From: Nemertoderma westbladi | Taxonomy: Eukaryota > Animalia > Xenacoelomorpha | DNA length: 51,289 nt | Assembly (NCBI GenBank): GCA_032718475.1 | Contig: JAUCBJ010000559.1 | Location: 1 to 51,289 of the forward strand | Reading direction: 5' to 3' | Shown here: positions 1-51,289 of the stretch, one piece after another | Position numbering within the stretch: position 1 is the first letter of the stretch | How the letters are laid out: every line of letters begins with the position of its first letter | Notes under the pieces: generated by a model | Database searches by the model: none | What the model was told of the DNA's origin: nothing | What the model saw: only the letters and a program-made list of their open reading frames with translations | Position numbers and translations under genes: made by a program

Positions 1-380
1 TTGTCGAATGTTTTCGGTTATACCTAGTGTAGTTGTCGAATGTTTTCGGTTATACCTAGTGTAGTTGTCGAATGTTTTCGGTTATACCTAGTGTAGTTGT
101 CGAATGTTTTCGGTTATACCTAGTGTAGTTGTCGAATGTTTTCGGTTATACCTAGTGTAGTTGTCGAATGTTTTCGGTTATACCTAGTGTAGTTGTCGAA
201 TGTTTTCGGTTATACCTAGTGTAGTTGTCGAATGTTTTCGGTTATACCTAGTGTAGTTGTCGAATGTTTTCGGTTATACCTGGTGTAGTTGTCGAATGTT
301 TTCGGTTATACCTGGTGTAGTTGTCGAATTTTTTTGGTTATACCTGGTGTAATTGTCGAATGTTTTCGGTTATACCTAGT
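1..380. repeat. 32-bp minisatellite (TTGTCGAATGTTTTCGGTTATACCTAGTGTAG), about 12 copies, runs off the window start
   Basis: Head-to-tail, near-identical units with no spacers; last copies degenerate. Confidence 0.97.
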
Positions 381-395
381 GATGGATTATTTCAC

Positions 396-659
396 TGTTA
401 AGTAGCAATTTATAGTACAACGTAAAAACTTTCTAAAATCCGACGTATTTTGACTTAATTACAGTAATGTAATATGCCTATTCATATTAGTACATGTTAA
501 TTCACCGGTGACTCTATTGGCGCAGTGGTCAGATGGGTTAAGGCCTTGGTTGCATTGTAGGTAGTTTACGGGTTCGAATCCCAGTCGGGAAATTTGAGTT
601 TGCATTTTGGGCAATTAATTTTCGATCTGATTTAATTAGATAAGCCAATGAGGTGCGTA
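396..659 (+). mobile_element. 5' part of LTR-like unit X, copy A (interrupted by the 660-7419 element, continues at 7420)
   Basis: Starts TGTT; about 90% similar to 11134-11394, which continues uninterrupted into sequence matching 7425 onward. Confidence 0.65.
510..590 (+). promoter_or_regulatory. tRNA-derived Pol III internal promoter (box A/box B)
   Basis: TGGCGCAGTGG at 518-528 and GGTTCGAATCC at 571-581; second copy at 11257-11320. Confidence 0.7.
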
Positions 660-1199
660 TGTGACGGGATCCAGGAGGGATCCCGATTTATCCGGTATTT
701 AGTTTACGCGTCCCCGCCGTGTATAAAGAGTAAACGAAACAGTGAATGAGTTCTGATGTTCGGTGTATAATAACTGATGGGTATAAGATATAGATATAGA
801 TATGTGGAAGGCGGGATACGGTAACTAAAAGTCCCGTGCTCCCCTATCTAAACTAATTAACCTATGCTAGCACTACTGCACTGAGATAACTGAATTACTG
901 ATATTGGGTTACTGGTTATATTGCACGGTTGGCCTAATTACTACCTAATCGATGCCTTGCCCCCCTCTGATTGGTTGATACCCTTGTTGGCACCCCGTGG
1001 AGTGTTCCCGTTCACTCCATCTGTTCTCTCTGGGTTAGGGGTTTGGCCCCTGACCCTTTATTGTGTGTGTCTCCTTTGGGGCCTATTGTCCCCGTTTACT
1101 GGGCTGACACGAGGTTGATTGGTAATCAACCTCGTGCTCCCAATATTGCTTTATGGCTCACTCTATGGGTTTGTGTTAGCGGAATTGGATAAGCTAACA
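660..1199 (-). repeat. 3' LTR of the gag-only element
   Basis: TGTGACGG...GCTAACA; differs from 6879-7419 by one visible T indel. Confidence 0.95.
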
Positions 1200-1208
1200 C
1201 TCCCCCCC
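1200..1208 (-). other. Polypurine tract
   Basis: Minus strand reads GGGGGGGAG directly before the TGT of the 3' LTR; perfect 11-bp hairpin at 1209-1237 next to it. Confidence 0.75.
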
Positions 1209-1789
1209 ATGCTATCTTCCCGGTGAGAAGATAGCATCCAACTAAAGTGCGCTACAATTCCGCTGGATCCCGATCTAGTATCGGGTGTGGGGTGGGTTAT
1301 TTTCTTTCGGAGCCGGCTTTCCAGGCCGCTCCCTATGGGTATGATATTGCTACCCTCTGGCGTTTCGTGTCGGGCCGATCGTGCGCTTCTCTCACACAAT
1401 TTTTGTTTCCCCAACACTCTCACCACTCTACTCCAACTCTCGCATACTCCCGGACCTCCTCGTCCCACACTCTTCCTCTCACTTCTCCTCCCCCACACTT
1501 GAATTGCGCCCACGCTCTCTTCGCACTCCGCACTATTACTCCATCCCTCCTTGACTACCTTATCCCTTCTGACGAATCTCACCCCCCCTCCGTGCCGTCG
1601 CACTCAGGAAATGTGAAATCGTCTGGCGTCTTGTCCCTAGTGCCATAGTCACTTAGCCCCCCAGTCCCAGTAGCTAATTGAGAAAGGTTGTATGACTATA
1701 GTACTTACACCACTCTCTCCGCACTCCGCACTATCACCTCTCCACTCTCTTGTCACTCCCTAAGGCTTTAATCTCTAATGCTACCCCTG

Positions 1790-3125
1790 TGCTATCATAC
1801 TATCTACCTACTGCTTACTAACTCTAACTATCTAACTAACTCTGCTAACTACTAACTCTTACTACTTCTAGCTCTAACTGAGAGCCTCTAACTTTCTACT
1901 GACTCTAACTCTCTACTAAGTCTAACTAACTCCTACTAACTTTCTACTTCTACTAACTCTACTTGACTCCTCTGAGTCTACCAACTCTGCTAACTAGCTC
2001 TACTAACTCTACTCCACTAGCTCTGCTAACTCTACTCCACTAGCTCTGCTAACTCTACTAACTAGCTCTACTAACTCTACTCCACTCTTCTAACTACGTG
2101 GCGCTTGCGGTGCCCACAACCACTCTACTACTACTTCCTTCTACGTGGCGCTTGCGGTGCCCACAACCACTCTACTATCTGGCACCCTTTGTGCCCTTCT
2201 ACTACTCAACTACCTCTCTAACACTCTAACCCTACTACTTGGCACCCTATGTGCCCTCTCTACTACTCTACTCTATCTCTAACTCTAACTTACTACCTGG
2301 CACCCTATGTGCCCTCTCTACTACCTCTAACACTCTAACTCTACTACCTGGCACCCTATGTGCCCTCTCTACTACTCTACTCTATCTCTAACTTACTTCC
2401 TTTACATCCACTCGCCTGCACGTGACGCTCTGAATGCCGGCAGAGTGGGTACGTTAATTATGTGAACTACTACTAACTCTTACTAACTCTACTAACTCTC
2501 TACGTGGCGCTAACGGTGCCCACAACCACAACCGGTACTACGTACCCTCTTACTAACTCTACCTCTATCTACGTGGCGCTAACGGTGCCCACAACTCACA
2601 ACTCGGTACTACGTACCCTCTTACTGAACCTCTGGCTCCCACTAACTCTAATTAACATACCCTGCTCTTACATCAAACACATCATCACGCCCGTGCCCCA
2701 CTAAGTTCAGCGCATTCCCTACTAACTCTAACTACGTGGCGCTTACGGTGCCCACAACCCTCTACTGCTACTACTTTCTATGTGGCGCTTACGGTGCCCA
2801 CAACCATTCTACTACTCTACTAACACTCCTAACTAGCGGTACTACGTACCCTCTTACTACTCTAGCTCTCTCTACTAGCTAGCGGTACTACGTACCCTCT
2901 TACTCTCTAACTCTCTAACGGTACTACGTACCCTCTAACTCTCTACTCTAACTAACGGTACTACGTACCCTCTAACTCTTACTCTCTAACGGTACTACGT
3001 ACCCTCTAACTCTTACTCTAACACTACTACTACTCACTACTAACTGACTACTAACGTACTCTACCTCTAGGTACTACGTACCTCACTAACTAACTCTCTA
3101 ACTACCTAACTTCTACCTACTCTAT
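1790..3125. repeat. Low-complexity CTA/CTCT-rich non-coding tract with interspersed repeated hairpin motifs
   Basis: GTGGCGCTnnCGGTGCCCAC x6, GGCACCCTwTGTGCC x4 and GGTACTACGTACC x8 in a (CTACTAACT)-like matrix. Confidence 0.85.
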
Positions 3126-3150
3126 TATTTAATTATTTTCTTATTTTTAA

Positions 3151-6100
3151 TTAAATAATTATTTTATATTTTGTGCGTGGGAAGGGCGTCTCGCCCTCAT
3201 TCCCACCCCCCTCAGTCCAAAACTTTGGACGACTAAAAACTCTCACGTGCCCCTTCTTCCAGTAGGCACTCTCCTGCTGCCCTCCTATACGTCCTCTAAC
3301 TCTTCGCCACACTCTCTTCGGTGCCACCTTTGCTGGCCTCCCCCTTCGTATGTGCGCTGGCATTAGAGCCCTCGACGACCCCCGCTCGTCCCTCGGTATA
3401 CGCGGTGTCTGCCCATGTAATGCCCCCTCGCACTGTGTCAGCCCTGCGTGTGTATGCAACACGCCTCCTTCTACTTTCCCGACTCCTTTGCTCATGGACT
3501 TCTCTACCCCTGGTTTAGTCCTTTCATATCCTCTCCCTTTCCAACACTCTCCGGATCTGTGTCCTTTTACCACACATCGATGACATAGTCCGTTTGCGTC
3601 TGTGTAGGCTACACGATCTCGTTTGGGCAACGCTTGCCAGTACTTGCAACTCCTGGTCTTATGGGTTCCGTCCCGATGTAATTGACATTGGAATCCTGGA
3701 TTATAGCGTTTCCTGTATAGTCCTTCACGTATCGCGCTTAGGTTTATATGTACCGATTTAATGTTTCGGTTGTCTAGACTCGGCCTACTGGGTATATTGG
3801 GATTGTGTTTATTTTTGGTGTTATTTTCTTCCTGTCCCCGCCACGGTGTGGCCCTGCTACCAGCTAACTGTGGACTAGCAGTCCCCTGTACGGCCGCGTG
3901 TGGTGGTGACTGTCCGCACGACCTGTTCTCGTCCAGGGAGTTCGATGTTCTTGCTCCTATTGGGGTATATTGTCGATATTGTGATGGGGGAATGTCACCC
4001 TGTCCCCCCCCCCGGCCGGTATGTTTGGTACTGGGGTTGATGTTAATACATTGGGGCCCATACGTCTATCTCCAATAACTCCCCCCTCCCCTGGATATAT
4101 GTTATGTCCCTGTGTATTATAGTCATGCTGCTGTACCGATATAGGCCTACCTACCTCTCGCCTACCTACCGGTATGTACTCCGCGACTTCCGGGTTTAAT
4201 CCCGTCGTTCGCGCTACCCCATCGCCTACTCTATCTCTCCCAGCATGGCCTATAATAGTATGTGCAGTAAGGCCTACAGTATGTCCTGCAGTCTGCATGT
4301 GCCCTTCCGAACCGAAGTTTATTCTTCGCGAATCTCGAATCTCCCCGCGACTACTGCACTCTCGATCGGCAGCTATATCCCGTCGGGAAGCTTCTCTTCG
4401 ATCCCCTCTCCTGTTCTCGACTTCGTATTGGTACGTCCTGTACCCCTCTCTTGGCGTGCGGTGCGTTTCTCCGGGGCGACGGCAATCTCCCGAAGTTCGA
4501 CCCCACTGGCTCCCTGACTCCATCTCTACTGTCGACGGTCCGTTATCCGTCCTCGCACTGCTATCGTTCGTGGCGACACTTCTTCTACTATCTTCTCTTC
4601 TTCTCTTTTCTGTGTAGTATTCCGGCTCGTGAGATCTCTCGTCGACCTCCCGGTTAAACTCCACTGTTCTTCTTCCCTCTTCTGATCGGGCTCGACGCTT
4701 CGCCTGCCCTCTCGCGACGTCAACCTGCCTCTCTCTGCTCGATCGCACGCCGCTGGGGATACTCGCAATCCCCCTATTACTCTCCGTCGCCGGGTGTTGC
4801 GGTTTACCTGATTCGGCCCGCGCATTATCCGCTGACGGCTGTGGGACACTCTCTGCCCCCCCTCTCTCTCTACTAACTTCTCGCGGTGGGGTGTCCGTAG
4901 CCCCCCCCCACCCGCCACTTCTAACTTCACTACCTCTTACTACACTTCTACACCCCTCTTGTGGGGCATTCTCTGCCCCCCCTCTCTCGCCACTAATCTT
5001 ATGTGGTGGGGCGCCGGTAGCCCCCCCCCCCCCCACTCGCCACATCTAACTTCACTATCTCTTACTTCGTCTCTACACCCCTCTCTAGTCGACACACTGT
5101 TTCTACTGCGGCCGGGTCTATTCACCCCCGCCTCTCTCTCTACTACTGCGTGGCCTACCAGGCCCACCTCGGGTTGGCTCAACCGCGCCACTTCCTGCCT
5201 ACTAACTACGTGGCCTACCAGGCCGCCGTCTGCCGGGCTATACACGTCTGACGCGTTCACATTAATAGCACCATTCCCAATATTATTTGTTAAATCAATT
5301 AAATTATTAGAATTTGAAACGAGATTTAAATTATTTAAATTAGAATTATTTGAATTTTCAAAATTTAAATTATTGTTCGTATTATTTGAATTATTCTGAA
5401 TATTTGAATTAACGTTATTATTTGAGTTTAAGTTTAAATTACTACTACCAGGTAAAATATTATTCGCTGCAATAAAGGGATTAGGGTTATCTAATACGGT
5501 ACTATTAACATTAACTACTTCTAACATACTACTACTACCCCCCCCCCGCCCGTACGGCTACACCAGTTCTGGTTCTCTCGCCCGGTGCCTGTAAGTGGGG
5601 GCTCACTCTCTGATATCTCCAACCGCGCCAGTTCTAGTCGGCGCCGTTTAAGTTTGGCCCGATATTGCGCAAGCAGCGCCAGTCGGACAAGCAAACCATC
5701 CTGCGTACGTTGTTCCTCTAACTCTCTCTCTCTGCACACTCGGAACTCTCTCGCAAGCATCCCAGACCGCCTCGCCGGCTCGCTCTCTATTCTCCCGATC
5801 ATTATCCCGATATGCTCCCGATCTCTATGCTCCTCGGCCCTCTCTCTATCCTCCCTTACCAACTCTAATAATGCGGTTTGCTCTCTCAATTGCCCCTCTA
5901 ACTGTTTCCGCTCTGCCGCCGCCTTTTCTAATTTATACGCCACGCGTTCACTCTCTCGCACCCTTCTTTCTTTTGCGGAGGATGTAGCAGACTTATCGGT
6001 TGCGACGGACTCCCGTCGCCCCTCCGTCCTACTAACTTTCCCCCGCTTCCCGGAACTTCCTCCGACCGACGAGACCGAATCCTCGGAGTTAACCTCGGAT

Positions 6101-6781
6101 TCGCCCTCCCCAGGTCTCTTCCAACCCACTAACTTAACTTCCCTGGCATCGACTAAGTATGGCCCTATGTACACTACACCAGGCCCCATACCCCTACGTT
6201 CCCATAGCCCAAACAGTTCGAAGGCAACCCCTCTCGCTCTCTCCCCGGCCAGTTCTCTCTGCCCAGAACACACTAGGTGATCAAAGTATCTGTTCGACTC
6301 ACCTAGTCCCTTTGTCATCCTGACCTCGTCTATCCTCGCCCCCTCCTTGGCCTCCTTTAGTAGTTCCCGGGTCGCGTTGTAGGCCCGTCGAAGTCGATCG
6401 GAAACCCCGACGTCCTCGTCGCCGACCTCTCCTCCATCTCTCCGGGTCCGACGTCGTACCGACGGCCCCACCGTCGCCGTTCCGGTGGACCGTTCGTCGT
6501 CCTCGGCCTGTGGCTGGCCGGCGACATCGGTACGTCGACCTTCACTCCGCGTCGACTCGTCTTTCTCCCTTTCGACTCCCGACTCGATCCTCTCTTTGTA
6601 GACGACCCCCCACATCTTGGTTCGCCGGGTCGCTCGTTATCGACGTGGCGTCAACGTGCGTCGACGTGGTCGGCGTAGCATCGACCGGCGTCGTGGGTTC
6701 GTATCGTCTCGCCGTGGCCTCGCGGATCGTTAGATCGTCGTCCGGGGTCCGCGGCGGTGTCGTTCCTTTCTCTCGACTCAT
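3151..6781 (-). pseudogene. gag: Gag-like gene (about 1200 codons) split into five overlapping frames: coiled coil, Asn-rich and Arg/Gly-rich linkers, C-terminal zinc knuckles
   Basis: ORFs 6542-6781, 5521-6615, 4940-5527, 3957-5045 and a frame open from about 4065 to 3151. The last contains CQLHRDGTHKTRSC and CHRCVVKGHRSGEC (CX2CX4HX4C). Homolog 28731-29213 joins the first two pieces in one frame. Confidence 0.75.
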
Positions 6782-6878
6782 CTTTGTCTTTGGTAGCTGA
6801 TGGTTTGGCTAGCTAGGGCAGCGGTTGGTTTTAGTTACTGTTACAGTTTAACTAGGGCGGCAGCTCGATTTTAGTTAC

Positions 6879-7419
6879 TGTGACGGGATCCAGGAGGGAT
6901 CCCGATTTATCCGGTATTTTAGTTTACGCGTCCCCGCCGTGTATAAAGAGTAAACGAAACAGTGAATGAGTTCTGATGTTCGGTGTATAATAACTGATGG
7001 GTATAAGATATAGATATAGATATGTGGAAGGCGGGATACGGTAACTAAAAGTCCCGTGCTCCCCTATCTAAACTAATTAACCTATGCTAGCACTACTGCA
7101 CTGAGATAACTGAATTACTGATATTGGGTTACTGGTTATATTGCACGGTTGGCCTAATTACTACCTAATCGATGCCTTGCCCCCCTCTGATTGGTTGATA
7201 CCCTTGTTGGCACCCCGTGGAGTGTTCCCGTTCACTCCATCTGTTCTCTCTGGGTTAGGGGTTTGGCCCCTGACCCTTTATTGTGTGTGTCTCCTTTGGG
7301 GCCTATTGTCCCCGTTTACTGGGCTGACACGAGGTTGATTGGTAATCAACCTCGTGCTCCCAATATTGCTTTATGGCTCACTCTATGGGTTTGTGTTAGC
7401 GGAATTGGATAAGCTAACA
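6879..7419 (-). repeat. 5' LTR of the gag-only element
   Basis: Direct repeat of 660-1199; terminal hairpin CGGGATCC/GGATCCCG in U5. Confidence 0.95.
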
Positions 7420-10232
7420 GCGTACAACACGTGGAATGATGAGTTGGGCCAATCATAGGGCATCGAACATCTTATTGCTCCAATGTGAGGCCATGGAATG
7501 TCCTGGAATGTTCTAGTGGATTCTATGTCCCAGATTTGCTATATATATTTTTTTTTTAATAACTACACCCCAGTCGGGGTAAAATGACTGTATATTAATT
7601 AATTTTAATTAAATACCATAATAATAATATACACCGAAATAACATGGTAATTATTGAAGTCGATACAGTACAGTTTAGTTAGGCCTTATATTGATTTATT
7701 ATGGTTGTGCTAAGGTTGATAAGGGTGGATTTCGCAAGGGCGGTCGATACAGCAAAGACGACAAATTCACATATGGAAATAATATAGTCAAACTCGAGAA
7801 TAAATACGAATACCTAGGAATTACGCTCCAGCCTTCATTATCATTCACACAGCATATTCAATTAAAGAAAATAAAGGCATTTGGAATTATTGGCTCAATA
7901 CAGCACCTCCGTTTATTATCAATTGACACTGCCATCAAAATTTTTAATACTAAAATAGACCCTTTGGTAACATACGCGTTCACAGAAATCGGTCCTTATT
8001 TTACACTGGCACATTTAAAAGAAGCAGATAAAATAAAATCAGCATTCGCTAAATCAATGCTGGCCTTACACAAATCCGCATCTTCCACTATGGCACTAAA
8101 GCTTATTGATCAACAAATGTTTGTCGAGTGCATTCTAGAACGCAACCCAAATACCTTCAATCGAAACGCAATCTCATTATACAGGGTACACTGAGAGGAA
8201 CGCGAATTAAATTTCATCCAAGAAGGTTTTATAAACGGGCCCGCTTTCACCTCGGACATATGGAAACGCCAAAACCAGAAAAACCGACACGTTGTAACTC
8301 GGACAACTTCCCATGGTTTTCATTTTAAACTCTGCACCGATCAAACTCCTTTTCACCCACTGTCACAGAACTGCGTCTGCCGATTCTGCCAGCACTCATG
8401 CTCGGACCGCTATCACTGTCTTTCATGTACACTTTGTCCACCCTTATCAACCTTAGCACAACCATAATAAATCAATATAAGATTTGCTATATAAGGGCCG
8501 GTTTGCCTTCGGTTATCACTTATTATCACTAACTACTAATATCCTTGCAGAATACAATTTACTTTACTTGCTTATTCAATCTTATGTTTATTTGTAAAGT
8601 TTAGTTTCGATAAGTCTCTTTGTAAATTACATAAATATACTGTAAACTCTTGAACATTGTATATTTTACTTTGTCTACCTTTGGGACAGCCAAACATTTG
8701 GGAGATGGCTGCCTAAGCCGTTAGGCCGTCAGCAATGCAGGGAAAGATGTCCACAACATGCTAAGCGCCCACACTAAATTCGCCCGCGCGCCCGTTCGAA
8801 GCATGCCCAATGCCATACAGCGCCCCCGTCAGAGGAAGGTAAGACTTTGTTTGACGCCCTTGCCCGCAGTAAGACCTATAGATCAGGGTAAGCGTGACGC
8901 CATCCTGGGACGCCGTAAAATTTAGGTTCAAATATTTTAGACTTAGACAGGAGCAAACAAGCAAAATCCCCGGATTAACCTGTATCTCCTACAGGTGTGA
9001 ACTATTGCTGTTCGTTAGTACGCGCAAGTACACTTTAGGTGCAGATAGCATATGTTTTATAATTTGGTGATTTGTATTACTGACAGCTCTGTACCAGTTC
9101 ACTTTGTAGTTTATACTTTTGCCTGCCCCTCTCTGAGCGCGAAATATTTGATCAGGCAAGGAGCAGCTTTCTGCTACCGGCACATGCTTGGCCTAGGGAG
9201 GTTACTAATATCCTACCGCGCCTTGCCATGTACTGATAGGTATTTATTTACTGCTAACCACCGCAGTAACAAAGTTTTAGAATCAAATTAGTACCAGATC
9301 AGCTACGTACGGTAGTAATTAACACCTATTATCTTATCTTACAACCGGAATCTGGTATTTGTGCCGATCACAGGTGTAGTTACTAACACCGTAATTGCCC
9401 GGTTGAGTTGTGGATAGGAAGGATAGAGCTTTGATGTCATTTTGTAAGTATTACGCCCTAGGGAGCGCGACTAGCTTATTTTAGTAGCTAGCGCCCAGTA
9501 TTGTTTTTGATTAAAATCACTAAAACCTAGTACAGCGGCGATACACCAAAATTGTTTTATTCGAATACACATACACACACACACATGTCCTAAAACATAT
9601 ATACCCCCTTTTGAGACCTACTAGTTATAGCTTACTTTAGGTTACTTTCAATAGGATTTATTCTGCAGTTCTACCATTCGTATTTGTAATTTTAGGAGAT
9701 ATTTAGTATTTAGTTTTACGGCAAGTATTTTAGATGGCATGCACCCTTTTGACTGCTTTGCCCCTATCAGCAGTATCGTTACTTTAGGTACTACCCCCAT
9801 TTGACTGCTACCGCTTGTTAGTAGTATTGTTACGCTAGTCTGTTAATCCACTAGCTCGTATATAAACCATATAAATCACACCGTGGCAAGTTTACGGTAT
9901 TTAGGTCCATTAGCAATAGTTAGGATTCGCTGCGCAGGGATTGTTTTCCCGTGAGTTTGGTCTGTCACCGTAGACTGTACATCTGCCTCACCGGTTAGAG
10001 GCCGGGTATCCTGTTTTGTCTTGTTTGCCCGGGCATTTGACTCGCCCACGTATTAGAATAGACACCAGGCTCCGTTCCTCGCCAGTAGTAGTTTGCGTAT
10101 TTAGTATCTGTTTATTTAGACACCCTGGACTGGGATTTATTGTCAGATACTGTATGAGCCCGTATACGCTACTAGATCTTACAGTAAGATACATCGTTAC
10201 TAGGATCCGGTAAGCGGTATACTACTGGACTT
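7420..10232 (+). repeat. Copy A of a 2.8-kb near-identical direct duplication (rest of LTR-like unit X plus non-coding internal region)
   Basis: About 99% match by eye to 11390-14198; identity ends at CTGGACTT. Confidence 0.95.
7546..8479. mobile_element. 5'-truncated, 5'-inverted non-LTR retrotransposon insertion (RT thumb and Cys/His-rich C-terminus)
   Basis: TSD AGATTTGCTATATA at 7532-7545 and 8480-8493. Poly(T) and 3' UTR lie on the minus strand (7546-7729); the coding fragment FRKGG...YEYLGITLQ lies on the plus strand (7730-8479) with a premature stop. Confidence 0.88.
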
Positions 10233-10239
10233 AACCCTC

Positions 10240-11040
10240 GGTCGTGGGACCATGTGAGCCCATTTTTTCACTTAGAAGGATAATTGAAGAGTTGTCAAAA
10301 ACGAAAGACAGACATCTGGCTGTTAGCTTTGTTGACTTCGTCAAGCCCTTTGATTCAGTCTCTCGCTCAAGTATGTTCAGCATACTTTCATTATATGGGA
10401 TTCCTGATGGAATTATTGCAGCAATCAGATTAGTAAGATGGTTCGAAGACTATTTCTCACTATATTTGATATTGCTGCTAATGTTGACGGTGACACAGAA
10501 CCATTCGAAATGTTATGGGAAGTCCTCCAAGGAGACACACTTGCGCCATTCTTGTTCATAATTGTGGTTGACTATGTTCTACTAATGTCCTTAGATCATC
10601 ATAATGGTGATGGGGTGATGGTAACTCCACCTACTGGCTCCAGAAGTCGAGGAAATCCTGCCCAGTATCTAACTGATCTAGACTTTGCTTATGACTTAGG
10701 AGTACTCTCATAATCACTAGAAGGAGCCGAACAGCTTCTCAGCTCATTAGAAAATTTTGCCAGTTAACTTTGAAAGCCCTCAGCAAGTCTCTGACCGGAT
10801 GAGCATAAGCTCAAAGGATGGTATGCTTGAGCAAGTGGAAGACTTCTGTTACCTGGGATCATGGATCCGGAAGTCAGGTGAGGACCTTCGAATACGTAAG
10901 GCAAAGGCATGGGCAGCCTTGAATAGGCTTTCCAGGATTTGAAAGTCACCAAGAATTAATCGGAAACTTAAGGTCCGATTATTTAGAGCAGCAGTAGTTC
11001 CAGTACTCCTCTATGGGAGTCCATGCTGAGCTCTAACTAC
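10240..11040 (+). pseudogene. Degenerate RTE-clade reverse transcriptase fragment
   Basis: FVDFVKPFDSV, VLQGDTLAPFLFIIVVDY, TDLDFAYD and YLGSWI motifs spread over frameshifts; homologous to 26280-27491. Confidence 0.9.
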
Positions 11041-11057
11041 CGAGGACACCGAGGATA

Positions 11058-11282
11058 CCTTAACCCATCTGACCACTGCGCCAATAGAGTCACTGATGAA
11101 CTAACATGTATACTAATAGGAATAGGCTGTTACTGTTAGGTAGCAATTTGTAGTATAACGTAAAAAACTTTCTAAAATCTGACGTATTTTGACTTAATTG
11201 TAGTAATGTAATATGCCTATTCCTATTAGTACATGTTAATTCAGCAGTGACTCTATTGGCGTAGTGGTCAGATGGGTTAAGG
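11058..11282. repeat. About 70-bp imperfect inverted repeat (fold-back) at the start of unit X copy B
   Basis: 11058-11127 is the reverse complement of 11215-11282. Confidence 0.9.
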
Positions 11283-14198
11283 CGTTGGTTCCATTGTAGG
11301 TAGGTTATGGGTTCGAATCCCTGTCGGGAATTTGCATTTTTGGGCTATTAATTTTCGATTTGATTAAAATAGATTGGCCAATTCGAGGTGCGTACAACAC
11401 GTGGAATGATGAGTTGGGCCAATCATAGGGCATCGAACATCTTATTGCTCCAATGTGAGGCCATGGAATGTCCTGGAATGTTCTAGTGGATTCTATGTCC
11501 CAGATTTGCTATACTTTTTTTTTTTTAATAACTACACCCCAGTCGGGGTAAAATGACTGTATATTAATTAATTTTAATTAAATACCATAATAATATTATA
11601 TACACCGAAATAACATGGTAATTATTGAAGTCGATACAGTACAGTTTAGTTAGGCCTTATATTGATTTATTATGGTTGTGCTAAGGTTGATAAGGGTGGA
11701 TTTCGCAAGGGCGGTCGATACAGCAAAGACGACAAATTCACATATGGAAATAATATAGTCAAACTCGAGAATAAATACGAATACCTAGGAATTACGCTTC
11801 AGCCTTCATTATCATTCACACAGCATATTCAATTAAAGAAAATAAAGGCATTTGGAATTATTGGCTCAATACAGCACCTCCGTTTATTATCAATTGACAC
11901 TGCCATCAAAATTTTTAATACTAAAATAGACCCTTTGGTAACATACGCGTTCACAGAAATCGGTCCTTATTTTACACTGGCACATTTAAAAGAAGTAGAT
12001 AAAATAAAATCAGCATTCGCTAAATCAATGCTGGCCTTACACAAATCCGTATCTTCCACTATGGCACTAAAGCTTATTGATCAACAAGTTTGTCGAGTGC
12101 ATTCTAGAACGCAACCCAAATACCTTCAATCGAAACGCAATCTCATTATACAGAGTACACTGAGAGGAACGCGAATTAAATTTCATCCAAGAAGGTTTTA
12201 TAAACGGGCCCGCTTTCACCTCGGACATATGGAAACGCCAAAACCAGAAAAACCGACACGTTGTAACTCGGACAACTTCCCATGGTTTTCATTTTAAACT
12301 CTGCACCGATCAAACTCCTTTTCACCCACTGTCACAGAACTGCGTCTGCCGATTCTGCCAGCACTCATGCTCGGACCGCTATCACTGTCTTTCATGTACA
12401 CTTTGTCCACCCTTATCAACCTTAGCACAACCATAATAAATCAATATAAGATTTGCTATATAAGGGCCGGTTTGCCTTCGGTTATCACTTATTATCACTA
12501 ACTACTAATATCCTTGCAGAATACAATTTACTTTACTTGCTTATTCAATCTTATGTTTATTTGTAAAGTTTAGTTTCGATAAGTCTCTTTGTAAATTACA
12601 TAAATATACTGTAAACTCTTGAACATTGTATATTTTACTTTGTCTACCTTTGGGACAGCCAAACATTTGGGAGATGGCTGCCTAAGCCGTTAGGCCGTCA
12701 GCAACGCAGGGAAAGATGTCCACAACATGCTAAGCGCCCACACTAGATTCGCCCGCGCGCCCGTTCGAAGCATGCCCAATGCCATACAGCGCCCCCGTCA
12801 GAGGAAGGTAAGACTTTGTTTGACGCCCTTGCCCGCAGTAAGACCTATAGATCAGGGTAAGCGTGACGCCATCCTGGGACGCCGTAAAATTTAGGTTCAA
12901 ATATTTTAGACTTAGACAGGAGCAAACAAGCAAAATCCCCGGATTAACCTGTATCTCCTACAGGTGTGAACTATTGCTGTTCGTTAGTACGCGCAAGTAC
13001 ACTTTAGGTGCAGATAGCATATGTTTTATAATTTGGTGATTTGTATTACTGACAGCTCTGTACCAGTTCACTTTGTAGTTTATACTTTTGCCTGCCCCTC
13101 TCTGAGCGCGAAATATTTGATCAGGCAAGGAGCAGCTTTCTGCTACCGGCACATGCTTGGCCTAGGGAGGTTACTAATATCCTACCGCGCCTTGCCATGT
13201 ACTGATAGGTATTTATTTACTGCTAACCACCGCAGTAACAAAGTTTTAGAATCAAATTAGTACCAGATCAGCTACGTACGGTAGTAATTAACACCTATTA
13301 TCTTATCTTACAACCAGAATCTGGTATTTGTGCTGATCACAGGTGTAGTTACTAACACCGTAATTGCCCGGTTGAGTTGTGGATAGGAAGGATAGAGCTT
13401 TGATGTCATTTTGTAAGTATTACGCCCTAGGGAGCGCGACTAGCTTATTTTAGTAGCTAGCGCCCAGTATTGTTTTTGATTAAAATCACTAAAACCTAGT
13501 ACAGCGGCAATACACCAAAATTGTTTTATTCGTAATACACACACACACACATCCTAAAACATATATACCCCCTTTTGAGACCTACTAGTTATAGCTTACT
13601 TTAGGTTACCTTTCAATAGGATTTATTCTGCAGTTCTACCATTCGTATTTGTAATTTTAGGAGATATTTAGTATTTAGTTTTACGGCAAGTATTTTAGAT
13701 GGCATGCACCCTTTTGACTGCTTTGCCCCTATCAGCAGTATCGTTACTTTAGCTACTACCCCCATTTGACTGCTACCGCTTGTTAGTAGTATTGTTACGC
13801 TAGTCTGTTAATCCACTAGCTCGTATATAAACCATATAAATCACACCGTGGCAAGTTTACGGTATTTAGGTCCGTTAGCAATAGTTAGGATTCGCTGCGC
13901 AGGGGATTGTTTTCCCGTGAGTTTGGTCTGTCACCGTAGACTGTACATCTGCCTCACCGGTTAGAGGCCGGGTATCCTGTTTTGTCTTGTTTGCCCGGGC
14001 ATTTGACTCGCCCACGTATTAGAATAGACACCAGGCTCCGTTCCTCGCCAGTAGTAGTTTGCATATTTAGTATCTGTTTATTTAGACACCCTGGACTGGG
14101 ATTTATTGTCAGATACTGTACGAGCCCGTATACACTACTAGATCTTACAGTAAGATACATCGTTACTAGGATCCGGTAAGCGGTATACTACTGGACTT
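11134..14198 (+). mobile_element. LTR-like unit X, copy B (putative LTR 11134-12665 including the LINE insert, then non-coding internal sequence)
   Basis: TGTT start, TATA-like GCTATATAAGG, AACA end followed by TTTGG; no partner 3' LTR or coding motifs seen. Confidence 0.5.
11514..12448. mobile_element. Second copy of the 5'-inverted LINE insertion
   Basis: TSD AGATTTGCTATA at 11502-11513 and 12449-12460; same structure as 7546-8479 with an extra frameshift. Confidence 0.88.
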
Positions 14199-14285
14199 CT
14201 CAGTAGGAGATATATATATAAATATATTATTAGCTTCTTATTATTACTTCTTACTATTACTAGATTATTATTATATTATTATTAT

Positions 14286-14854
14286 TGTAAAAGTATGAGA
14301 TATTTACAATTTAAAATTAGTAAAGTTAGTAATTTGTAGAACGTCCCCTGCCAGTAGGCCTTTAGGGTAGTTTTATTCGTATTTGGCTAGCTATAAATAG
14401 TTAGTTAGTTTGTAATTATTTGTTTTACGCCGTGTGTGTGCGGTGTTATTTTTCGGTACTTGAAAAGGTACATAGGGTTTAAAGACCAATTTGTATCGGT
14501 ACCTAGGAAGATTTTTCGTAGAGTAGAAGTAAAACTCTCACCTTCGACTTTTCAGGACTCAAGGACTCATTTCTGGACCGCTTCGAGGGATTAGACCGCT
14601 TTTCACAAAGTTTGGGAGACACAAAATTCGTCCGCGATGCCGAAAACGGAACAACCCACGTCTGGTTTGTATCTGGGAATTTGTACGACTGGAGGATCAA
14701 AGGAGCATAAGTTTTACGACTCGTGTCATTCAAACTTAAGAGCACAGTAGTACTCAAAATTTGTGGGTTCCACTGTCTAATTAGTGTGTTGTTGGTACTT
14801 ATTTTCCCATTAGACGTTGCTGTTTTGCCTATTATTTGTACTTGTTGATCTACA
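14286..14854 (+). repeat. Possible 5' LTR of the BEL/Pao element
   Basis: TGT...ACA bounds, CTATAAATAG at about 14391, followed by TTT-TGGTAGC (weak PBS-like); no second LTR to confirm. Confidence 0.35.
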
Positions 14855-16179
14855 TTTTGGTAGCGTATACCGTTATCTTACTTATTCATACAGATTTAGC
14901 TGGTAGGCTAGATTATTATTATTTTATTATATACTTTTGAATTATTTGTACCGGTTAGGGTATATATATAGTATATATATATATACCAAGGTAAGTTTGA
15001 CATTTTGACATTTCGACATTCTGACACTTTGACATTTATTACCCGTACTTGACGTATATAATAGACATGAGTGATACTCCACATTCGACTCGATACCCAC
15101 CTACGGAAGGCTCGCGAGCCTACCAAATTCCACAACTGGATAAATTGTTTGTTAGTGTATGGAGCGACGTTGGTGACGTTAGTAGGACAGCGTCTGTAAT
15201 TACTCGACAACAACAGGAGGTCGCACGCCAACAACAAGTCGCTGAGGAAGAAACGCAATGGCAGTTGGCACAGATTGCGGCTGAAGGAGAAAGACAGCGT
15301 AGAAACGATGTAGTGAACTTTGCGAAATTCCAGGCTCAAGCCGAATTTGAAGCATCAAAAATGCGGAGACTGGAGGAGGACTTAGCGCGAGAAGCGGCCG
15401 CAGCGGCAGCAGCCGACGAGCTAGCACAACAGGCGGCAGCTGACGAGTTAGCACGAGTTGCGGCAGTAAACGCAGCTGAGTTAGCACGGAAGAAAGCAGC
15501 ATCTGACGCTCGTGCCAAGTTGGAGGCGTGACAAATAAACGCTCATTTAGCTATACAGGAAGCAGAGTTAGCGGCACAACAACAGGTGGCCGATCGATAC
15601 GAAAGGAAGATGCAGCTCCAGTTCGAACTAAATCACAGATCGTGCGAGGTGGCGAATGTGTAAGAGGACCTCGAACTCGACGCGAGAGATAGATCTATAA
15701 GGTCTTGAGCTGGACATGACTTGTCTGCCCTGGATCGCATGGAGACTCGATATCGCGGAATTCAGAAGCGAATCGAGGAAGGAAGTGTGGGAGCGATAAA
15801 TCGAGGAGAGGAGTTTGTTGAGGATTACTGTCAACGTTTTCCCCAAGTTATTCATATGCTCAAACCCACGACTCCAGTAAAACCGGTCATAGTTGCAAAA
15901 CCAAAGGAAATATCACCCGTGCAAGGTAATAGGTTTGTTATGTCGGAATCAATTCCGCAGCCACGAGTGACTTCATCGCCGATTCTCGCAGGTAAGATAA
16001 GTAGTCCACCTACTGTAAGCCGTAGTTTACTTGTAGAGAGAGACGAACCTGCATTTATGACGGTAAAACAGGTGAGTAAACCATTACAAGTTAAACCTGT
16101 GACCTGCTGTGTGAACCCAGTCATTTATAAACCTACAGTAGCGATTAACTCTGATGTTTTTACTAGACCCCTCACCCAA

Positions 16180-16430
16180 TGTTTATCGAGACATACGACT
16201 TCGTGGAAGGCTTGCGAGCCTACCGAACAACGAAGGACGACGGATGTAGGTAGTACCCACAGGATCAAACCGAGTTTATCGAGACCTACGACTTCGTGGA
16301 AGGCTTGCGAGCCTACGGAACAACGAAGGACGACGGATGTGGGTAGTACCCACAGGATCGAACCGAGTTTATCGCGACCTACAACTTCGTGGAAGGCTTG
16401 CAAGCCTACCGAACAATGGAGAGCCGTAGA
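16180..16430 (+). repeat. 93-bp tandem repeat (about 2.7 copies) in BEL gag
   Basis: Encodes TTSWKACEPTEQRRTTDVGSTHRI(K/E)PSLSRP. Confidence 0.9.
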
Positions 16431-19400
16431 TCCCAGACCACAATGAACTCGACCAAGAGTAATACGCCAAACGCGAACCCGCCAACCACCGTATCCCGAC
16501 GACAGCGATTCATCCAGCGATACGGAGTCGACGGAATGGGAAATATTCCGTACTGGAGCGGCGGCTGATTATCAACAAGAGGAGAGATTGACGAATCCAT
16601 ACATCGACAATCCTCCATGAGAAACACCCCTGCAGAAACCCACATTGCAACCAGCGGAAGCGATTAGCGCCAAACAGTTCACTGAAATGGCAGACCGACT
16701 AGCTCAACTTGTAGAGCGACTCGAAGCGCAACCATCGGATCGATCACGAAGCAGCATGGAGTTGGAACAACCTAGAACACGTCGACCACCATGGAGAGAA
16801 CAGGAGACTAGACAGACTCCGAACCATCAAGAAGACGATCCCGTTAATCTTTCCTACCGACAAACAACGTGCGGACGGGACTGACTGGACGCCGTAACCG
16901 AACAGGGATGCGGACAGTTAGACTTAGTTAATGAGATTGTTAAGTTCGCAGCTAGACACGGATTGCCGGCACAACAACTGCCGAAGTTCTCTGGCAATGC
17001 AAAGCACTGGCATACGCTGGTAGACTATGTGGAGTCCAGATCGCTAAGTGTGCCTTCACCTCGATGGAGAAGTTTAATTACTTGCTCCAAGTTCTGTCTG
17101 GTTAGCCGAAACGATTAGCGGAGACCTTTATTGGTGTTCCGTATGCCTTTGAGCCAGCGTACGACTGCTTGTTTTCCATTTACGGAGGCAACGTGGCCAT
17201 GGCTAAATCTATCATTGAAGACCTCTGTAGAGGAGGAAGCATTTCGAAACCGATAGATCTTCTACGACTCGCGGACGAAATCAAAAACGCTATAGGGACT
17301 TTACGGTCCATCGGACAACTCGAATACGCCAACACACCGACAGTTCTAATCAGAATAATCGGTAGACTGCACCATCGGTTACGACGAGAATGGCGATGGA
17401 TTGAGTATCAGCGTGAAGAGGCCAGCGGGCTATTAAAGCTTAACGATGTCTATCAATTGATTTCGCGAGAGGCCGTTGTTGAGACCCGATCAAACTACAC
17501 TGACCACCATATAGCGGCAGAAGGAATAGCGATTGCTGCGCCGAATCGAACCAAACCATTTCCGACGAATGCGAAAGCCATGACTTATGCCACCCCAACG
17601 AACACTTCTAAAGTTCTAATGCCTATCGGTACCAAACAGCCACAACAACAGTTGCTGGCGGATTTTGTGGGATGCCCATATTGCGAACGGAACGGCAGAA
17701 ACCAAAGCGGACATAAACTACATGGATGTTGCGCCTTTAGAGAGTTGGGAGTTGAAGAGAGAAGACTCCAAATTCGCCCGTTGTATTCTTGTTGGAGATG
17801 TACCATGCCTGGACACGTCCGGAAGAACTGCCCAAACGATGACACATGTCCTCTATGTAGACATAACCACGACGCGTTACTCCACACAAATAGTCATACT
17901 CCGACCAAACGCTTTCGACGAGAGCATCCCGATAAAGCGGCTAGATGCGACGCGCTTTATAACGGGCACGCACCGCGCAAAATCCGTACGTTCTATACCA
18001 ACTGTATGGATCAATCAGGATCATCGGACGAGGAAGAGGAGGAAGATGACACCTTTTACGTGCATGCGGGGGAGGAAAAACCATCCATAACACTCCTCAC
18101 ACAGAACCAATTGAAAGGGTTCAGCGTGATTCCTATAAAGATTACCAGAACCCGAGGGAGCAAGCGTATATACTCTATCCTAGACTCTGCATCGTCACAT
18201 AGTTACGTCGATGAACAAGTAGCCGACGTAGTTACTGACATGAGTAAAGGTAAGACTGCTCAGTATACTGTAAGCAGCATGCATGGTAAGAGAGCGATTC
18301 CAGTGACGAGAGTTAAATTAACCTTAGACACTCTTCTTTCCAAAGCAGAACACAGCAAGGAGGAGCGCTCATTACTTCCGGTAAGAAATTTGACCATTGC
18401 AGCTACGAAGGACTTTAGCAACCTGCTCAGCCCTATGCCAGAGCAATCACCGGAAGATTGTAAGTATTTCCGACATCTTGGAATACCGGAATGTCCTGTT
18501 AACTATCGCTCAATCGCAATGTTGATTGGGACAGACCAGTTTAACTTACATCAGGTATGGGAGACACGCCCATCTGTTATTACAGCGGGCAACCCCTACG
18601 CATGTAGAACTCCCATAGGTTGGTATACTAGAGCACCAGTACGTTCACTAGAGGTAAGTGACCAGGAGGACAACGTTTTGAGTACGTGTAGTTTATTGAC
18701 TAACACGATAGATGATTCTCCTTCACACTACTGTGGTCCAATTGTACAGACTGCACTACGACAGACTTGCGTCGCTAACGCAGATGCCACCGATACTGAC
18801 GTAACTGATCTGGACACGACCACATGGACCTCTGACTTACAACTACTTGCAGTAAACCAGGTTGTATTGACTACCGAAGACCAAAGGGTTGTTGCTGTGG
18901 ATGACTCGATGAACAAGGGTTTTGGAAGACTTGCGAGCCCACCGAAAAATCCGAAGGTCATTGACCCCACCCACCAGGCTTCGACACCGGTCGTTGATCT
19001 TGGAAGGCTTGCGAGCCTATCGACAGATCAAGAAGTTGTCAAACCGCCGCACGACGATTCGACACCGACTAGTGACACCGGAAGGCTTGCGAGCCTACCA
19101 GACACATTGACACTAGCCACCGCAGCGGACGAAGACGTGGACAAGGACCATGGCGCAGTGCAAGCAGCGCTTGACCGACTGCTGACTGAACGGACCATTC
19201 GATGGTTGGAACAGTACTCAGCAGAACCCGGTAGTTACGAGACCGCTATGTCAGAACAGGAAAAACGGTCATTAAATATTATGAGAGATACCATTCGCCA
19301 GACCGCGAATGGCCACTACAAAGTTGGCATGTTGTGGCGCCATGGACAACCTAAGCTCGTTAACAACTACCCGCTTGCTTTGAGGCTACTCAAATCAATA

Positions 19401-21079
19401 CGGCAGCGATTGTTGCGCGATGAGACGGCCCATATGCAATACAATGCGCAACTTCAGACGTATCTCCAAAAGGGATACGCCATTAGGATGTTAAATCCCG
19501 AGGTAACCACAGATCAAACATATTACCTGCCACATCATTTTGTTCGACACCCGGACAAACCTGGCAAGGTGCGTGTAGTCAACGACTGTGCTGCGCTTTA
19601 CCAAGGGATGTCTATGAACAGCAAACTGATGGACGGGCCGAATATGAATAATTACCTCATGGGAGTCCTAATGTGTTTTAGACAACGCAAAGTGGCTTTC
19701 ACCTGTGATGTAGAGGCCATGTTTCACCAGGTTAAGTCTTTGGAGTGGGACTGGGACAGTTTAAGGTTTCTTTGGTACCCGGACGGAAATTTAGAACTTC
19801 TGCCAGAAACTTACCAAATGCAGGTAAGAGTCTTCGGGGCCAGCGATAGCCCTAACTGCACCATGTACGCCTTAAAGCAAACAGCATTGGACAGACGAGA
19901 CCAATTCGACCCAGAAGTAGCTCGGACAGTGGAATGAGATTTCTATGTGGATGACGACCTCAAGAGTTGTGACACTCTGGAGCATGCTACGACCGTAGCG
20001 CACCAACTCCAAGATTGTCTCGCCGAGGGCGGATTTCACCTCACGAAATTCGCTTCCAATGAACCCAAACTAGTAAACTCATTCGACCAAACAGATCGCA
20101 GTGGTGGTGACTTGGACTTAGACCTAGAACCTACGACCAAGGTATTAGGACTTCATTGGGACCCGAACACCGATAACTTTAGGGTGCGCGTAAGGTCCAA
20201 CGTACAGACTAGACCTCTCACTAAGAGGACTTGCTTATCAACCATGAGTCGATTGTATGACCCATTGTGTTCCATTAGTCCAGTGATCCTACACGCTAGG
20301 ATCATACTCCGCAGCATCTGGCAAGCCAGACTGGAATGGGATGATCCCATCCCAGAAAAGTTAGCTCAGTAATGGAGGGACTGGGAAGCCCAACTGACAT
20401 TCCTACAGGACTATACGATCCCAAGGGTATACTTTCCTTTGCAGACCACCTTTCCTGCCTACTTGGAGCTCCACAGCTTCAGTGACGCTAGTAAGGATGG
20501 ACTGGGGGTTACTCTATACCTTAGATGACAAGTGACTTCGGACAGCTACGATGTGTCTCTCATTACTTCTAGGGCTAAAACAATGCCATTGAAGTATATG
20601 TCTGTACCTCGTGGAGAGCTACAAGCCGGGATGATATCCACCGATATTGTCAGTCTAGTTCAACGCGAACTGGAGGCTAACTTGAAGGCCACATATTGGA
20701 CTGATACGACGTTAGTACTTTGGTACATAAACAACGAAACATTCAAGTTCAAGACTTTCATAGCCAACAGACAGGCTGAAATACTGGACCGGTCGCTCAA
20801 ATAAGATTGGTCACTGTCCAGGGAAACTGAACCCAGCTGATATCGCGTCACAGGGGATGTTGCCTATTGACTTTTGTAATCCGGACAATAAATCCTTTTG
20901 GTTTAGAGGACCTGACTTCCTACAACGACTATCGGACGAATGGCCGCCGTAATTTGAAGCGACAACTAACACCATACCGGAGGGTGCCGAGATAAAAATC
21001 GACACTGTTGTTAAGTCCAAAGCGAAAGCCAATGCCAAGGTCAAGAGGAAACAAGGATGGACAAAATCTGATGACCTGG

Positions 21080-21510
21080 ACATATGACCTGACATTACGC
21101 CAGACGTCTCACCAGACACTAGACCAGACGTACTAACGAAATTTTTGCCGGAAGTCCCACAGGAAATTTCACCAGACGTTTTGCCATATTGTTCACCAGA
21201 TGTCTCGCCAGATTATTCGCCAGAAGCGATACCAGAGTGTTTTCTGGATTATTCGCCAGTTGGCTTAATGGAGCTCTCGACAGATTGTCTACCGGACGTC
21301 TCACCAGACTTTCCACCAGACATCTCAACAGACTGTCCACTAGACTTTAGACCAGACATTCTGACAGAAGCTATGCCAGACTTCTTCTGGGACAGACGAC
21401 AGGACATTTCGCCGGAAGTTCCGCGATATGTCTCACCAGACGTCTCACCAGACTGTTCGCCAGATGCCTCACCAGACTGTCTTCCAGACTTTCCACTAGA
21501 CGACCCATTG
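21080..21510 (+). repeat. Degenerate 12-bp repeat (CCAGACGTCTCA-like; PDVS/PDCS) between RNase H and integrase
   Basis: PD dipeptide every 4 residues in ORF 21145-22053. Confidence 0.85.
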
Positions 21511-23262
21511 GAAATTAACGACGTGTGCTATAAGGCCACAATGAATCCATTGGAGCGGACTAGTACACACCTACTAGGTATTAACAACTTACCTATTTTG
21601 ACTTCCTTGGACAACGAAGGTGTGGCAATAGCGGTCACACTCCGCTCAAGGAAAATACTTGGCTTACAGCCTACAGGTAAACGTGTGACTAAGATTAGGG
21701 GGCCTACAAGCCCACAGGAACACACTGATACCGTAGAGTTGAAACCATTACTACCAGTCGATTCACTGAGTGCGGAAGGTAAAGGTAAGACTGTGGAGAT
21801 TGAAATACTTGAGGACTCAGACAAACCTATTGTACAAAAGGAGACACTCACCGGAAGGCCCGTGGGCCTACCAAGTCCGAACAATTTCCCACTCTTTGAC
21901 TATACCGTACCTGATGACGTCACTAACACTTACGTTGACAGGATAGTTAACCTAACTAGATCATGGACTGACGCGTGCCGCAAGTTAACATGGCTCAAAC
22001 GTTTGAGACAATATGCCAGAGGCAAACGCGACTTTCCTGGCTTCCTTGGATGAAGTTGGTCTTTGTAAAGTTGATATTATTAAAAATTATCAATTGCGAT
22101 ATTTCGCACGAGAATTCACAGCGATCAATCAGGGTAAACAGGTCAAGTCTTCACTGATCTTGAGTTGGAGTCCGATAATAATTTATAGGGGCTTACTTTG
22201 TCACAAGTCCAGACTCCAAAACATTGACTTCACACTTGATTTTAGGTATCCTATCATCATACCGCAACACCATGAGTTACAGCGCGCTATGATACTGGAC
22301 GCACATGTACGACTCAAAGACGTGGGTAGGCATCACTGTCTGTCACACTTACGCTCGAGGTTTGTACTGATTAGGCATAGCAAGGCATTGAGTTCGGTAA
22401 CACGGAACTGTATGATTTGTAAGAAGGTGCACGCGAGGATAGGACACCAAGAGATGAGTGAACTACCTTTAGCAAGATTACAGGCTTTTAGACCCCCTTT
22501 CACTGAGACAGGGATAGACTGTTTTGGACCTATAATCGCAAAAAGCGGAAGGGTACAGGTAAAACGCTGGGGATTGATCTTCACTTGCATGGCCAGCAGA
22601 GCTGTCCATATAGAGCGTGTGACAGATTTGACCACCAATGCCTTTATCCTAGCCTTACGGCGATTTATCGCTAGACGTGGATTGGTCAAATCCATTTATT
22701 GTGACCAAGGGACTAACTTTGTGGGTGTACGGAATGAAATCACCAGAGCCTTAAGAGGTTGGACCAAAACCAGATTTCCGATGAACTACGTCCTCACAAC
22801 ATTGTCTGGAGCTTTAACACTTCTGACAGTCCATGGAGAGGCGGCGTTTGGGAAAGACTGATTGGGTCAATTAAGACGGCTATGGCGAAAGTAATACCGA
22901 CGCAACGCATCTTGACAGACGACCAACTTCCGATGTTGTTAATAGAAATCGAAGCGGTTTTGAATACTCGACCGATGTTTTGATCCCAGACAACAACGAC
23001 TCACAGTTTGCCTTGACACCAGCGTACCTGCTTATGCAGGCGCCGACGACATTGTTGCCCACTTCGGTACCTGTCGATAGCGACGGATACGGCAACAAGG
23101 CTTGGAAAATCACTCAATTGCTTGCAAATAAATTCTGGGAAATATGGCAGAAATATTATTTGCCCTCTATTTCGACCAGAACCTCTTGGTATCTTAATAC
23201 CCGATGTTTGAGACGAGGTGACCATGTTTTATTGGCTGAAACCAATTTGAAACGACGGTTTT

Positions 23263-23445
23263 ATTTATTTATTTATTCCAGACATCAGTAAAATTAAATA
23301 CATAATACAGACGTCCATATAGCACAGTAAAACAATAAATTGTATTATTATAATTAAATCAACGTATGTAATGTATGGTAGGGTATAGGGTAGGCTTACT
23401 ATGTAAGCATCGAGTAAAAAAAATATATTGCATTGTATATAAAAT
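23263..23445 (-). mobile_element. 183-bp AT-rich insertion (probable retroposon 3' end) in the integrase C-terminus
   Basis: GTTTT on both sides (23258-23262, 23446-23450), (TTTA)n tail; removal restores ETNLKRRF-WLTGVI. Confidence 0.7.
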
Positions 23446-24087
23446 GTTTTGGCTGACTGGAGTCATTTTGACCACGCACCCTACATCTGGTGTAATAAGG
23501 ACAGTTACTGTAAGGACTATCGACGGTCATACCGTAGACAGACCTGTACAACGTCTCGTACTCCTTGAGGAGACTAGAAACGAGACAGGAGACTACAAAT
23601 CTCCACCCAATATTAGTAAATAGATGTGGGACCCTTGATGGTCGCCACATAGCATTACTGTATTTTAGCGATTTTGGTATTTTGTATTACTGTATGTACA
23701 TTTGTATTCCTCTTCACTGTAGATAAAGGCAGCGGTGGAATTCCATTGTCTTTATATGTGAACATGGAGGGTAGTACCCTTATGTATCACATAGGAGCGG
23801 GATTGTGTGTACAGTAGAAATGGAATTCCACTTGGAACCCACAAGTGAGACAATTTTTCAAAAATTATTAGACAAATCCATTTATTTGGATTTAAATTTA
23901 GGAAAAACGATTCTCCAGTGGGTGCGAATTCTAGGATACACCTAGATAAAACATTAAAATTGAAGATTGAATTGAAGTATGAAATCACGCGAAACCCGAA
24001 ATCTTAGGCAAATGGGTAGGGGTTTTAGAGCAAAGTTGAGCCAAAAGCCAACAAAACTCTAAGTCTCCTCACATCTAACCTCTGTTT

Positions 24088-24501
24088 GTGCTTCCTCTAG
24101 TAGAAACACTATATACAGGGATTCACGCAGGAACAGGAGCACCAGGCACCATTCAACCGATATGGGGCCAAAACTTTAATGTGTTCGGAGTTGAGAGTAT
24201 GGCGAAAAGTACAGCCAAGCTCGCTAAGTCCAAGGCGGATCCAAATGTTACGCGACAGCGATTGGACGCTTATAACAAGAGAGCGGAGGAGTTACGCACG
24301 GAGTTCAATGCGTTGTACCCCTACGATGCATTATGCGATGCCAGCGATGTTTGCGAGGACCCGAGACACAGAGATACGATCTTTATAGACGCGCTCGAGG
24401 AGCGGATCCGGAAACTAAGGAAGCGTTCTCCATTTATAAACTGTTCTATAAATGTGGAGGATGTATGCGTGCGCAAGACAACATTAAAAATGGCATGGTA
24501 A
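24088..24501 (+). CDS. Unassigned 137-aa ORF, partly helical and charged
   Basis: GC-richer island with protein-like composition; no motif recognised, non-ATG start. Confidence 0.25.
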   Translation: MLPLVETLYTGIHAGTGAPGTIQPIWGQNFNVFGVESMAKSTAKLAKSKADPNVTRQRLDAYNKRAEELRTEFNALYPYDALCDASDVCEDPRHRDTIFIDALEERIRKLRKRSPFINCSINVEDVCVRKTTLKMAW

Positions 24502-25020
24502 ATGAAATCAGCAACTAGGAAAACCCCAATATCTGAAATTATAGTAAAGTGATGTGTTTACTTATATTTTATCTGTGACACCGACAGTAAGTCAGAAAGA
24601 CAGACAAACAGACAGACAGACAGATAGACATACAGACAATCCAGATGTCATCAAACATTAAAACATGTATTAGAAATGAAATCAGCGACTAGGAAGACCC
24701 CCATACCTGACATTTTATTCAGGTGACATGCCTCCTTATATTTTGACTGACAGACAGATAGACATAAAAACAGACCAACAGACATTCTAGGTTTAGTCAA
24801 ATATTAAAATTGACATTGGAAATGGAATCAGCGACTAGGAAAACCCCCATATCATAAATTATAGTAAAGTGGTGTGCTTACTTATTTATTGTCTGTGAGA
24901 TTGACACTCAGACAGACAGAATGACAGACAAACAGACAGACAGGCAGTCCAGATGTCATCAAACATTAAATCAGATATCAGAAATGAATTTAGCGACTAC
25001 GAAAAACCCTAAATCGTAAA
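24480..25020. repeat. Four degenerate units of about 160 bp with (CAGA)n microsatellite cores
   Basis: AATGAAATCAGCGACTAGGAAAACCCC-like motif at about 24501, 24675, 24822 and 24983. Confidence 0.8.
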
Positions 25021-25609
25021 TTTTGGTTCGCTGGAGTAGTTTATAATATTTTGGCTTATTTTTGAAATTTACCGCGCTTTACATAAAATTAGCGGGAAGG
25101 TTTGAAAACTTAAAATGCGTTTTTCTCAGCATCTTATTTTTCGTCAAATTTAGAAAAAAATGTACCTTTTTCTCGAGAACAACGGCTTGATGGAATTGGC
25201 TGAAATTTTCGCAGCAGGTTTGTTGTAGTGAGACACAATTGTGGAACCTCTAAAAACATACAGTATGTTTAAAACAATTATCAAATGAATTTCTAATATA
25301 AACTTCGAAAATGTGTCATTTTTTGGTCAATTTTTTTTAGGTTCCAGGTGTGTCTCAATAGTTACTCCGCGATGCTGGAAATTTTTATAAAATTCCATCT
25401 TGTAGAACCAGCGTAATGGGTACATATGTGTTAATAGTAAAATGTATGTCTAATGTCTGTATGGGGTACCATCTCCCCTTAACGTTTCTAAATATATTGT
25501 TACAGGAGTCGGTACTGTTATTAATTGATTATAACCGTTCGATCTCAAGGTTTGCATATATTGAAATTAATGTTTATAATTTTTATTTAGATCAATATTT
25601 ATATGTCTC

Positions 25610-26260
25610 CACATAATATTACTTCTAGTTTTGAATTATCAAGTTTGGATAACTGATTTTCTAATATATTATTGAAAGTATCAATCGTTACTGTATCAGG
25701 CCGATATATGCATCCGATTATAACGCAATATCTTTTACTATGAGATCAGGACGATCAGGAGATCAGGACGGTTTTCATACTTACATTGATCATTTATATA
25801 AATCGCAATACCACCGCGGTCTTTCTGGCCATATTTCCTGAGGTCAACAATTGGTCTCGAGTCCCTCAATATTATATAATTTTAAGTCATCTATTTCGGA
25901 AAGGAAGGTTTCTGAAAGAGCTATAATATTATCTATTTTTTTATTTAGCGATTCTAGAAAAATGCAAATATCAGTGAAGTTTTTACGTATACTTCGACAA
26001 TTTAAACTGAAAACAGAAAACGAATTTGAATCATTTTGAAATATACAATAAAAACCTCTGAATAATAACATTCCGAATTTAGATTATCACAAATATTTAT
26101 ATCTGGATCAATATCATTGAGTATAAGAGTATAGTTGGCATTGAGTATAGTTTGGAGTATAAGAAGATGATACATTACTGTCATCATCGTAATTGAAAAA
26201 TATAGTAAATATATTTAAATCGTCATCTGGTACAGTACTAAACGGGAAAATATCATTCGT
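25610..26260 (-). pseudogene. AP-endonuclease N-terminal fragment of a CR1/L2-group LINE
   Basis: NDIDPDIN, SLNCRSIRKN, IIALSETFL, RGGIAIYI and GCIYRP motifs across frameshifts. Confidence 0.85.
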
Positions 26261-26266
26261 GCAGTG

Positions 26267-27491
26267 ACTACTACTACTACTAGGTCGAGCGAACTCGGAC
26301 AGTGGAAATTAGATCCTTCCAGGCTTCTCGATTCTCCATAGTTGTCGCAATTTCGTTTCTCCCAAGTTCAGTATCCCTTTCAAGTTGATCTATATATGTT
26401 ATGGCCGGTCGTCCACGACTACGCTTTCCATGAGTTGGTTGCCAGAAAAGTAGGTCTGGTATGACCTCGTCTTTACTTCGCCAGCAGTGCTCACTGAATC
26501 TTAATCTGCGTTCACGGAGGGTGGTTGATACAGGCGGTATTGTACCATAAAGCTCGGCGTTTGTCATGTGTTGTCTCCAGCTGATGTTTAGGGCTGCCCT
26601 TAGTAGTCTTGTGTAGCAACCATCAATTCGTTGTTCAAGTGATTTAGTCAGTGTCCAGGTCTCATCCCCGTATAAAAATACACTTTCCACTGTGGCTCGA
26701 AAGAACTTAGTCTTCAGGTGCCTGGAGAGATCTGATTTCCAGATGGTATCCATTTTTGATAGAGCTACCCAAGCCTTTGCTTTCCTAACTTCTATGTCCT
26801 TTTTGCTACTCTCTATCCATGATCCAAGGTACTGGAAGTCATCGACCTTCCTTAGTTGATTATTATCAATGGTTGTCAAGTTTCCATCAACATTAAAGGT
26901 CATGAATTCGGTCTTGGTAGCATTTATATGCAATCCAACCTCCTTAGCAGCCCTCTCCACTTTATTTAGTAGAAGCTGTGCATCTGCTAGCGTATTAGAG
27001 AGCAGGGCGATGTCATCCGCAAAGTCGGTGTCTGTGACTGTAGTTGCCGGATATCTACTACTTCTGCGTTCTTGAAGTGTGAATCCCAGATCTTCACCCT
27101 TTGTGGCTGTCCTCATTGCGTAATCCAGCACAATTACAAATAGTAATGGTGCTAATGTGTCACCTTGCAGTACGCCAGCCAGGATTGAGAAAAACTCAGT
27201 TTCACGATCTGGTGAGAGTACCTGCGCTTCTGTGTCACAATATAACAATCCAATGCCAGCAACAATTACTTCTGGTATTCCATAAGCTCTTAGGATTTCA
27301 AGCATTTTGCCTCTATGGATGGAGTCGAATGCCTTCTTGAAGTCCACAAAAGTCATGACTGCGGGGAGATTCTTTGACTTAATTCCTTCAATCAGTCTCC
27401 GTAGTGCAAGTATCTGAGCTATTGTTGATCTACTTGGTCGAAATCCGTTTTGGCTCTTACGCAGTAGTTTCTCTATGTGAGGCCCAATCCT
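26267..27491 (-). mobile_element. 5'-truncated RTE-clade LINE with an uninterrupted RT-to-C-terminus frame (about 400 codons) and (TAG)n tail
   Basis: QNGFR, FVDFKKAFDSI, GVLQGDTLAP, FADDIALL, YLGSWI, RGRP. The stop codon is the first unit of the (TAG)n tail. Confidence 0.95.
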
Positions 27492-28123
27492 ATATAGAAT
27501 ACAATGTGTGTGAATGCAGTGCAGTGCATGCAGTGCAGTGCATGAATACATGAATACAATGCAGTGAATACAATATAAATATCAGAGAAATCTGTCTGTG
27601 AAAGTCTTGTACCGCACTGGTAATGGTAAAGACCTTTACATACCTCACACAGAGAAAAGCTACATCTTTCTTTTGGAATCGATTAAAACAGAAATGGCAA
27701 GAAGAAGAAACTAGGAAAGGGACAGAGGAGATGGAATGGGGAATAATCATAGTAGAATAGGGGAAAACAAAAGAACAAAAATAATAACCAACTTACTAAA
27801 TACCATGACAGCACAAAGCTAGATAAGAAACCAAGCTAAGTTTCTGACTAAACAGGTAAACACAATTGCTATACTGTTGAGATACGAGTATAGGTACAAG
27901 GTACAGTATTTTTTTTTTTTCAATTCAATTTCTTTTAATTCGCTATCTGGGCGACAATAAAAATTATGCAATATGCACAACAACATAATGAAATAATGGT
28001 TAGTATAAGGATAGTACGACTCGTGAAAATAAATAAAATACATATTGTTTGTGTTACACACGCAGAATAAGCCATATATAGAATCTATATGAGTATGTTA
28101 TATTTTCTATATGAATACATATA

Positions 28124-28662
28124 TGTTAGCTTATTCAATCCCGCTAACACCCCATAAAGTTATGAGCCGATGAGCAATATTGGGAGCCACGAGATTGGGT
28201 AATTAACCAACTCGTGCCATCCCAATAAGAGTGGGAAGGAAGCACACAATAGAGGGTCAGGGGCCAAACCCCCTAACCCAGAGAGAACAGGTGGAGTGAA
28301 CGGGAACACTCCACGGGGCGCCAACAAGGGTATCAACCAATCAGAGGGGGGCAAGGCATCGATTAGGTAGTAATTAGGCCAACCGTGTAATATAATCAGT
28401 AACCTATTAATCAGTAATTCAGTTATCTCAGTGCAGTAGTGCTAGTATAGGTTAGTTAGTTTAGATAGGGGAGCACGGGACTTTAGTTACCGTATCCCGC
28501 CTTCCATATATTATACTATCATCAGATCATATCTATATCTTATACCAATTATATACAGCGAACATCAGAACTCATTTACCGTTTCCATTTACTCTTTACA
28601 CACGGCGGGGACGCGTAAGCTAAACACCGGATAAACCGGGATCCCTCCTGGATCCCGTCACA
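28124..28662 (+). repeat. 5' LTR of a second, diverged member of the gag-only LTR family
   Basis: TGTTAGC...CCCGTCACA, 539 bp, reverse-complement homolog of 660-1199. Confidence 0.93.
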
Positions 28663-28730
28663 GTAACTAAATCAGCTGCCGCCCTAGACAAACTCAATAG
28701 CCACTAGCCACCGAAATCTGCAGAAGAGAG

Positions 28731-29213
28731 ATGAGTCGGTCAGGTGACACGACACCGACGCGGACCCCGGACGAAGAGCTAACGATCCGCGAGGCCGCAA
28801 CCAGGCGATACAGGCCCACGACGCCGGACCTATCGGTAACGGGCGAACCGGAAGTTCAAGGCGAGGGGAGCCTGGAACAAGAGGTCGAGCCAAGAGGAAG
28901 GGAGAGCGAGACGGAGGGAGACGGAGATGAGTCGACACGGGACGGAGATCGGCGCACCGATGTCGCCGGCCAGCTACGGGCCGAGGGCGACGAGCGGCCC
29001 ACCGAAACGGCGACGGTGGGGCCGACGGTGCGACGCCGGACGCGAAGAGACGGAGGAGACATCGGTACCGATGTCGCCGGCCAGCTACAGGCCGAGGGCG
29101 ACGGACGGCCCACCGGAACGGCGACGGTGGAGCCGCCGGTACGACGTCGAACCCGGAGGGACGGAGGAGAGGTCGGCGACGAGGACGTCGGGGTTTCAGA
29201 GCGAACTCCGACG
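28731..29213 (+). CDS. gag: N-terminus of a Gag-like protein, cut by the adapter junction
   Basis: MSR..TTP.RTPD..LTIREA and TDVAGQ...VRRRTRRDGG match 6781-6400; internal duplication of about 32 aa. Confidence 0.8.
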
Positions 29214-29266
29214 AGTACTCTGCGTTGATACCACTGCTTTAAGCAGTGGTATCAACGCAGAGTACT
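29214..29266. other. Technical artifact: head-to-head SMART-type / PacBio ultra-low-input amplification adapters
   Basis: AAGCAGTGGTATCAACGCAGAGTACT at 29241-29266 and its exact reverse complement at 29214-29239. Confidence 0.98.
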
Positions 29267-31360
29267 ATGTCCCCCCACCCTCCCTACTGCTTTTTAAATA
29301 TGGAACGACATTTCCAGGTTTTATTTGTAAATTGCCGAACCCACCCCCCTCCCATCATATATATATTTTTAACTGTTTGATTTAACTATATTAATTAGAG
29401 ATATTCGCTATTTAATATATAGGAATTTATTGTCCCCCCACCCGCCCTACTGATTTATGAAATAATTAATAGGATTCGGGAGACTGTATTGTCGACGAAC
29501 TGAAGGCCAACCGTATTTAGGGACTGTAAACTATATGGAATGTCTCAACCCACGTTGCCATTAGTACAACTATTGAATGCAGACCATTACTCACTGTCAT
29601 CATGCAGTTGGTTACAGCAGACAGTTAGGTAATGAGAATACATAATTATAGAAAACAAATTGTATATTTATTCATAGAATATATATTTATAAAAGTACCG
29701 ACATAGTAAATGTTTTCATATATACAACGTAGTAATAAGTTACAATTTGTAGTGGAATAAGAGTCAATACTATGGGGTTTGATAAAGATTTTTAAGTTCT
29801 GTGTATCGTATGGTACACATATTGATTAGGGCGGCCTTCACTACCTAACGAATTGTTGACTCAAATTTTTCCATTACCAAATTGTAACTTATTACTCAAT
29901 TAAAATAAAATAAAGTAGATGTACTGAAATAGATAGAAAAAACAAGGAAATACGAAAATATAATTTGGAAATGAAATTGAGACATATTTTGTGAATGTTT
30001 GTTACACTTGATAACAGCTGATCACAAAATCACAAAGAACTGAATACTTATAAAATATGCAATTTTAGTTGAGATATAATTGTAAATATTCAGAAAGATT
30101 AATAAAAAAAGGGTAATAATATTTCTGAAATATTAATTGGACGCGCTCAATGAAATTTTGAACATCCCTTTTGTATAATTAATATATACTTCTAGTCTGG
30201 GCCGTTAATATTGAGAAAATTAAATTTTAATAATAATTTTCTAAAATGCAATACATGTACATTACGATCAATGTACAATATATCTTTGGATTCAATTTAT
30301 AATTTTTTTCATTTTAAGATTGTGTGAGAAATGTTCACACTTAGTGAACCACCAGTGCTGTAAAATAAGTCAGTAATCATAAAAGTATCACACATCATGA
30401 TTAAATATATGCATGGAAACTAAATTCGCATATGCAATTAACATTAACTTTGTTTAGGAGCACAAAAAACTGTAATATATTTAATTGATTAATTGGATGC
30501 CGTTTATTGTTTTGGTTACTGTGACTTCAATGATATTAGCTATCTTTCCTTTAACTTTTAGTAATGTATCCAATTACATGTTGGCGAAATTCAATACCAC
30601 GTTTAATACTTTTATGATTACTCAAAATTTGCGATTATAAAATATTATCCAATAGATAATATAAAAAAAGTTTCTAGATAAAATAGAAACTGTCTGACTG
30701 ATAATTACAGCCAATTTTCCTATATTATTGCACGAAAGTTGTGATCGCGCAAAATATTAATGAATACTCAAAGTGGATATATGAAATAAAGAAATTATGT
30801 ACAGTACAAATAATAAGAGTTACGCAATACGGCAGCCAATCATAACAATAATCCAGCCCTATAAAAAATAAATACCAGAATAATATTCTGAAATATCCCA
30901 CCTTTTGGAACAGAGAATAAATAGAAAGTGAAAGATATAAATTGTGAAAGAATTAATATCGTTACTATCTGATATTTCTTATAAAACTTATGAATAATAA
31001 TGCAGCTACCATGGCTACTGAGCTATGTATGGATGCTGATGGTGGTCAGCTGATTGTGGAATTGTCATCTTGTGCAAGAAGCAAGCGTGCCTGGTCAGGG
31101 TCTCTCTTCAACTGTATATTGTTGGTTATAGTTTAATCTCAGATGAAAAATATATAACTGTTGAAAATATACTAAAATAATATTAGGTCTAATTTGTTTA
31201 TAACAGAAAACTGCATAGACCCCAAAGACATATTGTGTTATATATACAGCATGACAAAAAATTAACCATAATTAAAATATATAGAGGACCTACCTACATT
31301 AGCCATGAATTTATCTCTCGCTACAAATGAAACCAGAATTTAACAGGTACTTTGGTAAGT

Positions 31361-31973
31361 CATTAGTGCAGCGTGACCCCGCGCCCGGGTAAGACATTAG
31401 TGCAGCATGGCCCCGTGCCCGGGTAAGACATTAGTGCAGCATGGCCCCGTGCCCGGGTAAGACATTAGTGCAGCGTGACCCCGCGCCCGGGTAAGACATT
31501 AGTGTATGACCCCGTGCCCGGGTAAGACATTAGTGCAGCATGGCCCCGTGCCCGGGTAAGACATTAGTGCAGCATGGCCCCGTGCCCGGGTAAGACATTA
31601 GTGCAGCATGGCACTGTGCCCGGGTAAGACATTAGTGCAGCATGGCACCGTGTCCGGGTAAGACATTAGTGCGCATGACCCCGTGCCCGGGTATGACATT
31701 AGTGCAGCGTGACCCCGCGCCCGGGTAAGACATTAGTGCAGCATGGCCCCGTGCCCGGGTAAGACATTAGTGCAGCATGGCCCCGTGCCCGGGTAAGACA
31801 TTAGTGCAGCATGGCCCCGTGCCCGGGTAAGACATTAGTGCAGCATGGCACTGTGCCCGGGTAAGACATTAGTGCAGCATGGCACCGTGTCCGGGTAAGA
31901 CATTAGTGCAGCATGACCCCGTGCCCTGGTAAGACATTAGTGCAGCGTAATCCCGCGCCCGGGTAAGACATTA
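31361..31973. repeat. 34-bp GC-rich minisatellite (CATTAGTGCAGCATGGCCCCGTGCCCGGGTAAGA), about 18 copies
   Basis: Head-to-tail units with a few recurrent variants. Confidence 0.97.
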
Positions 31974-33082
31974 TGGTGGTGGGTGCCCGCTTACAATACT
32001 GACATTTGCATAAAAATATAAAAGGCTCTGCTCTCCCTGAGAAAATCAGATGGTGCCTCTTATTGGAGGCAACTACATTCTCCTCTTAACTGGAAAAAAG
32101 AAGAGAGATTCAATGTAACAGAAGCAACAAGGGAGCTTATGTCTACCGGACGAATCCAGAAAGCTCTCCATTATGTACTTAAATAGACTGGTCGGGTGTT
32201 TCAAGGAAATGTGTAGTAAGTATCCCATATATGTACGCTGTACGGTACCCCACACGATTATAATCTTAAATATGGAACGATGTCTAACAATGTTAGAAGC
32301 AATATCCAACATTACTTTTGTTAAATTCTATATATATTTGGTTTACCAAGCCTGAAGAGAACCCAACGAGATGTTGCATTCTAGAACAAACTAATATTTA
32401 TATAAACTTGCTGGTAGGAGCACATAATGTTCTAGAACTCTTGATAATTATAATTTTCATATTAAATTGACGAGTGGAGTAAATAACGAAAATGGCGAAA
32501 ACATTATGCTCGCTCTTTAATTTATTTTCTCAGGAGAGATATAAAATAATGTTATATCTATAAATAAGCAATATCTATATTAAAACTTCCGAAACGTATT
32601 TTTTAGAGAAATATGGCCTCCGACCTCCCCTATAGCCATACCTTGCACCACCAAACGAACAATATGATATCAATTAGCCATTCAAAGTTTTTGATTTTTA
32701 TATTTTTGTGTCTATTTTTGTATATTTCCATTTGATCATAAATACATTTAATTGAAATTAATGGACAAAACCATTTTCGGTTGACAAAGTTATCACGAAA
32801 AAGTTTAAAAAATACCAAATGTTACAAAAGTTGGGACAAATACATTATAAAAATGTCATTATTATAATGAATTAATTTTATTAATTAATGGTAGCTTCAT
32901 GAATGTGTATATTTATAATGGTTTTCAAAGGTTTTGTGTATAAATTTATATGTATAATTTTTGCAGCTATTGTTGTCCTTTGCAAGACAGATAGTAATAG
33001 TCCATTACGAGATAGATGTAAGTCGTTGTCAATTACGCGATAGAAAATACTCGCGCTACATTACGACTTACGAAACAGATAA

Positions 33083-33628
33083 TAGTTGATGTACATGGTA
33101 TACTAGTTGATGTACATGGTATACTAGTTGATGTACATGGTATACTAGTTGATGTACATGGTATACTAGTTGATGTACATGGTATACTAGTTGATGTACA
33201 TGGTATACTAGTTGATGTACATGGTATACTAGTTGATGTACATGGTATACTAGTTGATGTACATGGTATACTAGTTGATGTACATGGTATACTAGTTGAT
33301 GTACATGGTATACTAGTTGATGTACATGGTATACTAGTTGATGTACATGGTATACTAGTTGATGTACATGGTATACTAGTTGATGTACATGGTATACTAG
33401 TTGATGTACATGGTATACTAGTTGATGTACATGGTATACTAGTTGATGTACATGGTATACTAGTTGATGTACATGGTATACTAGTTGATGTACATGGTAT
33501 ACTAGTTGATGTACATGGTATACTAGTTGATGTACATGGTATACTAGTTGATGTACATGGTATACTAGTTGATGTACATGGTATACTAGTTGATGTACAT
33601 GGTATACTAGTTGATGTACATGGTATAC
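33083..33628. repeat. 21-bp perfect minisatellite (TAGTTGATGTACATGGTATAC) x26
   Basis: 546 bp of identical units. Confidence 0.98.
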
Positions 33629-34749
33629 AACTATTCGAAGACTATCATATTTATAAATTTGTTTACTTTTCTGTAAACTTTTGAAACATTTGGTGTGAAT
33701 ATTTGAGTTTTTAGAGCAGAAAATGAATTGAAAATGGTTCCTAACTAACACTCATTTCCATGGGAGGAACACAATCATTATTCACGGACACCATATTATA
33801 TACTTTATATTCTTGACCCAGATGGGAATTAGATGGCCGGCCTTTAAAGTAATTTGACATGAAAAAAAAATAGAAAAAACTTATTTTTCTTCTAGAAACG
33901 TAAGACACAATTACAATATAAATATTCCCGGGTAGACCGTACCCTGAAGAATATAATATAATGTAAATCTGTCTGTACCGTATAGGCCTATACTTTTAGA
34001 TACAACACGTATACATTTAGACACATCCACCCGTCTAAGATGGATAATAATACATAGCAATATTATTTATTATTTGGCAACTTATGTACCGGTTGTTAAG
34101 GTTTAGATGCGATTTATGTATTAAAGGACGTCTGGAAACGCACAACCACAAGTGTAGTGTGAAAGAGGGATATTTAAATAGTCTGAAAACAACAATTTAT
34201 AAGTAATTGTCTTGTACCAAACTGAGAAAAGGGTTGCGGTATTTCTAACTTCATTATTTATTTTAAAAAAAGCTTAAACTTTCAAGCATGTTCAAAAACA
34301 TATTGAACAAAAATATAACATAAGTGTGGGATTCCAACATACTAAAAACACAATTCTATCCGTGGCAGAAAAGTAAATTTTCGCTTATTTGAGGACTGTG
34401 AGATAGACTTGAGACAATTAATAATTGTACTTGTGTTATTTATAAAAAGATAATTTATAGAACTGTTTGATCATCTGTTCGATTTTGAGTTATTAGTGAA
34501 TATAAAATTTATTTTTACCTTTCCAATACGCTATAACACTTGCCTTCATTTTAAGTGTTTGAAAAATGTAATTGAAGTTGTCATGTCCATCTAAAACCCA
34601 TTCACCAGTTAAGTCATTTTCTAGACGACAATGAAAGCACGCGAATTATTATACGAATTAAGTAAATTAACTGTCTAATAATTGCAACAAAGTTTCAAAA
34701 AGGTCTGTAATTCGTTTAGAAACAATCTGAAGTTTGGGCAAAAATTACT

Positions 34750-35105
34750 TTGACAGGCAGATCGCTCGCTGGACCTACATAAAAACCGACATACAGACAT
34801 AGTAGGTTGCCATCAAACATAAAAATGACGTCGGAAATGAAATGAGAATCCACGATAACCCCAATAAAAACGTTTTAGTTACGTGGGTTGCTTTCCATAT
34901 ATTTTGACAGACAGACAGACTGACAGATCATCGGACGGGTAGACAGCCTGACATAGAGACTTCGTTAAAAGTGAAAACTCACGTTAGGGATGAAGTCAGT
35001 GTCCATGAAAGACCCCATAACAAATTTGTTATAATATGACAGACAAACCGTCAGAAACACAATCCCAGACAAACAGTTTTCCTTTTCACAGACATTACAG
35101 AGACT
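34750..35105. repeat. Degenerate (CAGA)n-containing repeat related to 24480-25020
   Basis: CATCAAACAT.AAAA...GAAATGAAAT...ACCCC motif and ACAGAC runs. Confidence 0.6.
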
Positions 35106-35417
35106 TTAGTTGTTTGTTATCGATATTCATATACCACCGACTAAAACACGGTGCCTTTTTTTCAGTTGGGTAGGTGGTACAAGACAAATACTTGTAATAA
35201 ATTACAGTTTTCAGATATTTTTGAATATTACACTTTCAACCTATACGAGTAATTGTTTCATAAACATTTTATTGAAACAAATTAAGTAAAATATAATAAT
35301 AATAATTAATATTAAATAAATAAATAAATTAAATACATAAATTAATTAAAAATAAACATTTTTGGTTTCCGTGAATAAAATATTTAGGTTTTGGGAGAAA
35401 CATGCGAGAAATAAATC

Positions 35418-38400
35418 CTACCTCATACTTACCAGTGTCAGTTCGTCGTAGTGTTCGTCATGTAGAACATCCATAGCGGCCTGTACAATTTGGGCGGACG
35501 TTGCATTTGCGACTAACGCGTCCCGAATGCTTGTCCTCAAATTGCACCGCCGTAGGATGTTCTGTGGGTCACGACCCCCACCGGGAAATCCTGTAATGTA
35601 AAATGTCACGAACCACCTACCTAATGACCTACAGTAATGGTCTGAGACTCCCTCAGAATTGTGTCTGCGAAGCTGCTTTTTTAGATTAGCAGCCTCGCCT
35701 ATGAAATGGATGAGGAAATCTGTGGACTCAATACAGTAGACAAATCCCGTAGACGTGTTAGGGATCAGTCTACGATAAGGAGGGATGGGGTTATTGGCCG
35801 CAATGTTATATAAATTGTCGCGTGGGAGGGCAACATTTTGGAAATCCCTGCTGTCAATCATACGCGAAATAAATTTAGCATATATTGACGGCACATTGAG
35901 TAAGGAACGGATTGCTTTGATGTTGTCATCCAAGTTTCCAACAAACATTAGGTTATCCAGAGTACGGACCCTGGATACCAAAACTAAAAGTTGTTCTTTG
36001 AGCCATAGATTCCAAATGTCGTCAGGGTCATGCGTCCGTCCTTTTTTATTCAGTTTATGGCGTATTTGACATGCTACTTTCTCACATGTTTCTCCCAAAA
36101 CCCTGTGCAGAGTCATGGCTAGCACATAAAGTAGGGGCCACTGTTCGCGATGGGCCTTTTGTAGGTCCGACCCTACTTGAATATCAATAGACACATGTCG
36201 ACGTAAAGATATCAGTGGGAAGTGGCTGATATTGTTTACGTCGATATGTGTCTCTTGTGGCGGCGCTAGACGGACCATGACTCTCTGTTCCTCCCATGGA
36301 TCTGTGTCCACTGGTAGACCCTCAACTACCACCAATTGCCCCTGGGAAAATACGTGCCCCCCAACTGCCCCATTGTAAGTTAACCGCATGATCCCCCCCT
36401 TGTGTAAATAAATTTCCCGCCTGTCCATGACCTCCCTTTCCAGTGCCTGAGTTACCCTAGTTGAAGCTAGCCCCCAAGAATCCACCCCACACTGCATCTC
36501 GTCCCTAGCCAAAAATGAACCCCCCTCCAAGTTGACCCTAGCCTTCAGTTTGGTTAGGAAGGCCTCAGTGGCATGTTCCTCAGCTTTGTGCGTACCAACC
36601 AGGGAGGTGTAATCTTCTGGTACGTCTTCCCAGGAAGGAACAATGTTGCGCTCACACCGCGTTCGTATGATTTCAATAGCCGATTCAATCTCCACGTCGG
36701 TGAGGGAAGGGCGCCGGAGAAGCTCTAACAAGCGCCTCAGATCGGCGTCCCCCCCAGCACGGACGTATTGATTGAGTCGGGCTATCCTGAAGGTTGTCAG
36801 AAAGTGCGGTGACAGCCAGATGGGAAGTCCCGATACAGGTGGCAACTGTGCCGGATCGCCGCTGGCGATTAACAGAGTGCCACCGAACGGAACATCCACA
36901 TCCTTGACCTTTCGGAGGACGTGATCTAGTACGGCGAAATCTTCTGCACTAAACAGGCCGATTTCGTCGACTAGAATCACGTCCACACGCTGCAGGACTG
37001 CCAGCCGCACTTTGCTCTTAGCTAACCTCATTAGGCTTTGCTCGGCTAACGCACTTACCATCTTTTTGGTGGCTGTTCCTTGGCCACCAAGGCTAAGGAA
37101 TCGATGGTAATGCATTCCGCCGAGCACACGGGACCTCCGGGCAGTGAGTGAAATAAGGGCAACTTTTAAATTTCGAGCTAAGGCATGTGCGCCTGCTGTC
37201 AGGAGTACGTGAGTCTTCCCTGTTCCCGGGGCGCCTACAATAACCGGAGATTCCACAAATGTGGTTGTGGGATCTTTGATTTTGTCTATTGCTTGTTTAC
37301 AAAAATCTAAACAAGCTCGCTGTTCCAATACTGACTCTACATTTTGTAACGGACATTGGTTTATGACTGCTTCCCAGTCCTGTGGTAAAATGTTACCTGA
37401 AACTTGGCATAAGTTATCATCAGGGAGGTTAGAAACCCCCTGTTCCCTGAAACCCTTTATTAAGTTGGCGTGACGAGTAAACTCCTGATTCGCCAGATCA
37501 GTGGAAAGTGCAGCTTGGAACAGCGATTCCAGCACCAAAGGCATGTTTGTATATTTCAGACCGTCCCCAGCCAAAAAGGATTTTAATACAGAGTTGGAAG
37601 CCATTAACAGTTTTTCAAACTGTCTAGTACTGATAGGCTTATACTGGAGCTGCTGAGTGACGTAATCATGACGAATTTTGAGAGACTCAGCCTCCGTCAC
37701 ATTACGCCAATCAGCAACCAGCTTTGCCTTCTGAAAACATTCCAACAGATTGCCTACGGAATACAGGTCAATCTCGTTAGAAATATGTCCCATAGACATC
37801 AGGACATGGATGATAAATTTTTCGGTCTGCATTGGTGTTACATTGGAATAGACAATCACAACAGGCTTTGTAGACGCCAAATCAACATAACGACTTACGT
37901 ACTCTGGTTGATTTTGAATTATAGGTCCAAAGACCGCCGCTAAAAGTTCCCCAGCCAATGGCTCCCCCCTTCCCGCAATTTCAGTTAAAAAGCTAACAGC
38001 AGTTGCAATACCAGAAGCTCGAACTTTAACAAGATGCCCTATTCCATCCACCCACCGTGACTCACCGAGTTCGCTTGGGAATGACCACTCCCCTTGGAAA
38101 GATTCTGTGATAAAACATTTGTGGTACATTCCCAATTGGTTGAATACTCGCAGTTCTGGAGGACGCAGGTTGAATTTGGTCAAAGAGTCGGCGTAATAGG
38201 GACTGAGGATGTAGTCGTCGATGAGCATAACCTGAGACTCGGTGAACTGCCGTTCTTGAGGGAGATCGACACGTGTGCTCACCGGTCTCAGGGTCTGCCC
38301 ATCTTCTTGGATTTCGATGAGTTTGCGCTTCTTATTGCCGGGGTTACGGTTATGGAATCCGGGTCTGTACCCTGGGGCTAGAGTCGATACGTGTTTAAAT

Positions 38401-41400
38401 TCGACGTTGGTGTTACAGTATTCTAGCCCCAGGGCGTGCCAAATTACCTCGTATTGGGAGAAGTTTCGTGACGTGTATACCTGTTCCCTCTTCCCTTTTT
38501 CTTGAGATGCCATCTGTGCGCCGGAAATTTTTTCATGGACAAGGGGTAGCACATCAACAGTAACCTTGCCTTTTTCTGCTACTGACTCATTGAAAAGGAC
38601 CTTGGCCCTTTCCTCTTTGCCAGCAGCATATTTAATCAGATAGCTAACCATGAAACGCCTATCACATACTTGTACGTTAGTACAAGAACGTGTAAAAGTA
38701 AATAGGCGTGGGATGGTGGGGACAAAAAACTCATCACTACAGGCCGGGTAGTGATATTTTCCAGCCCGGAAATCTTGGTGCAATAAACGTTCCCCTTCAC
38801 CATCCATTGTTGTCAGTCCAAGAGACTCCATGATATCCATGGTTTCGTTTGAAAAAATGTTTTTGCGTTCAATGAACACTGCTTCGGAACGTTCTAGGTA
38901 CCGAGTGTACCGACAAAAAGTGTCACCATTAGCACGAACTTTCTGGCAACGGGCCTTACCTTTATGGCAGCTATGAGTCTGTAAAAATTGTAACCTATTT
39001 AAAAAAGTTCCGAAGTCACCCCAGTCCTTAACTAACCCATCCCTATGTAAAGTTTCAAAATCTGATTCAAATTCTTCCTCAAATAAACTCCTCGACTGAC
39101 AACAAATGCGACTCAGCGTCTTGGCCTTGTCTTCCTTATGTAGAGTGATACCACAATGAATGTGTGGTTTGTTTCCCAAAGCGTTTTGACCCTGAAATTC
39201 AAACCGCCACCAGATGAACCTAACAGGACCGCAAGGTTGCTGTGGGCTGTGTTCAATCCATTTCATTAAAAAGTTGGCCGACCGGTGCCACGCCCGGGCC
39301 AAAATAACTGCGTGGGCTTCGATTAATTCTTGTAAACTTTGAACTGCGCCTATTTGTGCTGCAGTTCTAAGCACAGCCCGATATAGAGGTGCTACCCCAT
39401 GTGTCTCAGAGTCGTTGCAGGTCGCCGTTAAAAAATAATCCCAATTTTGTTCTCCAATCAAGGCTGACAGTTCATTTACTTTCCTTCTGCTGTCCAGTTC
39501 ATCGAATTTTATTTTACTTTCTTCCCCACACGAAGTAAAAACATTTTGATTATCAGTTAAAAATTCCGGCCCCCGTTTGAATACCATTGTCGACGAATTG
39601 TGATTTAATTGGGTATTAATTTTTGCATCGAATAGAAAAGTTTGAAAGCATTTATTCTGGGCAGTAGGAAGGTCCATATCCCTGAGCCTGATTAGATTAT
39701 GATCCTGCAACGGGGCATAACCTCTAGGAGCGTTATCCCGATCAGAAAATAAAATTGATGGCAGAGCTCCCGTCGCTGACTTGGCATAGTCGCAGTGCCA
39801 AAAGATCCGCGGATACAATATGGCTTCAGGATATAACAACGGCACAGACCCTTCACCACTCAACGAGGTAATGTGGTACATGATTTTGTTGAAGGTGTTA
39901 TGGGAGTACTGAGAGACCCGGCGGCGGAGGAGACCCCACCCCTCATTAAGGAGAACATGTAGGCGGGTTGATTGGCTTGTGTCGTATAGAGGAACCCGGT
40001 CACCCCTGGAGTACAAAGTGTCGCTGTCCTCGGGTTCCTCTATATCCAGATCGTCGTACGTTCCCAGCACAATACGGTCGTCAACTGCGGTGGTCTCTAT
40101 GGCAACATCTTCTTCATACTCCGAGTCAGAGTCTAGGAAGGCCGCCAGGTCCTCAGGGAGTTGGGGTGCGGGGAGGGGTGCAGAGCCAGGGGATTGGGGT
40201 ACAGGGAGGGGTGCAGAGTCAGGGGATTGGGGTACAGGGAGGGGTGCTGGATCCTCCAGAACTGGAGATCTGGTCCTACCCAAACCAGATCGTACTCCTT
40301 GTAATCGGGAATCCACCACTAATGTTTTATCACTTTTCCTTAAAAGTGGAGCGCCATGCCATTGACAAACTGCGGTGGCACAGTGGACCCCGAAATCCTG
40401 TAAGCCAAATGGGCAGCGCCAGCGGGATGTTCTGGTACAACCATCATAGGAACACGGTACGGGCTCAACATCTGTTCCCTTGACCAAAAGATTACCTGGG
40501 TGATCCGCACAAAACATTTTGGATTGGCCAGCGTGGTGAACCAACTGACTGCTAAGGTCAACACCTACCGCCCCCCTTTTAACCAAAACAATAAACGAAA
40601 ACCTTTTATAAATAATATTATCCCTAACCTGTACGTCTGTTCCCACCCTATCCCCATTGACATTCCAGAACTGCAACCTATCCCCCCATCTAAAAATGAT
40701 CCCTTCCCTACTCCCCATCATCTGAACGTAGTATTCCCCATCATCAAAGTTGAGCCCCCCAGTGAATAAGCGCCCCCCTTCCCTTGTAAAGATGTCTATG
40801 TCCCCCCCGGTTGGTATATTAATATTAGCCCTACGAGAAATTCCCTGAAAAAGAGTCAGAATCGATGTGGCCTTCTGGAACACCCCGTCTGTCGTCGGTA
40901 CATTCAGTTCCGTCAGTTTGTCCTGTATGAATTTGTCTGTCGAATGTGTAAGTTTGTGTCTAACCCCCGTTTTAAGATCCCCCGTCACCTCTGTCAGTAA
41001 AGTCTTGGCTGTCGGATTCCTATCTACTAGTGTCTGTAAAGTTCGGTGTGTCAGTGGGGAATGACAAAGTATCCTAACTAAAGTCCCTAAAACAGTTATG
41101 TCAGTATTTAGCTCAGTAAACGGCGTCATTCCAAAGTCGTCATTAGGATGCGCCAATGGCAAACTGTAGTTGTGGTACTGGTCCCACCCCCTGTCCCGTG
41201 TCGTGTAATTTTGCCATTGGAACAGAGCCTCGTCACATGGTACAGTCGTCGCCCCCCGTATACAGTCCTGTACGTCCTCTGTATTATACCGTGGTGTCCG
41301 TGGCAACGTCATTTGCTCCACAAATTCCGGACCCAGAAAGGCGCGGTTGGAAACGGACTGGGCAATATCGGATCTGTTCTCTAGAACAAGAGTCTCCGAT

Positions 41401-43423
41401 TTGCCCAGCCGCTCGTCAACCACGTGGCAATCTGGGTCCGAAATTAAGGAGCAAGTGGAGATGCCGAAGTACCCCCCTACCCCCTTAACTACGTCGTTAC
41501 TAGCCGTCATGTTCCCCGCTCTACCCTCCCGTACTAGCTGTGGTACTACTGTCACTGGTGCCAGTCGTTCTAAGTTTTGTAAGCTGTTGTCATTCCCCGG
41601 GTGTCTTGGTGCATGTATGTATGTCCGTGTAGCGTCGGTGTGGTGTTCACAGAAGGCCACACAGAGTCCCTCATTTTCAGTGATCACTAAGGAAGGTTGG
41701 ACAGTCCAATCTAAATGGGAACTGTCCCGGGGCCAGTCCGGTCGAACACCTCGAGACATGTACGGTTTGGGATTGAATTCCTTATATCCTGGGATAAATT
41801 TATGGATGAAATTGTTAAATGGTTGCAAATTGCAGCGTTCGATAAACTCATGGCAACCGAGAGGACATTTCACAACCGGATATGGAAATGAATCCAACGC
41901 ATTGGCCATCGCACCATCCTGTAATGTACCCACCTCCCTTATAAACCACTCCCTTATTAATGTTATGTCCCTAAAAATTGCCCTATCACCCAAATGTTCC
42001 CGCACCTCATTTGAAAACTGATCCCTGACCCCCCACCAAGATTCCCTTAAACTGTCCGGTATAATTTTGTAAATTCCCCCATCCCTAGACTTTTTTAACA
42101 AATCCCACAGGTACGATGGCCAAGCGTTTTGCCATTTCGGTTTACTACCCCCTAAACCTACACTAATGTACCGCCTGCATTCCCTACAAACTGTAAATGG
42201 TCCCCTTCCGTTCCCCAGTTCCCCATACTTCCTATTTACACGTTCCCCATTATATACCCCCAATGCAACCACCATCCCAGAAACACTAGCCCTCATACAA
42301 TTACTACACCTATCTACTACCTCACTACTAGCCCCAACCGATCCTACAACCCTCACCCCTTCTACAACTTCTACCCTACCATTTTCCCGTTCTACCCAAA
42401 TACATTCCAACCTAATATTGTCCCCTACATATGGTTCGTACCCCCTAAGTGTTTTATTTCCTAGTTTTTCTACTAAACTACTTTCCCTACCTACATAATA
42501 ACTGTGTCCGATACTATCCCTACCTACATCACTCGGCCCCCCTACACTACTCGGTCCCCCTACACTACTCGGCCCCCCTACACTACTCGGCCTCCCTACA
42601 CTACTCGGTCCCCCTACACTACTTGGCCCCCCTAAACTACTCGGCCTCCCTACACTACTCGGTCCCCCTACACTACTCGGCCCCCCTACACTACTCGGTC
42701 CCCCTACACTACTCGGCCCCCATACACTACTCGGCCCCCCTACACTACTCGGTCCCCCTACACTACTCGGCCCCCCTACACTACTCGGTCCCCCTACACT
42801 ACTCGGCCCCCCTACACTACTTGGCCCCCCTACACTACTTGGCCCCCCTACACTACTTGGCCCCCCTACACTACTTGGCCCCCCTACACTACTTGGCCTA
42901 CCTACATTACCCACCCCACGATTCATTTCCATATCCGGTTGGGCGTAGAAATGCCCTCTCGGTTGCTGGAAATGGGGAACCAATGCAGTATAGTGGCCCG
43001 GAACGAAACCCAGATGAATAACCACCCCCGCTGCCCCGATGATAATGTCGTTCCCCATTTGCCCATCCCACGTATGAATATTGAAACTGTAACCCAATGA
43101 ATATGAAAGGGCACACAATATTGCATGGGTTCCCCATTCCCTTCCGTGACGTAGGTCCTCTATATATCTTGGGTATGTCTTCCCCCCCATCTCCAAAAAT
43201 CCCCGATACTCTGGGTTATCGTTGAAAAAATTGGCGGCCGTATTACGCAACTCACCCACATTGTACAAGTGTCCAGTTCCTAAGTACACGGCGGTGACTA
43301 TTGAGGCAAACATGCAGTCCCCGTCGTCACCGCCGCATTCTAGTTGAATAAGTCCCAATTGGGCAGCAGCCCGGCCAATAGTCCGCCCGGTGTTTGTGAA
43401 GTTAACCACCATCGGATTCGGAG
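35418..43423 (-). CDS. Giant Helitron-like Rep-helicase: OTU protease, Cys/His-rich regions, HUH/Y2 Rep, Pif1 (SF1B) helicase and GIY-YIG-like domain (terminal exon; ATG at 43412, 2664 aa)
   Basis: OTU DGDCMF...WG...GHY; Rep motifs YFLTATC, EFQGQNALGNKPHIH, YLIKY; helicase GAPGTGKT, LVDEIG, FGG...GDPAQLPPV, QWPL...MTLH, VSRV; GFVYCI...FIGEAANLKKQLRRHNS. No stop in 8 kb. Confidence 0.93.
42530..42905 (-). repeat. 18-bp coding minisatellite (GGPSSV, about 20 copies) after the OTU domain
   Basis: In-frame tandem units. Confidence 0.95.
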
Positions 43424-43734
43424 CTGAAAAATATAAATAGATAATATCAGAAAAAGTTACAGAAACAGAATCTTACACTATGGAAGTTGATGTTATATTT
43501 CTATTTCAAAGTAATACATTCGATAATAATAATTATAATCTAATACAATTATTAATAAAAAACAAATATAAAATTATATCAAAAAATAATACAGTAACCC
43601 TTGTTAACTAATTCAAAATAGAATGCTGGATGGTAACTAACTACGTAAATAGCTCAGAATAAACGTTGATCAGTAAGCAGTGCAAAATTAGTTGCTCAAC
43701 AGCAAGAAACATGTAAACTATAACAAAAACATAT

Positions 43735-43872
43735 AGACAGGCAGATCAACAAACAAACAAACAAACAAACAAACAACAAAACAAACAAACAAACAAACAA
43801 ACAGACAGGCAGGCAGACATACAAACAAAACAGACAGACAGACACACAGACTGACAGACAGGCAGACAGACA
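43735..43872. repeat. (CAAA)n/(CAGA)n microsatellite in the predicted last intron
   Basis: Direct inspection. Confidence 0.9.
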
Positions 43873-44968
43873 ATTAATTCATAATTTAACTGATAATTAA
43901 TATTAGAATTAACATTGCTAAGCTTTCATTGATTGAACAGATATATTATGCCAACGAAGTAACACAATACTATGTTGCAGGAAACGAACCAAGAGGAAAC
44001 TACCAAGCAAACAACTCGCAGTCAGTGGGTAAAAACATGTATAAATAATATCATCAGTGTTTATTTAATCTGTGGAACAACTTTGACTCGTAATAACTCC
44101 AGTAATTCTGCCCGTCCCCTTTTACAGTTTCATTAATATAAACTTACGGAAATTAATTTAATTCATTAGAAACTTAAACGCGCTCTATTGAACAGATCAA
44201 GCCGAGTCTGTGATACAATTAGATAATAAATAACAATCTGTATCATAATAGACAAGCGCGGATCAAATATTAAGTGCCAATAGCGAATTCGCTGACTATG
44301 ACTCCACCATTAATTAAATAAATAATAATTAATTTGATAAGATATAATCCCCCCGTCATTCAATTCCACAATCATTTTATATCTCAATTTAAATATATCA
44401 ATGGAAAATGAGTTACGAGTATCAAAGTTGATTCACAAATAACAACAACAGCAACATATTTACATTGGGATTATAAACCCAATCAACAGTAAATATATAA
44501 AGATACTTATATTCTGTTTGTAAACTAATGAGAATGATGATGAATGTGGAGAAATAAATGAATCTGTAATGTAAATAATAAATTAATAGAAAAGTTAATG
44601 AGATAATGGAGGTGTTAATGAAGATGTCGTTACAATAAGTGGTGGACCGGGAGTCTATAATATTATGAGTTAAAGTGCGCCGGTGAGTCAAAGATTCTGC
44701 CAATTTGCCAAAAAGGGTGACACAAAAATTATGTCCAATAGTCACAATGTACGGCCTTTGACAAACATTCTGACACTTGATCACTTTGATACACAAAGAC
44801 ACCCAAAAACAGTGTGATACATAAATTTATCTCTCATGTGAAACGCAAATATTGCTAATATATTATAATTTATATTTTTTAACCGTTTTGATAATAAATT
44901 CCTGAAGAGCTGAAAAATAAATATTAAAAATTAAAACAACAAAATATTAATGATTTTAATAAACTCAC

Positions 44969-45289
44969 TAGTTTCCATAGCGGGTCCCACTGTAGGAGTT
45001 GTCCCAAGCGATTGGGACACATCCGGGACACAGTGGGACCCCGGTGGTGGAGAACTTGGGGAGGCGATGGAGTAGGACCCCGGTGGTGGAGCGCTTGGGG
45101 AGGCGATGGAGTAGGACCCCGGTGGTGGAGCGCTTGGGGAGGCGATGGAGTAGGACCCCGGTGGTGGAGCGCTTGGGGAGGCGATGGAGTAGGACCCCGG
45201 TGGTGGAGCGCTTGGGGAGGCGATGGAGTAGGACCCCGGTGGTGGAGCGCTTGGGGAGGCGATGGAGGTGCCAGCTGAACCGAGTGAGG
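44969..45289 (-). CDS. Predicted exon 3 (Ser/Pro-rich; 42-bp repeat IASPSAPPPGSYS-like, about 6 copies)
   Basis: CAG acceptor at 45290-45292, GTGAGT donor after 44969, 321 bp, phase 1-1. Confidence 0.6.
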
Positions 45290-45396
45290 CTGAGGAGTCA
45301 GAGTCAAAAACAAACAAATATAATATTAATATAACCATAAAAAATAACCCAAACAAAAAGTTATTTACGTGCTATTAAAAAAATATATTTATTTAA

Positions 45397-45670
45397 AAGT
45401 AGGGTAAGGTTTCCTTCGACCGTTAGGTCAGGGAATAAACACAAAGTATGACGACTCATTTCCAGTACGGTCCCCCTAGAATTATACTCCCCAGAGGAAA
45501 CTGTGACTCATTTAGCTATCATTTTAGTATGCAAGTCAGATATGCACCCTGGCTAGTCCTTTGAAAGCGTTCGTGGCGAAACGGAAACGCATTTGCCCCC
45601 CCATCCAGGGATCGAACCCACGACCTCGGGGAGATGTGAATTCAAACGGATTTAACCATTTGTCAGTTCA
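45397..45670 (-). mobile_element. Probable tRNA-derived SINE in a predicted intron
   Basis: Box B GGTTCGATCC (45609-45618, minus strand) in a T-arm-like stem, eroded box A, T-rich end. Confidence 0.55.
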
Positions 45671-46107
45671 ATAAAATTGTATTATTACTAGGCGAATTAA
45701 AGTCGAATGCACAGGCGAAGGCATCGATATTTTACTTGAGAGGAATTCATTTTAATTGTATCAAAAATCCTCCACCCCTACATTAATAGAGTTGTTCGTG
45801 TAATATCGGAGATAATAATTAAATGTACGGGGGTAATATATTTCAAAACGCGCGACAGTTTCTCATTAGTTACATAGTCATTTGTTGTTCAACTAAAGTC
45901 ACAAGTTGTGCAGCAAACTGGTCCTCAATGTTAAAAATAGAAGTGAAAGAACAAAAGTTACGTACGATATTAATAAAAATTATAATATTAAAAATTACTG
46001 ACATAAATAAATAATAGACGTAGAATATTGTAGAACATATAAATACTGGAAATATAGGTTTAGCTAATCTGCGGTAATTTAAATATTATTGATTAAGTTA
46101 AACTCAC

Positions 46108-46257
46108 CGGAATCCACAGGGGGCCCCACTGGAGAAGGTGTCCCAATCGATTGGGACAAGTCCATCCCACAGTGGGACCCAGTTGGTGTAGTTGGGGACG
46201 GTGACCCAGTTGGTGAAGTTGGGGACCAAGATATGGAGCTGTCTGACGTGTCCGGGT
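46108..46257 (-). CDS. Predicted exon 2 (Ser/Pro/Thr-rich, 50 codons)
   Basis: TTTGTTTCAG acceptor, G|GTGAGT donor, 150 bp, phase 1-1, GC-rich against AT-rich flanks. Confidence 0.72.
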
Positions 46258-46687
46258 CTGAAACAAACAAACAAACGGGTAATATAAATATAAAAATAGA
46301 ACCCAAACAATTAAGTTATATCCACATTATACAATTAAATAGTTATATATAATTTAGTAACAAGCAAACAGCGAAAAAACTAAAACAAAATTTGAAATGT
46401 TGTTCTAAAATATGTTTTGGTCTTTCTGTAGAGTTCATATTGTGGGTAAAATACCGCTTTTTCATAACATTATATTAATGTAATATATTTCAGATATAAT
46501 GATAGAACAATTATTTATTATACAAAATAAATATATAGAAACATGACGTTCAATAAAGTAATAATACATTGTATTTATCTAATAACAACCTCCAAAATTC
46601 TCCTACCACAAATAATTAAGATACTGGTACTTAATTTACTTGAATATTGATAAACTATAAATACACATAAAATAAAAATAAACTCAC

Positions 46688-48002
46688 CACTTGTATGGGC
46701 GTCGCCCACGGCCGAGCGTAAACGTTTCGCGCGCCGCTGCCGTCGGAGGTAGAGAGGCTCCCCGGCGGAGCGACGGCGTGAGGTAGAAGGAGAGGAGGAG
46801 AACGAAAGCTGAGAGAGTTGGAAGGTGGGTGAAGGAGTAGCCGAGTCGTAGATGGTAGGTGAGGTAGCAGTGGGTGTAGTATGGGTCTTCCTAGGGCGGG
46901 TGGTGGTGGTAGCGGTTGGGGTAGTAGGGCGAGGCGTCTTCTTAGGGCGGGTGGTGGTGGTGGGGGTCTTTGGGGAGCGGGAAGTAGGTGGAGAAGTCGA
47001 TGGGCGAGGAGCGATTGGAGAGAAGCGGGAACCGGGAGAAACATTAACTGCGGTTGGGGAGAAAGGAGAAGCGGGGGGAGATAGTTGAGAACGGGGACGA
47101 CGTCGAGAAACAGTAACGAATGGTGAGGGCGGTGGGGTGGTCATCATCGGGGAAACTGGTGGAGTATAATCGGGTGACATAGGGGTGAGGGAGGATTGCG
47201 GGGAGAGAAATCGACGTCGTGGTGATGGTTGGGGAGACGATATGAAACGGGGGGCAGGTTGGGGAGAGGAGATGAAACGGGGGGCAGGTTGGGGAGAGGA
47301 GATGAAACGGGGGGCAGGTTGGGGAGAGGAGATGAAACGGGGGGCAGGTTGGGGAGAGGTGATGAAACTTTGACGCGGGGTAGGTTGGGGAGGGGAGACA
47401 AAACGTTGACGAGGAGCTGGTTGGGGAGATGAGATGAAACTTTGACGCGGGGTAGGTTGGGGAGGGGAGACAAAACGTTGACGAGGAGCTGGTTGGGGAT
47501 GGGATATAAAACGGCGACGAGGGGTAGGTATAGGGACAACAAACTGTGGATGTACTGGTTGAGGAGCAATGTTGCGGAGGGGTCTAACTGTAGGAGGATT
47601 AAAGTGTTGGCGGGGAGCGATGAGACGGTGGTGGAGGGCAGATTGGGAGATTGGCGGAGTACAGACGAGTTGAATACCAAAAGGGGTTAAAAGCGCAGCA
47701 GCAGAGGGCGGTAGAGGAGCGGTGGTGGGTGGAGTTGAGCAAACGGGAGGTCGGTTGGTGATTAGAGGGGCAGTGGCAATGGTAGTGGTAGGTCGTACCG
47801 GTACCGGTAGTCGCACGACCTCGGCAAACGTCCGAGATCGTACCGGTACCGGCACTAGAAGAGGAGTAGTAGCGGTAGGTGGGGCAGGAGGTGGCTGAAG
47901 AGGACTATCCTCAGGTATGTTCCTGAGGGGACAGGTTGGCCTCCGATGGTTTGGCGGACCAACCTTCCCCCCACAACGGCCACAACGTATTTTCTTGACC
48001 AT
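46688..48002 (-). CDS. Predicted exon 1: N-terminal zinc knuckle plus Pro/Ser/Thr/Arg-rich disordered region
   Basis: ATG at 48002 (MVKKIRCGRCGGKVGPPNHRRPTC), RFISSPQPAP repeats, G|GTGAGT donor after 46688, 1315 bp (phase 1). Confidence 0.72.
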
Positions 48003-49174
48003 GATCTGACTGTCTGATAATCGCAGTAATGCAAATAATCGAAAATAATAAGCCAAATAACAAAACAAGTGTAAATGTAATCTGTAAATTATGTTAATCT
48101 GTAAATGAAATATTTACTGTATTTGAGGCCGAATAATATGTCGGTACGCGGTAGGCCTACGGTCAGACTATCAGATGGTAGTGTGAGTGTGCAGAAGACT
48201 GAGAGTAGGGTATACCGGACCGGTCTGCCGGCAGCCGGTACGCCTAGCTAAACAGTTTTTAAATTGACTGCAAAAAGCTGAAAATCCGAACTGGTAAACC
48301 TGTAAACAAAAAGCAGGGGGAACCTTCAGACATATAGACATAGGGCCTAGGTCTAAGTCTAGACATGTTGAGTGGAAAAAAAGGCCAATACCGGCACCCG
48401 GCTCATCTACCTGTCTACAATCTCTGAATATCTATGATTTAGTCTGCCCGAGCCCGTATGCCGTAGGCGTACCGGTAGATTTGTAGAAGGCTCATCTATT
48501 ATTATTTACGAACATGTCACATGTAGCATACCGGTAGCCTACCCGGTGAGCCTAGTCCTTTTCTTGCAGATATGACGAAAAAGTAACCTACCACTAGCGG
48601 CGGCAGTGTGCAGTGACGAAGTGTTGCAGACGGGGCGGGACCGGCGACCGGGCGACCAACAATACTGAATACGGTAGGCTTCAAAACTCGATAGGCCTAC
48701 TGGCCTAGGGCTGTAGGGTAGACTGTTTCTTGCTAACTGCAAAATAATTGGTACCGGTAACCCAAGCAGCCTCGTTTGCCCTGCTGTCTAAGGCAACTGT
48801 GACTCTGGAGTGTGCAGTGTGGTACTTGTACTGCAGTACTAATACCGGTAGGCTCCTACTCAAACAGAGTGGTGGACGCTGAACGTACATGCGCGCAATG
48901 TAAAGACTGAAATACTGAATGAAGGTTCCGTTGGCCGGAAGTAACAGACATCTTGAAACGTCATTAACGTCATTCCACTGCCCATTGGTTGTTTGATCTT
49001 AAGGTATTATATTATAGGGATTTCCCTAATGAAATAACCCTAAATATTTATCCCATTTCAAAATTAGGACAGCTCTATTATTCTAATTAATTCTATTGTA
49101 CCATTCTCATGTGGGATGATATATTATTGGAAAGCAATACAGTAAAACATATTGGCCTATTAAGGTTGCTTCAA

Positions 49175-49450
49175 GCAGGGTAACCTCAAGATGTTTGCAT
49201 CTCGTTTTCAAGGGGGTCCTTCAAATATCAGCTTGTAACATTTGGTAACTTTACATAGAACATATATTAAGGTTGGTTAATGATAACCTCCAAGATAATG
49301 CATCTCGTTTTCATCGCGGTCCTCAAATCAGCAGCTTGTAACATTGAATGGTAATATGAACATAAAACAGATATTTTGTTATTTTGGTTCAGGGTAACCT
49401 AAATATATTGCATCTCGTTTTCAAGGGGGTCCTCAAAACATCAGCTTTTA
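49175..49450. repeat. Three degenerate direct repeats of about 105 bp
   Basis: TAACCT...GCATCTCGTTTTCA...GGTCCT...CAGCTT x3. Confidence 0.75.
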
Positions 49451-50729
49451 ATACTCAAATTGTTGCAAATACAAAGTCGCAACGAAACAAAGCCCAAACT
49501 GGAAACACTGTTCAACTGATTTCACGAGATAATATTAAGGAGACCACGCGGCCCATCACAATAAACAGACACAATATATTACATTTCGTTATCATACTAT
49601 CAATTATTTATTATTACAGAATTTTGGACTTTGCCACATCACTTGTAAAATTTACAGCAGTAAAGAAAATGTGTCTGTGAATGCGAAACATGAAACCCTG
49701 GGGGCAGCCCTAGGGCTAATGTCTTAGTGACAAACTGAAGGCTCATATCTCTTGGCAATTACTTGGAAGGTTGTAAAGATGCCACTCAAACTAACATGTA
49801 ATGGCGTAGGATATCAACGTAAATTAAGCTCTAAAAAAGAAAGCTTTCTTTATTTATATTTCGCTGAGAAATCATGCCAATTAGAAATTACATGAATCTT
49901 AAACTCTTATATTAACTCTGATATTCATTACAGGATTATATCAGCACTCCCCTTACTTCAACTGGGATTGTGTTAATCGGTTGCACACAGAAGAGTACAA
50001 TCTAAGAATTCAAAACGAAATCAATATCATGAAGTCAATACTGTGAAATCCCATCTATTACCAGTTGCTTAATTTTAGAATAAAATCGACCTGCAAATAG
50101 TGAAGAATTCGTTTTGGAATTTCGAAACCACGCTGGTCCGATGCGCGATATCGCGTTTAGTTAATAAATTGAAAACTCCATCAATTTATATGCACCCAGT
50201 AATAAGAACCCGCAATAAATGTAAATATATACATATTATTCTAGAAAAAAATTTCTCAAAAAGTATGAAGTCTTAACATTGGTGACACGAAAATAGCCTA
50301 TTGCGATTCAGGACATTGCGTTTAATATAAAAATCGAAAACCCCATCAAATTACGTAAAGGCGTTAATAAAATATTGCAACTTTTTTGAAATTGATAAAA
50401 TTCTAGAACTGAAAAAAATTATTTTTTGAACGGCGATGTTTGGGGTTTTCAAACATGGACAGTCGGAAAGAGGACATCGAATTGAGTTGAAAATTGAAAA
50501 CCCCATCGAATTTGGACCAACCGTTCCGGAGTTATAGCGGATTGAAAAAAATTTACCCCCCCCAGTCGCCAAAAATTTACAGTAACTGAAAATTTTGAAA
50601 AAAAAAATTTTTTGCGATATTTTTGATGGCGAATCGATTGGCAGTACTGACTACAAAAAAATTTTTTTTTTAATTTTTGGTCAGAAAAAAAACTATGTAA
50701 AAATACCATGTCTATGTTTGCATTGAGTA

Positions 50730-51120
50730 TTATGTAGGGTAGGGGTGATCTGTCATCTATTCTAAACGGTACCCTACAGAGGTTAACGGTAATTGCTTCA
50801 AGTTAAACGGTGCACTAAGCATTTATGATCGGTATTATAGGATGGCTAACGGTTTTTACCGATAAAATTTACCTACCTTGCAAGCAAATGATCGGTATGA
50901 GGCGTTGGGAATCTTGAGCAAAGCTTATAATACTCATCGGCATAGTAGAAAAGCATACCGTTTAAACACCGTGGCAGTTGGGATCAAACCTTAGAAGGCA
51001 TCGGGAACTTTCGATTCACTAAAGCAGACCGTCCTAAGGCAGGCTACTAACCGTAGAGTATCGTTCAGCATCGTAGATTACCGTTTAGAATGGGGGTCAA
51101 ACTATGCCTCCCCTACATAA
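50730..51120. mobile_element. MITE-like element with imperfect TIRs of about 42 bp
   Basis: TTATGTAGGG...ATTCTAAACGGTA / TACCGTTTAGAAT...CCCTACATAA; TSD not clean. Confidence 0.55.
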
Positions 51121-51289
51121 CATTGGAAAAATTTTCAAGTAAGAGCGTATAAGTTGGTGAAATTTTATCGCATTCGGTTTGTTGATTTGGTTAAAAGTTT
51201 TGAAAAGTTCTCTTAAATTTCATTATGAAAAATAGAAACAAACGTAACCTTTAGCACTCTACGCAACCGGCACATTTACAGTACTTTTC

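What the first reader, a model, noticed from the sequence alone, without database searches (positions are those of the whole stretch)
35418..43412. Intact, divergent rolling-circle transposase with OTU-Rep-Pif1-GIY-YIG architecture
Seen: one stop-free 2664-codon frame with OTU catalytic Cys (43314-43316) and His (42993-42995), Rep motif 1 (about 39416-39437), HUH PHIH (39156-39167), Y2 YLIKY (38628-38642), Walker A (about 37212-37235) through helicase motif VI, and a GIY-YIG-like tail. Established: Helitron/Helentron RepHel proteins have EFQxRGxPHxH and HKSQG signatures, and Helentrons can carry an N-terminal OTU and a C-terminal AP endonuclease. Here those signatures read EFQGQNALGNKPHIH and HRVLG, the C-terminal domain is GIY-YIG-like rather than APE, and about 800 aa of Cys/His-rich sequence I do not recognise precede the Rep. 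Inference: a distinct, possibly unnamed lineage of HUH-Pif1 mobile elements, recently active or under selection.
Basis: partly seen in the sequence, partly recalled or inferred. Interest (0 to 1): 0.92.

Follow-up and report, generated by a model that had tools for sequence, protein, structure and literature searches.

The report
New Helitron branch with SLX1-like nuclease
This is a stop-free, likely spliced jumping-gene enzyme of the rolling-circle (Helitron) type from a large, apparently unnamed branch whose members nearly all end in an extra SLX1-like DNA-cutting domain that would trim branched DNA during insertion, although that domain is likely dead in this particular copy.

Summary
The 2,664-codon frame and all cited motifs are real. 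It is probably the last of four exons (3,263 aa); one contig joins the last predicted splice exactly. The Rep region folds like the Helraiser transposase (Z 15.3), and all HUH, two-tyrosine and helicase residues are intact. It belongs to a large family (707 clusters at E<=0.001) with named members in hagfish and a tunicate; one family has six intact copies about 99% identical. The family shares Cys-rich N-terminal blocks of no recognised fold and a C-terminal SLX1-like GIY-YIG (70 of 71 complete members); OTU is optional. Rep and helicase trees make it one branch outside my HLE1 and HLE2 references: nesting is rejected, sister status is not. Eight Paramecium third-clade elements read by eye lack the GIY-YIG. 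New here: this copy lost three of four key nuclease residues, while 22 of 31 listed differences between copies are synonymous. Termini are unresolved. Print precedent: one Sphagnum HLE2 family with a captured GIY-YIG, which I could not compare. The scan noted this family before on other DNA (four notes). Verdict: an apparently unnamed clade of Helitron-like elements.

The parts
46688..48002 (-). Predicted exon 1: ATG, CxxC..H..C zinc-knuckle-like motif, long Pro/Arg/Ser-rich stretch
   Evidence: Open frame with GTGAGT donor, phase 1; junction not seen in any contig
46108..46257 (-). Predicted exon 2 (Ser/Pro-rich), a diverged duplicate of exon 3; replaced in some other copies
   Evidence: GT-AG, phase 1; 77% identity to the exon-3 region; joint 46111-46382 in X1 and X2
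44969..45289 (-). Predicted exon 3 (39-bp repeats, Ser/Pro-rich)
   Evidence: its 3' junction is spanned by X5 record 24 (126 and 134 letters on the two sides)
35418..43423 (-). Exon 4: the long frame of the finding, with all enzyme domains
42981..43325 (-). OTU-like cysteine protease (Cys33, His140); optional in the family
   Evidence: Pfam OTU E 2e-5; 5 of 18 members
42523..42910 (-). In-frame 18-bp tandem repeat (about 21.6 copies), low-complexity linker
41133..42311 (-). Family-specific N-terminal blocks (two CxxC pairs; CPxGC...C..H) with no recognised fold
   Evidence: Conserved across the family, absent from 97 HLE1 and 10 HLE2 references; first 240 model residues mostly pLDDT 85-97; no match
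40323..40550 (-). Second Cys/His cluster (six invariant Cys/His), likely zinc-binding
   Evidence: Invariant columns in alignment A4
38349..39986 (-). Rep (HUH-Y2) region: motif 1 at 39414-39440, E1405/H1417/H1419, H-C-C-C cluster, Y1591/Y1595
   Evidence: Residues conserved in 51-53 of 53 rows for E, H, H, Y, Y; model matches 7lcc
37293..38312 (-). Family-conserved spacer between Rep and helicase (RPPEL motif)
   Evidence: pLDDT mostly over 85
35913..37262 (-). Pif1-family SF1B helicase, all motifs present, with family-specific motifs V and VI
35433..35792 (-). SLX1-like GIY-YIG domain, degenerate in this copy (F2570, Q2580, R2626)
   Evidence: Family profile best matches SLX1 (E 4.5e-15); residue counts
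33700..49919 (-). Minimum extent of the repeated element (at least 16 kb); true ends not found

Best explanation
The frame is the stop-free enzyme-coding part of a multi-copy Helitron-like element from a branch separate from my HLE1 and HLE2 references, which likely moves by rolling-circle copying and whose family-wide SLX1-like nuclease would cut branched DNA during insertion, an activity this copy has likely lost. Shown: domain order, intact HUH/Y2/helicase residues, a Helraiser-like predicted fold, family-wide GIY-YIG, variant copies with mostly synonymous differences. Inferred from Helraiser (PMC4778049): the HUH domain nicks the left end and holds it on a tyrosine, the Pif1 domain unwinds 5' to 3', the second tyrosine closes a single-strand circle, and the circle is inserted elsewhere. 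Inferred and untested (about 45%): the SLX1-like domain trims the flap or resolves the junction left by strand transfer, or opens forked target DNA, taking the place that APE holds in Helentrons. The Cys blocks likely bind zinc and the element's ends; OTU is an accessory deubiquitinase.
For: The model of aa 1140-2040 (pLDDT 84) has one significant PDB match, Helraiser 7lcc: Foldseek E 8e-8; Z 15.3, rmsd 4.8, 428 aligned, next 4.8. Catalytic residues are conserved in 51-53 of 53 rows. 707 clusters at E<=0.001. 70 of 71 members with a complete helicase and a tail of 60 aa or more carry the GIY tail (profile built from up to 14 of the family's own sequences); Pfam alone finds it over cut-off in 15 of 18. 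The tail is closest to SLX1; 51 of 70 keep Y, Y, R and E, the residues named invariant or highly conserved in PMC8287910. Family monophyly: 100/98 (Rep), 100/100 (helicase), 100/98 under a mixture model. Nesting rejected at p-AU 0.007, 0.007 and 6e-6. Multi-copy: six 2,455-2,468-aa copies at 98.5-99.5% in the 8 pairs printed, two on contigs of the same length; 337-1,812 contigs per run X1-X3 on the window in several identity classes. 22 of 31 listed differences are synonymous, p 2e-8.
Against: No termini, hairpin or insertion site were found, so mobility of this unit is not shown directly. Sister status to HLE2 or HLE1 is not rejected (p-AU 0.11 and 0.27), and the HLE1+HLE2 branch falls to 89/77 under the mixture model. 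References are few (10 full HLE2, chosen by a canonical motif) and omit the Paramecium clade, proto-Helentron, HelenSM92 and HELIANO's unclassified clusters. Family rows were chosen by similarity to the window; 557 weaker hits were not seen. 16 of 70 members lack two or more of the four nuclease residues (some are cut short), so the nuclease may be dispensable. The 31 differences are only the best-supported rows shown (80 of 848 listed places, the in-frame ones counted). Run X5 is only guessed as DNA, so the splice could instead be an intron-less copy.
Confidence: 0.75

Rival explanations
1. A fast-evolving offshoot of HLE2 (or HLE1) that swapped its C-terminal domain for a GIY-YIG; the Sphagnum HelenSM92 family of HELIANO may already be a member, filed as HLE2.
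For: Same Rep-helicase-endonuclease layout and optional OTU as Helentrons. The family's Rep and helicase profiles score HLE2 slightly above HLE1 (46.6 against 41.1; 80.5 against 72.5 bits). Sister to HLE2 is not rejected. HELIANO reports a GIY-YIG in one HLE2 family.
Against: DUF6570 in 0 of 19 family proteins but 9 of 10 HLE2 references. Canonical motif 2 in 0 of 70; family motif VI in 66 of 70 against 0 of 107 references. Nesting rejected.
Confidence: 0.14
2. The wider eukaryotic membership of the 'HLE Paramecium' third clade.
For: That clade also has 3,052-3,592-aa transposases, lies outside HLE1 and HLE2, and carries satellites between ORF and ends (PMC13085455); this window has satellites 3' of the ORF.
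Against: ORF ends of 8 Paramecium elements read by eye in supplement 3 (Hel01, 06, 08, 09, 15, 17, 19 and one unnamed) show canonical helicase motifs V (..H..QG) and VI (LYTA.SRV) and stop roughly 80-100 codons later with no GIY-YIG motif; 'giy' occurs 0 times in text and held supplements.
Confidence: 0.06
3. A domesticated, host-serving gene or the replication gene of an endogenous virus-like replicon rather than a transposon.
For: Spliced, under purifying selection, no termini found.
Against: Many variant copies, some with frame-shifting indels; near-identical multi-copy relatives; no capsid or viral neighbours among the ORFs scanned; the fold match is a transposase.
Confidence: 0.05

Closest known systems
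Helentron / HLE2 (Thomas et al. 2014, PMC4067079; Li et al. 2024, PMC11417382)
   Same: Rep-Pif1 fusion with a C-terminal endonuclease in one frame; optional OTU; large size.
   Different: The endonuclease is an SLX1-like GIY-YIG, not APE; no DUF6570; motif 2 lacks RG; motifs V and VI differ; separate branch in trees; subterminal inverted repeats not demonstrated.
Canonical Helitron / HLE1, Helraiser (PDB 7lcc; PMC4778049)
   Same: Only significant structural match (Z 15.3); HUH plus two tyrosines, FxTxTCN-like motif 1, YxxKY, Pif1 helicase.
   Different: About twice the size; different N-terminal Cys blocks and spacer (0 of 97 references hit those profiles); fused nuclease; TC...CTRR ends not found.
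HLE Paramecium, third clade (PMC13085455)
   Same: Outside HLE1 and HLE2; 3,000-aa class; satellites inside or beside the element.
   Different: By eye, 8 elements end soon after a canonical motif VI with no GIY-YIG; telomere targeting has no sign here. Not compared by tree.
HelenSM92 of Sphagnum magellanicum (PMC11417382, Fig. S8)
   Same: The only printed case I found of a GIY-YIG carried by an HLE.
   Different: Filed as HLE2 with terminal inverted repeats and TT insertion; its sequence and whether the domain is fused were not available in the text held, so the relation is open.
SLX1 structure-specific endonuclease (PDB 4xlg, 6seh, 7cq2; PMC8287910)
   Same: Best PDB match of the family tail, ahead of bacterial UPF0213; same Y, Y, R, H, E set in most members.
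   Different: Only the GIY-YIG core matches; fused to a transposase; degenerate in this copy.

Membership tests
Helitron-like elements (all) | HUH Rep with two active tyrosines upstream of a Pif1 helicase in one protein | tested here: met
Helitron-like elements (all) | Interspersed copies without target-site duplication | tested here: inconclusive
   Many variant copies, but no genome is held and no ends were found
HLE1 (Helitron) | RepHel inside the HLE1 clade | tested here: not met
   nesting p-AU 6e-6; sister status not rejected
HLE1 (Helitron) | 5' TC, 3' hairpin plus CTRR, insertion between A and T | tested here: inconclusive
   Ends not located
HLE2 (Helentron/Helitron2) | RepHel inside the HLE2 clade | tested here: not met
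   Nesting p-AU 0.007 for both subsets; only 10 full references; sister status not rejected
HLE2 (Helentron/Helitron2) | DUF6570 marker domain | tested here: not met
   0 of 19 family proteins; 9 of 10 references
Helentron | C-terminal AP endonuclease | tested here: not met
   0 of 19 family proteins; 6 of 10 references; GIY-YIG instead
HLE2 (Helentron/Helitron2) | Short asymmetric terminal inverted repeats, hairpins, TT insertion | tested here: inconclusive
   Only chance-level 11-13-bp inverted matches between the flanks
HLE Paramecium | Membership of the Paramecium Rep/Hel clade | not testable with these tools
   Its sequences could only be read, not put in a tree
HLE Paramecium | Protein ends shortly after a canonical helicase motif VI | tested here: not met
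   By-eye reading of 8 elements against the family's W..Q..V..SR motif and GIY tail
Replitron | HUH Rep without a helicase (abstract listing, and recall) | tested here: not met
   A full Pif1 helicase is fused
GIY-YIG nuclease (active) | Tyr, Tyr, Arg, Glu active-site set | tested here: not met
   This copy keeps only the first Tyr and the His; 51 of 70 relatives keep all four

The most novel reading that the evidence does not exclude
A major, so far unnamed clade of eukaryotic rolling-circle transposons, as deep as HLE1 and HLE2 and reaching a vertebrate (hagfish), defined by a fused SLX1-type structure-specific nuclease and an N-terminal zinc domain of new fold; it resolves its own insertion intermediates instead of relying on host repair, and is overlooked because its motifs depart from those that Helitron profiles are built on.
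Probability: 0.5. Interest if true: 0.82.

Novelty: new variant of a known kind. Interest (0 to 1): 0.68.

Why it matters
Current schemes hold two widespread Helitron clades plus a ciliate one. A further branch with hundreds of clusters, intact near-identical copies and members in chordates would change that classification and reveal repeat content that annotation may be missing. How a Helitron circle is integrated and the junction resolved is still open (own knowledge); a clade that keeps a flap and junction nuclease fused to its transposase, in parallel with the APE of Helentrons, makes that step directly testable by mutating one domain.

Tried and rejected
No genome is held for the window, so copies could not be aligned for termini. 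No RNA holder listed. Searches for family loci found no relative in viral contigs or prokaryote genomes; exact-pattern scans are insensitive, so this shows no absence. Two HLE2 motif patterns gave nothing usable in viral contigs. The N-terminal region had no usable ESM Atlas hit, no Foldseek match and best Z 3.4; the model is 681 residues with low-confidence halves, so a new fold is not shown. No Rfam match in 29200-51289. The window's own tail alone finds no GIY-YIG in the PDB. An 11-bp inverted match between the 34-bp satellite and 49716-49726, beside a hairpin, looked like an HLE2 end but is at chance level (three such matches seen, about 1.5 expected by my estimate). Rejected: that OTU defines the lineage (optional), and that the ATG at 43412 is the start (upstream acceptor in frame). 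Paper searches: Helitron+GIY-YIG (32 papers, 30 listed), Helitron+SLX1, third clade/HLE3 terms, Helentron/GIY-YIG/Pif1/HUH, Helitron+hagfish+Myxine (0); none describes this family. Repbase, Dfam, subscription journals, figure images and two large Paramecium supplements were not visible and may bear on novelty. Tree rows left out for run time: 27 of 85 Rep rows, 15 helicase rows, more; L027 and P0316 are divergent and unplaced.
Full report
Observation. The minus-strand frame is open from 43472 to 35418; from the ATG at 43412 it encodes 2,664 aa. Pfam finds PIF1 and OTU above cut-off, and Helitron_like_N and GIY-YIG below cut-off. The surroundings look like a repeat-rich animal genome (inference from LTR, BEL/Pao-like and LINE pieces); no genome is held.

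Gene structure. A polypyrimidine-AG acceptor at 43423 lies in phase 1 with the frame. Three upstream exons (48002-46688, 46257-46108, 45289-44969), each ending at a GTGAGT donor in phase 1, splice into a stop-free 3,263-aa protein that begins with a zinc-knuckle-like motif and a long Pro-rich stretch. I predicted this before laying reads. A 260-letter contig of run X5 then joined 44969 to 43423 exactly, with 126 and 134 letters on the two sides and six differences. X5 is only guessed as DNA and no holder is on record as RNA, so it is either a transcript of a sister copy or an intron-less copy. The two upstream junctions are untested.

Family. The Rep region finds 13 long proteins at 23-37% identity and 707 clusters at E<=0.001, 168 at E<=1e-30; 150 were listed. 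Profiles from the first alignment show one collinear layout: two Cys blocks, a third Cys/His cluster, pre-Rep, Rep, spacer, helicase, tail. Of 71 members with a complete helicase and at least 60 aa after it, 70 have the tail. Pfam independently calls it GIY-YIG in 16 of 18 scanned, 15 over cut-off; the two misses end before the tail. OTU appears in 5 of 18 (once C-terminal) and a Ulp1 protease in one, so these proteases are accessories. Of 30 clusters looked up, two carry an organism name: the hagfish Myxine glutinosa and the tunicate Styela clava.

It works like a Helitron. The model of aa 1140-2040 (pLDDT 84) has one significant PDB match, the Helraiser transposase 7lcc (E 8e-8; Z 15.3, rmsd 4.8, 428 residues, next best 4.8). 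E1405, H1417, H1419, Y1591, Y1595, Walker A K2066, Walker B E2150, R2218 and R2481 are present here and in 51-53 of 53 aligned rows. In Helraiser the equivalent HUH, tyrosine, Walker A and arginine-finger residues are each required for transposition (PMC4778049, passages).

It is not filed in HLE1 or HLE2. References were 97 HLE1-type proteins and 10 HLE2 frames from metagenome loci, 9 with DUF6570 and 6 with APE. The family has neither marker in 19 proteins. Its N-terminal, pre-Rep, spacer and tail profiles hit 0 of 107 references; canonical motif 2 is in 0 of 70 members, and a W..Q..V..SR motif VI is in 66 of 70 members and 0 of 107 references. In the Rep tree with phage/plasmid-type outgroups the family is one branch (100/98) beside HLE1+HLE2 (98/95); the helicase tree agrees (100/100); a mixture model keeps the family (100/98) but weakens HLE1+HLE2 to 89/77. 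Nesting with APE-bearing HLE2, other HLE2 or plant/animal/fungal HLE1 is rejected (p-AU 0.007, 0.007, 6e-6); sister to either is not (0.11, 0.27). Limits: few references, HLE2 chosen by a canonical motif, family rows chosen by similarity to the window, rows dropped for run time.

The nuclease. The family profile's tail matches five SLX1 entries (best E 4.5e-15) ahead of bacterial UPF0213 (4e-6); one member alone gives the same order. SLX1 cuts flaps, forks and Holliday junctions using Tyr, Tyr, Arg, His and Glu (PMC8287910, passages). 51 of 70 members keep Y, Y, R and E; 16 lack two or more, some by truncation. This copy has F2570, Q2580 and R2626, and departs from the family at 6 of 17 conserved tail positions, against 8 of 70 in Rep and 9 of 70 in the helicase. 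Contigs of other copies in three runs read Tyr at 2570; the other two positions were not among the rows shown. So the nuclease is likely dead here and the element may or may not need it.

Copies and selection. Runs X1-X3 lay hundreds of contigs in several identity classes over 33700-42500 and 42900-49919, some with indels; depth is no copy number. Of 31 listed differences inside the frame, 22 are synonymous against 23% by chance (p 2e-8); these are the best-supported rows only. One relative has six full-length copies at about 99% identity. The ends were not found; the element spans at least 16 kb.

Mechanism. Shown: parts, residues, fold match, copies. Inferred from Helraiser: nick at the left end, 5'-phosphotyrosine, helicase unwinding, circle, insertion. 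Inferred and untested: the SLX1-like domain trims or resolves the branched intermediate left by strand transfer, or opens forked target DNA. Thomas et al. propose target nicking for the APE at the same position in Helentrons (PMC4067079, passages); two unrelated nucleases fixed at one position suggest the same need. The N-terminal blocks likely bind zinc and DNA, as Helraiser's N-terminus does; their first 240 residues model confidently but match nothing (inconclusive).

What is in print. HELIANO (PMC11417382; passages, section 22, supplement searches) recognises HLE1 and HLE2, mentions four or more unclassified clusters, and one Sphagnum HLE2 family with a captured GIY-YIG whose sequence I could not see. 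A 2026 paper (PMC13085455; passages, sections 13 and 18 part 1, supplements 1 and 3 in part) describes a third, Paramecium clade; by eye, 8 of its elements end soon after canonical helicase motifs without a GIY-YIG. PMC6431247, PMC3627910 and PMC5718144 (passages) tie GIY-YIG to other elements. The Replitron paper was seen only as a listing. Repbase and Dfam were not searchable. Earlier scan notes on other genomes reach the same reading; I read them after the SLX1 match and the trees, and they are not independent support.

Verdict. A real gene of a large, apparently unnamed branch of Helitron-like elements with a family-wide SLX1-like nuclease: a new variant of a known kind, interest 0.68.

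Noticed in passing
window 29214-29266: A 53-bp near-perfect palindrome of two head-to-head copies of what I recall as a low-input amplification adapter (identity recalled, not from a call); likely a library artefact and chimeric join, so DNA left of it may not be a true neighbour.
   Followed up: partly
window 660-7419 and 28124-29213: LTR pair 660-1199 and 6879-7419, 99.8% identical, enclosing only gag-like frames with a weak zinc knuckle and simple repeats, with no pol found; an inverted, more diverged partial copy ends at the adapter.
   Followed up: partly
window 7420-10232 and 11390-14198: 2.8-kb duplication at 98.9%, each holding a non-LTR retroelement-like fragment between 45-bp perfect inverted repeats.
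   Followed up: no
window 15709-23291; 26280-27581: Broken BEL/Pao-like LTR retrotransposon (motifs recognised from recall; weak integrase zinc hit) and a LINE reverse transcriptase fragment (Pfam RVT_1 E 2e-27).
   Followed up: no
window 31354-31973 and 33079-33628: Two homogeneous satellites (34 bp x 18; 21 bp x 26 at 99%) 3' of the gene; they may lie inside the element, as satellites do in Paramecium Helitrons; untested.
   Followed up: partly
window 45609-45645; about 34640-35100; from about 49950-50075 to 51289: High-copy repeats nested in or beside the element: a short tRNA-like piece in intron 2 (likeness recalled), a (GACA)n-bearing repeat related to 24480-24970, and very high-depth repeats at the right end.
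   Followed up: no
L001-L025 (viral contigs): 23 of 25 hits to the canonical Helitron motif 2 pattern are short (250-580 aa) frames with no Walker A, likely phage or plasmid Reps; used as outgroup.
   Followed up: partly
L027 and P0316: Two divergent Rep-helicase proteins that sit firmly in neither HLE1 nor HLE2 in the trees; possibly further small lineages.
   Followed up: no

Follow-up and report, generated by a model that had tools for sequence, protein, structure and literature searches.

On the minus strand of the window (the whole 51,289-nt stretch of DNA analysed), positions 35418 to 48002 are occupied by a gene model of four coding exons, preceded by a predicted leader exon and encoding a predicted protein of 3263 amino acids. 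The protein is a Helitron-like transposase with an HUH Rep nuclease and a Pif1-like helicase, belonging to a divergent clade with its own version of Rep motif 2. All features described below lie on this strand.

Gene organisation and splice sites

Exon 1 (coding part 46688..48002) encodes a basic amino-terminus, a knuckle-like motif and a Pro/Ser/Thr-rich linker with repeats of 30, 36 and 72 nt. It is followed by intron 1 (46258..46687, 430 nt), exon 2 (46108..46257, 150 nt), intron 2 (45290..46107, 818 nt), exon 3 (44969..45289, 321 nt, with six 39-nt repeats) and intron 3 (43424..44968, 1545 nt, containing a (CAAA/CAGA)n tract). Exon 4 (35418..43423, 8006 nt) includes the 2664-residue open reading frame P0001, the ATG of which, at 43412, is located 11 nt downstream of the acceptor at 43423, as had been claimed. 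The coordinates, lengths and frame of the original prediction were reproduced exactly (1315 + 150 + 321 + 8006 = 9792 nt, or 3263 amino acids and one stop codon). All three introns are of phase 1 and run from GTGAGT to CAG, and the GC-rich islands said to end in donors are evident from the GC fractions of exons 1 to 4 (0.58, 0.59, 0.66 and 0.48) versus introns 1 to 3 (0.22, 0.34 and 0.29). A second copy of the gene was not found within the window, and an Rfam scan of positions 30000-51289 gave zero matches.

The frame had also been described as preserved without a stop. There is indeed no internal stop, but exon 1 is open in one frame only (0, 5 and 7 stops per frame), while exons 2 and 3 contain no stops in any of the three frames, so that the absence of stops is a real test for exon 1 alone. 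The chance of frame compatibility is roughly estimated at 1 in 9 to 1 in 27. Inside the proposed exons, every tandem-repeat period is divisible by three (30, 36, 72, 39, 18 and 33); within introns and in the flank upstream, the periods are 4, 29 and 103. Exons 2 and 3 are duplicates of each other, including the donor and an upstream tract (77% over 121 nt and 77% over 77 nt), and their splice sites therefore count as non-independent evidence. Their differences fall on codon positions 1, 2 and 3 in the numbers 11, 2 and 6 and mostly change the amino acid, a pattern without clear sign of purifying selection; this codon-position test was uninformative. Both exons are symmetric (phase 1-1) and could be skipped in frame, which would give proteins of 3213, 3156 or 3106 amino acids.

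Between 43424 and 48002, GTGAGT occurs three times on the minus strand, precisely at the three donors. The window has 47 GTRAGT sites over its two strands; in a ranking by drop in GC, the three donors take ranks 1-3 (0.52, 0.42 and 0.37; the next site, 0.17). Among 74 pyrimidine-rich YAG sites ranked by rise in GC, the acceptors at 46257 and 43423 come first and second (0.35; next, 0.12); the acceptor at 45289 is weaker and failed the pyrimidine filter.

Upstream, a promoter-like cluster (48880..48990) contains what we take to be promoter-type motifs: CCAAT (48988), TGACGT (48972 and 48963), the ETS-like ACTTCCGG (48941), GCGCATG (48894) and TCAGT (48922 and 48910). Occurrences in the whole window number two for GCGCATG, 15 for TGACGT and 11 for the ETS-like motif. 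Between the cluster and the coding sequence, a 292-nt intron in the 5' untranslated region is predicted (48300..48591), starting with GTAGGT and ending in TTTGTTTACAG; within 43300-49200, its acceptor is the best of 211 and its donor the third of 348. All eight ATGs of the leader fall inside this intron and none in the 595 nt flanking it on both sides (p ~1e-4, post hoc). The true 5' boundary of exon 1 is likely to be 48299. At the other end, a putative poly(A) signal (AATAAA, 35268..35273) is located about 145 nt past the stop codon. The span of at least 12.6 kb originally proposed for the element is likely to be larger, about 13.7 kb from promoter-like cluster to poly(A) signal.

It is very unlikely that exons 1-3, though real, belong to a separate transcript and that the transposase is translated from the unspliced 2664-residue frame starting at 43412. 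That frame does have an ATG of its own, in frame and 32 residues ahead of the OTU cysteine, with all catalytic domains inside, and many relatives are single open reading frames of 2200-2800 residues; an AATAAA is also present in all three introns (at 46519, 45393 and 44065), and a second acceptor, at 44909, would lead to a stop after a few codons. However, the 44968 donor and the 43423 acceptor are among the strongest of the window and are joined in frame; positions 43400-44000 are free of CCAAT, TGACGT, ETS-like and GCGCATG motifs; and in relatives the knuckle sits in the same polypeptide. A spliced transposase, with a Cys/His motif and a linker ahead of the OTU domain, is still a prediction but remains the best reading, based on the splice statistics, the domain order of relatives, the upstream promoter-like cluster and the leader intron. 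The splice model yields the likely full-length architecture, which gene calls based on open reading frames only would truncate. The original prediction made no mention of the probable leader intron, the duplicated exons 2 and 3, the degenerate tail of GIY-YIG type or the USP-like fold.

Domain structure of the predicted protein

From amino- to carboxy-terminus, the protein is composed of a knuckle-like motif, a Pro/Ser/Thr linker, an OTU domain, Cys-rich module A, a USP-like fold, Cys-rich module B, the Rep nuclease, the Pif1 helicase and a GIY-YIG domain. The knuckle-like motif (residues 7-24, 47931..47984) had been called a zinc knuckle; its Cys and His residues are present, but they are spaced as C-x2-C-x8-H-x4-C rather than as the canonical C-x2-C-x4-H-x4-C. 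A Pfam scan did not detect it and it is absent among the best 12 matches listed for a profile made from the knuckles of six relatives; zinc binding is plausible. The linker before the OTU domain is of low complexity (52% Pro, Ser and Thr). A basic cluster (residues 420-429, 46716..46745) may be a nuclear localisation signal. The amino-terminus of the unspliced frame has neither basic residues nor cysteines.

The order knuckle, linker, OTU is common to two relatives, P0013 (Styela clava, XP_039257388.1) and P0020 (3596 residues). In 61 non-redundant relatives, strict CCHC knuckles occur six times in the 8,215 residues upstream of module A and not once in the 125,757 residues downstream, although a knuckle ahead of module A is found in only four of the 61, and one followed by an OTU domain in only two. 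Thirteen of the 38 relatives with at least 40 residues ahead of module A contain CxxC/H within their first 45 residues. That exons 1-3 are instead captured host exons, secondarily spliced onto a transposase to which they are not ancestral, is highly improbable: Helitrons do pick up host gene fragments (PMC4778049, PMC6431247), and in a BLASTP comparison with relatives of at least 1700 residues exons 1-3 had no match, but linkers of low complexity would not be expected to align where core identity is about 30%, a basic amino-terminus bearing a small Cys motif is seen repeatedly in the clade, and the local duplication of exon 2 accounts for exon 3.

The OTU cysteine protease domain (42975..43370; Pfam OTU, E 2e-5, above cut-off) has both its Cys and His motifs, aligns with the OTU domain of the Styela relative (E 9e-8) and is also found in the family alignment. 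Most relatives contain no detectable OTU domain; it is present in nine of 65 long non-redundant ones, amino-terminal in seven and carboxy-terminal in two, and one relative, P0166, has a Ulp1 protease at its carboxy-terminus. A Gly/Pro/Ser linker follows, encoded by 21.6 copies of an in-frame 18-nt tandem repeat (42523..42910). Module A (41598..42311) is likely to bind zinc, its Cys/His columns being conserved in 39 sequences, and is modelled with pLDDT mostly above 85; the same probably holds for zinc binding by module B (40356..40529), in which six cysteines are invariant (39/39).

Between the two modules, the predicted structure (pLDDT 82) reveals a ubiquitin-specific protease (USP)-like fold (40572..41132). 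The best 36 matches listed by VIA-align all have the USP fold, led by USP18 (Z 9.9, r.m.s.d. 3.7, 176 residues aligned), while Foldseek matches are weak (best E 0.013). An ESM Atlas search with residues 355-771 of P0001 returned no usable match. USP deubiquitinases have a catalytic Cys box and His box; the two alignment blocks viewed contain no invariant Cys or His, and the domain is likely to be catalytically inactive. New here are this hidden fold and the OTU and Ulp1 proteases that relatives carry fused at one end or the other.

The Rep nuclease (38628..39437) contains motif 1, a motif 2 of the clade type with both histidines, and YxxKY with both tyrosines. Its fold superposes on that of Helraiser (PDB entry 7LCC) with Z 12.6 and an r.m.s.d. 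of 5.7 over 254 aligned residues (the next match scores 4.9), and motifs 1-3 of the Rep profile align onto Helraiser residues 513-531, 585-615 and 699-748. Fused downstream is the Pif1-like SF1 helicase (35937..37244; Pfam PIF1, E 3.3e-11), with Walker A, Walker B and the Ser-Arg of motif VI intact. A pair of His and a pair of Tyr residues in Rep motifs 1-3, together with a Pif1-like helicase, are the hallmarks of Helitron-like (RepHel) proteins, and the catalytic residues of both enzymes are intact in the window copy. Within motif 2, GNx[PSAFN] is found in 83 of 105 alignment rows (from 151 proteins) and RG[SL]P in none. Upstream of ExQ, an arginine is present in all 105 rows, as F/Y/W-x-R in 102 and as strict F/Y-x-R in 28; the window copy has W-x-R.

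The protein ends in a degenerate SLX1-like GIY-YIG domain (35523..35747). Besides a metal-binding glutamate, an active SLX1-type GIY-YIG nuclease needs Tyr, Tyr, Arg and His. Where the family has Y-Y-R-H-E, the window copy has Y-F-Q-H-R: phenylalanine replaces the second tyrosine, glutamine the conserved arginine, and an arginine occupies the column of the metal-binding Glu79 of SLX1 (PMC6902002), where 33 of 38 relatives have Glu. Between the family profile and the nuclease domain of SLX1 (PDB entries 4XLG and 7CQ2; PMC6902002), the match has E 1.5e-14, while the domain of the window copy alone has no match in the PDB. Judged from these residues, the tail of the window copy is likely to be nuclease-dead. 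Across 39 aligned sequences, the domain is intact in 30 and degenerate in nine. A FastTree tree of clade members only is midpoint-rooted, without outgroups and long-branched; nothing but the scatter of degenerate domains is therefore taken from it: five changes, four of them forced by starred branches. Natural pairs of intact and degenerate tails allow the need for the tail nuclease to be tested.

Relatives, mobility and proposed mode of action

The clade comprises 721 representatives at 50% clustering, its few named members including hagfish and tunicate. It scores weakly on the standard Rep profile, and current Helitron annotation may therefore miss it. A word-based protein search recovered 20 clade members; with the whole open reading frame it found nothing. 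Scans of viral contigs returned neither a relative nor a reference Helitron, and a 20-residue metagenome match (L001) was judged spurious. In the literature searched, of open access and including one supplementary file of HELIANO, the clade is nowhere described as a group. Transposases with introns and accessory domains are unsurprising in themselves; it is the clade that counts. One relative is present in six copies, 98.9-99.6% identical at the protein level and located on contigs between 120 kb and 1.4 Mb long, which supports mobility of the clade.

The neighbourhood of the gene is rich in other mobile elements. Helitron-like elements are expected as dispersed copies that have defined ends and lack a target-site duplication. 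HLE1 elements have 5' TC and 3' CTRR ends with a subterminal hairpin and an A/T target, and HLE2 elements have subterminal inverted repeats, terminal hairpins and a TT target. With one copy only, positions 29300-35420 yielded no convincing TC...CTRR or hairpin candidate, and hairpins and 11-15 nt inverted repeats considered as element ends were rejected, being at chance level by estimate.

We consider it unlikely that the locus is a domesticated gene of the host, no longer mobile, which originated from such a transposase and is spliced as modelled. The introns and the housekeeping-like promoter cluster would fit such a gene, as would the lack of a second copy in the window and of any terminal hairpin, or pair of subterminal repeats, exceeding chance. 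The degenerate GIY-YIG domain points the same way, but with nine of 39 members affected, degeneration is not peculiar to this locus. Intact Rep histidines, tyrosines and helicase motifs, relatives that form near-identical multi-copy sets, and surroundings full of other mobile elements all argue against domestication.

With reasonable confidence, the locus can be read as the intact gene of a rolling-circle transposase of Helitron-like type, with a likely promoter near 48900, a leader exon and four coding exons. Its 3263-residue product would use the HUH nuclease and the Pif1 helicase to nick the element that encodes it, unwind it and copy it. Transcription would start from this promoter and be followed by splicing of the five exons. 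The basic, knuckle-bearing amino-terminus may aid nuclear import and nucleic-acid binding. By analogy with Helraiser (PMC4778049), one Tyr would nick the left end and stay covalently attached, the helicase would displace one strand, and the second Tyr would close a circle that then integrates. The SLX1-like tail may cut branched intermediates in most relatives; in the window copy it would at most bind DNA. More speculatively, the OTU domain, with the probably inactive USP fold as a ubiquitin-binding module, might strip or mask ubiquitin on the covalent transposase-DNA intermediate, which might thereby be spared from removal of protein-DNA crosslinks by the host. The USP-like fold and the repeated OTU and Ulp1 fusions at either end make it testable why rolling-circle transposases carry ubiquitin proteases.

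Comparison with other Helitron-like elements

With Helraiser, an HLE1 element, the window protein shares the Rep fold, the two catalytic His, the two Tyr and the Walker A Lys, as well as an amino-terminal nuclear signal (putative here) together with a motif resembling a zinc finger ahead of RepHel (PDB entry 7LCC, PMC4778049). It is about twice as long (3263 versus 1496 residues) and 16% identical over the aligned Rep region. The HLE1 motif 2, ExQxRGLPHxH (PMC4067079), differs from that of the clade (RG[SL]P, 0/105), and the OTU, USP-like and GIY-YIG modules are additional here.

Helentrons and HLE2 elements (PMC4067079, PMC11417382) share the Rep and Pif1 core, an OTU upstream of RepHel and a carboxy-terminal endonuclease fusion, and the aromatic-x-Arg before ExQ (102/105) resembles the F/Y-x-R of HLE2, the strict form of which is present in 28/105. 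In the window protein, however, the OTU domain is part of the same polypeptide, and ahead of Rep lie two Cys modules together with a USP-like fold; the HLE2 form of motif 2, RGSPHxH, is absent from the rows aligned (0/105). The carboxy-terminal nuclease is an SLX1-like GIY-YIG domain here and an AP endonuclease in Helentrons (HLE2 subgroup b), and scans of the window protein and of 39 different relatives gave no Exo_endo_phos match. DUF6570, an HLE2 marker (PMC11417382), gave no Pfam match at E 0.1, 0.01 or 0.05, cut-offs at which a remote homologue may escape. According to HELIANO, HLE2 subgroups c and d include a UCH (USP) domain (PMC11417382).

Only tentatively, and as a rather doubtful proposal, the gene may be seen as a spliced member of a third deep Helitron-like lineage outside HLE1 and HLE2, marked by a Rep motif 2 of its own, a resolvase tail resembling SLX1, and an integral pseudo-USP that, with repeatedly captured OTU and Ulp1 proteases, would shield the covalent intermediate from ubiquitin- and SUMO-dependent crosslink removal by the host. 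The one GIY-YIG-bearing Helitron-like family in the literature searched, HelenSM92, an HLE2 element of the moss Sphagnum magellanicum (HELIANO; PMC11417382, Supplementary Figure S8), likewise combines RepHel with GIY-YIG; it was reported as a single-family capture and, compared by description only, may or may not be a member of the clade.

Predicted exon structure and transcription unit

When the minus-strand segments 48002–46688, 46257–46108, 45289–44969 and 43423–35418 are joined, they form 9792 nt encoding 3263 amino acids with a single terminal stop, and the exon coordinates, lengths and phase-1 introns of the original prediction are all recovered. The introns, of 430, 818 and 1545 nt, each run from GTGAGT to CAG. 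The frame is stop-free as claimed, although neither exon 2 nor exon 3 has a stop in any of its three frames. These two exons are duplicates, splice sites included, and the exons contain tandem repeats with periods of 30, 36, 72, 39, 18 and 33 nt.

On the minus strand between 43424 and 48002, GTGAGT occurs three times, coinciding with the three donors. The GC-rich islands said to end in these donors are present, with a sharp GC step at each (0.58, 0.59, 0.66 and 0.48 in the exons versus 0.22, 0.34 and 0.29 in the introns). By GC drop, the donors rank first to third among the 47 GTRAGT sites of the window (0.52, 0.42 and 0.37; the next is 0.17), and acceptors 46257 and 43423 rank first and second by GC rise among 74 pyrimidine-rich YAG sites. 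Acceptor 45289 is weaker, ranking 22nd of 211 when scored with simple weights. Splicing as modelled is a prediction that the sequence makes highly probable. Another strong minus-strand acceptor, similar to that of exon 4, is located at 44901–44909, 59 nt past the exon 3 donor; splicing to it would run into a stop after a few codons.

The gene likely has a fifth exon, non-coding and upstream of the coding ones. In splice-site scoring, acceptor 48299 is the best of the region and donor 48592 is good; the 292-nt intron between them contains eight ATGs, with none in the 595 nt flanking either side (p about 1e-4, post hoc). A 110-nt stretch just 5' of this leader contains promoter-like motifs: CCAAT, two TGACGT, ACTTCCGG, GCGCATG and TCAGT. 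An AATAAA is found at 35273, 3' of the stop, and the predicted transcription unit is about 13.7 kb long. A search for the ends of the element found none. About 20 nt past the poly(A) signal begins a unit (34152–35246) in which about 1.1 kb, containing (GTCT)n tracts, is flanked by imperfect inverted repeats of 72 nt (76%). Its interior is similar (66–71%) to 146-nt repeats at 24480–25024, and the unit resembles a non-autonomous insertion of the MITE or HINE-like kind.

Predicted amino-terminal extension and ubiquitin-protease modules

The zinc knuckle proposed for the amino-terminus exists as a Cys/His motif, but its spacing is C-x2-C-x8-H-x4-C and it is not ranked by a profile of six relatives' knuckles. 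Pfam finds no domain in exon 1, and BLASTP of exons 1–3 against long relatives gives no match. In the Styela protein XP_039257388.1, basic residues and a CCHC knuckle (residues 11–24) are followed by a linker, the OTU domain and module A, a conserved Cys/His-rich module of the family; in a 3596-residue relative, P0020, three knuckles precede a long Ser/Pro-rich linker, which leads into OTU and module A. Of the 61 non-redundant relatives that have module A, four carry a knuckle and nine an OTU motif upstream of it; strict knuckles number six in the 8,215 residues upstream and none in the 125,757 downstream. Many of these proteins were likely called from contigs as single ORFs, and upstream exons would be missing from them. 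Among 65 long non-redundant relatives, OTU is present in 4 of 5 carriers of the knuckle pattern versus 5 of 60 others, a comparison uncorrected for kinship and made with a profile built from the same OTUs. These amino-termini, together with the splice signals, support the spliced transposase first proposed, as a prediction.

Of 65 long non-redundant relatives, nine contain OTU, seven amino-terminally and two carboxy-terminally. In the relatives P0190, P0211 (with two OTUs), P0032 and P0166, OTU or Ulp1 is carboxy-terminal, behind the helicase and nuclease region; the P0166 carboxy-terminus is a Ulp1 protease (E 9e-16). In the model of residues 360–1050 of the 2664-residue frame starting at ATG 43412 (pLDDT 82), residues 761–947 resemble the USP fold: each of the first 36 VIA-align rows is a USP or pseudo-USP entry, the best being USP18 (Z 9.9, r.m.s.d. 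3.7, 176 aligned), and Foldseek agrees weakly (best E 0.013). This domain is likely inactive, because no invariant Cys or His is seen in the two alignment blocks viewed.

Rep-helicase core, nuclease tail and relatives

In exon 4, Pfam identifies OTU (E 2e-5) and PIF1 (3e-11), with weak matches to Helitron_like_N (1e-4) and GIY-YIG (0.007). With residues 572–1771 of the 2664-residue frame, phmmer retrieves 721 representatives when E may reach 0.001 and 176 when the limit is 1e-30; identity is 26–43% for the best 150 listed, many with 2200–3600 residues, and the species named for two of 30 clusters looked up are Myxine glutinosa and Styela clava. Rep profile motifs 1–3 align with Helraiser residues 513–531, 585–615 and 699–748, placing the conserved His pair on H593/H595 and the Tyr pair on Y727/Y731, residues needed for Helraiser transposition (PMC4778049). 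The predicted Rep fold (pLDDT 69) matches 7LCC with a Z of 12.6, against 4.9 for the next row, and an r.m.s.d. of 5.7 across 254 residues. Walker A, the Walker B Glu and the motif VI Ser-Arg are kept in all 39 sequences.

The family tail profile matches SLX1 (E 1.5e-14), whose Glu79 is a metal ligand, the E79Q mutant being inactive (PMC6902002). Glu occupies this column in 33 of 38 relatives, and 30 of 39 sequences retain all five key GIY-YIG residues. These columns read Y-F-Q-H-R in the window copy and Y-F-Q-H-E in the hagfish member; degenerate tails are scattered over one half of the unrooted tree (5 changes).

Judged from the alignment, Rep motif 2 is clade-specific: RG[SL]P occurs in 0 of 105 rows, GNx[PSAFN] in 83 and an aromatic-x-Arg before ExQ in 102, the diagnostic coming from PMC4067079. 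By published criteria, the motif sets the window element apart from HLE1, the canonical Helitrons, and motif and nuclease set it apart from Helentrons. HELIANO (PMC11417382) records OTU for both HLE1 and HLE2 and UCH for HLE2 c/d; DUF6570 serves there as a marker of HLE2, one moss family carries GIY-YIG, and at least four clusters are left unclassified. The available sections of PMC6431247, PMC3627910 and PMC9977147 describe no RepHel-GIY-YIG group, and the literature searched yielded no description of the clade. Mobility of the clade is suggested by six copies of the relative P0053, which are near-identical (98.9–99.6%) on long contigs, possibly from more than one genome. The whole reading, a spliced Helitron-like transposase of a divergent clade, is quite probable.

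The sequence shows the reading frame, splice signals, domain order and intact Rep and helicase residues. By analogy, the element works like a Helitron yet outside the HLE1 and Helentron motif and nuclease criteria. As in Helraiser, it would nick DNA, link covalently through Tyr, displace the strand, form a circle and integrate. Hosts have a removal pathway triggered by ubiquitin or SUMO, from which the ubiquitin-protease modules would hypothetically shield the covalent intermediate. For the Helentron OTU, chromatin signalling or polyprotein cleavage is proposed instead (PMC4067079). A third Helitron-like lineage with a ubiquitin-shielding role is less likely than not.

Other elements in the window

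A broken BEL/Pao-like LTR retrotransposon (15000–23600, plus strand) contains a canonical CCHC knuckle at 17790, Peptidase_A17, an integrase zinc domain and DUF5641. At 650–7290, minus-strand ORFs whose zinc knuckle is weak lie between LTR-like direct repeats that are 6220 nt apart and match perfectly over 300 nt or more; a related piece, inverted, is located at 28243–28671. A tandem duplication (7624–14198) has a period of about 3.97 kb and 98–100% identity; in each unit, the two arms of a perfect 45-nt inverted repeat lie about 705 nt apart. A non-LTR-type reverse transcriptase fragment (RVT_1, DUF6451) occupies 26280–27581 on the minus strand. Downstream of the gene lie a 21-nt minisatellite (26 copies, 99% matches) at 33079–33628 and a 34-nt one (18 copies) at 31354–31973.
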